Assembly (NCBI GenBank): GCA_963803805.1
Contig: CAWDOD010000002.1
Location: 64,001 to 128,000, forward strand
Direction of reading: 5' to 3'
Source of the DNA: an uncultured cyanobacterium
Lineage (GTDB): Bacteria; Cyanobacteriota; Cyanobacteriia; Cyanobacteriales; CAWCAG01
DNA length: 64,000 nt
How positions within the stretch are numbered: the first letter of the stretch is position 1; the number at the start of each line of letters is the position of its first letter. Position numbers and translations under genes: made by a program. Below, in pieces: positions 1 through 64,000 of this stretch. The notes under the pieces are model-generated. The model searched no databases and had not been told where the DNA came from. It was given only the letters and a program-made list of their open reading frames with translations.

Positions 1-197
1 GTCCACAGTACATAACCAATGACAACACTATCAAAGCGATCACCTAATTGAAAGTTTGGCCCGGCTACATATTTAGCTCCTAAAAAAAGCCCGTAAAATA
101 GGCAGGTGGTAATGAAAATTCCCCCTATCGCTTCAAAAGGGTAACGGACAATTTGAATCCAACTGCGACGTAATTCAGCCAAGAATAGTTCAATCAT
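1..197 (-). CDS. ABC-2 type transporter permease, N-terminal part (runs off window)
   Basis: Hand translation from ATG at 197: MIELFLAELRRSWIQIVRYPFEAIGGIFITTCLFYGLFLGAK...; hydrophobic, overlaps the stop of the upstream ABC ATPase. Confidence 0.8.
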   Translation of the reverse strand, partial: MIELFLAELRRSWIQIVRYPFEAIGGIFITTCLFYGLFLGAKYVAGPNFQLGDRFDSVVIGYVLW

Positions 198-1122
198 GTT
201 TCGGATTTTGTTGAATTAATTTTAAGAACACTTGAGTTAAGTCGCTGCTATCTTTTTTAACTTGCACAATGGGTAAAGGTTTTAAAGCCGCTAACATTTT
301 ATATAGCTCTTCTGTGCCATGAATATGTAAGCGATTTTCTCCTTCTTGCCATCCTCCTAATGTTGCTAAGATTTGTTGTTGGTATTGGTCTAAATTAGAT
401 TCAGTTTCCACAATATAAGCAGTGCCAGAAAAGCTACGAATTAATTCGTGAGTGGATTCTTCGGCGATAATTTCACCTGTTTTGATAATAGCCACGCGAT
501 CGCTTAATTCTTCGGCAATATCTAGCTGATGGGTGGTAAGTAAAATAGCACATCCTTCTTGGGCAATTTCTTTAACTAAAACCTTTACTGTTTGGGTTGC
601 TTCTACATCTAGTCCTAAAGTAGGTTCGTCTAATAAAAGTAATTTAGGTTGGTGAATTAAAGCAGTGGCGATCGCTAATTTTTGCTGCATTCCCCTAGAA
701 AGCATTTGTACTGTAGTACGGCGTTTTTCAGTTAGTTCAAATCTTGCTAATAATTCTCTACCTTGACGACGGGCTTGACGGCGAGTTAACCCTTTTAAAA
801 CACCAAAATATTCGAGGTTTTCTTCTGGGGTTAAACGCCAATAAAGGTTACGGTTTCCTTCTAATACTGCCCCAAGATAACGTAAAGCTTGGGGATTTTT
901 ATGAGGATTTAAACCAGCAATGCTCACCCAGCCCTCATTTGGTTCTACTAACCCCGCAATAGTTTTAATAGTAGTTGTTTTTCCTGCACCGTTGGGTCCT
1001 AAGAATGCTAATACTTCTCCTTTATCTAAGGTTAAATTAACTTGGCGTACCGCTTCAAAATACTTGCCTCCTACTCGATAGCCCTTACTAAGGTTATGGA
1101 CTTCTAATAGACTATTTGGCAT
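190..1122 (-). CDS. ABC transporter ATP-binding protein (ABC-2 export type)
   Basis: Walker A GPNGAGKTT, signature LSRGMQQK, Walker B LLLLDEPT, H-loop TTH. Confidence 0.93.
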   Translation of the reverse strand: MPNSLLEVHNLSKGYRVGGKYFEAVRQVNLTLDKGEVLAFLGPNGAGKTTTIKTIAGLVEPNEGWVSIAGLNPHKNPQALRYLGAVLEGNRNLYWRLTPEENLEYFGVLKGLTRRQARRQGRELLARFELTEKRRTTVQMLSRGMQQKLAIATALIHQPKLLLLDEPTLGLDVEATQTVKVLVKEIAQEGCAILLTTHQLDIAEELSDRVAIIKTGEIIAEESTHELIRSFSGTAYIVETESNLDQYQQQILATLGGWQEGENRLHIHGTEELYKMLAALKPLPIVQVKKDSSDLTQVFLKLIQQNPKHD

Positions 1123-1246
1123 TCAGATTACCTACTTTTATGATGAGATATATAGCAATTTCATTTGAGATATGAACACAGAAGTGATAGGTAATAGTTA
1201 GAAAACCTTGTTTGCTGCTATTAGCCGTTAGCCATTAACTATTAAT

Positions 1247-1825
1247 TTAGAAAACATCTTCATAAATCTCTGCCATAGTCAAAGTTAAACCAACTGAATC
1301 CAGTTGTAACTTATCATCTTTACCCAAAGTTTCTATAGCCCAATCATCCTGTTTATTCCGGCGATGAACTTCTACCTTAATCTCGTCTTGAGAAACTAAA
1401 ACATATTCTTGTAAACTTTCTAAGTTTTGATAATTAAGATGTTTTTCTCTTTTGTCTATATTTTCAGTAGAATTAGATAGAACTTCTACCATCAAGTTAG
1501 GACTAGTTTTAAAGTATTTTTCCTTATCCTCTGGGTGGCAGGCAACTAAAAGATCAGGATAATAAAAGATATCAGCTTTTTGTACCTTAATTTTAACTTT
1601 CATATCTGAAACAAAAGCACGACAGGAACTTCCCCGTAAATGAGAACGCAAGGCAGCATAAATATTACCAGCTATTAGGTTGTGTTCTTTGCTAGCACCT
1701 GCCATAGCAAAGATTTGTCCATCAACATATTCATGGCGAACTTTTCTATCTTTCTCAGTTTTCAGGTACTCTTCGATAGTCAGAAAGTGAAGAGGAGATT
1801 GCATAATGTGAATTGGTATAATCAA
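1247..1825 (-). CDS. Uma2 family endonuclease-like protein (start may be ATG 1804)
   Basis: RHEYVDGQIFAMAGAS, YYPD, EVLS.ST, EYVLVSQ motifs. Confidence 0.9.
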   Translation of the reverse strand: MIIPIHIMQSPLHFLTIEEYLKTEKDRKVRHEYVDGQIFAMAGASKEHNLIAGNIYAALRSHLRGSSCRAFVSDMKVKIKVQKADIFYYPDLLVACHPEDKEKYFKTSPNLMVEVLSNSTENIDKREKHLNYQNLESLQEYVLVSQDEIKVEVHRRNKQDDWAIETLGKDDKLQLDSVGLTLTMAEIYEDVF

Positions 1826-1868
1826 CCAAACTTATTCTTGCTTCTATTTTCCTACAATTCACCTTCAA

Positions 1869-2783
1869 ATGCTGCCTGTTATACATCATCCTAACTACGT
1901 TGCCACTTTGCCACAAGGACATCGCTTTCCAATGCCCAAATTTGGAGGATTGTACGAATATTTACTCAAGAAAAAAATTGTCCAAGCATCGCAAGTAGAG
2001 ACTCCTGAACCTGCTTGCCAAGAGTGGCTTAAATTGGTACATACATCTGATTATGTTGAAGCTTATTGTACAGGAACATTAGAACCCAAAGCCCAGAGGC
2101 GCATCGGGCTACCTTGGAGTTATGAATTAGCAAATCGCACCTGTACAGCAGTTGGGGGGACAATATTAACCGCACAGCTAGCTTTAAAAAGAGGTTTAGC
2201 TTGTAATACTGTGGGGGGAACTCATCATGCTTTTCCTAATTATGGTTCAGGGTTTTGTATTTTTAATGATTTAGCGATCGCCGTGCGAGTTTTACAGAAA
2301 TTGGGATTAGTAAATAAAGTTTTAATTGTCGATTTAGATGTGCATCAAGGAGACGGTACAGCTTATATTTTCCGAAACGATCCTAGAGTCTTTACTTTTT
2401 CTATGCACTGCGAAGCTAACTTTCCTAATCATAAACAAAGTAGTGATTTAGATGTTCCCCTACCCGTTGGTTTAGATGACGAAAGTTACTTAGAGATTTT
2501 GGCGAAACATCTGCCTAATTTATTAGCAAAAGTACAGCCAGATTTAATTCTTTATGATGCGGGAGTAGATGTTCATATTGAAGATAGGTTAGGGAAATTA
2601 GCCCTTACAGATATGGGTATTTATCGACGAGAAATGCAGGTTTTAACTACTTGTATAAGTGCAGGATATCCTGTTGCTTGTGTAATTGGTGGTGGCTACT
2701 CCCAAAATATGGCAGGATTGATTTATCGCCATTCTTTGTTACATAAAGCAGCCACAGAAGTATTTCAGCAATATAAACTTTAG
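1869..2783 (+). CDS. Histone deacetylase family protein
   Basis: HRFPMPKF, GGTHHA, GFCIFND, DLDVHQGDG, AGVD, GGGY motifs. Confidence 0.93.
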   Translation: MLPVIHHPNYVATLPQGHRFPMPKFGGLYEYLLKKKIVQASQVETPEPACQEWLKLVHTSDYVEAYCTGTLEPKAQRRIGLPWSYELANRTCTAVGGTILTAQLALKRGLACNTVGGTHHAFPNYGSGFCIFNDLAIAVRVLQKLGLVNKVLIVDLDVHQGDGTAYIFRNDPRVFTFSMHCEANFPNHKQSSDLDVPLPVGLDDESYLEILAKHLPNLLAKVQPDLILYDAGVDVHIEDRLGKLALTDMGIYRREMQVLTTCISAGYPVACVIGGGYSQNMAGLIYRHSLLHKAATEVFQQYKL

Positions 2784-2815
2784 TTCCTAATTATCTCTTA
2801 TCTTATCTTATCTAT

Positions 2816-3127
2816 TCATAATTCAACTGCTTCTTTTAAGACATTTTCAGCAATTAGAGAACTTATTCCCTTAGTAGTAGTAATATCTACCTCACTTTCT
2901 AAAAAAAACTCTAAATCATTAATCAGTCCTCCTGGAAACCACGCACTTCGCCGGCTTCTATCATAATCAATTAAAAAGTCAATATCGCTTTCTTTAGTAG
3001 CTTCTCCTCTTGCTAAAGAACCAAACACCCGCACATTATATACTCCATGTTTAGCAAAAATAGTCAGCAGTTGCTCTCTGCGCTCACGTAAGTCTTCAAT
3101 AGTCCTGATTGCTGTTGATAAGGTCAT
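2816..3127 (-). CDS. Minimal nucleotidyltransferase (MNT/MntA-like)
   Basis: VFGSLARGE...SDIDFL motif in a 103-aa protein. Confidence 0.88.
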   Translation of the reverse strand: MTLSTAIRTIEDLRERREQLLTIFAKHGVYNVRVFGSLARGEATKESDIDFLIDYDRSRRSAWFPGGLINDLEFFLESEVDITTTKGISSLIAENVLKEAVEL

Positions 3128-3295
3128 AAATAAATGTATTCTTAAAGCTAAGAGCTAAAAGCTAACCTCACAGATCAACTGTTTCTGCAAAACTGAGATG
3201 CTCCCTACCCTTTTGTCTTTGCTTTTCTCGTTATTCTTTATCTAGCAAGGCTTTCAATAATCATGCTTTCTTCTAACATATAAGTCCTGTATCAA

Positions 3296-3326
3296 TAAAA
3301 AAAGCCCTGCATACACAGGACTTTTG
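3296..3326 (-). terminator. Probable intrinsic terminator of the porin gene
   Basis: Imperfect IR aaaagccctg/caggactttt; A-run on + gives a U-tract on -. Confidence 0.6.
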
Positions 3327-3359
3327 CAAGCAAAATAAAATTAGTTAAACCTAACTCTT

Positions 3360-5054
3360 TTAGAATGTAAAGGTAGTTCTAAGAGTACCGATAAAGAGAT
3401 CGGAATTAGCTTCACTTTGGTTGGGGTTTGTCACCCAAACTACACCAGGAGTAATGGAAATGTTGTCATTTACCTGGTACTTGTAGAAACCTTCCACATG
3501 GAGAGGAATATCATTACTGGTTACAGTAGCATTAAGGCTTCCGGCATAAGGTTGCGCCCCAGCAAAGATGCCTAAAAGATTTCCTTCTTTACCAAGATCA
3601 GCAAAGGCAATACCGCCACCATAACTCCAAACTTCGTTGTCTCCAGCAGCGTTGAGGATATCGATGACATCAGCGTACATACCATAACCACTGATAGAAA
3701 TTGTGTCAGCGAGTTGGAAAGCAGCTTCTACACCATAGGCGTTAACAACCGCAGGAGATGAAGAGAAAGTAGTGCCTACCAGTGAACCAGCAGGGTTATT
3801 AGCACCGAAGGAACCTGTTACACCAGAAAATATTCCACCCGAAGCATTGTAGCTGTTGACGTAGGTGACACCAATACCTAGTTTGTCGCCCAGGTTAAAA
3901 TCTAGCTGTGCCAAGCCTGCATAGTCACCATTAAACAAACCTTGACCTAAACCAGGGCTTTCTCCCTCCGCAGCTAAGTAACCCAAGGTTAGGGTGGCGG
4001 GGCCAACTCCAAAGTTAACACCTGCACCAGAGCCAAAACCGATGCGATAAATGGGGCTTTCTGAAGCGAAGGCTGTTAAAGCACCGTTACCACCGTCGTA
4101 ATCTTCAAAGTAGGGGTTGAGGGTATTGACATAATCGCTGTGAATACCATTAAAACCAGCGATGTAAACTTGAGACTGTCCGAAGGGAAAGTAATAAGCT
4201 AACCAGTCCATTTGGACATTGTTACCACCGCCACCAGGAACAAAAGTAGCAACGCTTAAAGTTCCTTCGCTACTTCCCAATGAATCACCGTCACCGTTAA
4301 CAAAACCACTATTTGCACCATAAGCAGAACCGTTTCCAGCCGCTAAACGGGTAACTAGGGTATCTTGTCCAGTGAAGCTAGTGTTGAGGGTTAAACGAAC
4401 CCTATCTTGAAAGACAGTGTTGTTATCGGCAGTGCCGCCAAACTCGTCAGCGACTTGCATAATAACTTCACCAGCTAACTTGGTAGTGGTAGAGAATTGA
4501 TGATCTTCAACAAAAGCGACACGCCCTTCTAAGTCATCAACCCTAGCTCCTAATGTAGCAAGTTCAACTTCAAACTCTTGTACTAAGCGGCGTAGAGTCG
4601 CTAAATCTCCCCCTTCTACACTGCCGATGTTTTCTTCAACCCACTCCATACAACGGCTAACTGCTGCTGCAAATTCGTAGCGGGTAATATTTCTTTGTCC
4701 TTTGAAAGTTCCGTCGGGATAGCCGACAATACAGCCGTATTTATCGACCATTTTTTGTACAGCGCTGAACCAAAATGGATCGATATCAGAAAGCTGATTA
4801 ACGCTGGTTACTTGATCAAGGGCGTTGCGATCGCCACTGTATTCATTGATTTGCTCAATCATTTCACTGGTATCAGACTGAGCAATGGAAGTTTCTTCGG
4901 ATGCCGCAAAGTTTAGTTCCGGAGATACTTCAGTATCCGTAATTTCTTGTTGGTTATATTCACTGCTGACAGGGTTTTCCGCAGCGTTAGCTGCCAATGC
5001 TACTCCAAATAGCGCCGGACTAACTAAAAGCGATTGCCATAGTAGTTTGTACAC
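3360..5054 (-). CDS. Cyanobacterial outer-membrane porin (SLH + OprB-like barrel; SomA/iron-uptake porin family)
   Basis: Signal peptide, SLH segment YGCIVGYPDGTFKG..TRYEFAA, FSTTTKLAGE, C-terminal GTLRTTFTF; RBS-like TGTGAGGA upstream of GTG. Confidence 0.93.
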   Translation of the reverse strand: MYKLLWQSLLVSPALFGVALAANAAENPVSSEYNQQEITDTEVSPELNFAASEETSIAQSDTSEMIEQINEYSGDRNALDQVTSVNQLSDIDPFWFSAVQKMVDKYGCIVGYPDGTFKGQRNITRYEFAAAVSRCMEWVEENIGSVEGGDLATLRRLVQEFEVELATLGARVDDLEGRVAFVEDHQFSTTTKLAGEVIMQVADEFGGTADNNTVFQDRVRLTLNTSFTGQDTLVTRLAAGNGSAYGANSGFVNGDGDSLGSSEGTLSVATFVPGGGGNNVQMDWLAYYFPFGQSQVYIAGFNGIHSDYVNTLNPYFEDYDGGNGALTAFASESPIYRIGFGSGAGVNFGVGPATLTLGYLAAEGESPGLGQGLFNGDYAGLAQLDFNLGDKLGIGVTYVNSYNASGGIFSGVTGSFGANNPAGSLVGTTFSSSPAVVNAYGVEAAFQLADTISISGYGMYADVIDILNAAGDNEVWSYGGGIAFADLGKEGNLLGIFAGAQPYAGSLNATVTSNDIPLHVEGFYKYQVNDNISITPGVVWVTNPNQSEANSDLFIGTLRTTFTF

Positions 5055-5452
5055 GGTTGACTTTCCTCACACTTAAACACACTTGATAGATGATAACTCA
5101 GTGTTTTTTACTTTACCCAGAATATATACATACCATGACAGTCCGTATTAGTAGGCAAAAAGAGTATTTAATGATACAAAATCTATTTTTCTGGGTGTTA
5201 ATGTTGATTCATCAGAGTCATTAAACCAAGTATTTACCTCAGTACTTGATGGTTTAAGTGATTACATCCTCACTCTCTTGTCTTGTTAAGTAAAATCAGG
5301 TCTGAATTAGCAATAATTCAAAATGCTGCTGTGGTAATCACACAAGTTTTTCCTAGAACATCCACTAGTGAAATTAACTAGTGCCGGGTTGCCAAGTATT
5401 CTGTATCTTTAAAAAGGAGGAAAAATTAACTCAATAGAGCAGCAAAAGTTTG

Positions 5453-5479
5453 AGCGGATAAGATGTAATCTTATCCGCT
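5453..5479. terminator. Hairpin just downstream of the mscS-family gene
   Basis: Perfect 12-bp IR AGCGGATAAGAT-gta-ATCTTATCCGCT. Confidence 0.6.
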
Positions 5480-5485
5480 TAGTTT

Positions 5486-6601
5486 TTACCGATTTGCTTC
5501 GCTCATCTCATCACTAGCGTTCAACCTATTAAAATTAATATCACGGATAGGAAAAGGAATGTTTATTCCTTCTTCGTCATAGCGACGGTGCAATCTTTTA
5601 ATAAATTCATGCCTCGCTGTACGTTTTTCTAAAAATTCGTTAACTCGCAAAAATACTGTGAAATCAATACTAAAATCATTAAATGTCTCATATAAAATAA
5701 ACGGCTCAAAATCAGTCTTGATTTGACAAACTTCTGCCATCACTTCTTTTGCTACTTCAATCGTCACCCTTTCTACTTTCTCTAGGTCACTTTCATAACT
5801 AACTCCCAAAGAAAAAGTTAGGGTGATATTTTTGGCAGGTAAATGGTAGTTAGTAAAAATAGCTGAAGCTAACTTAGCGTTAGGAATAATTACTAGATTA
5901 TCGGGTAACTCTTTAACTGTAGTGTTACGCCAACTAATATCAATCACATAACCTTCCTGACCAGTTTCTAGCTTAATATAATCTCCTGTCCTGACTTGTC
6001 CAGATAAGGTGATATAAAAGCCAGCAAATAAATTTGATAGAGTATCTTGTAGTGCTAAAGCTACTGCTAAACCGCCAATTCCTAGAGTAGTAATTATTGT
6101 CGTGATGTCAATACCCAAATTTTGTAAAACGACTAAGGTAGTGAAACCAAAGATGATAATTCTCACTAAATTAGAAGCTAAAGAAGTTGGTATGCTCGGA
6201 AATCTCTTTAATAGCAAGTTAAAGAGAATAATAATCACTCTGGAGGCGAATAAAGCGAAAGAGTAAGTAATAATTACTAAAAGTATTTTTTTAAGAAAAA
6301 TGGCACTACTAGGGTTCAGCTTGCTCAACAAAATTGCGCTGTAAAGACCAGCTAAAAAGAACCAAACTAAACCAATACCTCGTAAAGAAAGAAACAGTCG
6401 GTCATCGATTTTTGAATTGGTCTTCCTAGTAATTGCAACTATTTTCTTGAGAATTATTTTCTCAAAAATAATGCCGGTTAATGCACCGAAAAAGATTAGG
6501 GCAATGGGTATTGCCCACGTCATGATAGATAGATAGCTAATATTAATGCTCATTCCCCGGTAAATTCTTAAACTAACTCCCATAACCTTACCTACTTCCA
6601 T
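5486..6601 (-). CDS. mscS: MscS family mechanosensitive channel (start uncertain)
   Basis: TM helices, LGIGGLAVALALQDTLSNLFAG, IPNAKL, GINIPFP. Confidence 0.88.
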   Translation of the reverse strand: MEVGKVMGVSLRIYRGMSINISYLSIMTWAIPIALIFFGALTGIIFEKIILKKIVAITRKTNSKIDDRLFLSLRGIGLVWFFLAGLYSAILLSKLNPSSAIFLKKILLVIITYSFALFASRVIIILFNLLLKRFPSIPTSLASNLVRIIIFGFTTLVVLQNLGIDITTIITTLGIGGLAVALALQDTLSNLFAGFYITLSGQVRTGDYIKLETGQEGYVIDISWRNTTVKELPDNLVIIPNAKLASAIFTNYHLPAKNITLTFSLGVSYESDLEKVERVTIEVAKEVMAEVCQIKTDFEPFILYETFNDFSIDFTVFLRVNEFLEKRTARHEFIKRLHRRYDEEGINIPFPIRDINFNRLNASDEMSEANR

Positions 6602-6770
6602 CTAACTTCAGATGTAAAAAATTAATCTGTTCCCGACAAGCTTTCTCACTTTAGGCAAGGGACAAACCGGAGGTATCTTTAGTAGTCTAAACTTAGAGAG
6701 TGGACTAGCTGCCCTTTGAAAATTTCTTTATAGACTGCTGGCCGTCTTTGTTCATCAGGTGAAAAATATC

Positions 6771-7910
6771 GTGCTACTATCCAAAGGTTTTGAAGTTGAG
6801 ATGTATACCGGCACTCCTCAAGGAGAAATTGTCGGTCTATCAGACCGTATTGTTGCTGATTTACAAGGCTTTGTACGGGAACCAGACAGTCGTAATGTGG
6901 AATATACCACCGCACCTTTCTATTGTTATGATCGCCTACTTTGCGCCTTGGTACGTCCGCGCCAAAAACTGAGAAATTATTTAAAAAAGTTAGGTAACTA
7001 TACCTTAGTTCCTGGTAGTACTTTATCTTTAGGAAACACTAGTCACTTCTATCGTTCCGACCCCAAAAATCCTTATCATAGTTATATCGAACAAACCTAC
7101 GGTACAAAAGTTGTTACCGCCAGCATCCATATTAATGTCGGTATTGACAACCCAGAATTATTAATGAAGGCCTGTCGGTTAATTAGAGTTGAAGCACCCC
7201 TTTACCTAGCTTTAAGCGCTTCTTCTCCTTTTTTAGGAGGAAAGGCGACAGGTTATCACTCCACACGCTGGCATACTTTCCCTCAAACTCCTACCTATGT
7301 CCCTCTATTTGAAAGTCATCCTCACTTCATCAGGTGGACAGAAGAACAATTGTTAAAGGGGACAATGCAAAATGTCCGCCATCTTTGGTCATCTGTAAGA
7401 CCAAATGGCGATCGCCGTCCTTATAACCTTAATCGTTTAGAATTGAGGATTTGCGACTTAATAGTAGATCCACTTGCTTTACTAGCAGTTATGGCCCTAT
7501 TAGAAGCCCGTTTACAACAAATGTTTTCTGATCCTAGCCTCGACCCCTTAGAAAGTAGTAAGTTGTCTCCAGAAGACTTAATCACCTTAACCAATGCCAA
7601 TGAAGAAGCCGCAGCAGTTAATAGTCTCGAAGCCCAACTACGTCACTGGCAAGATGGCCGACTAATTTTGGCTCAAGAGTGGCTCGAACAAATTTATCAA
7701 CAAGTCTGGCCTATTGCCAAGAAAAATGGTTATAGCTGCTTTCTCTCTCCCCTCAAAAAGCTACTCCGGGAAGGCAATACCTCTCAGCAATGGTTAGAAC
7801 GATATAACCAAGGTGAAACTATTCCACAAATACTTACTAAAGGTAGCCAAAAGATGGCACAACAAGAGCATGAATTAGAAGATCAACTTTGTCAGCTTCT
7901 AGCGGCTTGA
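6771..7910 (+). CDS. gshA: Glutamate-cysteine ligase, cyanobacterial type
   Basis: LLSKGFEVEMYTG, EPDSRNVEY, ASIHIN, NRLELRICD; GTG 6771 chosen as start. Confidence 0.88.
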   Translation: MLLSKGFEVEMYTGTPQGEIVGLSDRIVADLQGFVREPDSRNVEYTTAPFYCYDRLLCALVRPRQKLRNYLKKLGNYTLVPGSTLSLGNTSHFYRSDPKNPYHSYIEQTYGTKVVTASIHINVGIDNPELLMKACRLIRVEAPLYLALSASSPFLGGKATGYHSTRWHTFPQTPTYVPLFESHPHFIRWTEEQLLKGTMQNVRHLWSSVRPNGDRRPYNLNRLELRICDLIVDPLALLAVMALLEARLQQMFSDPSLDPLESSKLSPEDLITLTNANEEAAAVNSLEAQLRHWQDGRLILAQEWLEQIYQQVWPIAKKNGYSCFLSPLKKLLREGNTSQQWLERYNQGETIPQILTKGSQKMAQQEHELEDQLCQLLAA

Positions 7911-8128
7911 TTTTTGCCTACATCTAGTCAAAATAAAACTTATCGCCATTTCCAATGTCATAAAATTCTAATCATTGTGGTTATTACTATAGCTATAAAA
8001 AAAAACTATATGTTTCCTTAACAAGTGGGTAGTATTTTAGGCAAAATCAATCTCAAGAGAGAATAAAGTACTATCTAAAGAGTGATGTCATAACTTAAAA
8101 AAGTAAATACGCGGGTCTTAAAAAGATA

Positions 8129-8587
8129 ATGCCAAGAGTTGTTCTTGTTAACCCCCAAATTCCTCCTAATACTGGCAATATTGCTCGCACTTGTGCTGCT
8201 ACAGGCACAGAACTCCATTTAGTTGCACCTTTGGGCTTTGAAATTAGCGATCGCTATCTCAAGCGGGCTGGTTTAGATTACTGGCCCTACGTCAAATTAC
8301 ACCAACATCAAGACTGGGAAGAATTTCTAGCATTCCAGCAAAAAGCTGGAGGGAGATTAATTGGTTTTAGTGTGCGAGGTGTACAAAGCTATATAGAATT
8401 TAGCTTCCAAGCCAATGACTGGTTATTATTTGGTAGCGAAACTAATGGTTTACCTCAACCGATCATGGCAATTTGCCAAACAATAGTTTATATACCCATG
8501 AATCAACCAAAAGTACGCAGCTTAAATCTTTCCGTTAGTGCTGCTGTGGGCTTATTTGAAGCACGCCGTCAGTTGAGTTGTAGTTAA
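8129..8587 (+). CDS. trmL: tRNA (cytidine/uridine 34-2'-O)-methyltransferase
   Basis: PQIPPNTGNIARTC, KRAGLDYW, FGSET.GLP, RSLNLS SPOUT motifs. Confidence 0.93.
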   Translation: MPRVVLVNPQIPPNTGNIARTCAATGTELHLVAPLGFEISDRYLKRAGLDYWPYVKLHQHQDWEEFLAFQQKAGGRLIGFSVRGVQSYIEFSFQANDWLLFGSETNGLPQPIMAICQTIVYIPMNQPKVRSLNLSVSAAVGLFEARRQLSCS

Positions 8588-9510
8588 CTATCTTCTTTAT
8601 ATAACTTCTTAGTATTCTTTCTCTCTATGTCCAAGCTTACCTAGTAAACAGGTTCTCTACCGTTTTTAAGACTATATTTAGTAGGGCTTCATCTATATCT
8701 ATTCATATATAGCTAATGCCCCTAACCAAAAGCAAAGTGAGAGAAGAATTAATTTCTCTATTGTCCACAAATTATCCCTTCAAGATTTATTATCCAAGAC
8801 TTTAGAAACTCTAATCATCTGACTTATCAGTTATATGGAATACCAAACACAGCTTTTTCGATAAGAAATATCTATGAAACCTAACTTATGTCAGGGAACT
8901 TAGAAGATAAATTTTTGTCATCATTAGAGAAAGGTTAAATAGATATTTAAGCAACTGACCTGCATCTTGTTTATCCCAGTCCAGGCAAAGGTTTGAACAG
9001 CTTTCTGATACATAAAAATCAGTCATTTAGTACAAGTATCTGTGGGGTATCCTGTAGCTAATTTTATTTAGGTCTTTCTCTTACTACTGAACTAGCCAAC
9101 TTGTTATCTTTTAACTAGTAGCTGCTATTATTGACCTTTGAGTTTAAGTTTTGTTCCGGAGCTATATTGTTTGAAGAGGTATGTAATCTTATCTGCCAAT
9201 TTCTAGAACTGTAGCTGTGAATACTTAAAAATCAGGAAACATCGTAAATATCAAATTAACTAAAGCGTTTAAAACTGTCATATTCAATAGGGTCTGCTAA
9301 CAAAAGTACTAGGTGAAAGAAATCAATTTACTAATCAACACTTGTCGAAATTTAAAAACCAGGGTAATCTTTCCCTTGTGCCTTACTTAATGTATATTTA
9401 CAGTCAGTGATTTTAATCACTTCTTGATGCAATCTATATCAATCGACTTAGATAAAGCATCACCCCACACCGGACAGTTAAGCGCTCGTCACACACTTAG
9501 GAGGTCGTTT

Positions 9511-11772
9511 TTGAAACGCTTGTTTATCCAGAAGGCCAAACCTACTAATCCCTGTCCAGTAGACTCTTTAGGAGATATGGCCAATCTCTCTCAAAAAGCT
9601 CTTACTGAAGACATCCTTGTTTCTAATGAAGGCAACCGTAGAGCTTTCACCTCTGCTGCCATGATTGGATTAGCTATATCGATGGGAGCCACAGGTATAT
9701 TGCTACCTAGTCAAGGAGATGAGGCTGTAGCGGCTGAATCATCTTTGGCTGAAACGGCGATTACACCAGAGGAAGTAGATAGTCTCTCTCAAACCACATC
9801 AGATTGGGAAACTGCTGCTGTTTCTACCCAAGAACAGCCAGAAGACCTCTCTGTGGTAGAAGAAACAGAAGAAGCTTTAGTTGAAAGCCAAGATTTTGTT
9901 GTACAACCTACTCTCGAAATAGAGCCAGAGCAGGAAATAGCTAAAGCTCCCCAAAACCATCATCAGCATGAAGTTAAATCTGGGGAAACTCTCTGGCAAA
10001 TATCTAAAGCATATCAAGTAACTCCTGAAGCAATAGCCGCTTCTAATCAAATTGCTCCTACTTCTAACCTTTCTGTGGGGCAGAAGTTAGATATTCCTCA
10101 AACCAACGGTATTGTTCATCAAGTAGAAGCTAGTGAGACAGTAGCATCTTTATCTCAAGACTACGGAATAGAGTCTGAAGAGATTGCTTCCTCTGTCGCC
10201 GAAGGGGAACTAGTAACTATTCCTGGTGAAGTAGACACTTTACTCAAAAACAGACAAGAAACTGCCCTAGAAAATCTTAAGCAACAGCAGGGTGAGCTAA
10301 AAGATAGCTTAGCTAAGCTACAGACAGACCCAGAGCCAAATGAACAAATACAGGCTCCTCAAATAATCGCTTCACCATCTACTCCCAAAGAACCACAATC
10401 AGTAATCATCCCCGTACCCCAACCGGAAAACTCAGCTACAGTACAACAGACAGTTGCTAGGCAAGTTCCTGTCACAATTCCCGTTCCTACACCGCAAGAG
10501 CAACCAGAACTTAATTCGGAAACCACAAGCCAAACTCCAGTAGTTGTTCCCCCTGTAACCGTAGCCACCGAAGCTACCAAAGTGCATCGTGTTAAACCAG
10601 GAGAAACCGTTGACGAAATTGCTCGTCAGTATGGCTTGAGTTTGACAGAGCTAGTCGAGGCCAATCAACTTGATAATCCTAACCGAATAGTTATTAACCA
10701 AGAAATAACTATTCCTACTCCTCAAGTTGCCCGTAGCGCTCGCCAAAGCCTTGAAAGTAAAGTAGCTGTTAATGCTCTTCCTGGAGTTACTAGTAGTCAA
10801 CCAGAAGTTCTGCCCCAGGAGATAGAGGTTTCCCCGTCTCCCCTCCAGCAAGATATTGTCAGACTACAAGCAGAATATAAGCCTCAGCAGCAAGTTAATA
10901 CCCTGGTAGCCTCTGCTGATACTTCTGCTAGAACTGAGGTTGCTGCACAGATCAATACTGAGTGGCAAACAGACAGTAGCAATGGTCAAGTTTTGGTTGT
11001 AGAAGTACAGGATCTGCGGGAAAACGTTATTAGTAGGCAGCCTGTTCAAAAGCCGATTTTGAGCGAAATTAGCTCCATACCAGTACCAACTTCTACTGAG
11101 AAAACAGATAAAGTTGAAGTAACAGCCCCTACAGCTAACTCCCTAAGACCAATATCTGCTCAGAAGCCTAACAATAACGCCGCTATTTCCATACCAGTAA
11201 CACTTCCTGTTCAAAATCAAGAGGAAGAGGAGATAGTAGCAAGCGAAGAACGAAAAACCGTAGCAGTAGCTCCTGCCCCGGCTGAAACTTATAACTCTTT
11301 GCTTAAGCCTCCAGTAGGAGAGGTTGTCAGTCCTGACTTACCTCCTCTATCTGCACCAGGTGAATACCTTCCTGATAGTCCAGCCCTTTGGAATGGCCGC
11401 CATAGCTGGCCTGCTAAGGGTGTTCTAACCTCTGGTTATGGTATGCGCTGGGGAAGGATGCACAAAGGTATTGATATTGCAGCCCCCACTGGAACCCCTA
11501 TTGTGGCTTCTGCACCTGGAGAAGTTATTACAGCAGGTTGGAACTCTGGCGGTTATGGCAATTTAGTAGAAATTCGCCATCCTGATGGTACGATGACTCG
11601 CTATGGTCACAATAGCCGCATTGTGGTCAGAAAGGGGCAAGAAGTGGAACAAGGTCAACATATTTCTGATATGGGTAGTACTGGCTACAGTACAGGACCT
11701 CATTTACACTTTGAAGTCCATCCTGGTGGTGAGAGTGCGGTTAACCCCATGGCCTACTTACCTAAACGCTAA
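9511..11772 (+). CDS. LysM-repeat M23 peptidase (NlpD-like)
   Basis: LysM domains (HEVKSGETLWQI, HRVKPGETVDEIA); M23 motifs HKGID, YGH, STGPHLHFE; in-frame TTG 9511 follows AGGAGG at 9499-9504. Confidence 0.88.
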   Translation: MKRLFIQKAKPTNPCPVDSLGDMANLSQKALTEDILVSNEGNRRAFTSAAMIGLAISMGATGILLPSQGDEAVAAESSLAETAITPEEVDSLSQTTSDWETAAVSTQEQPEDLSVVEETEEALVESQDFVVQPTLEIEPEQEIAKAPQNHHQHEVKSGETLWQISKAYQVTPEAIAASNQIAPTSNLSVGQKLDIPQTNGIVHQVEASETVASLSQDYGIESEEIASSVAEGELVTIPGEVDTLLKNRQETALENLKQQQGELKDSLAKLQTDPEPNEQIQAPQIIASPSTPKEPQSVIIPVPQPENSATVQQTVARQVPVTIPVPTPQEQPELNSETTSQTPVVVPPVTVATEATKVHRVKPGETVDEIARQYGLSLTELVEANQLDNPNRIVINQEITIPTPQVARSARQSLESKVAVNALPGVTSSQPEVLPQEIEVSPSPLQQDIVRLQAEYKPQQQVNTLVASADTSARTEVAAQINTEWQTDSSNGQVLVVEVQDLRENVISRQPVQKPILSEISSIPVPTSTEKTDKVEVTAPTANSLRPISAQKPNNNAAISIPVTLPVQNQEEEEIVASEERKTVAVAPAPAETYNSLLKPPVGEVVSPDLPPLSAPGEYLPDSPALWNGRHSWPAKGVLTSGYGMRWGRMHKGIDIAAPTGTPIVASAPGEVITAGWNSGGYGNLVEIRHPDGTMTRYGHNSRIVVRKGQEVEQGQHISDMGSTGYSTGPHLHFEVHPGGESAVNPMAYLPKR

Positions 11773-11798
11773 TTTAACTCAATAGCGAAACAATCAAT

Positions 11799-11829
11799 AA
11801 AGGGGAGTCGTTGTACTCCCCTTTGTTTT
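11799..11829 (+). terminator. Intrinsic terminator
   Basis: AAAGGGGAGT-loop-ACTCCCCTTT followed by GTTTT. Confidence 0.75.
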
Positions 11830-11890
11830 GAATAAAATTAGATTAGATGAGCTTTCTTGTGTTAAAATCAGAAACTGTTGTTAAGATCAT

Positions 11891-11964
11891 GGCTCAGTAG
11901 CTCAGTTGGTTAGAGCAGGGGACTCATAAGCCCAAGGTCGGCAGTTCAAATCTGCCTTGAGCCA
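11891..11964 (+). tRNA. tRNA-Met(CAT), probably elongator; CCA not encoded
   Basis: Acceptor GGCTCAG/TTGAGCC+A, D-arm TAGCTCAGTTGGTTAGAGC, anticodon loop CTCATAA, T-loop GTTCAAATC. Confidence 0.92.
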
Positions 11965-11999
11965 TTTTTACAGAGAAAGGGAAAGCAAGACACAAATGG

Positions 12000-13235
12000 T
12001 CATTGGCCATTAGCAATTAGCAAAACTGATTGTAGTAAGCCGATGACGAAACCGAGAATCCCCCCTAAGTTGACAATAGCTTGTAATTCACTTTTGACAA
12101 TACCTTGAACAGCTACTTCTAACTCTTGGGCGGAGGTTGATTCTACCTTGTCGGTAATTAGTTTGTCGATAGAGAGAATCGGAATAATTTGAGCAATAAT
12201 TTTTTCTAGGTCTTCTTCTAAGTAACGTTCTAAAATAAGAGCTAATTCTTGACTAACTACTTCTAAGGAGGTATTGACAGCTTTCGAGTCACGCAATCTA
12301 TTGATAATTAAGACAGATACTTTTTGCCAATCCACCGACTCACCTAAATCTTGTAAAAACTCAGTACCCTTTTCTTGAATGTAACTACGTACTGTTTCCC
12401 TGATGGTTTTCCTTAGTTGTCTGACGGTAGAGACAGGAAGATTTTGTAAGGAGAAACTTTGTAGCCAAAATTGAAGGCGATCGCGCACTTCCAAAGATAA
12501 AGTTAGTTCTTCGAGGCGGGCATTGGCAGTTTCTTTTTCTTCAATACAAAATAAGCGTAAGCGAGTTAAACTATTGCGTAACCCAAAGAGATTAGCAAAT
12601 ACCCAATAAGTACCGCTAGATTTTTCCCGGAAACCCTCATCAATAATGGCAATATTGCGGTCAGTCAGGAAATCGATAATCGCCTGTCGTAGCAAGTCTG
12701 GGGGAATGACGGTTTGGAGTAACCAATTGGAAAGTTTTCTCGCTTGTAAGGGGCGAAGCTGAAAATCTAAGAGAACTTTGTCAAATATTTGATTAATCTG
12801 CACCTCCAGAAAGTCTTCGCTTCGCGCCCAAACCTTAAGCAGACGGGGTAAAGATTGTCCTACCAAGTCTTGCAGGATATTAGCAAGAACTTTAGCGGTT
12901 TTCTGTTCTTTGTCTGCTTGAACTTGTTCGAGGGACAATTGTAGTAACCAAAAAATGGCCCCTTTAACCCTTTCTGTTTTCAGCAAACGCTTAGCCAGGT
13001 TTTGCAATTCTGTGGGGGTTAGCAAAGAACCCATGATGGTATCAGAAACTCTTTTGGCTAAACGGCCTTGATTACGGGGAATTAAGCCGGGAGTAAATGG
13101 TAAGGGCTTTTTAGCAAAATAAATAGTTCGGTACGGCCGAAAAAGCATTTTGATGGCTAAATCGTTCGTGAAATAGCCAATAATACCTCCTGCTACAGGG
13201 GGCAATAAGATAAACCAAAAATTAGATAAATCCAA
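12000..13235 (-). CDS. DUF445 family membrane protein
   Basis: [28 protein letters not shown]-terminal [13 protein letters not shown]. Confidence 0.85.
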
Positions 13236-13327
13236 TGTTAAATATTAGACAACATTCAAGAAAAACTAGGGGATAAGAATAACCAGCTAGGTTAGGTTAG
13301 TTATGCTTAACTCACTAATCATTTATT

Positions 13328-14023
13328 TTAAGCTTTTCTTAGAACTAAGACTCCCATCGTGCCGCCGGCAAGAGGATAATGAACAGCTTTTTGGAATCCT
13401 GCTGCCAGGGCTAAGTTAATTTGCTTTTCTCCATTGGGGAAACGTTCTAAACTAGGAGCGATGTAAGCATATTCTTCTGTTACACCAAAATGTTGGGCGG
13501 TGGGAACCACAATATTTTCTAAGTACCAGCTTTGAAATAGCTGCATAAATAGTTGGCTAGGTTGGTGAAAGTCGAGAATAGCTGCTTTGCCACCAGTTTG
13601 AAGTATTCGGAACAGTTCTTTTAAGCAAAGGGGAATATTAGTAACGTTACGCAAACCGTAGCCCATGGTGGCACAGTTAAAATAGTTATCCTCAAAGGGC
13701 AAGTTAAGGGCATCTCCTTGCATCCAGGTTATCGGGAGATGGGTAGATTTTTCTTGGGCCACAGCTAATAAGTCAGCAGAAAAATCAAGACCAATTATTT
13801 CCCCTTGAGAACCTATTTTTTTAGCCAATATGCGAGTCAAATCCCCACTGCCACAACAAATATCTAACCCCTTGTCCCCTGGTTGAGGTTCTACCCATTT
13901 GACTGTCATCAGTTTCCAAATTCTATGTTGCCCAAGGCTTAACCAATCGTTCATCTGGTCGTATACTGGGGCAATACGGTTAAAGATGGTTTGGATTTCG
14001 GAGGCGGTAATTTTATTTGGCAT
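13328..14023 (-). CDS. menG: UbiE/MenG quinone methyltransferase
   Basis: FNRIAPVYDQMND.LSLGQH, LDICCGSGD, GDALNLPF, GYGLRNV. Confidence 0.85.
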   Translation of the reverse strand: MPNKITASEIQTIFNRIAPVYDQMNDWLSLGQHRIWKLMTVKWVEPQPGDKGLDICCGSGDLTRILAKKIGSQGEIIGLDFSADLLAVAQEKSTHLPITWMQGDALNLPFEDNYFNCATMGYGLRNVTNIPLCLKELFRILQTGGKAAILDFHQPSQLFMQLFQSWYLENIVVPTAQHFGVTEEYAYIAPSLERFPNGEKQINLALAAGFQKAVHYPLAGGTMGVLVLRKA

Positions 14024-14149
14024 TTTGCTAGTTAGCTGATGTGCATTTAAACCACATATTATTAAACATTGAACATTAAACTTTTACAGCGTCTCCTCGT
14101 CTCCCTTTACAAGTAATGAATTTTGAAAAGTTGTTGGTGTATTTACTGA

Positions 14150-14379
14150 ATTTCGCGCGGCAGGGTAGGTCACAGAATGGCGGTTGAGCAGAAAATAGCG
14201 GAAAACAGCTTGGAGAGGGACTTTCAGTTATTTTTGTTTTTGAGAGAGCCGCGCACCTTATACAGCCAGGGTTTTAGCGTTTTGACCTTGTTTTTTGGAG
14301 TCGGTTGTGATAACTTTATAGGCGTACCGCGCAAATGTACCTTGAAAACCAAATACATTAAGGGTTTCAAACTACCGCA
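14150..14379 (+). promoter_or_regulatory. CRISPR leader
   Basis: Non-coding stretch before the first perfect repeat, with two CCGCGCA boxes and IR TTGAAAACC..GGTTTCAA; the degenerate repeat lies at the opposite end of the array. Confidence 0.65.
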
Positions 14380-14780
14380 GTTGCAATTTCCTATAATCCC
14401 TATGAGGGATTGAAACAAATTGCTTTCGCTATTTCGATGAGGAAATCCCTGTTGCAATTTCCTATAATCCCTATGAGGGATTGAAACTAACAAAGTTTGA
14501 AGTGAATAAAAGCTAATCCAAGCCCGTTGCAATTTCCTATAATCCCTATGAGGGATTGAAACACCTCAAAATCCACCTCAACCCACTATGGCATAGAAGT
14601 TGCAATTTCCTATAATCCCTATGAGGGATTGAAACATCAACTTTATTAAAAAGTAGTAATCCCCCTCTTGTTGCAATTTCCTATAATCCCTATGAGGGAT
14701 TGAAACTCAATCTCTTCTATAGAATCCTTAGTCGGAGAAAATAGTTGCAATTTCCTATAATCCCTATGAGGGATTGAAAT
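14380..14780 (+). CRISPR. CRISPR array, 6 repeats and 5 spacers; repeat GTTGCAATTTCCTATAATCCCTATGAGGGATTGAAAC (37 nt)
   Basis: Repeats start at 14380, 14451, 14526, 14599, 14670, 14744 (last ends GAAAT); unique spacers of 34, 38, 36, 34, 37 nt; internal hairpin AATCCCT/AGGGATT; 3' ATTGAAAC. Confidence 0.97.
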
Positions 14781-15092
14781 GCTATAGTAGCGGCAGGAAA
14801 ACTGGGCAACTGGCAACAAATCACCCAGCATCTTTGAACCATTTCCTCATATCTCAATATGCTGGTGGGTGGAAGTGCAGACTACTCCTCATTTTGCATT
14901 TAATCATCGCAAAGCGATCGCCTTAATTACTTTTTAGCCCATCCCTTTCGCGCCAAAAATATCAACTTTCATATTGCTCAAATTCTCCTCTAGAGAAAAT
15001 TATTAACCTTTGCCTCAATGTAACTGCCTACTCTCCGCCCATTTCCTCACAAAAGCAGATTAAAATTAGGTTTACAATTAGAATAAAAGATT

Positions 15093-16454
15093 ATGAATTT
15101 ACCAATAGTTGCTATTATTGGTCGCCCTAACGTCGGCAAATCAACCTTGGTTAATCGTTTTGCCAGCACCAGCAACGCCATTGTTCACGACGAACCAGGT
15201 ATCACTCGCGATCGCATTTATCAACCAGCTTTTTGGCAAGATCGAGACTTTTTGGTAGTAGATACAGGAGGGTTGGTATTTGATGATAATACCGAATTTC
15301 TCCCCTTAATTAGGGAACAAGCCTTCGCAGCCTTAGCAGAAGCCAGTGTCGGGGTTTTCGTCGTCGATGGTCAAACTGGCCCAACCGCAGGGGATCTCGA
15401 AATTGCTGATTGGTTACGGCAGCAAAATGTACCGATTCTTTTAGCAGTTAATAAATGCGAATCTGTTGACCAAGGAATTGTCCAAGCGGCACAGTTTTGG
15501 GAACTTGGTTTAGGGGAACCCTACCCTGTCTCAGGTATTCATGGTAGTGGTACAGGGGAATTATTAGACAAATTAATTACTTATCTGCCGCCTAACGATA
15601 CTCTGCCTGATAATCAAGAAATCAAAGTAGCTATCGTTGGTCGTCCTAATGTAGGTAAGTCTAGCTTACTTAATGCTTTTACGGGGCAATCTCGTTCTAT
15701 AGTTAGTCCTATTTCTGGTACAACTCGCGATGCCATTGATATGGTAGTAGAAAGAGGAGATAAGGTTTATCGTTTAATTGATACAGCGGGTATTCGTAAA
15801 AAGAAAAATGTTGAATATGGAGCGGAGTTTTTCGGTATTAACCGGGCTTTTAAAGCAATTCGCCGTGCTGATGTAGTTTTAATTGTTATTGATGCAGTGG
15901 ATGGGATTACAGAACAAGATCAAAAACTAGCTAATCGTGTTATTGAAGAAGGAAGGGCTGCTGTTATTGTTGTTAACAAATGGGACGCAGTAGATAAAGA
16001 TTCTTATACTATTTATGAGTATAAAAAACACGTTGATGATCGCTTTTATTTCTTAACCTGGGCAGAAAAGATTTTTGTCAGTGCTTTAACTGGACAACGA
16101 GTAGAAAAAATACTTGATTTAGTTGATACGGCGGCTGTTGCCCATTCCCGTAGAGTCAGTACTTCAGTCATTAATGAAGTTATTCAAGAAGCAATTACTT
16201 GGCACTCTGCCCCCACCACCCGCCAAGGAAAACAAGGTAAAGTTTATTACGGAACTCAAGTTAGAACTCAGCCACCAACTATTACTCTTTTTGTTAATGA
16301 TCCTAAGCGTTTTACAGAAAACTATCGCCGTTATATGGAACGTCAATTTAGAATTTCTTTGGGTTTTACTGGTACTCCCATGCGTTTATTATGGCGAGGT
16401 AAGAAAGTCCGAGAAGTAGAAAATAGAGGGGCAAATCGCGCTGTTAAAGTTTAG
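15093..16454 (+). CDS. der: Ribosome biogenesis GTPase Der (EngA)
   Basis: Two GRPNVGKS G-domains, DTGG/DTAG, NKCE/NKWD. Confidence 0.97.
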
Positions 16455-16467
16455 GGATTTTTGAGTA

Positions 16468-17445
16468 ATGGATTTATTGCGATCGCTTCCTATTGGTCTT
16501 TATTTAGAACAACCCATAACTTGGCTTCATAACTTAGATCCTAGAGTTAAGTTAGCCTGGTTAATGAGCTTTTTAATCGCCCCTATTTTAGCCAATCCTT
16601 TTTGGCGTTTAGGCTTAACTTTACTGCTGATTTTATTAACTATCTCTGCGGCGATTCCCCTAAGAGTTTGGCGACAGCAAATGGGTTGGTTATTAACCCT
16701 CTGTTTCTTTATCTTTGTAATTACTTGTATTGCCCCTGATGGCTTAGCCGTTGAACATACTAATCGCCTGCCTGCCCAAGAACTAACTTTCCCTCCCTCA
16801 ACTGCGAAGGAAAAAGCAACAGATAGTCCTTGGTATAATCCTTTTGGATGGGGACAAAAGAAAGTTCAGAAAAATGCTCAGAAAATCGAAAGTAGTCCTG
16901 ATAGTTATCACTACGTTATCTTTGAGAAAGGAAGGATTAAAATAACTAGACGCTCCCTCGATTTGGGAATCAGGATTAGCACAATATTTTTCACTTTAAT
17001 TTATAGCACTAACCTTTATCTCTTAACCACCGCTCCGGAAGAAATAACTGCTGGTTTAGAAGATTTAATGGCTCCTTTGCGGCGTTTTAAAATACCTGTA
17101 ACTGAAATTGCTCTTACTCTAACTCTGTCTTTACGCTTCATTCCTCTAGTCTTAGAAGAAGTACAAAATTTAGTTCGTTCTATTCGTACTAGGGCTATTA
17201 ATTGGAAAAAACTAGGTGTTCGCAAAAGCTTACAAGTTTGGTTAATGGTGACAGAAAAACTCCTAGAAAATCTCCTTCTAAGAGCAGAACAAATTGCAGT
17301 TGCTATGAATATAAGGGGCTTCACCACTCCCAATACACATCGTGTCCTCTGGCATCAATTACGTTTAACTTGGAAAGACTGGTTAACTTTAGCAACCTTG
17401 GTAATTTTCTGGAGTGCTAGATTTATTTGGGGTGGAATGAGTTAA
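16468..17445 (+). CDS. ECF transporter transmembrane component (EcfT/CbiQ family)
   Basis: LHNLDPRVKL, LSLRFIPLVLEE, AMNIRGF. Confidence 0.87.
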   Translation: MDLLRSLPIGLYLEQPITWLHNLDPRVKLAWLMSFLIAPILANPFWRLGLTLLLILLTISAAIPLRVWRQQMGWLLTLCFFIFVITCIAPDGLAVEHTNRLPAQELTFPPSTAKEKATDSPWYNPFGWGQKKVQKNAQKIESSPDSYHYVIFEKGRIKITRRSLDLGIRISTIFFTLIYSTNLYLLTTAPEEITAGLEDLMAPLRRFKIPVTEIALTLTLSLRFIPLVLEEVQNLVRSIRTRAINWKKLGVRKSLQVWLMVTEKLLENLLLRAEQIAVAMNIRGFTTPNTHRVLWHQLRLTWKDWLTLATLVIFWSARFIWGGMS

Positions 17446-17556
17446 GATCATCAAATATTGAAAATTTATCAACTAAAAATACAACTTCAGTATGTGTCAA
17501 ACCTTAATTTTTAATTTTTAATTTTTAATTAACGCTGCTCCCCACGCCCTTCTTAT

Positions 17557-18925
17557 ATGACAAATTGGTATTGGCGATCACTACCGTTAGAAAGTCATAC
17601 TGGTTCAGAAGTTTTTGCTATTCTTTTTCTTAAAAGTAATCGCATAGCAACACTTCTAGAAAGTCCTTTTCCTGCTCCTCAACCGCAATTATCTCGCTAC
17701 TCTATATGTGCTGGTTCTCCTCGTCTTAATCACCAAGGTAAACCTCAACTTTGGACTCCTCAAACAGGAAAAATTCTGCCTTTTTTACAAAGCTTGCTAG
17801 CAAAAAACAAGCAGGAAAAGGAACCAAACTTTCTCCCTTTTCAAGGTGGTTGCTTAGGTTGGCTAGGTTATGACTTAGCTTGGGAAATTGAAAAATTACC
17901 CCAATTAAACAGCAATCCTCTACCCTTTCCCATCGCTTACTGGTATGAACCCGCCTCTTTTGCTGTATTAGAATCATCTCCAACAAACTCTGTGGTTAGC
18001 AGCAAGTAAACCAAAAGAACTAAACCAACTCCAACAAGATTGGGAGACAAAGAAAAAACATCTAGAAACAATTTCTCCCATCATCCAATCCTCCCCCATT
18101 TCCTTCCTCACCTCCCAAGCAGACTACCAAGATGCTGTGGTACTAGCTAAGGAATATATTCAAAAAGGGGATATTTTTCAAACCAACCTCTCTTTGCGCT
18201 TTCAAACCTCAGCAAACGCCCCTAGCTGGTCAATTTATCGGCAGCTACAGACTATTAATCCTTCCCCCTTCGCCAGCTACTGGCAAACTCCTTGGGGAAC
18301 AGTAATTAGCTGTTCTCCAGAAAGATTAGTGCAACTGAAAGGGGAACAAGCCCAAACTAGGCCTATTGCTGGAACGCGATCGCGGGGTAAAACCCGACAA
18401 AAAGATCAACAACTAACAGAAGAACTACTCACCAACACCAAAGAAAGAGCAGAACATATCATGTTGGTGGATTTAGAAAGAAATGATTTAGGCAAAGTCT
18501 GTCAATGGGGTTCGGTGGAAGTAGACGAACTATTAACCATCGAAAAATATAGCCATGTTATGCACTTAGTAAGTAATGTCAGAGGCATTCTCCAAAGCAA
18601 TCTTGATGCCGTAGACTTAATCAAAGCCACATTTCCAGGAGGAACTATTACAGGTTGTCCTAAAGTTCGTTGTCTGGAAATTATAGAAGAACTAGAACCC
18701 CTACGACGAAATCTTTTCTACGGTTCCTGCGGCTATATCGACTATCGAGGTAATTTAGAACTAAATATTTTAATTCGTACCCTCCTTGTCTGTGGTTCCA
18801 CTGTCTGGGGGCAAGTAGGGGCAGGAATAGTCGCTGATAGCGATCCAGAAAGAGAATGGCAAGAATCTCTCCATAAAGCTGAGGCACAATTAGCTGCTTT
18901 AGGGAATATTAAAATACCTCTTTAG
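17557..18925 (+). pseudogene. Anthranilate synthase component I / PabB-like gene, frameshifted near 17972 (pseudogene or assembly error)
   Basis: N-part LLES, RYSI, PFQGG.LGWLGYD; C-part SPERLV, TRPIAGT, KERAEHIMLVDLERNDLG, FPGGTITGCPK; removing one A in GAATC (17971-17975) joins the frames. Confidence 0.8.
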
Positions 18926-19111
18926 CCTCCAACAACAAAATTCTTCAAAAGAATGACCCCGAATCAAGCTATTATCAACTCTAGTTCGTTCTTTTTGAGG
19001 AACGCTTTTATCTGTGTAAAACTGCTTATTATCATAAAGCAGAACATTTTCTCAAAGCGGTTTCCGATCATCCATCTCTAAATGAGATGGGCATTCTGCT
19101 TATTGAGCTTG

Positions 19112-19381
19112 ATGAATACTGAAACCTATCTCAATCACCCAACTTTTGGTCTACTATATAAAGTCTGTCCCATCGACGAACAGCAGGAATTGTACACAAC
19201 ACTCTATGCCCAACGGCTGTTTTTTTGTGTCAAATCTAATGCTGAACGTTTTTCATTTGAACCACTCAGCCGCTCTGACGCTCGCTTACTTGTGGAAACC
19301 CGCTTGCGAAAAATTCGCCGTTTAGGGACTCCACAAGAGTACGAACAACTACATCTTATCCACCAACGAACTTTCCAATGA
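19112..19381 (+). CDS. pipX: PII-interacting protein X
   Basis: MNTETYLNHPTFGLLY, TLYAQRLFF; 89 aa from ATG 19112. Confidence 0.93.
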   Translation: MNTETYLNHPTFGLLYKVCPIDEQQELYTTLYAQRLFFCVKSNAERFSFEPLSRSDARLLVETRLRKIRRLGTPQEYEQLHLIHQRTFQ

Positions 19382-19413
19382 GATAGAACAGTAGTTTTAG
19401 TAAATTCCCTTTA

Positions 19414-20085
19414 ATGACCGGCTCAATTACCCAGCGTATTGCTCAAATTAAACAACAGCTACCTCCCCGTGTTCGTCTAATTGCTGTCACTAAAACAGTT
19501 TCTCCTCAAAAGATGCGAGAAGCTTACGCTACAGGAATTCGCGATTTCGGGGAGAGCCGTTTATCTGAAGCAATAGAAAAAAAAGAACAACTCCAGGATT
19601 TACCAGATATTTGCTGGCATTTTATTGGTCACTTACAGAGTAATAAAGTTAAAAAAGCTCTAGAGAGTTTTCAATGGATTCATAGCTGTGATAGCCTCAA
19701 GCTAGCAAAAAGATTAAATCGCTTAGCCGGAGAATTAGGTCGCCAGCCCAAGATTTGCTTACAAGTGAAAATCTTAAAAGACCCCAATAAATATGGCTGG
19801 GAAGTAGAAGCATTATTGGCAGATTTACCGGAGCTAGAACGCTGCTATAACTTAGATATTCAAGGTTTGATGACCATTCTCCCTTTAGGATTATCTGCCT
19901 CTAAAACCCTAGAAGCTTTTGAAGCAACTCGCGAACTAGCAGTAAAGATAGCTCAACAACATTCCTCTAGTTTGCCCCTAGAGGAACTTTCAATGGGAAT
20001 GTCTGGAGATTACCAACTAGCCATACAAGCAGGAGCAACAATGGTACGTTTGGGTAGGACTATTTTCGGAGAAAGGCCGCCTTAA
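19414..20085 (+). CDS. pipY: PLP-binding protein PipY (YggS family)
   Basis: LIAVTK, WHFIGHLQSNK, GLMTI, LSMGMSGDY, GATMVRLG; follows pipX. Confidence 0.93.
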   Translation: MTGSITQRIAQIKQQLPPRVRLIAVTKTVSPQKMREAYATGIRDFGESRLSEAIEKKEQLQDLPDICWHFIGHLQSNKVKKALESFQWIHSCDSLKLAKRLNRLAGELGRQPKICLQVKILKDPNKYGWEVEALLADLPELERCYNLDIQGLMTILPLGLSASKTLEAFEATRELAVKIAQQHSSSLPLEELSMGMSGDYQLAIQAGATMVRLGRTIFGERPP

Positions 20086-20471
20086 GAGTTGATGAAAGTA
20101 TCCCTTGTTTGTTCTCGCTCTTGAGATTGGCGACGTTTTTCCTTATCCCCTTTTGCCTTACTTCCACTATCGTTGTTAATACGAATTTGGATTTTTGGGC
20201 CAGAACTAGCTAGACGGATAATTATCCCGTCTACCACAGGGGAACGCTCAATTTGTTTGCCATCAATGTAGGTTCCATTAGCACCCAGACTAACAACTTC
20301 CCAGTCTGAGTTATTACGTCTAATTTCAACATGATGCCGAGAAACTACAGCGCTGTAGAGAACAACATCATTGTCAGTTGAGCGACCGATACGAATAACA
20401 GATTCTGTATCGAAAGGCCAACTTTGAACCGGAACGGATTGAATAGGGTGCAGCAGTGTCAGAGTAATCAC
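20082..20471 (-). CDS. Stand-alone FHA domain protein
   Basis: IRIGRSTDND, VSRHH, ANGTYIDG. Confidence 0.88.
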   Translation of the reverse strand: MITLTLLHPIQSVPVQSWPFDTESVIRIGRSTDNDVVLYSAVVSRHHVEIRRNNSDWEVVSLGANGTYIDGKQIERSPVVDGIIIRLASSGPKIQIRINNDSGSKAKGDKEKRRQSQEREQTRDTFINS

Positions 20472-20798
20472 TCTTTGTATTATCTGTGAACGATTGTTGC
20501 TTTTGGGCCTGGAAAAATTGATTAACTCAACTATGGAGTTTCCAAACCTACATTCCTTATTGTGATGGAAAGCTGTTCAGTTGTGTAAGAATTTTATTTC
20601 TTTAACATTTTAAACAATATCCATCTCTAGGCAAATAATCAACTATTTACAAATTTTCTCACCAATTTAAAATTATGCAGCATCTTTTACTTCCTTGCCA
20701 TGATTTATACCCCCTCATCTTTCTCCTTATTTAATTGGAGATAATCTATAAGGGGGTAATTGGTGAAATGTAAAAAAGAAAAAGCTTTATTGAGAAAG

Positions 20799-20816
20799 AC
20801 CTATCTTAAGATAGGT
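20799..20816 (-). terminator. Palindrome directly after the psaK stop
   Basis: Perfect 18-bp palindrome ACCTATCTTAAGATAGGT. Confidence 0.5.
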
Positions 20817-21092
20817 TTAAAGAGCGCCAGCATTAGTCAAGCCTAAAATCACACCTGCACCAATAATATGACCGAGACTTGTAGTTGCCAACAATTCAGG
20901 AATGCCAAAATTTGGCAAAAGCCCTGAAAGAACGGGAAAAGTTGGTCCTACGCCAGGCTTTTGAATCGCGAAGCGACCAATAGCAATAGCTAATAAATTG
21001 CAAATAATCATCACTAAGCCAATAACAGGACTCCACTCAGGGGTCGGGGGTACAGTAGATTGAACAGCAGCGATTAAAGTTTGAGTAATCAA
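20817..21092 (-). CDS. psaK: Photosystem I subunit PsaK
   Basis: WSP.IGLVMIICNLLAIAIGRFAIQ, ELLATTSLGHIIGAGVILGL. Confidence 0.93.
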   Translation of the reverse strand: MITQTLIAAVQSTVPPTPEWSPVIGLVMIICNLLAIAIGRFAIQKPGVGPTFPVLSGLLPNFGIPELLATTSLGHIIGAGVILGLTNAGAL

Positions 21093-21248
21093 CTTTTAGT
21101 CTCCTCTCCTAATAATGTTTAAGAAAATTTTTGTAAACAAGAAAAATTATAGGAATCTCTTGGGAAAGAATCTTAATTTGTTTGAAGATTTAACATTTAT
21201 GCCAATTTTTACGACTCAAAATAGCCAAAAGAATAAAATATCTTTACA

Positions 21249-21875
21249 ATGCGTGTCAAAATTTGCGGTATCACCAATTCCTATCAAGGTCAAAAAATTG
21301 CTCAGTTAGGAGCGACAGCATTAGGATTTATTTGTGTTCCTACCTCTGCAAGATATCTAGAACCTGAGCAAATAAAAGCTATTGTTGCAAAACTCCCCCT
21401 CAAGGTAGACAAGATTGGTGTTTTTGCCAATTCTAATCTGGAAGAAATTGTCACCATAGTAGAAAAAGCTGGTTTAACAGGTGTCCAACTTCACGGCAGT
21501 GAATCTCCTGAATTTTGCCAACAGTTACGCCTACTCCTAGGGAAAAGAGAAATTATTAAAGCTTTGCGTATAAAAAATCCTGAGTGTTTGACTCAGGAGT
21601 TAGATTATCTTAATTGTGTTGATACTTTACTTTTGGATGCTTACCATCCCCAAATGTTGGGAGGAACAGGTAAAACCCTCAACTGGGAATATTTAAACAA
21701 ATTTCGCCCTAGTTTACCTTGGTTTCTTGCAGGAGGATTAAATCCTCATAATATTTTGACTGCTTTAGCACAAGTTCAACCAAAGGGTATTGACCTTTCC
21801 AGTGGCGTAGAGCGATCGCCAGGAGATAAAGATTTAGCAAAAGTCGCCGCTTTATTTAACAAGTTAAATGGGTAA
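21249..21875 (+). CDS. trpF: Phosphoribosylanthranilate isomerase
   Basis: VKICGIT, VQLHGSE, GGTG, LAGGLNP, DLSSGVE. Confidence 0.95.
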
Positions 21876-21878
21876 ATT

Positions 21879-22610
21879 TTAGAAAAAGTTTGGTTGATGG
21901 CGAATTAAGTTAAGAAACTCTTCGCGGGTTTTGAGGTCTTCTTGAAAAGTGCCAACCATAGCACTGGTCACAGTCCAAGAACCTGGTTTTTGTACTCCGC
22001 GCATGGCCATACACATATGAGTTGCTTCCATGACTACAGCAACCCCTTGAGGCTCTAAAACTTCCTGAATAGCTTCAGCAATTTGGCGAGTCAGGCGTTC
22101 TTGTACCTGTAGTCTTCTAGCGTACATTTCCACAATACGAGCTAGCTTACTCAAACCTACTACTTTTTGATTTGGTATATAGGCAACGTGGGCCCTGCCC
22201 ATAAAAGGCAGCATATGATGCTCACAGAGACTAAAAAAGTTTATGTCTCGTACTAACACCATTTCGTTGTGGCCTTCATCAAAAATAGCGCCATTAACTA
22301 TTTTTTCTAAGGATTGGTTATAACCTTGAGTTAAGAACTGCATAGCCTCAGCAACTCTTTTCGGAGTTTTCAGGAGTCCTTCCCGTTCTGGATCTTCACC
22401 TACACTTTGTAGCATGGTTTTTACAGCGTCCATCATTGCGGCTTTGCTTGGTTCAGATTCAGCCTCAATATAAGCTTCACCACTGCTGTGGCTACTGCGG
22501 TCGGGTCTAGTAGCAACGCGACCTCCTTTAGTAGAGTTTAGATTATTTTTGCCTTCGAGCTTTGAGCCAGAATGAAGTCCGTTGGAACCGTTGGAAGAAG
22601 CTATTGTCAT
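21879..22610 (-). CDS. folE: GTP cyclohydrolase I
   Basis: [47 protein letters not shown] 22610 (MTIASSNG) preferred over the ORF-track start. Confidence 0.95.
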
Positions 22611-23044
22611 GATTGATGAATGAAGTGAATTTATTACCTCTTGATTTTGGTGTTTGGAGCCATACTGTCCTTGAAAATCAAGCTCAGTATTGAGACTGCA
22701 CACCAAACTCCCTCCCCTATAACCATTTGTTTAAATAGAGGAGTAGTTGAATAACAGCTTTAAGAATCTAAAAGTGCTAAGCGAGATAATTCGCTGGCAA
22801 CTTTTTATATCTTTGGTTTTGAAGTAGTAGATGCTGCTGACTCAACTTTTCTACTGTTGAGCCAGACAATCAGGAAAACTATGCTCCTTGGGCTATGCTT
22901 TTCCAGCAGTTGTGAAAGCAAAAAAATTCGCTATCGGAAGAACACCAGCAAGATTGATTGCCAAATCACCCTTTTATGAGAGCAATGTTATAAAAGTTTA
23001 CGTTGTTATTATATCACTTCGATCATAACTAAATAGAGGGATTT

Positions 23045-24025
23045 TTAGGCAGATAGTTCATCAAAAACACCAATATTGCGGAATTTCTGGTAGCGCAATT
23101 CTTTTCTTTGTTGAGGGGGTATAACCTCTAGTTCTTCCAGGGTTTCTTTAAGGGCCTCTGCTAAAATCATAGCAGCCCCTAAAGGATCGGCATGGCAACC
23201 CTTAACTGGTTCGGGAAGGAGGCGATCAATAATACCTAGCTGTTTCAAATCCCAGGAAGTAATTTTCAAAGCAGCAGCAGCTTGGTCTGATTTAGCCGCA
23301 TCTCGCCACAAAATTGCAGCACAAGCTTCGGGAGGAGCAACGCTATAAACAGCGTGTTCAAACATTAAGATGCGATCACCGACACCAATACCTAAAGCTC
23401 CTCCTGAACCTCCTTCCCCAATAACGGTGGAAATAATCGGCACATCAAAACTAAACATCTGGCGCAGATTATAGGCGATCGCTTCTCCTTGGCCTAGTTT
23501 TTCTGCTTCTACCCCTGCCCAAGCTGCGGGGGTATCAATTAAGGTGATAATAGGCATACCGAAGCGATTGGCGTGTTCCATCAAGCGCATAGCTTTACGA
23601 TAGCCTCCAGGGGAAGCCATGCCAAAGTTACGGGCTACATTATCTTTGGTATCCCGACCTTTTTGGTGTCCTAACATCACCACAGGTTTACCATCTAAAC
23701 GGGCAATGCCGCCCACAATTGCTGGATCATCGCTACCACCGCGATCGCCGTGGAGTTCAAACCATTCTTCGCTCATGGCTTGAATAAAATCTAAAGTGCT
23801 GGGTCTTCTGGGGTGGCGTGCTAGTTGAAGACGCTGAGTGGGAGTTAAAGTGCTATAAATCTCCTTACGCAGTTGTACGGCTTTAGCTTCCAACTGAGTT
23901 ATTTTCTCAGCCACATCAACGTTGTTTTCTGTAGCTAGGGCGCGAATTTGCTCAATACGCCCTTCTAATTCACAAAGAGGTTTTTCAAAATCAAGGAGAA
24001 AGGGGCGGCGTTCGGGAGTGGACAT
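23045..24025 (-). CDS. accA: Acetyl-CoA carboxylase carboxyltransferase alpha
   Basis: [30 protein letters not shown]. Confidence 0.96.
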
Positions 24026-24081
24026 CAGCTATCAGTTATCAATAATCAGTTATCAGTTATTAATTTAGGGCTTATCTGCAC

Positions 24082-25113
24082 TTATTGGGAGGCAAACTCT
24101 AGCAGAGGTTGAAAACCGTGCTTTACTGATACTTGACCGATTTTTGCCATTTTTGAGGCATTAATTTGATTTCTGCCCCAAGAGAAGTTGGTATGCCACT
24201 TTTCAAATTCTAGAAGCATGGATTCTGCAAAACAGGCGAACATTTGACGACTGGGAACATCCATACTGACAATTTCCATGATTTTCCAATCAATATCCAG
24301 TGAATGTTCGACAATACCTCCATTCAGTACATGAATATCTGGATGTTGAATTTTAGTTCCTAGATTTTTAGGATAGCCGCCGTCAATGATTAAACAAGGC
24401 TTTTTTAAAGTTTCGGCGGAAATTTCCACCCCTTGGGGCATACTTGCTACCCAAACGATTATATCTGCTAAAGGTAAGGCTTCTTCTAGTCCGAGAATTT
24501 TGCCCCTACCTAATTCATTTTGCAGGGCTTTTAAAGGTTCCTGTTTACGGGCAATGAGTAGTAAATCTTCTACGTCAGTACAGCTATTTAACCAGCGACA
24601 GACACCGCTACCGATATCCCCTGTTGCCCCGCAAACAGCTACGGTTGCTTTGGCAAGGTCAATACCTAATTTAGCGCTAGCTTGCTCAACTTGGCGACAG
24701 ATAATGTAGGCTGTGTGGGTATTACCAGTAGTAAAGCGCTCAAACTCTAACTCGACATTTCGCACCTGTTTATTTTGTTTGAGGTTGAAATTCTCAAAAA
24801 CAATTGAAGAAAAGCCCCCTAAAGCTGTGATATCTAAACCGTTTTTCTGGGCATGGGCCATGGAATTAAGGATTTTACGAATGGCGGCTTTGATGCGGCG
24901 ATTAGTAAGCATTTCTGGCAAGAAACAGGATTCTACATACCTGCCTTCAATTTGCTGCCCAGTAATGCTAGTGACTTTGATGTCGTCAACAATTTGGGGC
25001 GGTGCTGAACACCAAAAATCTAGCCCTTGATTAGCATATTCTGGATATCCTAATCTTTCTGCTACTGCTTGTGCGTGTTCTAAACTGGTAAGGTGACCGA
25101 TAAGACCAAACAT
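24082..25113 (-). CDS. aar: Long-chain acyl-ACP reductase
   Basis: [47 protein letters not shown]. Confidence 0.96.
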
Positions 25114-25405
25114 TTATTGCTCGTTTTTAAATTTTGAATTGAATTTGAAATAGAGTTTTGTTAAACGGATAATTTGACAAAAAAGCGCCACTCTTAAAAG
25201 AGCAGCTAAAGAAACAATCTGAATACTTGCAAACAATTGAGGTCTGGTAGAGCATTAAGACAAAGCTGCTGCTACAGAACTTTCTAGAGAGCAGCAGCTA
25301 TTTGGTATCACTCCGACAGTAATAATTCTCCAAAGAAATATAATTGTCTGGAGTCCAGCAATTTTCACCAATTCGTCTTTGCTAGACAAGATAATTAAAT
25401 TGCCT

Positions 25406-26104
25406 CTAAGCTGCACCAGCTAAACCATAAGCTGACATACCCATGATTTCTCCGGTGGTGAAACCAATGTTGCTCAGGGCTTCCCCATAGCTAATCATGA
25501 AGTCTTCTACTAAAGCTTCTTTTTCCATACCTAAGATGTGAGCATCTTTCTCCACTTGGTTAAGCATTTTCCACACCAAAGGAAGATTTTGGCGATTTGC
25601 TGCTTGTAATTCGGCTTTTGCTTCGGCAAAATGCGCTTTTAACCAAACTTCGCCGAAGTTAAGATGGGTATATTCATCTTTGACCACTCCTTCAGTAATT
25701 TTTCGAGCAAAGGGGTCAGCTACGGGAATATAAATGTTGTAAGCAGCGATCGCAAAGCTTTCAATAATTAAAGCTTGAATGAGCAAGCAAGTAACTATTT
25801 TTCCTTCTGCCAGTGCAGTTTGGAAGTTGCCGTGTAGCCCGGAAAAGTATTCTTTGGCAAATTCCATATCTGGTGTCACATTCAGATTCTTACCGCAAGC
25901 TTGGAATCCTTTTTTGTGACGATTTTCCATTTTAGAAAGACGAATCAACTCATCCTGATTGTCTGGCATAACCTGGGAAAGCTGGAGGTAATTTCCGTAT
26001 GCCTCTTCTTCTCCTTCAATCACAATGGCATTAATGCGGCTATAGGCATCTTTGTAAGCTTCACTTTTAAAATCAAATTCTGCCTTAACTGCCAGTTCTT
26101 GCAT
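25406..26104 (-). CDS. ado: Aldehyde-deformylating oxygenase
   Basis: [30 protein letters not shown] di-iron motifs. Confidence 0.96.
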
Positions 26105-26170
26105 GGGTTGTTTGTCTCCTGTCTTTTGACCACAACCCTATGTTATCTGTTGCTTCCAATTAAGGCTATT

Positions 26171-26743
26171 TCATTCTAATTTTGCTTCTTTTTGCTTGCT
26201 AATCACATCTAAGGCGAAACCTACACCTTGGGAAGCTAAGGTTTTGACAACTTCTGGTAAATCCCTGAATTCGTAGGGTCTAGAATCATGAGGTTCTTGC
26301 TCTAAGATTAAACCCCTTTTGCGCAAATATGCTCTGACTATGGTTACTGCTTGGTCAGTTTGCAGTTTGCCATCATCATTAATAATTTCTTCTGCCAAAG
26401 GACAAATACTAAAAAATCTGGCTAAACATTGGGAATAGGTTTTCGGATCAAGGCGCATCAAGACGCGACGAATGGTGCTGTAGGAAGGCAATGTCTCTTT
26501 GTCTAAACCTAATAATTCGATTAAGTCGCTGCTGTAAATATCTATCCAGTCCCCAACAGCTAAAACTCCTCGATTCCCAGCAGCGATCGCCAGGGTAAAC
26601 AAAGCAAGACAAAGAGATTGACTGTGGCGCTGTCCAGCTTTCCGGCGGGAGTCAGGTAGGTTGGAAAATGCTTCAATAATTGCTGCCTGGTTCATCAGAA
26701 TTTCCCTACAAGATTCGACATACATAGAATTTACTTCTACCAT
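26171..26743 (-). CDS. ISAs1-family transposase-derived protein, C-terminally truncated (start may be 26695)
   Basis: LPDSRRKAGQRH, PSYSTIRRVL..LD, DDGK, AY....GLIL.Q, ALDV...QK follow the order of ISAs1 N-terminal motifs; no IS ends recognised. Confidence 0.7.
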   Translation of the reverse strand: MVEVNSMYVESCREILMNQAAIIEAFSNLPDSRRKAGQRHSQSLCLALFTLAIAAGNRGVLAVGDWIDIYSSDLIELLGLDKETLPSYSTIRRVLMRLDPKTYSQCLARFFSICPLAEEIINDDGKLQTDQAVTIVRAYLRKRGLILEQEPHDSRPYEFRDLPEVVKTLASQGVGFALDVISKQKEAKLE

Positions 26744-26934
26744 TTGATCGCTTTTGCCCTTTGGTTTAGATAAGCAACTAGTTCTCTTCTTTCAAGAACT
26801 TGATTATGGGGCTTTTGAGTTGATTTAGCTATGGTTTTGTGGTGGATGAAAATAGCTCATTAACTAAGCTTTGCTAATAAATTTAAAGTCTAATTGCCTC
26901 AGATAATGATCTTTGTTATTTGTTATCAGTTTCT

Positions 26935-27507
26935 CTAATCAGGAAGAGCAAACCCTGTACGAGGATCGCGAATATATAAACCGAGAACTAAAGAGTTTAT
27001 TACTGTATCCCAGACAGGAATTAGCTTCTTGGCTTCGTCAGCCCAGTAGTCAAAGGTGATCAAACACTGAACTCCAGAGCCTAAGCCAATGCAGATTCGT
27101 GAGTAGGCTTCACGATCTTCTTGAGGATCAATAAATTTAATTTGAGTCCAGACAACACGGGCTGTTTGGCGCTTTAGTTGAACAATTTTTCCTCGTTCAA
27201 TAACATTTCGTTCTTCATCCTTAATAACTTTTCTTAACAGAGGAACTAAGGGAAATTCCTGCCAGTTACCGGGAGGCAAAAGGTTGAAAGAAGCTTCTAA
27301 ACGACAGTTATCATCAGGGGGCTTACCATCCAAAAATCGAAATGATTTTTCATCAGGTTCAAAATGCCAATCGTGGGGAACATCGAAGCGTAATGCTCCC
27401 CTTCCCGCCACAAAAATTCGATTTCCTGGTTGTGATTGCCAGCGATGGTTTTCTTCTAATTCCAGGGTTTCTTTAATCCACCGACTTTTTTTCTTACGTT
27501 TAGACAC
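26935..27507 (-). CDS. Hypothetical protein, possibly PsbP/DcrB-like fold
   Basis: 190-aa ORF; FDVPHDW near the N-terminus and WDTVINSLVL near the C-terminus; fold is an inference. Confidence 0.7.
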   Translation of the reverse strand: MSKRKKKSRWIKETLELEENHRWQSQPGNRIFVAGRGALRFDVPHDWHFEPDEKSFRFLDGKPPDDNCRLEASFNLLPPGNWQEFPLVPLLRKVIKDEERNVIERGKIVQLKRQTARVVWTQIKFIDPQEDREAYSRICIGLGSGVQCLITFDYWADEAKKLIPVWDTVINSLVLGLYIRDPRTGFALPD

Positions 27508-27685
27508 GGCTGTCCTAATTTTGACCTACTTTCATTTATTTTAAGGCTTACTCAGGAAAAAACAGGAATATAGATAATACGGAGGCGATAATTTTTTTTA
27601 GTTTCATTGACTAAGTTGAGTTTTGCTAGTTAACCAAGTTAAACTCTGTACTTAGTAAATAAGCGTTAGGCATCAAGCTCAATTG

Positions 27686-27862
27686 ATGAAAAAGTCCCAC
27701 TTCAATATTGATAAAGTTCAAGAACCGATTACTCAAGCACCTCCTAAGATTAGAAACTTAATTGAGGGAGTTTTAGCTTTAGAAAAAGAGCGGCTCCACC
27801 AAAAAGCACCGCGCAATATTAATGAAGAGGTTCTGAAAATAATTAAAGACATTGTGCAATGA
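27686..27862 (+). CDS. 58-aa small protein, not in the ORF track
   Basis: MKKSHFNIDKVQEPITQAPPKIRNLIEGVLALEKERLHQKAPRNINEEVLKIIKDIVQ; TGA overlaps the next ATG (ATGA 27859-27862). Confidence 0.8.
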   Translation: MKKSHFNIDKVQEPITQAPPKIRNLIEGVLALEKERLHQKAPRNINEEVLKIIKDIVQ

Positions 27863-29922
27863 TACTAACATCAATTAGGTTGTGTAATTTTCGCCAATTC
27901 TATGGCAAAACTCCAGAAATACAACTTTCTGTGGGTAAGCATAACACTAGTGTCTTTCACGGTAATAATGGCTCAGGCAAGACTACTTTACTTAATGCTT
28001 TTACTTGGGCTTTATATGAACAATTTACTGCTGCTTTTGCTTCTCCGCAACAGTTAGTTAATAAAAGAGCAATTACTGAAACTGAATTTGGTCGTTCTGT
28101 AGATTGTTGGGTAGAAGTAATGTTTGAACATGAACATAAGCGCTATCAAGTGAAACGCCAATGTTATGCCCATAATACTGGAGAAAGAATCAATTACAGC
28201 CCTACAAAATGTTTTATGCAAATAGCTGGGGATGATGGGCGTTGGTATCCGCCCTTAGAGCAGCCAGAAGATGTTATTGGGAGAATTTTGCCAGTAAGTT
28301 TACATCGCTATTTTTTCTTTGATGGAGAACGCATTGATCGCTTCTTTCGTCAGGATGGTAAAAGTAGTGTTGCAGAGGACACGAAGGAGTTGATTGGGGT
28401 TAAGGTATTAGATCGGGCTATTGAGCATTTAAAAAAAGCAAAACGCAAACTACAAGAAGAGTTACAATCTGTTGGCAATTTAGAAATAAAGCAGCTTTTA
28501 CAAGCAAAAAGTAAGTTAGAAAACCAAAGTGATGACCTCGAACTTAGGCAAAGAGAAATAGATGCTCAATTAGCTCAGCAAGAAAAGTTTAAACGAACCA
28601 TTGGTAAGCAGCTTTTGGCATTAAGTGGTGCAGTGGAATTGCAGAACCAGCGAGAACAATTAGAGGAAAGAGAAAAGTCTTTGCGTAATCTTTTAGTAGA
28701 GGAGCAAGAAACTTTGAAAAAAATCTTTTCTACTAATGGTTATACTGTTTTATTAGACCAACTATTAATTCAATCACGCTCTATAGTTGGCGAAATGCGA
28801 CTCAACGGAGAGTTGCCTACAGGGATTAAAAAACAATTTGTCGAGGAATTATTAAAGCAAAACCGTTGTATTTGTGGTGGGGAACTTTTAAAAGGAAGTG
28901 AGACTCGTAGAGCAGTAAAAGCTTGGCTGGATAAAGCGGGGGTTGCTGATCTAGAAGAAGCCGCTATTCGCTTAGAAACCCAAGCAGGAGAAATGGAACA
29001 GAAAATTCCACGGTTTTGGCAAGAAGTTGATTCACAGCAATCTAATATTGAGCAAGCTAGGGCAGAATTAGGAGATATTGATGAGCAATTGTACGCTATT
29101 GGTAAAAAATTAAGAAGTTATCCTGATCAAGATATTCAAAAGTTGCAAAACCATTTGGAAGTAACAGAAAAGCTCATTGAACAACTAACTTTAGAAAAAG
29201 GAGGTAATCAACAAATATTAGTTAGCTTAAATAAAGAAAATGAAGTCAAGCAAAAGCAAATAGCCAAGCAAAAACTTAAAGAAGCAAAGCAAGTTATCGC
29301 TCAACGTAGAATTACAGCTACTCAAGAAGCAATAGAAAGGATTGTGGCAGTTAAAAAGCTCTTAGAAAAGCAATTTCGTCGTTCTTTAGAACAAAGAGTT
29401 CAAGAAATTTTTGATTCCATTTCTTTTACCCCTTACACACCTAGATTGAGCGCTGATTATGAATTGTCCTTAATAGAAAACACCTCTGGCAAAGCAATTC
29501 GAGTTGCTGCTTCTACAGGAGAAAATCAGATTCTTAGTCTTTCTTTTATTGGCGGCATTATTGATAGAGTCCGGGAATGGAGTTATCAAAATACTCTTAT
29601 GGGACCAGATAGTAGTACCTTTCCTATTGTCATGGATTCACCTTTTGGTAGTTTGGATCAAATTTACCGTCGCCAAGTAGCCACTTCTATTCCTAAACTA
29701 GCTAATCAACTCATAGTTTTGGTAACTAAAACTCAATGGCGAGGAGAAGTAGCAGAGGAAATGGAGAATTATATTGGCCAAGAATATGTCTTAGTTTATA
29801 ACTCCCCAAAATTAGATTGCCAAGAAGATCAAATAGAAATTGTTGGACAAACTTATCCTCTGGTAAAACGTAGTAACAATGGCTTTGAGTATACAGAAAT
29901 TATTCCCGTAGAACGGAATTAG
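27859..29922 (+). CDS. Rad50/SbcC/DndD-like coiled-coil ABC ATPase with CxC hook
   Basis: NFRQFYG, Walker A GNNGSGKTT, FFFDGE, coiled coils around RCICG, signature ASTGE, Walker B/D-loop IVMDSPFGSLD. Confidence 0.88.
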   Translation: MILTSIRLCNFRQFYGKTPEIQLSVGKHNTSVFHGNNGSGKTTLLNAFTWALYEQFTAAFASPQQLVNKRAITETEFGRSVDCWVEVMFEHEHKRYQVKRQCYAHNTGERINYSPTKCFMQIAGDDGRWYPPLEQPEDVIGRILPVSLHRYFFFDGERIDRFFRQDGKSSVAEDTKELIGVKVLDRAIEHLKKAKRKLQEELQSVGNLEIKQLLQAKSKLENQSDDLELRQREIDAQLAQQEKFKRTIGKQLLALSGAVELQNQREQLEEREKSLRNLLVEEQETLKKIFSTNGYTVLLDQLLIQSRSIVGEMRLNGELPTGIKKQFVEELLKQNRCICGGELLKGSETRRAVKAWLDKAGVADLEEAAIRLETQAGEMEQKIPRFWQEVDSQQSNIEQARAELGDIDEQLYAIGKKLRSYPDQDIQKLQNHLEVTEKLIEQLTLEKGGNQQILVSLNKENEVKQKQIAKQKLKEAKQVIAQRRITATQEAIERIVAVKKLLEKQFRRSLEQRVQEIFDSISFTPYTPRLSADYELSLIENTSGKAIRVAASTGENQILSLSFIGGIIDRVREWSYQNTLMGPDSSTFPIVMDSPFGSLDQIYRRQVATSIPKLANQLIVLVTKTQWRGEVAEEMENYIGQEYVLVYNSPKLDCQEDQIEIVGQTYPLVKRSNNGFEYTEIIPVERN

Positions 29923-30202
29923 TTACTTCTCTAGAGCGATAATTATTACTTCTTCTGCTAGGACGTTCCCTAGCTTTGTTAACTCTTAATTCTCGGTTTA
30001 TCCATTCAGCACCATCTAATGCTTCTATAGCTGCTGATTCTTCTTCTTCTGAAGCAGAATCAACAAAACCAAAACCTCGCATACGGCCAGTTTCTCGGTC
30101 AGTTGGGATTGCGACTCGCTTCACGCTGCCGTAATCAGAAAAGATATATTTAACATCTTCTTCTGTTACGCTGTAGGGTAAGTTACCGATGTAAATTGAC
30201 AT
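29900..30202 (-). CDS. RRM RNA-binding protein (cyanobacterial Rbp family)
   Basis: RNP2 IYIGNL, RNP1 RGFGFV, DGAEW..RELRVNKA. Confidence 0.92.
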   Translation of the reverse strand: MSIYIGNLPYSVTEEDVKYIFSDYGSVKRVAIPTDRETGRMRGFGFVDSASEEEESAAIEALDGAEWINRELRVNKARERPSRRSNNYRSREVTNSVLRE

Positions 30203-30448
30203 GAATTCTTTACAAGCAATCGAGCGAAAGGGACAAAGATTATTTCTCAGTTAGGAGTTTGAAGTATTAATTTAATTACTAATACTTGTAATTGCCTAAT
30301 CTTTATGTAATTTAACACGAATATAAATTCCAGGAAACTACTTAGTAAGAAGTCAAGCCATTGTGCTGAATTTTTACGACAAATGTAGTAAGTAGTATGT
30401 AATCTATCTTACTAAAATGAACTAATTTTTTTGAGCCATATAGTATTA

Positions 30449-32389
30449 ATGAGTAAAAGCCGAAAATTTTTTCAATGTAGTTTTTTATCTTTAAGTTTAA
30501 TTAGTTTTGTTTCCCCTTTAAAAGCAACTGCTTTTCCTGATAGTACAAACCATTGGGCTGCTGAATGTATTGAAGAGATGTCAGCAAGAAACTTAGTTAC
30601 AGGTTACCCTAATGGTAATTTTCGCCCCCAAGGAACTATTACTAGAACTGAGTTTGCAGTATTGATGTTGAATGCTTTTCCTGATGCCCCCATCCAAAGA
30701 GGTAAAACCACCTTCCGAGATGTACCAAGCAACTACTGGGGTTTCCAAGCAATTCAAGATGCCTACCAAAGGGCATTTTTTACTGGCTATCCTGGAGGGA
30801 TTTTTCAGCCCCATCAGCCTATTCCCAGAGTACAAGCAATTGCTGTGTTGGCTGATGCTATTGATTACCCGAAACCCAATAATGCCAATAGTATTCTGAA
30901 CCAATACTATCAAGATGCAGCCCAAATCCCTAACTATGCCCGCTCTGTTGTAGCTGCTGCATCAATTAATAATCTAGTAGTTAATTATCCCCAAGTTCGT
31001 AAACTCAATCCTAACCTTAGTGCAACCAGGGGAGAGGTTGCAGCTTTATTATGTCGCGGCTTACACATAGACACCCTGCCACCTCAATATATTGCTGGTA
31101 TTGTTACCCAGCCTCAACAAGTACGCCCTTTACCAGGAAAACTAAATAATGTTCCGGTTTTTAATAGTAATAGTCCTGAATTAGTACGTACAGAAGGCAT
31201 CCTCCTTTCCACCTTTCCTCCTACAAATAAAAGCTATCCTAATGCCCATCTTAACTATGCCTTTCAAGGACGTTTTGATATCTTTTCTCACCATATTGCT
31301 AGGGCAGAAACTGCTTCTCAAACCCATCCTTTATATCAAGGTATTCTTCTTTATAACCCCAGCAACCAACCTATTAGTGTAGAAGTTTTGCAAGCAGCAA
31401 GTTATTTAAGCAACCCTGATGCCCCTTTTATCACCTTACCTGACCTGGCAGACAACTCCAACGGTAATATATATTCTGGCCCAGGAGGTAGAGTTATGGG
31501 AGATATTTTACAAGGAGTGCGACAAGATAAATTTCCCCAACAAATTACCATCCCCCCGACAGAAAGTAGTATGCTATTAAACCAAGCAATTCCTGTTAAT
31601 CGCGCCCCAGCATCTAACGGACGTTCTACAATGATTCGCCTGCGTAGTAATGGGGCAGTTTATGTTGCTAACTTAGCGAAAAAAGCGCCTCGTAATAATA
31701 ATGGAACATACCGTCCTCCTACCTTGGCTGAGTGGCAAAAGATGGTCACAACGGCAGATTTAGCTGGGCCACGAGATAGTACCCCAACGCCCCTCAATCC
31801 CCCCAAACATCCTACGGTTTTTGGTCGAGTAGCGGGGGTATCCCAAGGTTCTCTATGGGAAGCAAGAATCACTGATGAAAATGAGAGTGACTTCTCTATT
31901 CCTACTCCAGGAAAGAGCATTTCCTATGTACTAGGAACAATCCATTTAATCACTTTAGGAACTGGGCAGATTCAAAGTGCGCCCATGCTTAAACGTTATG
32001 CCGATACAGCTTATTTTGCCCATAGTAACTATGGAGTAGAATATCATCTTGTTCTACCTTTGAAAAACAACACTAATCAACCACAAACTGTAAATATATC
32101 TTGGCAAACTCCTATCAAAGATGAAGGAGGAACAGAAAGATTGTTGTTTACCAATTCTCAAGATCAAAGAATATTTTTTCGAGGTACAGTTAAACTAACT
32201 TATCAAGACGAAAAAGAAAGTAAGCAAACTCGTTATTATCATTTAGTACAAAGAAGAGGACAGCAAGGAGAACCTTTATTGACTTTGAATTTGCTTCCTA
32301 ATGAAACTAAGGAGGTGCAAGTAGATTTTATTTATCCTCCTGATGTTACTCCACCTCAAGTTTTGACTATTGAAACTTTATCTAATTAA
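30449..32389 (+). CDS. Secreted protein with three SLH domains and a DUF3370-like domain
   Basis: Signal peptide, three SLH repeats (GYPNGNFRP, GYPGGIFQP, NYP...ATRGEVAA), then PVFNSNSPE..EGILLSTFP, NYGVEY. Confidence 0.8.
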   Translation: MSKSRKFFQCSFLSLSLISFVSPLKATAFPDSTNHWAAECIEEMSARNLVTGYPNGNFRPQGTITRTEFAVLMLNAFPDAPIQRGKTTFRDVPSNYWGFQAIQDAYQRAFFTGYPGGIFQPHQPIPRVQAIAVLADAIDYPKPNNANSILNQYYQDAAQIPNYARSVVAAASINNLVVNYPQVRKLNPNLSATRGEVAALLCRGLHIDTLPPQYIAGIVTQPQQVRPLPGKLNNVPVFNSNSPELVRTEGILLSTFPPTNKSYPNAHLNYAFQGRFDIFSHHIARAETASQTHPLYQGILLYNPSNQPISVEVLQAASYLSNPDAPFITLPDLADNSNGNIYSGPGGRVMGDILQGVRQDKFPQQITIPPTESSMLLNQAIPVNRAPASNGRSTMIRLRSNGAVYVANLAKKAPRNNNGTYRPPTLAEWQKMVTTADLAGPRDSTPTPLNPPKHPTVFGRVAGVSQGSLWEARITDENESDFSIPTPGKSISYVLGTIHLITLGTGQIQSAPMLKRYADTAYFAHSNYGVEYHLVLPLKNNTNQPQTVNISWQTPIKDEGGTERLLFTNSQDQRIFFRGTVKLTYQDEKESKQTRYYHLVQRRGQQGEPLLTLNLLPNETKEVQVDFIYPPDVTPPQVLTIETLSN

Positions 32390-32704
32390 AATTACCAAAA
32401 CCATAAATGGCTTTTGTGAATATAGAGAATAGTTAATACGACTTGAGATAGATAAAAAATACTTTAAGAATAAAAACTTACTACTTAAAAAGTCATAACA
32501 ATATTTCTCTAGACGGAAGATAGTTAATTAAACCTTAACTTATAATTGATTATTAAGGCCTGTCTACATTTTTTAGAAAATTGAAGATTCTCTATAAATG
32601 TTTTTAGATAGGCTGAGTTGAGAAAAATAGATATTCTATTACATAGCTAATAAAATATCTATTTTTCAAACGCTTTTTAAGTAAGTCTGAGGAGTCATAA
32701 AAGA

Positions 32705-33508
32705 ATGTCCCAATTAATTAAAAATACTTTACTCTGGCGCAGTTTGCGTAAAGGTGCGCTAGCTTTCGCTTTAGTAGGTTTACTTCTTCCTGCTGCTTGT
32801 ACCGATACTGACACAGTAGAGGAAGCAGAAATAGAAGAACAAGAAGAAGATAATGTTACCGCAGAAGATGTTACCGAGAATACAGGTGATCTTATTGGTC
32901 AAACTGTAACAGTGAGAAGCGAAGTTGAGGCTGTTGGGGAACAGAGTTTCCTCATGAGTGATGAAGAATTGTTTAGTGATGACACAATTTTAGTCATCAA
33001 TGCCACAGGGGAAATTTTTACAGTTCCCACCGATGGTACAGAAGTTCAGGTAACTGGGGAAGTTAGGGAGTTTGTTTTAGCAGATATAGAAGAAGAATTT
33101 GCTGACTTTGAGTGGGACCCAGAAGTTTACGAAGATTATGAAAAAAAAGCGGTTATCATCGCTGAATCTCTCGCCGAAGCGCCAACACCAGACGAATTAA
33201 CTGATAACCCTGAAGAATATTATGGAGAAGTTGTAGCAGTACAAGGGGATGTTGAAGAGGTTCTTAGTGAGAATACTTTTGTAACTGATGATGGCTTACT
33301 TGTGGTTGTTTTAGAGACGGAAGGAGTCTTGACAGAAGGAGAAGAGGTAGCAATGACAGGGGAACTTAAGGAGTTTGTCTTAGCTGATGTCGAAAAAGAC
33401 TATGATCTCACCTGGGATTTAGATGTCAAAGAAAAAATCGAAGCTGAATATGAAACTAAACCAGTATTGATTGCTAAAAAAGTTTATCCATCTGCTGTAG
33501 AAGAGTAA
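32705..33508 (+). CDS. Very acidic putative lipoprotein with two internal repeats
   Basis: Lipobox-like LPAAC; duplicated unit G..V.V...VE / TGE..EFVLAD.E..Y. Confidence 0.75.
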   Translation: MSQLIKNTLLWRSLRKGALAFALVGLLLPAACTDTDTVEEAEIEEQEEDNVTAEDVTENTGDLIGQTVTVRSEVEAVGEQSFLMSDEELFSDDTILVINATGEIFTVPTDGTEVQVTGEVREFVLADIEEEFADFEWDPEVYEDYEKKAVIIAESLAEAPTPDELTDNPEEYYGEVVAVQGDVEEVLSENTFVTDDGLLVVVLETEGVLTEGEEVAMTGELKEFVLADVEKDYDLTWDLDVKEKIEAEYETKPVLIAKKVYPSAVEE

Positions 33509-33529
33509 GTTGCAATAAATAATTAATTG

Positions 33530-33572
33530 AAAGTGGGGGGCGCAATCTAGGAGATCGAGTTCCCCACTTTTT
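33530..33572. terminator. Bidirectional terminator between convergent genes
   Basis: AAAGTGGGG...CCCCACTTT followed by TT. Confidence 0.65.
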
Positions 33573-33573
33573 A

Positions 33574-36222
33574 TTAAACTTCTACAGGTTGAGAAGCATT
33601 ACTTTCTACAGATTCCCTTTCTTTAATTAAAGCGATCGCCCCACTAACGCTTTCGGGCAAAATTACTACTAAACCATCTTCAGTCACCTTATCTAAGCCC
33701 ACTTTAATGGCTTCAGCTTCATTGAGAATAGTCACACAATCAGAATCAGGTTTTTTCTGGCGAATTCCTTTCACAATCAAATCGGCTACTTCACCTCGCG
33801 CCCTGCCCCTAGTATCTTCATCTTCTTTAACAATAATATGATCAAAGAACTCTGCTGAGAGTTCCCCCAAAGCAATTAAGTCTTCATCACGGCGATCCCC
33901 AGGGCCACCGACTACACCAATACATTGGCCTTGCCAGTTACCGACAAAACCCCCTAAAGCAGCATAACTAGCGGGGTTATGGGCATAATCTATTAAGGCA
34001 TGGCCTTTTTCCAGGGTAAAGAGATTCATTCGACCGGGAGTTTGACCCACAGAAGGGGCAAAAGTTCTTACTCCTTGACGAATAGATTCTATTTCTACTC
34101 CTTGGGTATAAGCTGCTAAACAAGCAGCCAAAGCATTAGCAATCATGAAAGGAGCCATTCCTCCCATGGTGATAGGAATATTAGCAGCCCGTTCAATATG
34201 TACAGTCCAGTCCCCAGAAAGGAGAGAGAGGTAGCCATTTTCATAAATAGCAGCTAAGCCTCCTTCTTTTGTATGCTCCTGCACCAAGGGGTTGTTGGGG
34301 TTCATGGAAAAATAAGCTACTTGCGCTTCCACCTGCTGTGCCATATCTACTACCAAGGGATCATCAGCGTTGAGAATGGCATAACCTTCCGGTCGTACAG
34401 ATTCTACCACCACACTTTTAAGGCGGGCTAATTGCTCTACGGTATCAATATCACCAATACCTAAATGATCTGCGGCGACATTTAAAACCACACCAATATC
34501 GCAAAATTCAAAAGCTAAGCCGGAACGCAAGATCCCCCCACGGGCCGTTTCTAACACCGCCACCTCAACAGTAGGGTCTTTAAGAATCACCAGAGCGCTT
34601 TGAGGCCCTGTGGTATCCCCTTTTTCCACTAAATGCCCATCAATATAAATACCGTCAGTGGTTGTGTAACCAACTACCTGCTCCGTTTGTCCATAAATAT
34701 GGGCAATGAGACGGGTTGTAGTGGTTTTTCCATTAGTACCAGTGATAGAAATGATGGGGATGCGGCTAGGAGTTCCTTTAGGGAAAAGCATCTCCAAAAC
34801 CGGGGCCGCTACATTGCGAGGCAAACCCTTACTAGGACAAACGTGCATCCTAAACCCAGGGGCCGCATTAACTTCAACCACAACTCCAGATACTTCTCTT
34901 AAGGGTTTGGTGATATCCGGTGTAACCACATCGATCCCGGCAATATCTAAGCCAATTACCTTCGCAACCCTCTCTGCTAGCCAAATATTCTCAGGATGAA
35001 TATCGTCAGTACGGTCAACGGCGATACCACCTGTACTCAGATTGGCTGTGGCTCTAAGATAAACGGTTTTCCCTGGCTCTAAGATCGTATCAAGATTGTA
35101 GCCTTGGCGTTGTAAAACATCCGTGGCTGTCTTGTCTAAAGTTATCCTAGTGAGAACATTATCATGACCATCACCTCGGTCAGGATCACGGTTGGTTTGG
35201 TCAATGAGTTGTTGAATCGTTAACTGACCATCCCCAATTACATGGGCTGGAACTCGCTCTGCTACCGCCACAAGTTTGCCATCAATGAGCAAAATACGAT
35301 GGTCGCTACCACGGTAAAAACGCTCTACAATTACCCCACGAGTCTTAGCTTCCTGGCTAGCCAAATCGTAAGCTTGTTCTGCTTCTGACCAATCTTTAAT
35401 ATCAATGGTGATACCTCTACCGTGATTGCCATCAAGAGGCTTAATGACAATGGGATAACCCCCTAAATCTTCAATAGCTCCTTCTAATTCATTGAAGTAA
35501 GAAATAACCGTGCCATTAGGAACAGGAATACCAGCATCTCTGAGGATAGTTTTGGTTCCTTCCTTATCACAAGCCAGTTCTACACCCAAAATACTGGAAT
35601 AGTCGCTTAAGGTGGCTTGAAGGCGTTTTTGATGGACTCCATAACCTAGTTGCAGCATGGCACGGGCATTAAGTCGTAGCCAAGGAATTTTGCGGGCTTC
35701 AGCTTCTCTAACGATGGTTTCAGTGCTAGGGCCAAGGGCAGAACTTTTAGCTAAATGTTCTAGGTCATCTAAATCTTGGTTTAGTTCTTTAGCTGGATAA
35801 GTTCCTGTATTAATAATACTTTGACACAATCTAACTGCTGCTCTACCGGCATAGCGTCCTGCTTGTTCGTCAAGATATTCAAAAACGACTTGATAAACTC
35901 CTGATGTACCCGTTTCCCTGGTACGACCAAAGCCAACAGGCATACCGGCTAGTTCTTGTAGTTCCAGGGCTACGTGTTCGATGATGTGACCCATCATCGT
36001 CCCTTCTTGAACTCTACTAAGGAATCCTCCTCGACAGCCTGGAGAACAGTGGTGTTCTACCAAACTAGGTAAAACCTCAATAAGTCCTTCGTAGAAGCCC
36101 TGAATTTGATTAGAAGGTTTCTCCGCAAGTTCTTCTAAGTCTAAGCGAAGAATGATTAATTTATGCCGTCGAATGCTCCAATAATTGGGGCCGCGTAAGG
36201 TCTGGGTTTTCAGAATTCTCAT
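33574..36222 (-). CDS. cphA: Cyanophycin synthetase
   Basis: LRGPNYWS, ALGPST, ATP-grasp KPLDGNHGRG, Mur-like ITGTNGKTT, DYAHNP. Confidence 0.97.
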   Translation of the reverse strand: MRILKTQTLRGPNYWSIRRHKLIILRLDLEELAEKPSNQIQGFYEGLIEVLPSLVEHHCSPGCRGGFLSRVQEGTMMGHIIEHVALELQELAGMPVGFGRTRETGTSGVYQVVFEYLDEQAGRYAGRAAVRLCQSIINTGTYPAKELNQDLDDLEHLAKSSALGPSTETIVREAEARKIPWLRLNARAMLQLGYGVHQKRLQATLSDYSSILGVELACDKEGTKTILRDAGIPVPNGTVISYFNELEGAIEDLGGYPIVIKPLDGNHGRGITIDIKDWSEAEQAYDLASQEAKTRGVIVERFYRGSDHRILLIDGKLVAVAERVPAHVIGDGQLTIQQLIDQTNRDPDRGDGHDNVLTRITLDKTATDVLQRQGYNLDTILEPGKTVYLRATANLSTGGIAVDRTDDIHPENIWLAERVAKVIGLDIAGIDVVTPDITKPLREVSGVVVEVNAAPGFRMHVCPSKGLPRNVAAPVLEMLFPKGTPSRIPIISITGTNGKTTTTRLIAHIYGQTEQVVGYTTTDGIYIDGHLVEKGDTTGPQSALVILKDPTVEVAVLETARGGILRSGLAFEFCDIGVVLNVAADHLGIGDIDTVEQLARLKSVVVESVRPEGYAILNADDPLVVDMAQQVEAQVAYFSMNPNNPLVQEHTKEGGLAAIYENGYLSLLSGDWTVHIERAANIPITMGGMAPFMIANALAACLAAYTQGVEIESIRQGVRTFAPSVGQTPGRMNLFTLEKGHALIDYAHNPASYAALGGFVGNWQGQCIGVVGGPGDRRDEDLIALGELSAEFFDHIIVKEDEDTRGRARGEVADLIVKGIRQKKPDSDCVTILNEAEAIKVGLDKVTEDGLVVILPESVSGAIALIKERESVESNASQPVEV

Positions 36223-36414
36223 AATGTATTGTCAAGTCGGACTCGGAAGCACCAAGAAGCCATATGTTATACCATAGTTTCTCGCTTTCAAAAGAAATTA
36301 AACTGTTACTGATGAACGGTTTTTTCAGTTGTTGATGTCAAGGTAACTATTTCTTGAGTTATTTTAGTCTCTATCAAGTCGCCCTAAATTATCTCCTAGG
36401 TAAGAATCACTGCT

Positions 36415-37281
36415 TCAATTAGAAGAAAGTACTTGGCGAGATTGAACTTGATAGCGATCGCCATGACAGAGAATGTGTAGGCGCAGGTTGTGAATATTAA
36501 TCGGGTCAGCAGTTCCAACTTTTTTTTGGTTAGTATAAGACAAGCATAAAGGATCTACAATTGTCACGGTTCCTTTACCAATTACTCGTAATACCCCATC
36601 CTTTTCAAAAACAGCACAGGTATCTTCATCAATTCCCACTCCTAAAAGATGGGGATACATAGCCACAGCGCTCAGTAAGCGGGCCATACGATTACGATTG
36701 TGGAAGTGTTGATCAACAATCACTTCAGGGATCATATTTAGCCCTGTAGCTATATCCACCAAAGAGCGATTAGGGGACTCACCACTACCCCCACCAGCAA
36801 TCATTTGATCCCCCATAACCGCAGCCCCCGCACTAGTCCCAGCTAAAGTTACTTCCCCTAGCTGTACTCGCTGCCGTACTCTCTCAGCAATGGGAGTATC
36901 TGTTAACAAGCCGCAGAGTCTAAGCTGATCTCCTCCGGTCATAAAAACGCCGGTACACTCTTCTATATATTCTTTGTAGCTGCGGTCATCTCCTTGTTGG
37001 CGATCGCGGATATCCAAGATTTTGATTTGCTTGGCCCCCATCTCTTCAAAAATACGTTCGTAGCGACTACCTGTAAGGGCTGGTTCCCTAGAAGCTGAGG
37101 GAATAATCGCAATAACTGCCTCCGAAGCACCTGCCCGCTTAAAAAAGTGGTGCAGGATTTCTTTCCCATGAACTTTATCTTCAGCGCCACCAATCACCAA
37201 GATGGCAGTTTTTGTTGATAAGGACATCTTGGTTTCTGACATTTGAGACTCCAGTTGCAACATAACCTCACTTTTTAACAT
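36415..37281 (-). CDS. cphB: Cyanophycinase
   Basis: IGGAEDK, TGGDQ, GTSAGA, DQHF..RNR, GIDEDT; directly upstream of cphA. Confidence 0.96.
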   Translation of the reverse strand: MLKSEVMLQLESQMSETKMSLSTKTAILVIGGAEDKVHGKEILHHFFKRAGASEAVIAIIPSASREPALTGSRYERIFEEMGAKQIKILDIRDRQQGDDRSYKEYIEECTGVFMTGGDQLRLCGLLTDTPIAERVRQRVQLGEVTLAGTSAGAAVMGDQMIAGGGSGESPNRSLVDIATGLNMIPEVIVDQHFHNRNRMARLLSAVAMYPHLLGVGIDEDTCAVFEKDGVLRVIGKGTVTIVDPLCLSYTNQKKVGTADPINIHNLRLHILCHGDRYQVQSRQVLSSN

Positions 37282-37476
37282 AGGGAAAACTAATATTTAT
37301 TTTTGCTTGCTTACCCGGTGTTTTTGCAAGAAAACACTAGATACATTTAAGAGAAAAAGAATAACTGGTCATAAAACTAAGTATTAGAATTAAAGATTAT
37401 ATGACGGCGACAATACTTGGGACAATAGGTATTCTTAAGTGTCAAAGCTCTTAACCATAATATTTTCATAACTACT

Positions 37477-38181
37477 GTGCGCATTGATGTTATCACTTTG
37501 TTTCCTGACTTTTTCTGTTCGCCCTTGAGTTCGAGCTTATTAGGTAAAGCTTTGGCAAAGCAAATCGCTACTGTTCATTTACACAATCTGAGGGATTTTA
37601 CTACAGATAAACATAGAAGGGTAGATGATGAACCCTATGGTGGTGGTGTTGGTATGCTGCTTAAACCAGAGCCTATTTTTGCGGCTGTGGAATCTTTGCC
37701 TGTATTACCTAAACGCGACATTATCTTGCTCACACCTCAAGGTCAACCCCTAAATCAAAAGTTATTGCAAGAATTAGCAACAGATTATGAACAATTGGTA
37801 TTGCTCTGTGGTCACTATGAGGGAGTGGATGAACGGGTTCGTAATTTGGTGAGGCGGGAGGTATCTTTAGGGGATTTTGTGCTTACTTGCGGGGAGATCC
37901 CTGCTTTAGCTTTGATTAATGGAGTTGTGCGGCTATTACCAGGGACTGTTGGTAAGGAAGAATCCCTGAAAGCAGAAAGTTTTGAAGAGGGTTTGCTAGA
38001 TTATCCTCAATATACTAGACCTGCTGTTTTTCGAGGCTGGGAAGTGCCAGAGGTACTGCGTTCAGGAAACCATCAAAAAATCGCTCGTTGGCGCAAAGAA
38101 GAGCAAATTAAAAGGACTAAAGAACGTCGCCCTGATTTGTGGGAGGATGGGGAGATGGGGAGATGGGGAGAAAACTATTAG
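37477..38181 (+). CDS. trmD: tRNA (guanine37-N1)-methyltransferase
   Basis: VDDEPYGGGVGM, CGHYEGVDER, SLGDFVL, ESF..GLLDYPQYTRP. Confidence 0.96.
   Translation: MRIDVITLFPDFFCSPLSSSLLGKALAKQIATVHLHNLRDFTTDKHRRVDDEPYGGGVGMLLKPEPIFAAVESLPVLPKRDIILLTPQGQPLNQKLLQELATDYEQLVLLCGHYEGVDERVRNLVRREVSLGDFVLTCGEIPALALINGVVRLLPGTVGKEESLKAESFEEGLLDYPQYTRPAVFRGWEVPEVLRSGNHQKIARWRKEEQIKRTKERRPDLWEDGEMGRWGENY
38141..38171 (+). repeat. GGGGAGAT octamer tandem repeat at the trmD 3' end
   Basis: gggaggatggggagatggggagatggggaga. Confidence 0.7.
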
Positions 38182-38210
38182 CCACTAGTACTGATTATTG
38201 ATCATTGAGA

Positions 38211-38958
38211 TCAAGTTGCTACTGCCACCTTAAGCATTTCTTCTGGGGTGAGGTTGTGGTAAACCACCTCACCATCGAGAAACCAAACAATACGTTGGGT
38301 TAAACGAGCTACTTCTGGCTCGTGTGTTACCATGATAACGGTCATGCCGCTACTATTTAACTCAGCGAAAATATCCATGACTTCGCGGGTGGTGTGGGAA
38401 TCTAAAGCCCCCGTTGGTTCATCAGCTAGCAGGATAACAGGTTGGTTAACGATGGCACGGGCGATCGCCACTCTTTGTTGTTGCCCCCCAGAAAGTTGGT
38501 TAGGTTTATTGTTAAGACGACTTGACAAACCCACTCTAGTTAAGGCAACTATGGCGCGATCACGTCTTTCTTGGCTAGAAACTCCGGCATACAACATGGG
38601 TAAGATGACGTTATCCAAAGCAGTCATTTGGGGTAAGAGATGAAATTGTTGGAAGACGAAGCCGATTTTGAGGTTGCGAATTGTCGCTAGTTCTGATTCG
38701 GGCAAAATCGAGACATCAATATTATCAAGATAGTAACTTCCTGATGTTGGGCGATCTAAACAACCGATGGTGTTCATCGCCGTAGATTTTCCTGAACCAG
38801 AAGGCCCCCATAATTGAGCAATATTCGCCTTTTTCTACTGTTAAGTTAACCTCAGAAAGAGCGCGTACTTCAGCATTACCACTACCATAAATTTTAGAAA
38901 TATTTTCTAAACGAACAATGGCAGATTTGTAAGGGGAATTGTTAATTGAATTCAACAT
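38211..38958 (-). pseudogene. LolD/MacB-type ABC ATP-binding gene, frameshifted in Walker A (pseudogene or assembly error)
   Basis: ATGGGGGCCTTCT carries 5 G (C-run 38805-38809); with 4 G it reads MGPSGSGKST and joins the two ORFs; LSGGQQQR, LADEPTG. Confidence 0.8.
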
Positions 38959-39110
38959 ATTTATTTGTCATAAAAATTACTAAGCTAAAAGGATTTTCCT
39001 TTACCCCTTAACTCTTAAACCTTAATTGTCGATTGAAAGTTGAAAGTCTACTGGGCAAATACTCTAACCTTGCTCCAAAATAGGGGATGTGCCAGAATTA
39101 ATTCCTCCCT

Positions 39111-42100
39111 ATGTCTAAATCTGAATCTGATCATTCTTCATCACTATCTTCACAAGATAGCAAGAAATTCTTTGTTGTTGGTGTTGGTGCTTCTGCTGGT
39201 GGGCTGCGCGCATTAGAAGAGTTTTTTGAGAATATGCCCACAGATAGCGGGGCGGCTTTTATTACTATTCAACACCTCTCCCCAGACTTCAAGAGTTTGA
39301 TGAAAGAACTCTTGGAGCGGCACACGGAGATGAGTATTCATAAAGTGGAGGATGGCATGAGATTGCAGTCTAACTCCATCTATTTAATCCCTCCAGGGCA
39401 AAATCTGGTTGTTGAAGAGGAACAGTTACGCTTACAAAAAAGAGAAGATAAAATTTATCATCGCCCTAATTTTCCTATTGATCTATTTTTCAAATCTTTG
39501 GGGAAAAATTATCAAGAACGAGCTATTGGGGTAGTTCTTTCTGGAACTGGTAGCGATGGCACTCAAGGTTTACGAGACATTCATGAAGCTGGGGGTATTA
39601 CCCTAGTTCAAGAGCCAAGTACTGCTGAATTTGATGGTATGCCTCGCAGCGCGATCGCCACAGGAGTGATTAACCGAATTCTCTCACCGCGAGATTTAGC
39701 TGAAACTATTTATCAGTTTTTAAAATCCCCCACAAATCCTGACAAGTTTAGTCAGCAGCAAGCACTTTCTTCTAATTCTCCAGAATTACAAAATATTACT
39801 AGCCTGCTAGCACGCTACAAACAAGTAGATTTTTCTCACTATAAAAGTAATACCTTAAGTCGGCGTATTCATCGCCGTTGCTTAATCACAGGTTGTACCA
39901 CTATAGAAGAGTATATTGAGCTTCTGGAAATATCGGCTGAGGAACGAGAAATTCTCCGGGGTGACTTACTAATTGGTGTAACTAATTTTTTCCGCGATCG
40001 CCCTGCTTGGGACTTTTTAGCTAAAAATGTTATTGACAACCTATTAAAGCAAGCCGAATCTGGGCAAGAGTTAAGATTTTGGATTACAGCTTGTTCTACG
40101 GGTGAAGAAGCTTATTCTTTAGCCATTTTGGTAGATGAGGCTATTTCTAAATTCAATAAGCGAGTTAAAGTCAAGATTTTTGCTACGGATATTAACCGCC
40201 TGGCTTTAGAGAAAGCTGCTCAAGGAGTTTATCCAGAAAACATCGCTAATGAAATTAACCAAGAGCGCTTGGCAAAATATTTTACTCCCAAAGAAGAAGG
40301 CTTTCAAGTGAGTCGGAAACTACGGGAGATGTTGATTTTTGCTCCTCACGATTTAACCAAAGATGCTGGTTTTACTCGCATTCACATTATTAGTTGTCGC
40401 AATGTTTTGATTTATATGCAGCCCCAGTTGCAACAACAAGTTTTGCGTAATCTTCACTTAGCTTTAACAGTTAAAGGGACTCTTTTCTTAGGAGAGTCAG
40501 AGACGTTAGGAGATTTTAATGAGGAATTTGTTACTCTGCACAAAACCTGGAAGCTTTATCAGAAAAAACGGGATGTGAGGTTGAATTTGCCTTTGCGGGG
40601 AGTTGAGAAACTCGGCACTAATATGGTGAATCCTCCTAGTGAGAAGAAGATTAGTACTAGCAGAAGAGAACCCGTACTAGAAGCTGCTTTAAACTTGGTT
40701 TTAGAACAGCAGAAAAGCACCTGTTTGTTGGTAAATAATGAGAATCAGGTTTTGTATTTATTTGAAGATTTGGCTAATGTCTTGAAACTACCTACGGGGG
40801 AATTATCTAGGGATGTTAATAAGCTAGTCATTTCCGCCTTGAAACTACCTTTGAATACGGCGCTTCACCGAGCAAAAAAAGAGAAAAAACCGATTCTTTA
40901 TACAGGTATTAAACTGGATCAAGAAGATGATAGCCGCAGAGTCAACCTCAAAGTTAGCCGGAATAAAACCAACAAACTGGCTGGAGATTTTTTGATGGTG
41001 ACGATTACTGAAAATAATCAATCTCCTCCCTCTAAATTAGTTGGTGAAAGCTTTGAGGCTGATGCAGAAACGGCCCAACGTATTACAGAATTAGAAGAAG
41101 AATTACAACATAGTAGTGAAAACCTACAAGCAGTTATTGAAGAATTAGAAACAACTAATGAAGAACAACAAGCTACCAATGAAGAGTTAATTGCTTCTAA
41201 TGAAGAGTTGCAAAGTACCAATGAAGAACTACATTCAGTTAATGAAGAGTTATATAGCGTTAACAGGGAGTATCAAGCGAAAATTCAACAGTTAACTCAA
41301 CTCAATGATGATGTAGATAACTTACTTAGTTCTATAGATATTGGGGTAGTGTTTTTAGATAAAGACTTGAAAATTCGTAAATTTACCTCCGCCGCCACAG
41401 AAGCAATTAATTTAGTTGAGGCAGATATTGGTCGTCCCCTCAAACACCTTTCCCATAATATGGACTGCAATAATTTACTAGAAATGTTGCAGGAAGTTGT
41501 TGAAATTGAAGAGCCTTTGGCAAAGGAAGTCAAGTTAGTAGAAACAGATACGAATCTTTTACTACGCATTCATCCCTATCGCCAAAATGAAGGCTTTAGT
41601 GATGGGATTGTCCTAACTTTTGTTGATATTGACGATATTAAGAAAGCAGAAGAAGCCCTGAAACAAGCAGAAGAAGATTTGCGTCGGGCGAATGAAAGTT
41701 TAGAAAGGAGAGTAGAAGAACGTACTGCGGCCTTGCAAGAAAGTAAAGAACGCTTCCAGGCAACCTTTGAACAAGCAGCAGTGGGTATTGCCCATGTTTC
41801 CCTAGAAGGGAAATGGTTAAGGGTGAATGGCAGGATTTGTGACATTATTGGCTATACCCCAGAAGAACTACTCCAACTAACTTTCCAGGATATTACTCAC
41901 CCCGATGATTTAGAAGCTGATTTAGGTTATGTGAAGCAAATGTTGGCCGGAGAAATTAACAATTACTCTATGGATAAACGCTACATCCATAAAAATGGCG
42001 TGGAGGTGTGGATTTGCTTAACTGTATCTCTAGTCAAAACTAAGACAGGAAAGGCAAAATACTTTATTTCTGTAGTAGAAGATATCAACGAACGCAGGCA

Positions 42101-44054
42101 AATTCAAGAACAACTACGCCAAGCCAAAGAACACCTAGAGTTGCGAGTAGAAGAACGCACTGCAGATTTATATGAAAGTCAAGAAAGATTATCTTTGTTT
42201 ATCCAACACGTTCCAAGTGCGATCGCTATGTTTGATTCCCGAATGTGTTACTTAGCTACTAGTCGCCGTTGGCTGATTGATTATAACCTTTCCCAAGAAG
42301 ATATTATTGGCCGCTCCCACTACGATGTTTTTCCCGAAATTCCTGAACGTTGGCAAGAAGATTACCGCGAGGTTCTCCAAGGAGGAACTGTCAAATCAGA
42401 AGAAGATAGCTTTGTTCGTGAAAATGGTGATATAGATTGGCTACGCTATGAACTTCGTCCTTGGTTTACCAAAGAAGGGACAATTGGCGGTTTGATTATG
42501 TTCACAGAAGTAATCACAGAAATGAAACAGGCAAAAGAAGCTTTACGCCAAGCTAACTTAGAATTGGAACAAAGGGTTAGTGGGCGTACCGCAGAACTTG
42601 AGGCAGCTAAAGATAAAGCGGAGGCTGCTGATCGGGCAAAGAGTGCTTTTATTGCCCATATGAGCCATGAGTTACGCACTCCCTTGAATGGGGTTTTAGG
42701 ATTTGCTCAAATTCTCAAACGAGATTCGACTTTAACCCCGAAGCAATTTAACGGTATTGACATTATTCAAAAATCTGGCAGCCATTTACTAACTTTAATT
42801 GAAGACATTCTTTATATTGCTAAAATCGAAGCGGGTAAATTGGAATTACAGAAGAGTGAGTTTCATTTCCCCTCTTTTCTCGATAACCTCATTGCTTTAA
42901 TTAGCGTCCGTGCCGAACAAAAGGGCATTGCTTTTAATTATCAAGCTCTTTCTGGACTACCTACCACTATAAAAACAGATGAAACTCGCCTGCGGCAAAT
43001 TCTTCTTAATTTACTTGGTAATGCCGTTAAATTCACCCTAACTGGCGGTGTTGTTTTTAAAGTTGGTTATTTAACTAGTTTTGAACCAGATACGAAAACT
43101 ACTAATTCACCTAGCATTATCAGATTTTATATTGAAGATACAGGGCCCGGTATTCCCCCAGAGAAGTTAGAAGAAATATTTTTACCTTTTCAGCAAATAG
43201 TAGATAGCCATATCCCCAATAAAGGCACAGGATTAGGTTTAACTATTAGTCAAAATATTGCTGAACAAATGGGCAGTGAAATTCAAGTAACTAGCCAATT
43301 AGAAAAGGGTAGTAGCTTTTGGTTTGATCTAGAGATTCCTGAAGTTGCGGGTAATACTGTGGGGGACGAAGGGGCATTCCCTCCTACAAGTCCTCAAATG
43401 AAAGGATATAAGGGAAAAAGACATAAAATCTTGATAGCAGATGATCAACCTAATAATCGTGCTGTTTTAGTTAATTTACTAAGTCCTTTGGGTTTTGAGA
43501 TATCAGAAGTAAGTAATGGTGCAGAAGCTTTAACCAAAGCCAAAGAATTTCAGCCAGATTTAATTTTATTAGATTTAGTAATGCCAGTTTTAGATGGCTT
43601 TGAAGTAGCCAGAAGATTGCAACAGGAGCCTACTTTGCAAGATAAAATAGTCTTTGCTATTTCCGCTAGCGCTCTTCCTAAAGACGAGTCTTATAGTTAT
43701 CGAGCTGGTTGCCATGCTTTTTTACCCAAACCAGTTAACTTCGACCAACTTTTAGAGTTAATTCAAACTCATTTAGAATTGGAATGGAGTTATGGTGAAA
43801 ATACGCTCTTAATTTCCCCTCAAGAAGAACCTAGGGAAAAAACCTCTTTCCCTACTTGCCCTAACCAGGAAGTGACAGTTTTATTGTTCGATTTAGCTAA
43901 ACGAGGGGATATCAGAGGCATCTTGGAGCAAGCTACTCAGTTAGAACAACAAGATGAGAAATTTATTCACTTCGCCAATGAAGTTAGCCAGCTAGCCCAA
44001 AGCTTTCAAATTCAGAAATTACAACAATTCTTACGTAAGTGTAGAGAATTATAA
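39111..44054 (+). CDS. CheB-CheR-PAS hybrid histidine kinase with receiver
   Basis: CheB GASAGG/QHL/GSDG; Che[36 protein letters not shown] coil; PAS domains; SHELRTPL; HATPase; REC DLVMP. Confidence 0.92.
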
Positions 44055-44257
44055 AAGCACATTGCTCCACTTTAAAAAAGAAAAATATACATCATATACA
44101 TTAATGTAAACACTAGCGCAAACCTTAAAGCGTCATAAATAGAAGATATACAGCTAGTAACTTGTAGAATTTAGTATCTTAACTACTGAGGCAATTTTAC
44201 TAAATCAACTTACTGAGTTGTTTTAACTAGGCTTAGGTAGGAATAAACTTTTAGTTT

Positions 44258-45502
44258 ATGGACGCAGTTTGGGATCAACTAACTCATAAAAAAGCCTTTC
44301 CAGAAATAGGTGTCGGTTTGTATAAACTTGATAAAGCTAATTCCGATGTTATCTTAATTGTGGATGATACTCCTAGCAATTTACAGGTTTTATTTGCTTG
44401 TTTAGAAAGTACAGGCTTTAAAGTCTTAGTGGCGCAAAATGGAGAAGATGCCCTACAAATAGCCACATCAGAAATTCCTGACTTAATATTATTAGATATA
44501 CTAATGCCAGGTATGGATGGCTTTGCTGTTTGCAGCCAATTGAAGGCTAATACTCAAACTGAACATATACCTGTTATTTTTATGACAGCCCTCACTGAGA
44601 CTATTAAAAAAGTTAAAGGTTTTGAAGTGGGGGGAATTGATTATATTACTAAACCTATTGAACAAGAAGAAGTTTTAGTTCGTATCCGTACCCATCTTAA
44701 ATTGCAAAAGATGCAACAGTATATCCAAGGGCAAAACGAACAACTTCAATCAGAAATTCATCGTCGCCAACAAGCAGAAGAAGAACTTGTTAAAGCATTA
44801 GATAAAGAACGGGAACTCAATCAACTTAAGTCCCACTTTATTGCTATGACTTCCCATCAATTTCGTACCCCTTTGACTACAATTCTCGGCGCTACAGAAT
44901 TACTTCAATCTTATAGCGATCGCCTTAGTTTAGAGAAGAAGAAAAATCATTTCAGCCGTATTAGAGATAATGTCGGACACATGACTCAAATGCTAGATGA
45001 TATCTTGCTTATTGGTCAAGATGAAGCAGAAGAGTTGAATTTTAATCCTACTCCTCTTAATGTCCTCGAATTATGTCAAAATTTGGTGGCAAATTTCCAA
45101 GATAGTAGCAAGAGTCAACCCATAATTGCTTTTACTCATCAAGGAGTTTGCACTGAAGATAGCAGTAAATGGCCTTTAGTAGATAAAAAAATTCTTAACC
45201 ACATCCTTGATAATTTACTCTCCAATGCTCTGAAATATTCACCAACCGATAGTCAAGTGGATTTTGTTTTAGAATGTCAAGCAGAGCAGATAACTTTTCA
45301 GATTAAAGACCGAGGAATGGGTATTCCTTTAGCAGATCAAAAACACCTTTTTGAACCATTTTATCGTGCTAGTAATACTGATTCGGTGCATGGTACAGGC
45401 TTAGGATTAACTATTGTCAAAAAAGCAGTGGATTTGCACGGTGGAAAAATCACTTTTGAAAGTAACCCCGGCATTGGTACTACTTTTACTGTTACAATTT
45501 AA
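44258..45502 (+). CDS. REC-HisKA-HATPase hybrid kinase
   Basis: [39 protein letters not shown]. Confidence 0.92.
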   Translation: MDAVWDQLTHKKAFPEIGVGLYKLDKANSDVILIVDDTPSNLQVLFACLESTGFKVLVAQNGEDALQIATSEIPDLILLDILMPGMDGFAVCSQLKANTQTEHIPVIFMTALTETIKKVKGFEVGGIDYITKPIEQEEVLVRIRTHLKLQKMQQYIQGQNEQLQSEIHRRQQAEEELVKALDKERELNQLKSHFIAMTSHQFRTPLTTILGATELLQSYSDRLSLEKKKNHFSRIRDNVGHMTQMLDDILLIGQDEAEELNFNPTPLNVLELCQNLVANFQDSSKSQPIIAFTHQGVCTEDSSKWPLVDKKILNHILDNLLSNALKYSPTDSQVDFVLECQAEQITFQIKDRGMGIPLADQKHLFEPFYRASNTDSVHGTGLGLTIVKKAVDLHGGKITFESNPGIGTTFTVTI

Positions 45503-45850
45503 GACAAGATTCTTACAACCAAAGCCACATTTTGTCAACAGGGGATTAAATTTAGTCCCAAAAATAAGTAATTGTATTATAAATTGTAGTATTGCAAATT
45601 TTCTGTCCCAAAGCTGTTTGATTTCAGTCAAAGCCCCATTTTACATCGATTTTGCTCAGTTAAAGATGGCTTTAGGCACAGAAAAGCCCAATATATCATT
45701 GTTTATAAATCTTGATTAATTCTATTACAAAAGAAACCCCTGTCAATACCTTGTTAAATCGTTCTCAACATAACTTCATAAAGATGCTCAAAAATTTCTG
45801 AAGTTTAAATGGTTTAAACCTTGACTACAAGAAAGGAAAGTTTTACTTAT

Positions 45851-45989
<139 letters not shown>

Positions 45990-46337
45990 GCTTCGGAGTT
46001 GGAAAGAATTTGATAAGTTTGGAGCTAACTTATCTAACAGAATCACTGTCGCTGATATGAGTTCGCGGAGCATTGCTGTAGGCTTATCGGTCTTAGATAA
46101 TAAAATGCTGTCCCTATAGAATAAAGTAGGACTTACGCAGTGAGTCGAATTTAGTATCAAATAGAATTGCTATAGATACTTGGTGCTTTTGATACAACTT
46201 GAGGATTACTTACAAATAATACACAGATAGAGAATTATTTGAAGCTAACATGAAAGAACTTACATTACAAGTAACTCTTCGTCCTTTATAAAGATTAAGT
46301 TAGTTTTAAGTTGCTATAAGGAGAATCTCAAAAAATA

Positions 46338-49300
46338 ATGACAGCGAAACTGACAAAGCAAATTAGTCAGTTAAGAGCAACTCTAGGCACTATGGAAGTC
46401 GCATTAGGAGAAGTGGGGGATGCTATTACCTGGACTGACGCACTCGGTCGTATACAGTGGTGTAATGCCGCTTTTGCTGACTTAGTTGGGCAACCCCACA
46501 TAACTATTTTAGGTACTCCTTTAACTGAATTATTACCTTTAACTAAGGGAAGCGAATCCGTTAAACCAGAATTTCATCCCCTTAATCAAGCATTAAAAAA
46601 GCAAACTAAAGGCAAAGAATGTTACGAATATAATCGTCATGACAAGATAATTAGCTTAGAAATATCTTGGTCATACTTGCATATTAATAACTCTACTGAA
46701 CCAAAGGAAACAATTAGGACGGTTATTGTCATCCGCGACATCACAACCTACCAACAAGTAGAAGATATTTTACAATGTCGAGTAGCCCAACGAACGAAGG
46801 AATTAACCCTTGCCAACGAACAACTACAACGAGAAAAAGATTATTTTAGCGCTACATTTGACCGTGCTGCGATAGGCATTGCTCGTATTAGTTTAGAGGG
46901 GAAGTTTCTACGGGTTAATCCGAAACTTTGCCAAATTGTTAATTACTCTCAAGAAGAACTTAAGCAAAAGACTTTTATTGATATTAGCTACCCTGAAGAT
47001 TTAGAGTTGGATAGAGAATATGTAGGGCAATTACTAGCAGGGAAAATCTCTACCTATTGTCGAGAAAAAAGATATCAAACCAAAGATGGTTCCCTGATTT
47101 GGGTCAAGGTAACAGTCTCTTTAGTTTACCAAACTTCTGGTCAGCCGGACTATTTTATTTCAATCATCGAAGATATTAGCTTGCATAAACAATCTGAGCA
47201 AGCAATTCGTACCACAACCTCACGACTCACTGCCTTAATTAAAAATCTGCAAGCGGGGGTACTATTAACCAATGAATCTGGCAAAGTCATCTTAGCTAAC
47301 CAGAAATTTTGTCATCTTTTTCAAATTACAGTTTCTCCCGAAGAATTGATTAATCTAGACTGTCTGGAAATTGCTCAAAATACCCACCAAGTTTTAGTTA
47401 ATCCTCAAGAATATATTGCCAGAATTGAAACTATTATTGCTCAGCAGCAAATTGTCATCAACGAAGAGTTAAACTTAGTTGATGGCAGAACTGTTGAGCG
47501 TAATTATGTACCGATTTTTATTGAAGAAAGTTACTATGGTCATCTCTGGCTCTATTGGGATACAACAGAACGTAAGCAGAGTCAAAAGTTATTACAAAAG
47601 CAGTATCAACAAACCCTATTATTAAAGCAAATTACCGAGGAAATTCGCCGCAGTTTAGATACAAAAAAAATTCTTCAAACTACAGTGACAGAAGTAAGTA
47701 AAGCTTTTGAGGTTAGCCGTTGTGTAATTTACAATTATCAAGAACAACCAACTTCTCAACTCAACTGTTTAGCTGAATCTTTAAATGGTGAGTATAGCTC
47801 AATTCTAGATATAAATATCCCAGTTGCAGATGATGCCTTCGCCCAACAAGTTTTTGCCTGTGACAAAGCTGTTGCTGCCGATGATGTTTATCAAAATCCT
47901 CGACTTAAGTCATCTGCTCAAATCTGCCGTCAAGTAGACTTAAAATCGATTTTAGCTGTCCGTACTTCCTATCAAGGTAAACATAATGGCGTACTTGCTT
48001 TACATCAATGCGATCGCTTCCGCCACTGGAGTCGTGAAGAAATTGAACTCTTAGAAGCGGTTGCCAGCCAAGTAGGTATCGCCCTTGCCCAAGCTAGACT
48101 CCTAGAACAAGAAACTAGACACAAAAAAGCGGCTGAAGCTGCCAACAGAGCTAAAAGCGAATTTCTAGCCACTATGAGCCATGAAATACGCACTCCCATG
48201 AATGCTACCATCGGCATGACAGGAATCCTTTTAGATACGCCTTTATCCCCTCAACAAAAGGGTTATGTGGAAATTATCCGTAACAGTGGTGAAGCTTTAC
48301 TGGTAATTATTAATGATATCCTTGATTTTTCTAAAATTGAGTCAGGGAAACTAGAATTAGAAGAGCAACCCTTTGAATTGCAAGTCTGTCTAGAAAATGC
48401 TTTAGATTTAATTGCCCCAGAAGCAACAGAAAAAGGACTAGAGTTAGTTTATACCGTTGAGCCAAAGATTCCTACCCTTTTATTAGGAGATGTGACAAGG
48501 CTACGCCAAATCTTAGTTAATCTCCTCAGTAATGCTCTCAAATTTACCGCTACAGGAGAGATTGTGGTAGTAGTTTCCCTAGTTGAACAAAGCCAGGATA
48601 ATCTGTATACCATTCAATTTAGCGTCAAAGATACCGGTATTGGTATTTCTGGTGAACAACAGCAACGCCTCTTTAAATCTTTTAGTCAAGTTGATACCTC
48701 TACAACCCGTGAATATGGCGGTACAGGTTTAGGTTTAGCCATCAGCAAGCGTTTAACGGAAATGATGGGAGGTTGTATGTGGGTTGAAAGTGAACTTGGG
48801 GTTGGCTCAACTTTTTATTTTACAACTTCATTTCCCTTAGCGCCTGCTTCCGGGGCAAGTAATCGCCATGGTTGCGAGACGAATTTAGTCGGGAAACGTC
48901 TGCTTATTGTGGATGATAATGCTATCAATCGCCAATTTTTAACCCACCTTACCCAAGCTTGGGGTTTAGTAGCGATAACTGCTGCTTCTGGTTTAGCAGC
49001 CCTGGATTTACTCAAAGAAGATGATGGCTTTGATTTATTAATTTTTGACTTGCGAATGCCGAAAATGGATGGTTTTCACCTTGCTAAAGCTGTTCGCTGT
49101 CTCCCAACTTATCAACAAGCACCGATTATCATGATTACAGCTTTAGGTTTAGTGGCTAAAGATGTAGATCCCCATCGAGAAGTTAACTTTGCTGCCTGGT
49201 TGCAAAATCCAGTAAAAAAGTCCCGACTTTATGAAGCAATCGTTGATATTTTTGCTCAACCTGCAACACCTGAATTTAGCTCTAGGGAATCGGAAACTGC

Positions 49301-50132
49301 TTTGAGGAAAGTTTACCGCCCAGTAAAAAATTCTGAACCAGAAACAAGCTTTCCCCCCCTACCACTAAAAATACTCTTAGCTGAAGATAATCGAGTTAAC
49401 CAGCAAGTAGCTCTTTTAATTTTAGAAAAATTAGGCTATCGAGCAGATGTTGTTAGTAATGGGCAGGAAGTTTTGAAAGCCCTTCAGCGATGTAATTATG
49501 ACCTTATTTTAATGGATGTGGAAATGCCCCAAATGGATGGCTTCACTGCCGCACGTCTAATTTGTCAAGGCTGGGGAATCCATGAGCGCCCCCAGATTGT
49601 TGCTGTGACAGCCTACGCTATGCAAGGAGACAAAGAAAAATGCTTGCAAGCAGGGATGGATGGTTATGTTAGCAAGCCGATTCGCGAGTCAGAGTTACAG
49701 CCGCTCTTACAACAAGCTAGCCTCATAGCTAGAGAAAAACAACTGGATTTCAAGAAAAATAGTTCAGTCCTTACTTCCTTTCAAGTTATAGACTATCAAG
49801 TTTTGGATTCTCTAAAAAAGCTGGGTAGAGCCAAAGCCAAAGGCATTTTGACGACAATTATTGAGCAGTATTTTGAAGATGCCCCCCAAAACATTGCTAA
49901 AATACATACTGCCATTGCCCAAGGGGACTGTCAAACTCTTCGTCATGCCAGCCATAGTTTGCGCTCAAGCAGTGCTAATTTGGGGGCAGTTGTCCTCTCT
50001 CAATATTGTCAAGATATAGAAGATATAGCTCGTCAAGGAAGTACACAAATTTCTTCTCAACAGCTTATGCAGATTGAGGCGGAGTATGAGAAAGTTAAAA
50101 AAGCTTTGCAATCGGAATGTCAGAATGGGTGA
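46338..50132 (+). CDS. PAS-PAS-PAS-GAF hybrid histidine kinase with two receivers and Hpt
   Basis: [27 protein letters not shown] and DVEMP, Hpt [14 protein letters not shown]. Confidence 0.92.
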
Positions 50133-51069
50133 AACTAGCACAGTTTTTCAGCAAGAAAGTCCTTTAATTTTAGTAATTGATGATGATCGTTCTATGAGGA
50201 CACTTCTTAATTTGGCGATGGAAGAAGAAGGCTACCGGGTTATGGATGCCAAAGATGGAGAGCAGGGAATTAGGGAATATCGCCGCTGTCAACCAGATAT
50301 GGTACTTCTTGATGCGGTTATGCCAGGAATGGATGGTTTTACCTGTTGTCAGAGAATTAGGGAACTTCCGGGAGGCGATCGCACACCAATTTTGATGATT
50401 ACGGTGCTTGATGATCAAGATTCTGTGGATCAAGCTTTTGAAGCTGGCACTACTGATTACATTACTAAGCCAATTCACTGGGCTGTACTTTCTCAAAGGG
50501 TACAACGTCTCCTTTTGGCTTATCAAGCTTTCAAAGAAGCCCAAGAAGCAAAGTCTCAGTTACGTCAGCACCAAGGCTGGCAAGAGTTATTTAAAAGTAT
50601 TATTGAGGAGTTAAGTTCAGTAGAGAACCTTGAAGTAATACTAAACAATACAGTCACTAATTTACAGGTTTTATTGCAAGTCGAAAGGGTAGCCATACAA
50701 ACTCTAGACGGTAAATTAATTATAGAAGCCGTTGCTCCTAATTGCCTCCCTTTAACAGAGTTATCTTTACTAGATCCTATTTTACAAGAATATTATGGCC
50801 AAAATTATCATCAAGGAGAAATCATTGCTATTGATAAGATATCAGAAGCAAGATTTCCAGAAGAAGTAGTTACAAGCTTTGAAAAAAGCGCAGTAAAGTC
50901 TTTGTTATTTGTCCCCATTTTAGTTGCCGGAAAATTGTGGGGAGTTTTATTAATTCATAAATGTCTTGTTTTTCACACCTGGGAAAAAAATACTCAAGAA
51001 TATCTCGTTTATTTAAGCAAATTATTAGCGATCGCAGTTTACCAAGCTCAATTGAGTAGTAAGACTTAA
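50125..51069 (+). CDS. REC-GAF response regulator with no output domain
   Basis: [16 protein letters not shown], then a GAF ending [10 protein letters not shown]...W; ATG 50125 overlaps the upstream stop. Confidence 0.85.
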
Positions 51070-51072
51070 ACC

Positions 51073-52017
51073 ATGAACAGCTATGCAATCCTTGGTACAG
51101 GTGCTATTGGAGGTTATTACGGTGCTTGTTTACAAAGAGCAGGAAAGGAAGTTCACTTTCTTTTAAATAGAGATTATCATCACGTCAAAAAGCAGGGTTT
51201 AGTTATTGAATCTATCAATGGCAACTTCACTTTATCTCAAGTAAAAGCTTATCAAGATGTGCAGCAAATGCCCACCTGTGACGTAATTGTTGTTGCCCTA
51301 AAAACCACCCAAAATCATCTTCTCCCTTACCTACTCCCCCCTTTATTAAAAGAAAATAGTACTATTTTATTATTACAAAATGGTTTAGGAGTAGAAGAAA
51401 AAATAGCCGAATTCGCCAATAGCCAAGCCATTATAGGAGGACTCTGTTTCGTTTGCTCCAATAAAACTGCACCAGGACATATTCGCCATTTAGACTACGG
51501 TTACATAACCATTGGTGCATATAATCCTAACTATCAAGCTGCTGGTATTACCAAAGAAATGGAGGAGATCGCCAAAGATTTTGCTAATGCAGCCATAGAA
51601 ATAAAATTTAGTCAAGACTTGCTTAAATCCCGGTGGCAAAAGTTAGTTTGGAACATACCCTATAATGGCTTATCAGTAGTTTTAGATGCAACAACTAAAC
51701 AAATAATGCTTGAAGAAAGTAGCCGTTGTTTAGTAGAGAAAATCATGACAGAAGTTGCAGCCGGAGCAAAGAGTGAAGGCAAAGAAATTACTAATGATTA
51801 TATTCAAACTATGTTGAATTATACCAAACAGATGAAACCCTATCATACTAGTATGAAGTTAGATTATGATAATCATCGTCCCTTAGAAATAGAGGCAATC
51901 GTTGGCAACCCTTTAAAACGTGCTGCTCATCAAGGAATAATTTTACCTAAGATTGAGATGCTCTACCAACAATTAAAATTTCTAGATACTGCCAACCGAC
52001 CGAATGTAGCTTATTAA
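51073..52017 (+). CDS. Ketopantoate reductase family protein (PanE/ApbA)
   Basis: GTGAIGGYYG, LQNGLG, WQKLVWN, TSMKLD, LEIEAI.GNP. Confidence 0.88.
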   Translation: MNSYAILGTGAIGGYYGACLQRAGKEVHFLLNRDYHHVKKQGLVIESINGNFTLSQVKAYQDVQQMPTCDVIVVALKTTQNHLLPYLLPPLLKENSTILLLQNGLGVEEKIAEFANSQAIIGGLCFVCSNKTAPGHIRHLDYGYITIGAYNPNYQAAGITKEMEEIAKDFANAAIEIKFSQDLLKSRWQKLVWNIPYNGLSVVLDATTKQIMLEESSRCLVEKIMTEVAAGAKSEGKEITNDYIQTMLNYTKQMKPYHTSMKLDYDNHRPLEIEAIVGNPLKRAAHQGIILPKIEMLYQQLKFLDTANRPNVAY

Positions 52018-52073
52018 CAACCAATATCTTGTTTGCCCTTGCTAGAGGCTAAAATGCTTAATGATAAATGACA

Positions 52074-53174
52074 TTAGGCCTTACCTAATGGTAAACTAAT
52101 CGTAAAAGTAGTACCTTCTTGTAACTCACTTTCTACAGAAATTGTGCCTCGATGAATTTCTGTAAGTTTTTTAACAATAGCCAAACCTAATCCTGTGCCA
52201 GGAATCTCGCCAACATTACTAGCTCTACGAAAGCTTTTAAAAAGTTCCTGTAAGTCTTGAGGAGGTATACCAATACCTTGATCTTGAATACAAAAAACTG
52301 CAAAATTATTATCACAACTCAAATAAAAATTAATAGGTTGATTATTAGGAGAATATTTAATTGCATTAGACAGTAAGTTCGTAAGAATCTGCCTCAGTAG
52401 TTTGGCATCCATATAAGCTTCCTGACAAGAATTTTTAAATACCAAGTTAATCGGTGATCTAGTTTGGAAAATAAGCTGTAACTCATCTACCAACTCTTGG
52501 CAAAACTCAACTAAGTTGAGATGATTAGGATTAAATCCTAAGCTACCAACTTCGGCTTTACCAATAATTAAAATGTCTTCAAGCAAATTATCCATTTGCC
52601 GAACAGCTTGTTGAATTTTGTGAATATATCTCAGCTTCTTTTCTTCTTCCCAAGTAGAACTAAAACTCTCTAGCAATTCTGCTGCTAAAGAAACCACAGA
52701 CAGAGGAGTACGTAAATCATGGGAAGTCATGGAAAGAAAGCGATGCTTCAACTGATTGATTTCTCTTTCTTTTTCTAAAGCTTGACGTACTTCTTTTTCC
52801 GCTTGATACCGACTCAATGCTATCTCAATAGTAGTTTGTAAATCACGTTCTTCAAAAGGTTTCACTACATAACCAAAAGGTTTAGTTTGTTTTACTCTTT
52901 GCAAAGTTTTGATATCGCTATGAGCGGTTAAGTATACAATGGGAATATGAAAAGCATCTTGAATTTGTTTCGCTGCTTCTACACCATCATATTTTCCTTT
53001 CAAGCTAATATCCATGATTACTAAATCTGGAGTAATTATTTGAGCCTTAGCAATAGCTTTTTCTCCAGAACTAATTACTGCTGGGACATCATAGCCCATA
53101 TCCTTAAGAGCTTTTCTAATCCCCATACCGACAATTGTTTCATCTTCAACTACTAAAATAGTCGTTGAACTCAT
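52074..53174 (-). CDS. REC-HisKA-HATPase hybrid kinase
   Basis: ILVVEDE, MDISLKG, SHDLRTPL, NLLSNAIKYS, GTGLGL. Confidence 0.92.
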   Translation of the reverse strand: MSSTTILVVEDETIVGMGIRKALKDMGYDVPAVISSGEKAIAKAQIITPDLVIMDISLKGKYDGVEAAKQIQDAFHIPIVYLTAHSDIKTLQRVKQTKPFGYVVKPFEERDLQTTIEIALSRYQAEKEVRQALEKEREINQLKHRFLSMTSHDLRTPLSVVSLAAELLESFSSTWEEEKKLRYIHKIQQAVRQMDNLLEDILIIGKAEVGSLGFNPNHLNLVEFCQELVDELQLIFQTRSPINLVFKNSCQEAYMDAKLLRQILTNLLSNAIKYSPNNQPINFYLSCDNNFAVFCIQDQGIGIPPQDLQELFKSFRRASNVGEIPGTGLGLAIVKKLTEIHRGTISVESELQEGTTFTISLPLGKA

Positions 53175-55819
53175 GTTACTTCCTCCTGATGTTTGGGGTA
53201 AGGAAAATTTATTTCAAAATAGGTTCCTTGTCCTCGTTTAATTTTGATGTCCCCTTCTAGTTGCTCAGTCAAGTTATAAACTAACTGTAATCCTAAAGAA
53301 TCAGCTTCTTCAAGTTTCAGGTCTTCTTGTAAGCCAATACCATTATCTTTAACTAATAAAGTTACTTTCTGGTAGTCATTTATGCTTAATTTGAGCAGTA
53401 CTAAACCATCTTCTTTTTCAATAAAAGCATATTTAAGAGAATTAGATACTAGTTCATTAATAATTAGTCCGCAGGGTATAGCTGTATCAATATCAAGCAA
53501 AATATCTTCTATTTCTAAGCGCAACTTAATTTTTTTATTGGAAATACTATAGGAATGTAAAATATTGTTGGTTAAATTGTTGATATATTCTTGAGCATTA
53601 ATTTGAGCTAGATTAGGAGAATGATATAACTTCTCATGAATAAGAGCCATAGTCTTAACACGATTATTACTCTCTTCAAATAAAGCTAAAACCTTCTCAT
53701 CTTTGACATAGCTAGACTGCAATTTTAATAAACTAGAAATGACTTGTAAGTTATTCTTAACTCGATGATGAATTTCTTTAAGTAAAACTTCTTTTTCTTT
53801 AAGAGATGCCGTAATTTTTGTCTCAGCTTGCTTACGTTCAATAATTTCTTCTTGCAATTCTGCCATAACTTGGCGCAACTCAGCAGTACGTCGAGCTACT
53901 CTTATTTCCAATTCTTCATTGGTTATTTCCAAAATACTAGCTAAGGTTGCATAGCGTTCCTCACTAGCTCGTAAAGAAGCTTCTGCTTGTTGACGTTCGA
54001 TAATTTCTTGTCTTAAGTTTTTATTGACTTGTTCTAGTTGTGCTGTTCTTTTTTTGACCCGTTTTTCTAATTGCCTACGAGCTTTTCCTAGCTCCTTGTT
54101 AACAGTTTCAAGTTCCTCTGTCCGTTGAATTACTCTTTGTTCTAACTCTTCATTTAACCTAAGAATTTCCGCTTCAGCAGCCTTTCTTTCTACTGCTTCA
54201 AAAGCTAAAGAAATTAAATCAGCAATGGAACCAGCAAAATTCTGCTCTTCTACAGTCCAGTGACGCATATTCGTAACTTGCTCGTGACAAATAACTCCTA
54301 TTAATTTACCATCTAAATAAACTGGTGCATCTAATACAGATTTAACTCGGTAAGGAATGAAATAAGCTTCTAGAAACTCTTTAGTTCTCTGATCAACATC
54401 AGTGTGTTCAACTGCAATAATACGTTCACTTTCTAAAGCTTGAAAATATCTAGAACCTTTGCCAATATTTAACTGAATGTCTGCTAAATGCTCTTTTGTA
54501 CTTAGACAAAACAAATCATGACAATGTATAGCTGAGTAATTTTTATTGCAAAGCCAAAAACCAACCTGATCCACTTCTAAAGTTTGGGCTGCTACTTGAG
54601 TTATTTTCTGCAAAGACGCAGCTATATTTCCTGAACTGAGGATTTTATTTTTGGCTAAATTCATCAAAACCTGATTATGCTTGCAAAGACGTTGCTCCCT
54701 TTCTTTCAAAGCAGTTTTTTCTCTTTGATACTCTTCTAATTCCCATTGAGAATGTTGATAAAGTTCCGATTGCTGAATAGCTTTGCCCACTTGAAAAGCA
54801 AGGTTTAAGAGCAAATTACTAGATGAAGAAGACCATTCCTTGGTAGATCTGCAATGATGAGCGCAAACCAAACCCCACAATTTCATATTTAGCAAAATTG
54901 GTACTGTTAACTTTGCTTTTGTCTGCCACTGCTCGAGTAATTTAATTTTACGATCACTAAGATTCGCTTCATAAATATTAGTGATTTTGCGGGTGAGATG
55001 TTGATAATAACTCTCTATCCAAATAGGCTCGAAACAAGATTTAGGTAGAGTTTCTCCTAACAGAGAAGGCCAATTCTTACCGACAGATTCTGCCACTACC
55101 ACCCCATCTCCTTTAGGATTAAAGCGACAAATAAATACTCTGTCAGTTTGGAGAAATTGACGTATTTTTTCAACAGTAGTATCAAGAACCTCTTGAAGAT
55201 TGAGAGATTGACGAATATCCCATGCTAAATTTGCTAGTAAGCGATTACATTCTGACTGTTCTTGGAGTTTTGCCGTACGTTTTTTAACCTGCTGTTCCAA
55301 TTGCAAGTTGCTCTGGGACAATAGGGTTTGCTTTTCTACTTGGAGGCGATTAAGCTGTTGTGTCAGGCTATCTACTAAACTAGTATCAATACTTCGTAAC
55401 AAACTTTTCGTTGTTATTACTCCTTGCAGTTTATTGTGCTTATCTAACACCATTAAATGACTCACATCAAGATGTTGCATTTCTTGAAAAGCCTTTTGTA
55501 AGTTATCTTCAGTTTTCAAGCAGAACAAAGGCGTACTCATTACTGCCTTAGCCTGGACAAAGTTAATATCTAATCCTTCTACTTGAAAACGTAGAATATC
55601 CCCTTTGGTAATAATTCCTAAAGGTGTTACAGGTTGATTGTCTAGTTCGTTTGTTAGGTTTTGAGTTATGACCACATATCCCAACTGATGCTCATACATT
55701 AACCGGGCAATATCTCGTATCAAACTAGTAGAATGTGCGCAAATAAAGTCACACTCTACAACTTGAGAAGCAGAGTTAATACAAGTATTGAGCAAAAATC
55801 TAGAGTCAGAAGGGAGCAT
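53171..55819 (-). CDS. CBS-GAF-GAF sensor kinase of HisKA_2 type
   Basis: CBS pair, two GAF domains, coiled coil, LKEIHHRVKNNLQ, NELVSNSLKYAF, DNGIG. Confidence 0.9.
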   Translation of the reverse strand: MLPSDSRFLLNTCINSASQVVECDFICAHSTSLIRDIARLMYEHQLGYVVITQNLTNELDNQPVTPLGIITKGDILRFQVEGLDINFVQAKAVMSTPLFCLKTEDNLQKAFQEMQHLDVSHLMVLDKHNKLQGVITTKSLLRSIDTSLVDSLTQQLNRLQVEKQTLLSQSNLQLEQQVKKRTAKLQEQSECNRLLANLAWDIRQSLNLQEVLDTTVEKIRQFLQTDRVFICRFNPKGDGVVVAESVGKNWPSLLGETLPKSCFEPIWIESYYQHLTRKITNIYEANLSDRKIKLLEQWQTKAKLTVPILLNMKLWGLVCAHHCRSTKEWSSSSSNLLLNLAFQVGKAIQQSELYQHSQWELEEYQREKTALKEREQRLCKHNQVLMNLAKNKILSSGNIAASLQKITQVAAQTLEVDQVGFWLCNKNYSAIHCHDLFCLSTKEHLADIQLNIGKGSRYFQALESERIIAVEHTDVDQRTKEFLEAYFIPYRVKSVLDAPVYLDGKLIGVICHEQVTNMRHWTVEEQNFAGSIADLISLAFEAVERKAAEAEILRLNEELEQRVIQRTEELETVNKELGKARRQLEKRVKKRTAQLEQVNKNLRQEIIERQQAEASLRASEERYATLASILEITNEELEIRVARRTAELRQVMAELQEEIIERKQAETKITASLKEKEVLLKEIHHRVKNNLQVISSLLKLQSSYVKDEKVLALFEESNNRVKTMALIHEKLYHSPNLAQINAQEYINNLTNNILHSYSISNKKIKLRLEIEDILLDIDTAIPCGLIINELVSNSLKYAFIEKEDGLVLLKLSINDYQKVTLLVKDNGIGLQEDLKLEEADSLGLQLVYNLTEQLEGDIKIKRGQGTYFEINFPYPKHQEEVT

Positions 55820-56036
55820 AACTTTAATCTTTACTCACCTCAAGGAACATGGACAAAGATAACTTAACAATAGGTAATTCCCCATCACTTCATGATGATT
55901 GATGTTATGAATAAGGTAGTGACTCTAGTTATTTTTTTGTGCGATCGCAATCACATTAACTAGTGATACTAACTAAATTTGCGGAAAAATCCCCAAATAA
56001 AAATTAACTAATTTTAATCTACTGAGTTAACAAAAT

Positions 56037-57248
56037 ATGGTACTTACTTTCTCCCAAACAAACTCTCTGGATTTTTCTGAGATCCGGTCAGAAATCAGAG
56101 CTTTACATTCACAATTGGTGCAATGGCGAAGACATCTTCATCAATATCCTGAACTAGGTTTTCAAGAAAAGTTAACTGCGAAATTTGTCGCTCAAAAATT
56201 GCAAGAGTGGGGCATAAATCATCAAACTGGTATAGCCAAAACTGGTATCGTTGCTACTATAAATAGCCCTCACCCTGGCCCAGTTTTAGCAATTAGAGCA
56301 GATATGGATGCGTTACCTATCCAGGAAGAGAACAATATCCTCTATCGTTCTCGCCATGATGGGGTGATGCACGCTTGTGGTCACGATGGTCATACAGCGA
56401 TCGCTTTAGGAACAGCCTATTACTTAGAAACTTACAAAGATAGCTTTCGGGGAACTATAAAAATAATTTTTCAACCGGCTGAAGAACATCCAGGAGGTGC
56501 TAAACCAATGATCGAAGCAGGAGTTCTGAAAAACCCTGATGTTGATGCTATTATTGGGCTTCATTTATGGAACCGCTTGCCTGTAGGTACATTAGGAGTT
56601 CGTTCAGGGGCATTAATGGCGGCAGTGGAATGTTTTCGTTGTAATATTTTAGGTAAGGGCGGCCATGGGGCTATGCCAGACCAAACAATTGATGCGGTGC
56701 TAGTTAGCGCCCAAGTTGTTAATGCTTTACAAACAATTGTTGCCCGTAATGTTAATCCCTTAGATTCGGCGGTAGTTACCGTAGGAGAACTAAAAGCAGG
56801 AACAGCCTTAAATGCGATCGCTGATCGAGCTTATTTAAGCGGTACGGTACGCTATTTTAATCCTACCCTAGAAGGTTATCTTTCTGGGCGTGTAGAAGAA
56901 GTTATTGCTGGAGTTTGTCAAACCTATGGAGCGAAATATGAGTTAGATTATTGGCAGTTATATCCTCCTGTGATTAATGATACCAAGATAGCTGAGTTAG
57001 TAAGTGCCGTTGCCCTACAAGTTGTCGAAACTCCCAGAGGAGTTGTACCGGAGTGTCAAACTATGGCGAGTGAAGATATGTCATTTTTCCTCAAGGAAGT
57101 ACCAGGTTGTTACTTTTTCCTTGGTTCTGCTAATGGGGAAAAGGGCTTAGATTATCCTCACCATCATCCCCGCTTCAATTTTGATGAGTCTGCGTTAACT
57201 ACGGGGGTCGAAATGTTTGTGCGTTGTGTAGAAAAGTTTAATTGCTAA
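56037..57248 (+). CDS. M20D amidohydrolase (N-acyl-L-amino acid amidohydrolase-like)
   Basis: RADMDALP, MHACGHDGH, FQPAEE, GKGGHGA, SEDMS, PHHHPRF. Confidence 0.92.
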   Translation: MVLTFSQTNSLDFSEIRSEIRALHSQLVQWRRHLHQYPELGFQEKLTAKFVAQKLQEWGINHQTGIAKTGIVATINSPHPGPVLAIRADMDALPIQEENNILYRSRHDGVMHACGHDGHTAIALGTAYYLETYKDSFRGTIKIIFQPAEEHPGGAKPMIEAGVLKNPDVDAIIGLHLWNRLPVGTLGVRSGALMAAVECFRCNILGKGGHGAMPDQTIDAVLVSAQVVNALQTIVARNVNPLDSAVVTVGELKAGTALNAIADRAYLSGTVRYFNPTLEGYLSGRVEEVIAGVCQTYGAKYELDYWQLYPPVINDTKIAELVSAVALQVVETPRGVVPECQTMASEDMSFFLKEVPGCYFFLGSANGEKGLDYPHHHPRFNFDESALTTGVEMFVRCVEKFNC

Positions 57249-57330
57249 TTGCTAGTTGTTAATCGCTAGTGGCTAATTGCTAATCTTCATACTGTTTCTA
57301 TCACAACAAAAAGGCGATTCTTCAAAAAAA

Positions 57331-57378
57331 TAGTTAGAGAGATGGGATATTAATGCCTGTAGCCCCACTCTCTAACTA
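57331..57378. terminator. Hairpin between the convergent amidohydrolase and thiC genes
   Basis: 11-bp IR TAGTTAGAGAG/CTCTCTAACTA with an A-run on the left. Confidence 0.6.
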
Positions 57379-57492
57379 CCCCTTCTTACTCCTGTTTATC
57401 CAACTCATTTGTGGTAGTAGTCCTTGCAAAAGAAGCAACGAACATTTTTAAACCACAACTGAGAAGCAAGGAATTCCTAAAAGTTAGCTTAA

Positions 57493-58878
<1,386 letters not shown>

Positions 58879-58885
58879 CTATTAA

Positions 58886-58966
58886 CAGCTTCCCTACGCT
58901 GGTATTAGCCAGTCTCAGGTTCTAAGGGACTATCTCAGCCTGAACAATTCAAGGCACCCCTAGCTT
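58886..58966 (-). ncRNA. TPP riboswitch
   Basis: Minus strand AGCTAGGGGTGCC...GGCTGAGA..CCCTTAGAACCTGA...TAATACCAGCGTAGGGAAGCT, directly upstream of thiC. Confidence 0.95.
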
Positions 58967-59066
58967 GTATAAATAATGATTGTATTACTGTTTTTTCGAT
59001 TTGCAAAGAAAATTTAGTTATTTTTTAAGCAGCATCAAGTAAAAAGCGATAAGCTAATTGCTAGTT

Positions 59067-59121
59067 GCTAAAATCTTAGACTTGGTGAGGATATTTTATT
59101 GATTAGGGTACTCTAAATTGA
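59067..59121 (+). repeat. Dispersed 55-bp repeat, copy 2
   Basis: 48/55 identical to 45935-45989; preceded by GCTAATT GCTAGTT heptamers. Confidence 0.85.
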
Positions 59122-59124
59122 TAA

Positions 59125-59900
59125 TTAGTCCCAATTATTGTCTGATTCTGCTTTCTTGAGGCTTTCTTCGAGTTGCAGCCAATTAACTTCTTTGCTTAGA
59201 GCATTTTGCTCTAACTTTCCCTGTTTTAGGTAAAGGATGCGTTGACAAAATTTTGAGATTAAATCTAGTTGATGATTAACCATAACTACTGTAGTTTTCT
59301 TTTCAGTAGTTAACTCTCTAAGAACTTTAAATAAATGTTCTGTTTGTCCTAAATCTAAAGCTGAAGTTGGTTCATCTAACAATAGGATTTTCGGTTCTAT
59401 AATTAAAGCACGAGTGAGGGCAACAAGTTGTTTTTGTCCAGTAGAAAGTTGTAGTTCGTGGCGCTCTAACCAATCTGGATTAATATTTAGTTTTTCAAGC
59501 CATTTGTCTATTTTGAGAGCGAATTTCTTGCGGGGGAATTTTTCTGAGAACTAGAGGATAAGCCAATGCTTCCTTTACCTTCATTCCTAACAGTTTAGGT
59601 TCTTGAGAAACAAAAACTATTTGTTTGCGTAACTTCTGAATAGGTATTTGCTTTATCGTTCTCCCTTCAAAAAAAATTGTCACCAGAAGTTGCTTCTCCC
59701 AGACGATTAATTAAGCGTAAAAGAGAAGTCTTTCCTGCTCCAGAAGCACCAATAATACCAACAAATTCCCCAGGATTAATAGCAAAAGAAATATCTTGTA
59801 ATAAATAGCTACTCCCCACAGATGCAGCTAAACTCAAATCCTCTACCTTAAGAATCGGCTGTATTTCTGAGTTGTTATTTCCATCTTGCTCAAGAGGCAA
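59125..59900 (-). pseudogene. ABC transporter ATP-binding gene split by two frameshifts (pseudogene or assembly error)
   Basis: Walker [10 protein letters not shown]-loop VSQEP and LSTGQ/LLDEPTSALD lie in three frames; shifts near 59669-59678 and 59511-59521. Confidence 0.78.
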
Positions 59901-60987
59901 AAGCCTGAGTTAAAGTACTAGAAAGATAATCTGCTGCTGACTCTACTAAAGGAATAGCATTTTCATACAACATTCGTGTCGGACCAATAATACCAACACT
60001 GCCTAAAGGAACTTCATTTTGCCAATATAAAGCAGAAATTAAAGTACAAGTTGTTAAAGGTTGAAGAGGATTTTCCGCACCAATTCTCACCGTAACTCGC
60101 TTTTGATTACTTTCTGATTCTGGTATAGCTAAGATTAAGGGTAAAAGCTGCTCTTGTTCTTCTTCGAATAAATGTAGCAACATTTGCACTTGTTCTAGTT
60201 GGGAAAATTCTGGTTGACGCAGAACTTCAGAGAGCCCCCTAACCATAATAGGAGTGGATTTAGGAACTTGAGAACGGCGAGTTAGTTCTTTTTGCAAAAC
60301 TTGCAAAAAATCAGCATAACATTGAAATTCTCGGTCTAATTCTCCCCAATCTACGCAAGCCAATTCTGATAGTAAATGCCCTTGCAACTTACTATTAAGA
60401 AAGTTGGAAAGTATATTTAATTCTCTTTCTGTTAACTGTATATCTACTCCATCTTCTCTTTTATTTGTAGAGTTTTTTTCCATAAAAATAGATTGGGATT
60501 TATGGCAATCTGTCACTACAATTAACATAATTTGTTGCTGACCGATTTCTACTAACTTCACATAGCGCAATCTTGTCGTAGAATGTTGGGGCATGGTAAT
60601 TAGGGCAATATGGCCGCTTAGGGTAGCAATAATTTGTGCTGCCCCTCGTAAAAGAGCCTCGAAACTCCAAGAATCCCAATTGAGTTTGCTACTTAGTAAT
60701 TCTTCAACTCTATTTCCTAAAGCTTCATCTGGAGTCATGAGGCTATCTACATAAATTCGATAGCCAGAGTCTGAAGGAATCCGACCAGAAGAAGTATAGG
60801 GTTGATAGAGCAAACCAGCCTTTTCTAAACGCCCCATGGCATTACGAATTGTGGCAGGACCAACACTAAAGTCATATTCATCATACAAAGTTTTTGAACC
60901 CACTGGTTCTGCTGTAGCGATATAGTGGCGAATAGTAGCCCAAAGAATATGTTGATAGCGTTTTGTTAAATTGGTTGGAAATACCAT
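59890..60987 (-). CDS. hrcA: Heat-inducible transcription repressor
   Basis: [47 protein letters not shown]. Confidence 0.95.
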
Positions 60988-61210
60988 GGGCGCAAATTAT
61001 AAAGCTTAAGATTAATTTTGACGCTAAATTGCCTTTTGTGCTTGACTCTAGCACTATACTCTTAATTTTATGAAAAGTATTAAAGTGAGTATTGACTCTA
61101 TATTTAGCAATTAATGCACCGCAAATGAACTAAAATTTAATTGATAACTAAATTCGCGTTATCTTAAGATCAAGGCGTTACTCCACAAAATCATTGAGAG
61201 CATCCGGTTT

Positions 61211-61651
61211 ATGAGTTTTCGAGCTTTAACTTTTATAGCTATTTCCCTTTGCTTTTGGCTTTTTAGTTTCTTGGTTGCTCCTAGTGCCTTTGCTTTGACT
61301 CAAGTTAAAATTTCTGATCTTTCTTACCAAGAATGTTCAGCCGAATTGTCAGAAGGATTTGTTGGTACTGGTTCAACTAGGGCAGCCAACTGTTTTGTCG
61401 TTGCAGGGAAAGTCAATAACCCTACTGGCAAAATGGTAGTGGATGCCGATGTCTTCGGTCGCATTTACGATGCTAACGGCAACCCAGCTATGCAAAATCG
61501 TAATCGTATCGGTTCTATTGAAGAAATTCCTCCTGGCGTTAGCGATTTTCAAATCAGGATTAGCGTACCTGCAAATCAACCAACGCCTCTTCAGCTTAAA
61601 CAATTTAAAGCTTCTGGCTTTGCTAGAAAGGTTCGCCCTTATTACTATTAA
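61211..61651 (+). CDS. Exported hypothetical protein
   Basis: Signal peptide ending AFA, two Cys, DADVFGRIYDANG. Confidence 0.7.
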   Translation: MSFRALTFIAISLCFWLFSFLVAPSAFALTQVKISDLSYQECSAELSEGFVGTGSTRAANCFVVAGKVNNPTGKMVVDADVFGRIYDANGNPAMQNRNRIGSIEEIPPGVSDFQIRISVPANQPTPLQLKQFKASGFARKVRPYYY

Positions 61652-61920
61652 ATAATTTGGCTCAGCCTACCTAACTGAGCGCCAATGAAGTTGAGGACGA
61701 AAATTGCCACAATAGGAGACAAATCGATGCCTCCAAGGGGAGGAATAAAGGAGCGGAAGATGTTTAAATAAGGGTCGGTGATCGGACTTAAGAAAGCAGC
61801 AATATTATTGGCCCATTCCATAGTTTGAAACCAGGTTAGCAGGATTCTTACCAAAAGTAACAGAGAATAAATTGAGATAAAGTTAGCGAGACTAGTGGCA
61901 AAAAGTTGAGTAGCAGTCAT
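61648..61920 (-). CDS. YggT/YlmG family membrane protein
   Basis: RILLTWF, ITDPYLNIFRSFIPPLGGIDLSP. Confidence 0.9.
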   Translation of the reverse strand: MTATQLFATSLANFISIYSLLLLVRILLTWFQTMEWANNIAAFLSPITDPYLNIFRSFIPPLGGIDLSPIVAIFVLNFIGAQLGRLSQII

Positions 61921-62018
61921 AATGTTTGATAACCTTTTTGGCTAAATTGTCTTGATATAACTATTCTACTGGATCAAAGAACTGCTCTCCTTGATTTTAG
62001 CAACAGCCTAGATAAGAG

Positions 62019-62327
62019 CTAATAATCGTTTTCTATCTCTATAGCACCGCTTTTACTGTTGACTGTACCTAGCTGCTGACGCACATCATCAATGGCTAAA
62101 TTTAGTTGGGCAATCTTATCCTCTAAGCTACGGCGAGCAAATTCAATACTCTCTTCACTTCCTGTAGCAATCCCTGATTGATTATCTTTTTTAAGTAAAG
62201 AAGTTTCTTCTGATGCCATTTCTTTTTCTGTTTTAGAGGCAACTAAGGCTCCCATTATACCTCCGAAAATACCACCAACAACGACCCCCGCTAAAAAGCC
62301 CCCGGTAAACCCATCACGTTGACTCAT
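62019..62327 (-). CDS. Membrane-anchored coiled-coil hypothetical protein
   Basis: GFTGGFLAG..GG Gly-rich TM segment, ARRSLEDKIAQLNLAIDDVR. Confidence 0.8.
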   Translation of the reverse strand: MSQRDGFTGGFLAGVVVGGIFGGIMGALVASKTEKEMASEETSLLKKDNQSGIATGSEESIEFARRSLEDKIAQLNLAIDDVRQQLGTVNSKSGAIEIENDY

Positions 62328-62464
62328 TCTTTTTTCTATCCCGTTTCAGTTATTAACGTGAACTTTATGCTTCATTTTCTTAAACTAATCAAAGGTGACC
62401 CTGAAGAGCAAGTATCATTCTTGAGGCTCGCCCTTCTTAAGGTTACTACTTACTCCCTTCCCGG

Positions 62465-63754
62465 TTAAATTACTGTTCCATCTGGGATGACAGCATTTTT
62501 CAACACTACTACAATACCACTACGGATATAAAAACCTTGTTCTTCACGGTTAGCTTCTTCAATACGATCTTTATTAAGAATCAGAACTTTATCACCGATA
62601 CGAGCATTTTTATCGATAATAGCGCGGCGAATTGTACTTTCACAGCCAATACCCACAGGAGGTTTACCTTTATCTAAAGAAGCTTGGCGTTGGGCTGAAG
62701 ATTCATAAAAATCTGCCCCCATAATCAAGCTATCTTCAATACTACAGTTTTCTTCTATTCTGGTTCTGACCCCTAAAACAGAATGGTGAATACGACAGGA
62801 CTTAAGGACACAACCATCTCCCACCATCGATTCTGTCACTTGGCAGTCTAAGTGTTTTGTAGGGGGTAAGTAACGTGAACGAGTATAAATCGGGGCATTA
62901 GCATCATAAAAACTGAATGCTGGGTCAGGTTGCTTGGTTAAAGCTAAATTAGCGTCATAAAAAGCTTCAATTGTACCAATATCTTCCCAATAGCCTTTAA
63001 ATAAGTAAGCTTGAACATTATGATCTGGGGCAGCTGCTGGAATAATTTCTTTCCCGAAGTCTGTTTCTTCAAGATTTGCTTTTAACAAATTGCAAAGAAC
63101 TTCCTTTTTAAAGACATAAATTCCCATAGAAGCAATGTAGGGACTTCTTCTGGCTTTGTCTGGAGACAAGCCTAACGTCGTGGTATCTACCTGCATTTGC
63201 TTTAAGGCATTACCTTTGGGCTTTTCACTAAAGTCAATAATCCTACCGTTGTCATCAATTTTCATCAAACCAAAGCTGGATGCTCTTTTTTCATCAATGG
63301 GTACAACAGAAAGAGTAATGTCAGCATTAGTTTCACGATGACGTTGGACAAAATCGCGGTAGTCCATGCGATAGAGATGATCTCCAGAAAGAATCAAGTA
63401 TTCATCTACATCCCATTCCTGTAATAGCCAGAGATATTGGCGTACAGCATCGGCGGTTCCTTGGAACCAACCAGGATTCTCAGCAGTCTGTTGAGCTGCT
63501 AATACTTCTACAAAGCCTTCTGTGAAACCTGAAAAGTTATAGGTTTGGGAAACATGACGATTTAAAGATGTTGAATTAAACTGAGTTAGAACATAGAGCT
63601 TATAAATTTCTGAGTTAATACAGTTACTGACCGGGATATCAATTAAGCGATACTTCCCTGCTAAGGAAACTGCTGGTTTAGCCCGCACTTTTGTTAGGGG
63701 ATATAGACGGGTTCCAGCACCTCCTCCCAAAATAATTCCTAATACTCTTTTCAC
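62465..63754 (-). CDS. glgC: Glucose-1-phosphate adenylyltransferase
   Basis: [45 protein letters not shown] 63754 gives 429 aa. Confidence 0.97.
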
Positions 63755-64000
63755 AAAAAACCTCTCAAGCGCCATTTACCTCTTAAATTAAAGTTTATGA
63801 CGCAAAGGTCATCTAAAGTAAGGGGGAAATCAGAATTTTACTTTTCTTTCTCTACTTGGTTCTGTTCAAAATGGCGTTTTCAATCCTTGGTAGGCTGATA
63901 ATGAGGACTTTAAGGATCTGAAAATAGTCAGGGAAATTCTTTGGTAGATAACAGTAAAGCAGGCTACATTGGGAAAAAATAAGCTAATAGGTAACAGAAA

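Follow-up and report, generated by a model that had tools for sequence, protein, structure and literature searches.

Systems centred on a coiled-coil ABC ATPase with a CxC hook (CxC-ABC ATPases) are said to have been described originally by Krishnan et al. in 2020. In haloarchaea such a system goes by the name PbeABCD, and in NCBI annotation it appears as "dnd-associated". PbeABCD is experimentally antiviral, and its PbeB, a protein of 66 aa, is required for the protection that it gives (PMC6459918). In the reassignment presented in PMC10853773, PbeA is an HKD nuclease plus SF2 helicase, PbeB the small protein, PbeC the CxC ABC ATPase and PbeD a cognate of DndE; the small protein of CxC systems is described there as rapidly evolving and mostly disordered, and the ATPases are called "universally linked" to DndE.

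The DNA analysed here (the window, 64 kb in length) contains a cyanobacterial counterpart of part of such a system. An initial annotation had picked out a stand-alone two-gene unit, a 58-aa ORF coupled through ATGA to a 687-aa ATPase, and had read it as a DNA-sensing or defence module. The two ORFs and their overlap are as described there, both flanking genes lie on the opposite strand, and within the window the unit does consist of two genes only. The small protein is referred to below as SP.

26935..27507, minus strand: upstream neighbour, Alr1449-like protein (Atlas features)
27508..27685, plus strand: intergenic region between the divergent Alr1449-like gene and SP, presumed promoter region (by position only)
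27686..27862, plus strand: SP gene, 58 aa, helix-loop-helix (translation from ATG)
27859..27862, plus strand: ATGA overlap of the SP stop with the ATPase start, indicating translational coupling (from the sequence)
27859..29922, plus strand: CxC-type coiled-coil ABC ATPase of the PbeC family, 687 aa (PADLOC profile, AF2)
29900..30202, minus strand: downstream neighbour, RRM RNA-binding protein (rbp), overlapping the ATPase 3' end by 23 nt

We consider it probable (roughly 0.7) that this pair, coupled in translation, makes up the invariant core of the known CxC-ABC-ATPase-centred (PbeABCD/"dnd-associated") system in its cyanobacterial form. Since the family is known and a PADLOC model for it exists, this is not a new kind of system.

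The small gene and its surroundings

A sigma-70 scan of 27300-30400 gave no plus-strand site in the intergenic region 27508..27685 and 5 sites overall, which is not above the 7.8 +/- 2.6 of shuffled sequence. A terminator scan likewise gave no more than shuffled sequence does; a single terminator-like hairpin (29957-29974) falls within the convergent rbp gene. The neighbourhood is a housekeeping one (alkane synthesis genes, accA, cyanophycin synthetase, trmD, thiC and others), and the GC content of the pair, 36.8% vs 39.3% for the window, gives no island signal. Homologues of four genes that accompany the pair in relatives, as discussed below (helicase, TIGR04062, DGQHR and EEP), were not found in the 64 kb by tblastn (E <= 1e-3) or by PADLOC over 42 ORFs. 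Weak PADLOC matches to SduA and PD-T4-6 elsewhere in the window are two-component receiver domains and not defence genes.

SP is a genuine conserved coding gene, fixed just upstream of the ATPase. Whether the small ORF is always coupled was a question raised by the initial annotation, and our survey of related cyanobacterial loci (the best 80 of at least 585 ATPase matches, with picocyanobacteria, Synechococcales and Nostocales outside the survey) answers it: an SP orthologue lies directly 5' of the ATPase in 80 of 80, with the same 4-nt ATGA overlap in 73 (one of them, L023, scored by eye). The pairing is not chance. Per-site differences of 0.251, 0.145 and 0.506 at codon positions 1, 2 and 3 and a dN/dS of ~0.11 (72 usable of 150 sampled pairs, 67 sequences) indicate purifying selection, the +1 and +2 frames are interrupted by stops in all 67 sequences, and mean column identity across homologues is 71%. 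An in-frame TTG stands 3 nt upstream of the start ATG. The AF2 model (pLDDT 81.5) is a helical hairpin formed by helices 20-35 and 45-57, without any strand, and the conserved part is a helix-loop-helix of ~48 residues. The protein is neutral in net charge and has neither a membrane segment nor a catalytic motif.

Searches with SP lead to nothing that has been named. The window protein matches no family in Pfam, NCBIfam or PADLOC, in the last case even at E <= 1; among five SP sequences run against PADLOC, four were without a match at E <= 1 and none matched a Pbe family (a DpdH match of one Lyngbya-clade SP, at E 0.0013, is at chance level and is discounted). Its fold finds no PDB match at E <= 0.001, the best being the DPY-30 docking domain at a non-significant E of 2.5, and its profile finds no meaningful match among PDB sequences. 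A word-index protein search returned only SP itself and one 83% identical relative, which does not signify rarity, because the tool needs shared 5-mers and small ORFs are sparsely annotated. The sole named copy that we found carries the label "hypothetical". The idea that SP is half of a DndE, a single RHH unit, was rejected (0.1% probability in hhalign against TIGR04062 proteins, and no strand in the model). What remains is that the position of the gene directly before the ATPase and its size (58 aa vs 66 aa) fit PbeB; with no detectable similarity to any named sequence, homology to the haloarchaeal protein therefore rests on position and size only.

The ATPase and its place among coiled-coil ABC proteins

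All of the motifs named in the initial annotation were located, and profile, conservation and AF2 model agree with its description of a CxC-hooked coiled-coil ABC ATPase resembling Rad50 and DndD. Invariance refers to 66 aligned homologues.

27961..27987, plus strand: Walker A GNNGSGKTT, aa 35-43 (N37, G38, G40 and K41 invariant in 66/66)
28312..28329, plus strand: FFFDGE motif, aa 152-157 (F152, F153, G156 and E157 invariant in 66/66)
28351..29421, plus strand: coiled-coil insert, aa 165-521 (AF2 helices 165-315 and 363-521)
28387..28452, plus strand: ascending neck helix, aa 177-198, predicted SP contact (interface of the complex model)
28864..28878, plus strand: RCICG, putative zinc hook of CxC type in the apical turn of the coiled coil, aa 336-340 (C337 and C339 invariant in 66/66)
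29296..29385, plus strand: descending neck helix, aa 480-509, predicted SP contact (interface of the complex model and conservation)
29509..29523, plus strand: deviant ABC signature ASTGE, aa 551-555 (S552, G554 and E555 at least 90% conserved)
29632..29658, plus strand: Walker B/D-loop MDSPFGSLD, aa 592-600 (D593, F596 and G597 invariant in 66/66)

The protein matches the PADLOC PbeC model PDLC02753 at E 3.5e-292 (968.6 bits, residues 1-647), and by its sequence it is the usual cyanobacterial orthologue within the CxC-ABC (PbeC) family; profile searching of both proteins, as the initial annotation had proposed, thus names the ATPase and leaves SP without a family. The features of the protein itself that define PbeC are in place. 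The head has its Walker A, signature and Walker B/D-loop, conserved in the 66 homologues, with Ser rather than Glu following the Walker B Asp in MDSPFGSLD. In the AF2 model (mean pLDDT 86.7) the head is bipartite, as in Rad50, and the antiparallel coiled coil is ~357 residues long, compared with the insert of roughly 400 residues that characterizes the family; at the tip of the coiled coil stands the invariant C337-I-C339, inside a non-helical turn (316-362) between the long helices; this hook would presumably bind zinc. Its nearest folds are Rad50, SMC, MukB, JetC and LmuB, Rad50 7zr1_C being the best Foldseek match (E 1.3e-16). The linkage of the family to a DndE cognate is not seen in the window, where there is no TIGR04062 homologue, nor is an adjoining PbeA (HKD nuclease plus SF2 helicase), of which relatives have the helicase part only.

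The initial annotation had also allowed that the ATPase might simply be the SbcC or DndD orthologue, and the second of these has some points in its favour. Many homologues go under the name "DNA sulfur modification protein DndD" at JGI, the window protein reaches E 6e-45 with TIGR03185 and E 1e-40 with the DndD models of PADLOC, canonical DndB lies near the ATPase in one Microcoleus locus, and a Microcoleus cluster is labelled dndBCDE in PMC8546630. Even so, identity with the ordinary DndD of the DndABCDE phosphorothioate-modification pathway is improbable: the TIGR03185 score of 153.9 bits lies below the cut-off of 245.85, the best PbeC model stands ~830 bits above the best DndD model in PADLOC, the CxC hook is invariant here while DndD is described as hookless in PMC10853773, and PADLOC finds no DndC, DndE or DndA among the 42 window ORFs scanned. 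An SbcC/Rad50 ATPase of double-strand-break repair would account for the closest fold, which is that of Rad50, and for the presence of hook and coiled coil, but it can be given next to no credence, with two Rad50 models at 37.1 and 36.6 bits (cut-offs 1087 and 1000), SbcC at 33.3 (cut-off 478.5), a hook that is CxC and not CxxC, a coiled coil of the length already given and no SbcD/Mre11 gene adjoining the ATPase (Pfam and PADLOC profiles). The protein thus falls below the NCBIfam cut-offs for DndD, Rad50 and SbcC alike.

A predicted complex and scattered partners

Modelling the two proteins together, a check that the initial annotation had suggested, places SP on the head-proximal coiled coil with an ipSAE of 0.62 in all three runs, against 0.00 for the best of three controls; the runs share at least 87% of contacts, and the pLDDT of the partner is 76. 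Of 157 solved complexes 116 attain this mark, and of 215 mismatched pairs 2 do. The ATPase was entered as a monomer. In the model the SP helices would pack on coiled-coil helices aa 177-198 and 480-509, just above the head, and so form a four-helix bundle. We take this neck position to be the one that the Mre11 helix-loop-helix occupies on Rad50 and the kleisin on SMC (PDB entries 3qku and 5da9 are, by their titles, Rad50-Mre11 hairpin complexes), and the prediction may lean on remembered complexes of these kinds. Over 36 cyanobacterial rows the 29 interface residues of the coiled coil have a mean column identity of 0.87, while the remainder of the coiled coil averages 0.66 and the head 0.82; a conserved neck is common among ATPases of this type in any case.

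The expectation that an ATPase of this kind works with an SF2 helicase, possibly encoded elsewhere, is borne out by the relatives. Of the 80 loci, 46 have a TIGR04095 SF2 helicase (PbeA-like) directly upstream of the pair in the same orientation. A TIGR04062 protein of ~155 aa lies downstream in 30; 36 loci whose downstream flank reaches at least 3 kb lack it, at odds with the linkage called universal in PMC10853773 if TIGR04062 is the DndE cognate. A further count gives 17 loci that are bare SP-ATPase pairs like that of the window, with adequate flanks. For two helicases taken as examples the match to PADLOC PbeA (E 1e-157 to 1e-160) is confined to profile positions 241-681; their TIGR04095 scores are 634.6 and 658.1 bits, against a cut-off of 600. 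The HKD motif HxK(x)4D was found in none of the 46 adjacent helicases, whose motif I lies at residue 39-109; judged by its motifs, the cognate helicase of the cyanobacterial clade is without the HKD nuclease domain. The TIGR04062 protein would be the DndE cognate; none of 18 members matches Pfam DndE, and against PDB sequences there are chance matches only.

Separation of these genes does not mean their loss. The helicase lies on a separate contig in three assemblies (L004/P0376, L027/P0392 and L052/P0345). In the closest relatives (ATPase 87% identical) the accessions of SP and ATPase are consecutive and the helicase is ~500-1570 accession numbers away; one helicase, P0334, is 88.9% identical to that of a close relative, mirroring the 87.3% between the two ATPases. 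On the ATPase tree the helicase has separated at least 8 times and TIGR04062 at least 6 times. None of the best 120 helicase matches lies on the window's own contig (length 1,447,812). Because relatives carry both partners, we infer that the helicase of the window organism is encoded outside the 64 kb, as its TIGR04062 protein probably is also. "Stand-alone" is thus correct for gene order in the window, but for the module it is weakened by the presence of canonical partners elsewhere in relatives, which is what the initial annotation itself had said would refute it; in many relatives they adjoin the pair. Microcoleus and its allies carry further genes, an EEP nuclease gene (16 loci), Uma2, a DGQHR/DndB-like gene and canonical DndB.

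What the pair may do, and known systems

In a working mechanism, two ATPase chains would be joined through a zinc ion held by their CxC hooks and by ATP-driven engagement of their heads, and the joined pair would clamp or scan DNA. SP would be a stoichiometric subunit that occupies the neck and either gates the ATPase or bridges it to the helicase encoded in trans. The output would be DNA surveillance, serving either to restrict foreign DNA, as PbeABCD does, or, after domestication, to maintain the genome. The cyanobacterial cells in question are polyploid.

The choice between these outputs is a question of function only, identity being the same in both. The ATPase tree follows taxonomy: its 27 genus labels need 27 changes (the minimum is 26), while shuffled labels average 38.5, with none of 200 shuffles as low as 27. 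Inheritance thus looks vertical and, together with the housekeeping neighbourhood, makes the "defence" label of the initial annotation insecure. Domestication of the cyanobacterial module to a vertically inherited genome-maintenance or chromosome-organisation complex that is no longer anti-phage is a possibility that we take seriously without favouring it. Besides the tree and the neighbourhood, it can draw on the single ATPase locus per species genome among the 80, the high conservation of the ATPase (55-66% identity to that of the window across the 80 loci) and helicase (66-86% in the best 120 matches), the loss of the HKD nuclease domain, a drifting apart of component genes that would be out of the ordinary in defence operons under horizontal selection, and the monophyletic, vertically inherited cyanobacterial "DndD" clade reported in PMC8569181. 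Against it stand Microcoleus and allies, in which the genes are still beside nuclease genes (EEP, Uma2), the DGQHR/DndB-like gene and canonical DndB, and the demonstrated antiviral action of the homologous PbeABCD (PMC6459918); as a universal statement it also has to reckon with the Nostocales and picocyanobacteria missing from the best 80 loci. That the unit is instead an autonomous two-gene defence module with SP itself as effector or toxin, as the initial annotation had offered, is hard to credit. The two genes are tightly coupled, they are alone on the plus strand at this unit, and 17 of 80 relatives also have bare pairs; yet genomes with bare pairs retain the helicase, and SP, a 58-aa neutral helical hairpin devoid of membrane segment or catalytic motif, is a conserved helix-loop-helix predicted to dock on the ATPase neck. 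Nothing suggests that it is the effector.

Returning to the reading of the pair as the core of a cyanobacterial Pbe-type system, we note that this variant looks vertically inherited, dispersed and nuclease-poor. Three points are apparently new: that the one never-departing partner of the cyanobacterial CxC ATPase is a conserved, folded mini-protein with a predicted docking site on the neck; that the cognate helicase of the clade is without its nuclease domain; and that the component genes have separated repeatedly and yet are retained. We did not find these points in print (some of them may already stand in the original description or in the supplement of PMC10853773). Repeated gene separation and vertical inheritance call the automatic "defence" and "DndD" labels into question, and the pair offers a testable handle on the role of the enigmatic small protein in Pbe-type systems. 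A larger conjecture, which we rate as unlikely, is that an anti-invader module of the Pbe type has become a vertically inherited, nuclease-free, Rad50-like DNA scanner for genome maintenance and not phage defence, in which an obligate third subunit of ~58 aa, widely unnamed, mimics the neck contact of the Mre11 hairpin or kleisin, so that SP and not DndE would be the universal partner of the ATPase.

PbeABCD is the nearest of the known systems: the ATPase matches PbeC, CxC hook included, the small gene lies just upstream as pbeB does before pbeC, and in relatives the pair is preceded by a PbeA-like SF2 helicase and followed by a ~155-aa protein (PbeD has 152 aa). It differs in that the cyanobacterial helicase is without the HKD nuclease part, SP is conserved and folded rather than rapidly evolving and disordered, the genes are often unlinked (two of four in the window), inheritance looks vertical, and in the window no dndCDEA genes adjoin the pair. 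Lamassu LmuB and Wadjet JetC are also coiled-coil ABC ATPases that sense DNA and have separate effector subunits, and they match structurally at E ~1e-11; in contrast, they have no hook of this type and other partner sets, and they are not among the best 25 of 69 matched PADLOC families. DndD belongs to a sister clade of coiled-coil ABC ATPases, alignable over its full length (E 6e-45). FFFDGE and the D-S/T-P style of Walker B are DndD motifs common to the window ATPase, which has, unlike DndD, a CxC hook and a 58-aa hairpin partner rather than DndE. In the comparison with Rad50-Mre11/SbcCD, only the N-lobe shows sequence similarity (E 5e-10), the window coiled coil is much shorter, and the hairpin partner is without a fused nuclease; the bipartite ABC head, antiparallel coiled coil and apical cysteine hook are nevertheless held in common (structural matches 7zr1, 9q9h and 3qku), and the site predicted for SP, at the coiled-coil base, corresponds to that at which the Mre11 helix-loop-helix binds Rad50.

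The gene pair and the family of its ATPase

The pair consists of two ORFs of the window, the first encoding a small protein and the second a CxC-type coiled-coil ABC ATPase, with four bases, ATGA, common to the end of the one and the start of the other.

Features of the pair (window coordinates from ORF translation; motifs located in the ATPase sequence, all plus strand; segments from the AlphaFold2 model)
27686-27862, plus strand: ORF of the small protein, 58 aa
27859-29922, plus strand: ORF of the ATPase, 687 aa
ATPase residues 35-43: GNNGSGKTT
ATPase residues 152-157: FFFDGE
ATPase residues 336-340: RCICG
ATPase residues 551-555: ASTGE
ATPase residues 592-600: MDSPFGSLD
ATPase residues 1-163: head N-lobe
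ATPase residues 165-315: ascending helices
ATPase residues 316-362: short non-helical turn bearing C337-I-C339
ATPase residues 363-521: descending helices
ATPase residues 526-687: C-lobe

The initial annotation had joined a 58-aa ORF to a 687-aa ATPase through ATGA, named five motifs of the latter and placed opposite-strand genes on both sides; the window ORFs bear out the junction and each flank, and all five motifs are there. The upstream neighbour, on the minus strand, encodes a protein of 190 aa that Atlas likens to Alr1449-domain proteins (score 0.99). Downstream lies rbp, a minus-strand gene for an RRM-type RNA-binding protein, and the 3' ends of the two convergent genes overlap by 23 nt (29900-29922).

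Pfam recognizes only the generic AAA_23, AAA_15 and SMC_N in the ATPase. The PADLOC model of PbeC, PDLC02753, matches residues 1-647 with E 3.5e-292 (968.6 bits), and 14 PbeC models rank above the best DndD model (1.1e-40). Two other identities fall below their cut-offs: DndD (NCBIfam model, 153.9 bits against 245.85) and Rad50/SbcC (33.3-37.1 bits against 478.5-1087). The clade is already known, having a PADLOC model and names at NCBI and JGI. The AlphaFold2 model, computed from 66 homologues with pLDDT 86.7, has Rad50 as its top Foldseek match (7zr1_C, E 1.3e-16), followed by SMC, MukB, JetC and LmuB; C337, C339, the Walker A residues and D593 are invariant in 66 of 66 ATPase sequences. The closest PDB entry by sequence is the Rad50 N-lobe (E 5e-10), and neither sequence nor fold search of the PDB found a structure of the PbeC-type family.

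An exhaustive search of 50%-identity representatives yields 989 clusters with E <= 1e-30, and scanning each species through a single genome finds relatives in at least 585 species. The best 120 matches of a word-index search are all full length (685-702 aa), the 119 other than the query being 60-87% identical to the window's ATPase, and every organism named among them is cyanobacterial. The loci compared here are the best 80 of the at least 585 species matches (ATPases 55-66% identical to the window's); all titles that name an organism are cyanobacterial, and four say only "uncultured bacterium". A FastTree tree of 76 ATPases (L023, L038, L040, L046 and L051 left out) tracks taxonomy: 27 genus labels require 27 changes, the minimum being 26 and the shuffled mean 38.5, and 0 of 200 shuffles is as low. 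One clade comprises Chroococcales/Pleurocapsales/Spirulina, the window included, and the other Oscillatoriales/Coleofasciculaceae. The pertinent passage of PMC8569181 describes a cyanobacterial "DndD" clade as monophyletic and vertically inherited; that "DndD" is probably the window's ATPase gene, differently named.

The small protein and its predicted docking

The initial annotation left it to synteny whether the small ORF is coupled across cyanobacteria. It is: its reading frame precedes the ATPase in 80/80 loci (best 80 of at least 585), with the ATGA overlap in 73, a gap of 13-72 nt in six and one of 1361 nt in L029, and on the ATPase tree this adjacency has 0 losses. The small ORF is a real gene. 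Over a 48-codon core in 67 sequences, per-site differences at codon positions 1, 2 and 3 are 0.251, 0.145 and 0.506, and frames +1 and +2 contain stops in all 67; mean dN of 0.199 and mean dS of 1.821 (72 usable of 150 sampled pairs) give a ratio of 0.11, which is rough because dS is near saturation. Mean column identity is 71% in 60 aligned proteins. The consensus core is VQEPITxAPPEVRxIIERVLQLEKDKLYxKxPRNINDDILKIIKEVVQ, from which the window's protein differs at a few positions (K21 replacing E, for example). In 38 of 75 copies a conserved extension of ~25 residues (...FRY...ILAEKRSSY...) lies N-terminal to the core; all carriers belong to the Oscillatoriales/Coleofasciculaceae clade (e.g. 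L064, 5729-6004), and the window's clade is without it. Pfam, NCBIfam and PADLOC provide no family for the small protein, word-index protein search returns a single relative, and the Atlas look-alikes, a lead only, are "hypothetical" clusters of 57-59 aa (scores 0.87-0.89).

Some junctions are altered. In the Moorena sp. SIO3I8 locus L029 (1861-3488) a 421-aa ORF with an RRXRR domain (IscB-like; PF14239, E 1e-42) stands between the two genes, altering the small protein's final residues; it is the sole split pair among the 80 loci. Okeania/Dapis loci carry the junction in tandem copies of ~170-190 nt each, ahead of an intact ATPase gene (L038, 6001-6372; L040, 5834-6981; L046, 6001-6330; L051, 6001-6306), with five starts seen in L040 and three in L038. 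Each copy spans the opening ~27 codons of the ATPase followed by a simple repeat resembling CTTCTTA, and the surplus copies each terminate in a short dead-end ORF.

The AF2 model of the small protein is a helix-loop-helix (helices 20-35 and 45-57, pLDDT 81.5) for which fold search found no significant structural neighbour; relatedness to the TIGR04062 protein encoded at many of these loci is ruled out (hhalign probability 0.1%). Predicted as a complex, as the initial annotation had proposed, with custom alignments and one copy per chain, the small protein docks at the ATPase neck with ipSAE 0.62 in 3/3 runs, against 0.00 for the best of three controls; contact agreement is at least 87% and partner pLDDT 76. 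Of 157 solved complexes 116 attain this mark, as do 2 of 215 mismatched pairs, and the model supports binding of the small protein to the ATPase. The predicted interface sets residues 6-39 and 45-58 of the small protein against ATPase residues 177-198 and 480-509, two coiled-coil helices directly above the head, with a few predicted contacts to the head as well (138-145, 573-582). In 36 cyanobacterial rows mean column identity is 0.87 at the 29 interface coiled-coil positions, 0.82 in the head and 0.66 in the rest of the coiled coil, a weak support for docking because ATPases of this type often have conserved necks regardless. The predicted site resembles the placement of the Rad50-binding hairpin of Mre11, which sits where the Rad50 coiled coil begins above the head; the fold-search matches 3qku and 5da9 are, by title, complexes of this kind. 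The passing score may also be an echo of remembered Rad50-Mre11 or SMC-kleisin complexes.

Partner genes beside and away from the pair

When the ORFs of the 80 loci are clustered and then named by family profile matches, the earlier description of a stand-alone module does not hold for the family: 46 loci have an SF2 helicase (429-526 aa) immediately upstream in the same orientation, 30 encode a TIGR04062 protein (153-156 aa) downstream, and bare pairs like the window's, with adequate flanks on both sides, number 17. The helicase is lacking in 27 loci whose upstream flank spans 2.5 kb or more (in seven the flank is too short), and the TIGR04062 gene was not found in 36 with a flank of 3 kb or more. 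Mapped on the ATPase tree, adjacency of the helicase requires at least 8 changes (69 rows) and linkage of TIGR04062 at least 6 (64 rows).

The model TIGR04095, "DNA phosphorothioation system restriction enzyme" (cut-off 600), gives two of the helicases 634.6 and 658.1 bits; these two also match PADLOC PbeA with E 1e-157 to 1e-160, at profile positions 241-681 of 682 only. This partial match, the occurrence of the HxK(x)4D motif in 0/46 helicases and the start of helicase motif I at residue 39-109 together indicate that the HKD nuclease part is missing in the clade. TIGR04062 is titled "DNA phosphorothioation-associated protein 4" (two examples, 177-193 bits; cut-off 74). Since 0 of 18 members match Pfam DndE, it is by size and place that the protein is probably the DndE/PbeD cognate.

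In Microcoleus and allies the surroundings are richer, with an EEP nuclease (16 loci), an opposite-strand DGQHR/DndB-like gene (20 loci) and Uma2 genes, in agreement with what the corresponding section of PMC8546630 reports. The Microcoleus locus L063 (9108-13006 and 13254-14054) runs from the CxC module through TIGR04062, EEP nuclease and DGQHR (opposite strand) to a canonical DndB (E 9e-90), so that the CxC module there abuts a classical dnd cluster. Uma2 genes (DUF820, "putative restriction endonuclease") have inserted repeatedly beside the operon, in 29/80 loci (e.g. L060, 8057-8713; L002, 5103-5720), one Microcoleus copy having a 10-nt overlap with the ATPase stop; the window's own (1247-1825; PADLOC label PDC-S03) is 26 kb from the pair.

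Neither tblastn (E <= 1e-3) nor PADLOC (42 ORFs) found partner genes in the 64-kb window, and none of the best 120 helicase matches is on the window's contig. Three bare-pair assemblies have a helicase on a different contig (locus/helicase L004/P0376, L027/P0392, L052/P0345). In the closest relatives, Spirulinaceae MAGs (ATPase 87% and small protein 83% identical to the window's), the accessions of the pair are consecutive and the helicase P0313 is ~500-1570 accession numbers away. P0334, another helicase, shares 88.9% identity with P0313, mirroring the 87.3% between the two ATPases, and may come from the window's organism, its contig not being the window's. The expectation of a partner encoded elsewhere stands for the relatives, which keep the helicase unlinked; for the window's organism we infer from them a helicase elsewhere in the genome.

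A convergent rbp also adjoins the ATPase in 5/80 loci (L003, L012, L014, L022, L041), and two Spirulina loci among these, with rbp downstream, retain the helicase upstream. Local synteny fits a rearrangement restricted to the upstream side of the window's pair. Upstream, between the aldehyde deformylating oxygenase and Alr1449-like genes, is an ISAs1-family transposase fragment (26171-26743, minus strand; 190 aa, domain DDE_Tnp_1_assoc only), which may mark the rearrangement that parted pair and helicase.

Defence, maintenance and the comparison with PbeABCD

The analysis establishes family identity, architecture, conservation and gene context, and a model supports the contact of the small protein. 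In the reading with the strongest support the ATPase would be a Rad50-like DNA clamp or scanner with presumed DNA-binding and ATPase activities, dimerising by way of its CxC hooks, which presumably bind zinc, and of its ATP-engaged heads. The small protein, produced in step with it, would sit on the neck, and the complex would cooperate with a trans-encoded SF2 helicase, plus the TIGR04062 protein where present. The output may be defence, as with PbeABCD, or maintenance by a domesticated complex: the experimental precedent of PbeABCD, as outlined in PMC6459918, and the wealth of nuclease genes in Microcoleus clusters speak for the former, and vertical inheritance, the housekeeping neighbourhood in the window, the lost nuclease domain and the dispersal of component genes for the latter.

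Weak PADLOC matches to SduA and PD-T4-6 in the window are false defence leads, being receiver domains of two-component proteins; they come from a signalling cluster (39111-55819) of hybrid kinases and a 1647-aa CheB-CheR-PAS-histidine kinase-receiver fusion. Elsewhere in the window anthranilate synthase component I occupies two plus-strand ORFs, 17557-18009 (N-terminal region, 150 aa) and 18137-18925 (chorismate-binding domain, 262 aa), separated by 127 nt; the gene may be split or disrupted.

This kind of system is already known. According to the relevant part of PMC10853773, PbeA combines an HKD nuclease with an SF2 helicase in one fusion protein, while PbeB is a small protein, PbeC the CxC ABC ATPase and PbeD a DndE cognate; the corresponding part of PMC6459918 gives PbeB 66 aa and PbeD 152 aa and has antiviral protection in the haloarchaeon requiring all four pbe genes. 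The cyanobacterial variant is distinct in four features, of which we found no published account, though Krishnan et al. 2020 may bear on them, as may the supplementary material to PMC10853773. In contrast to PbeABCD, its small subunit is conserved, folded and the sole invariant partner; its helicase is without the nuclease; its component genes have repeatedly become unlinked; and it descends vertically.
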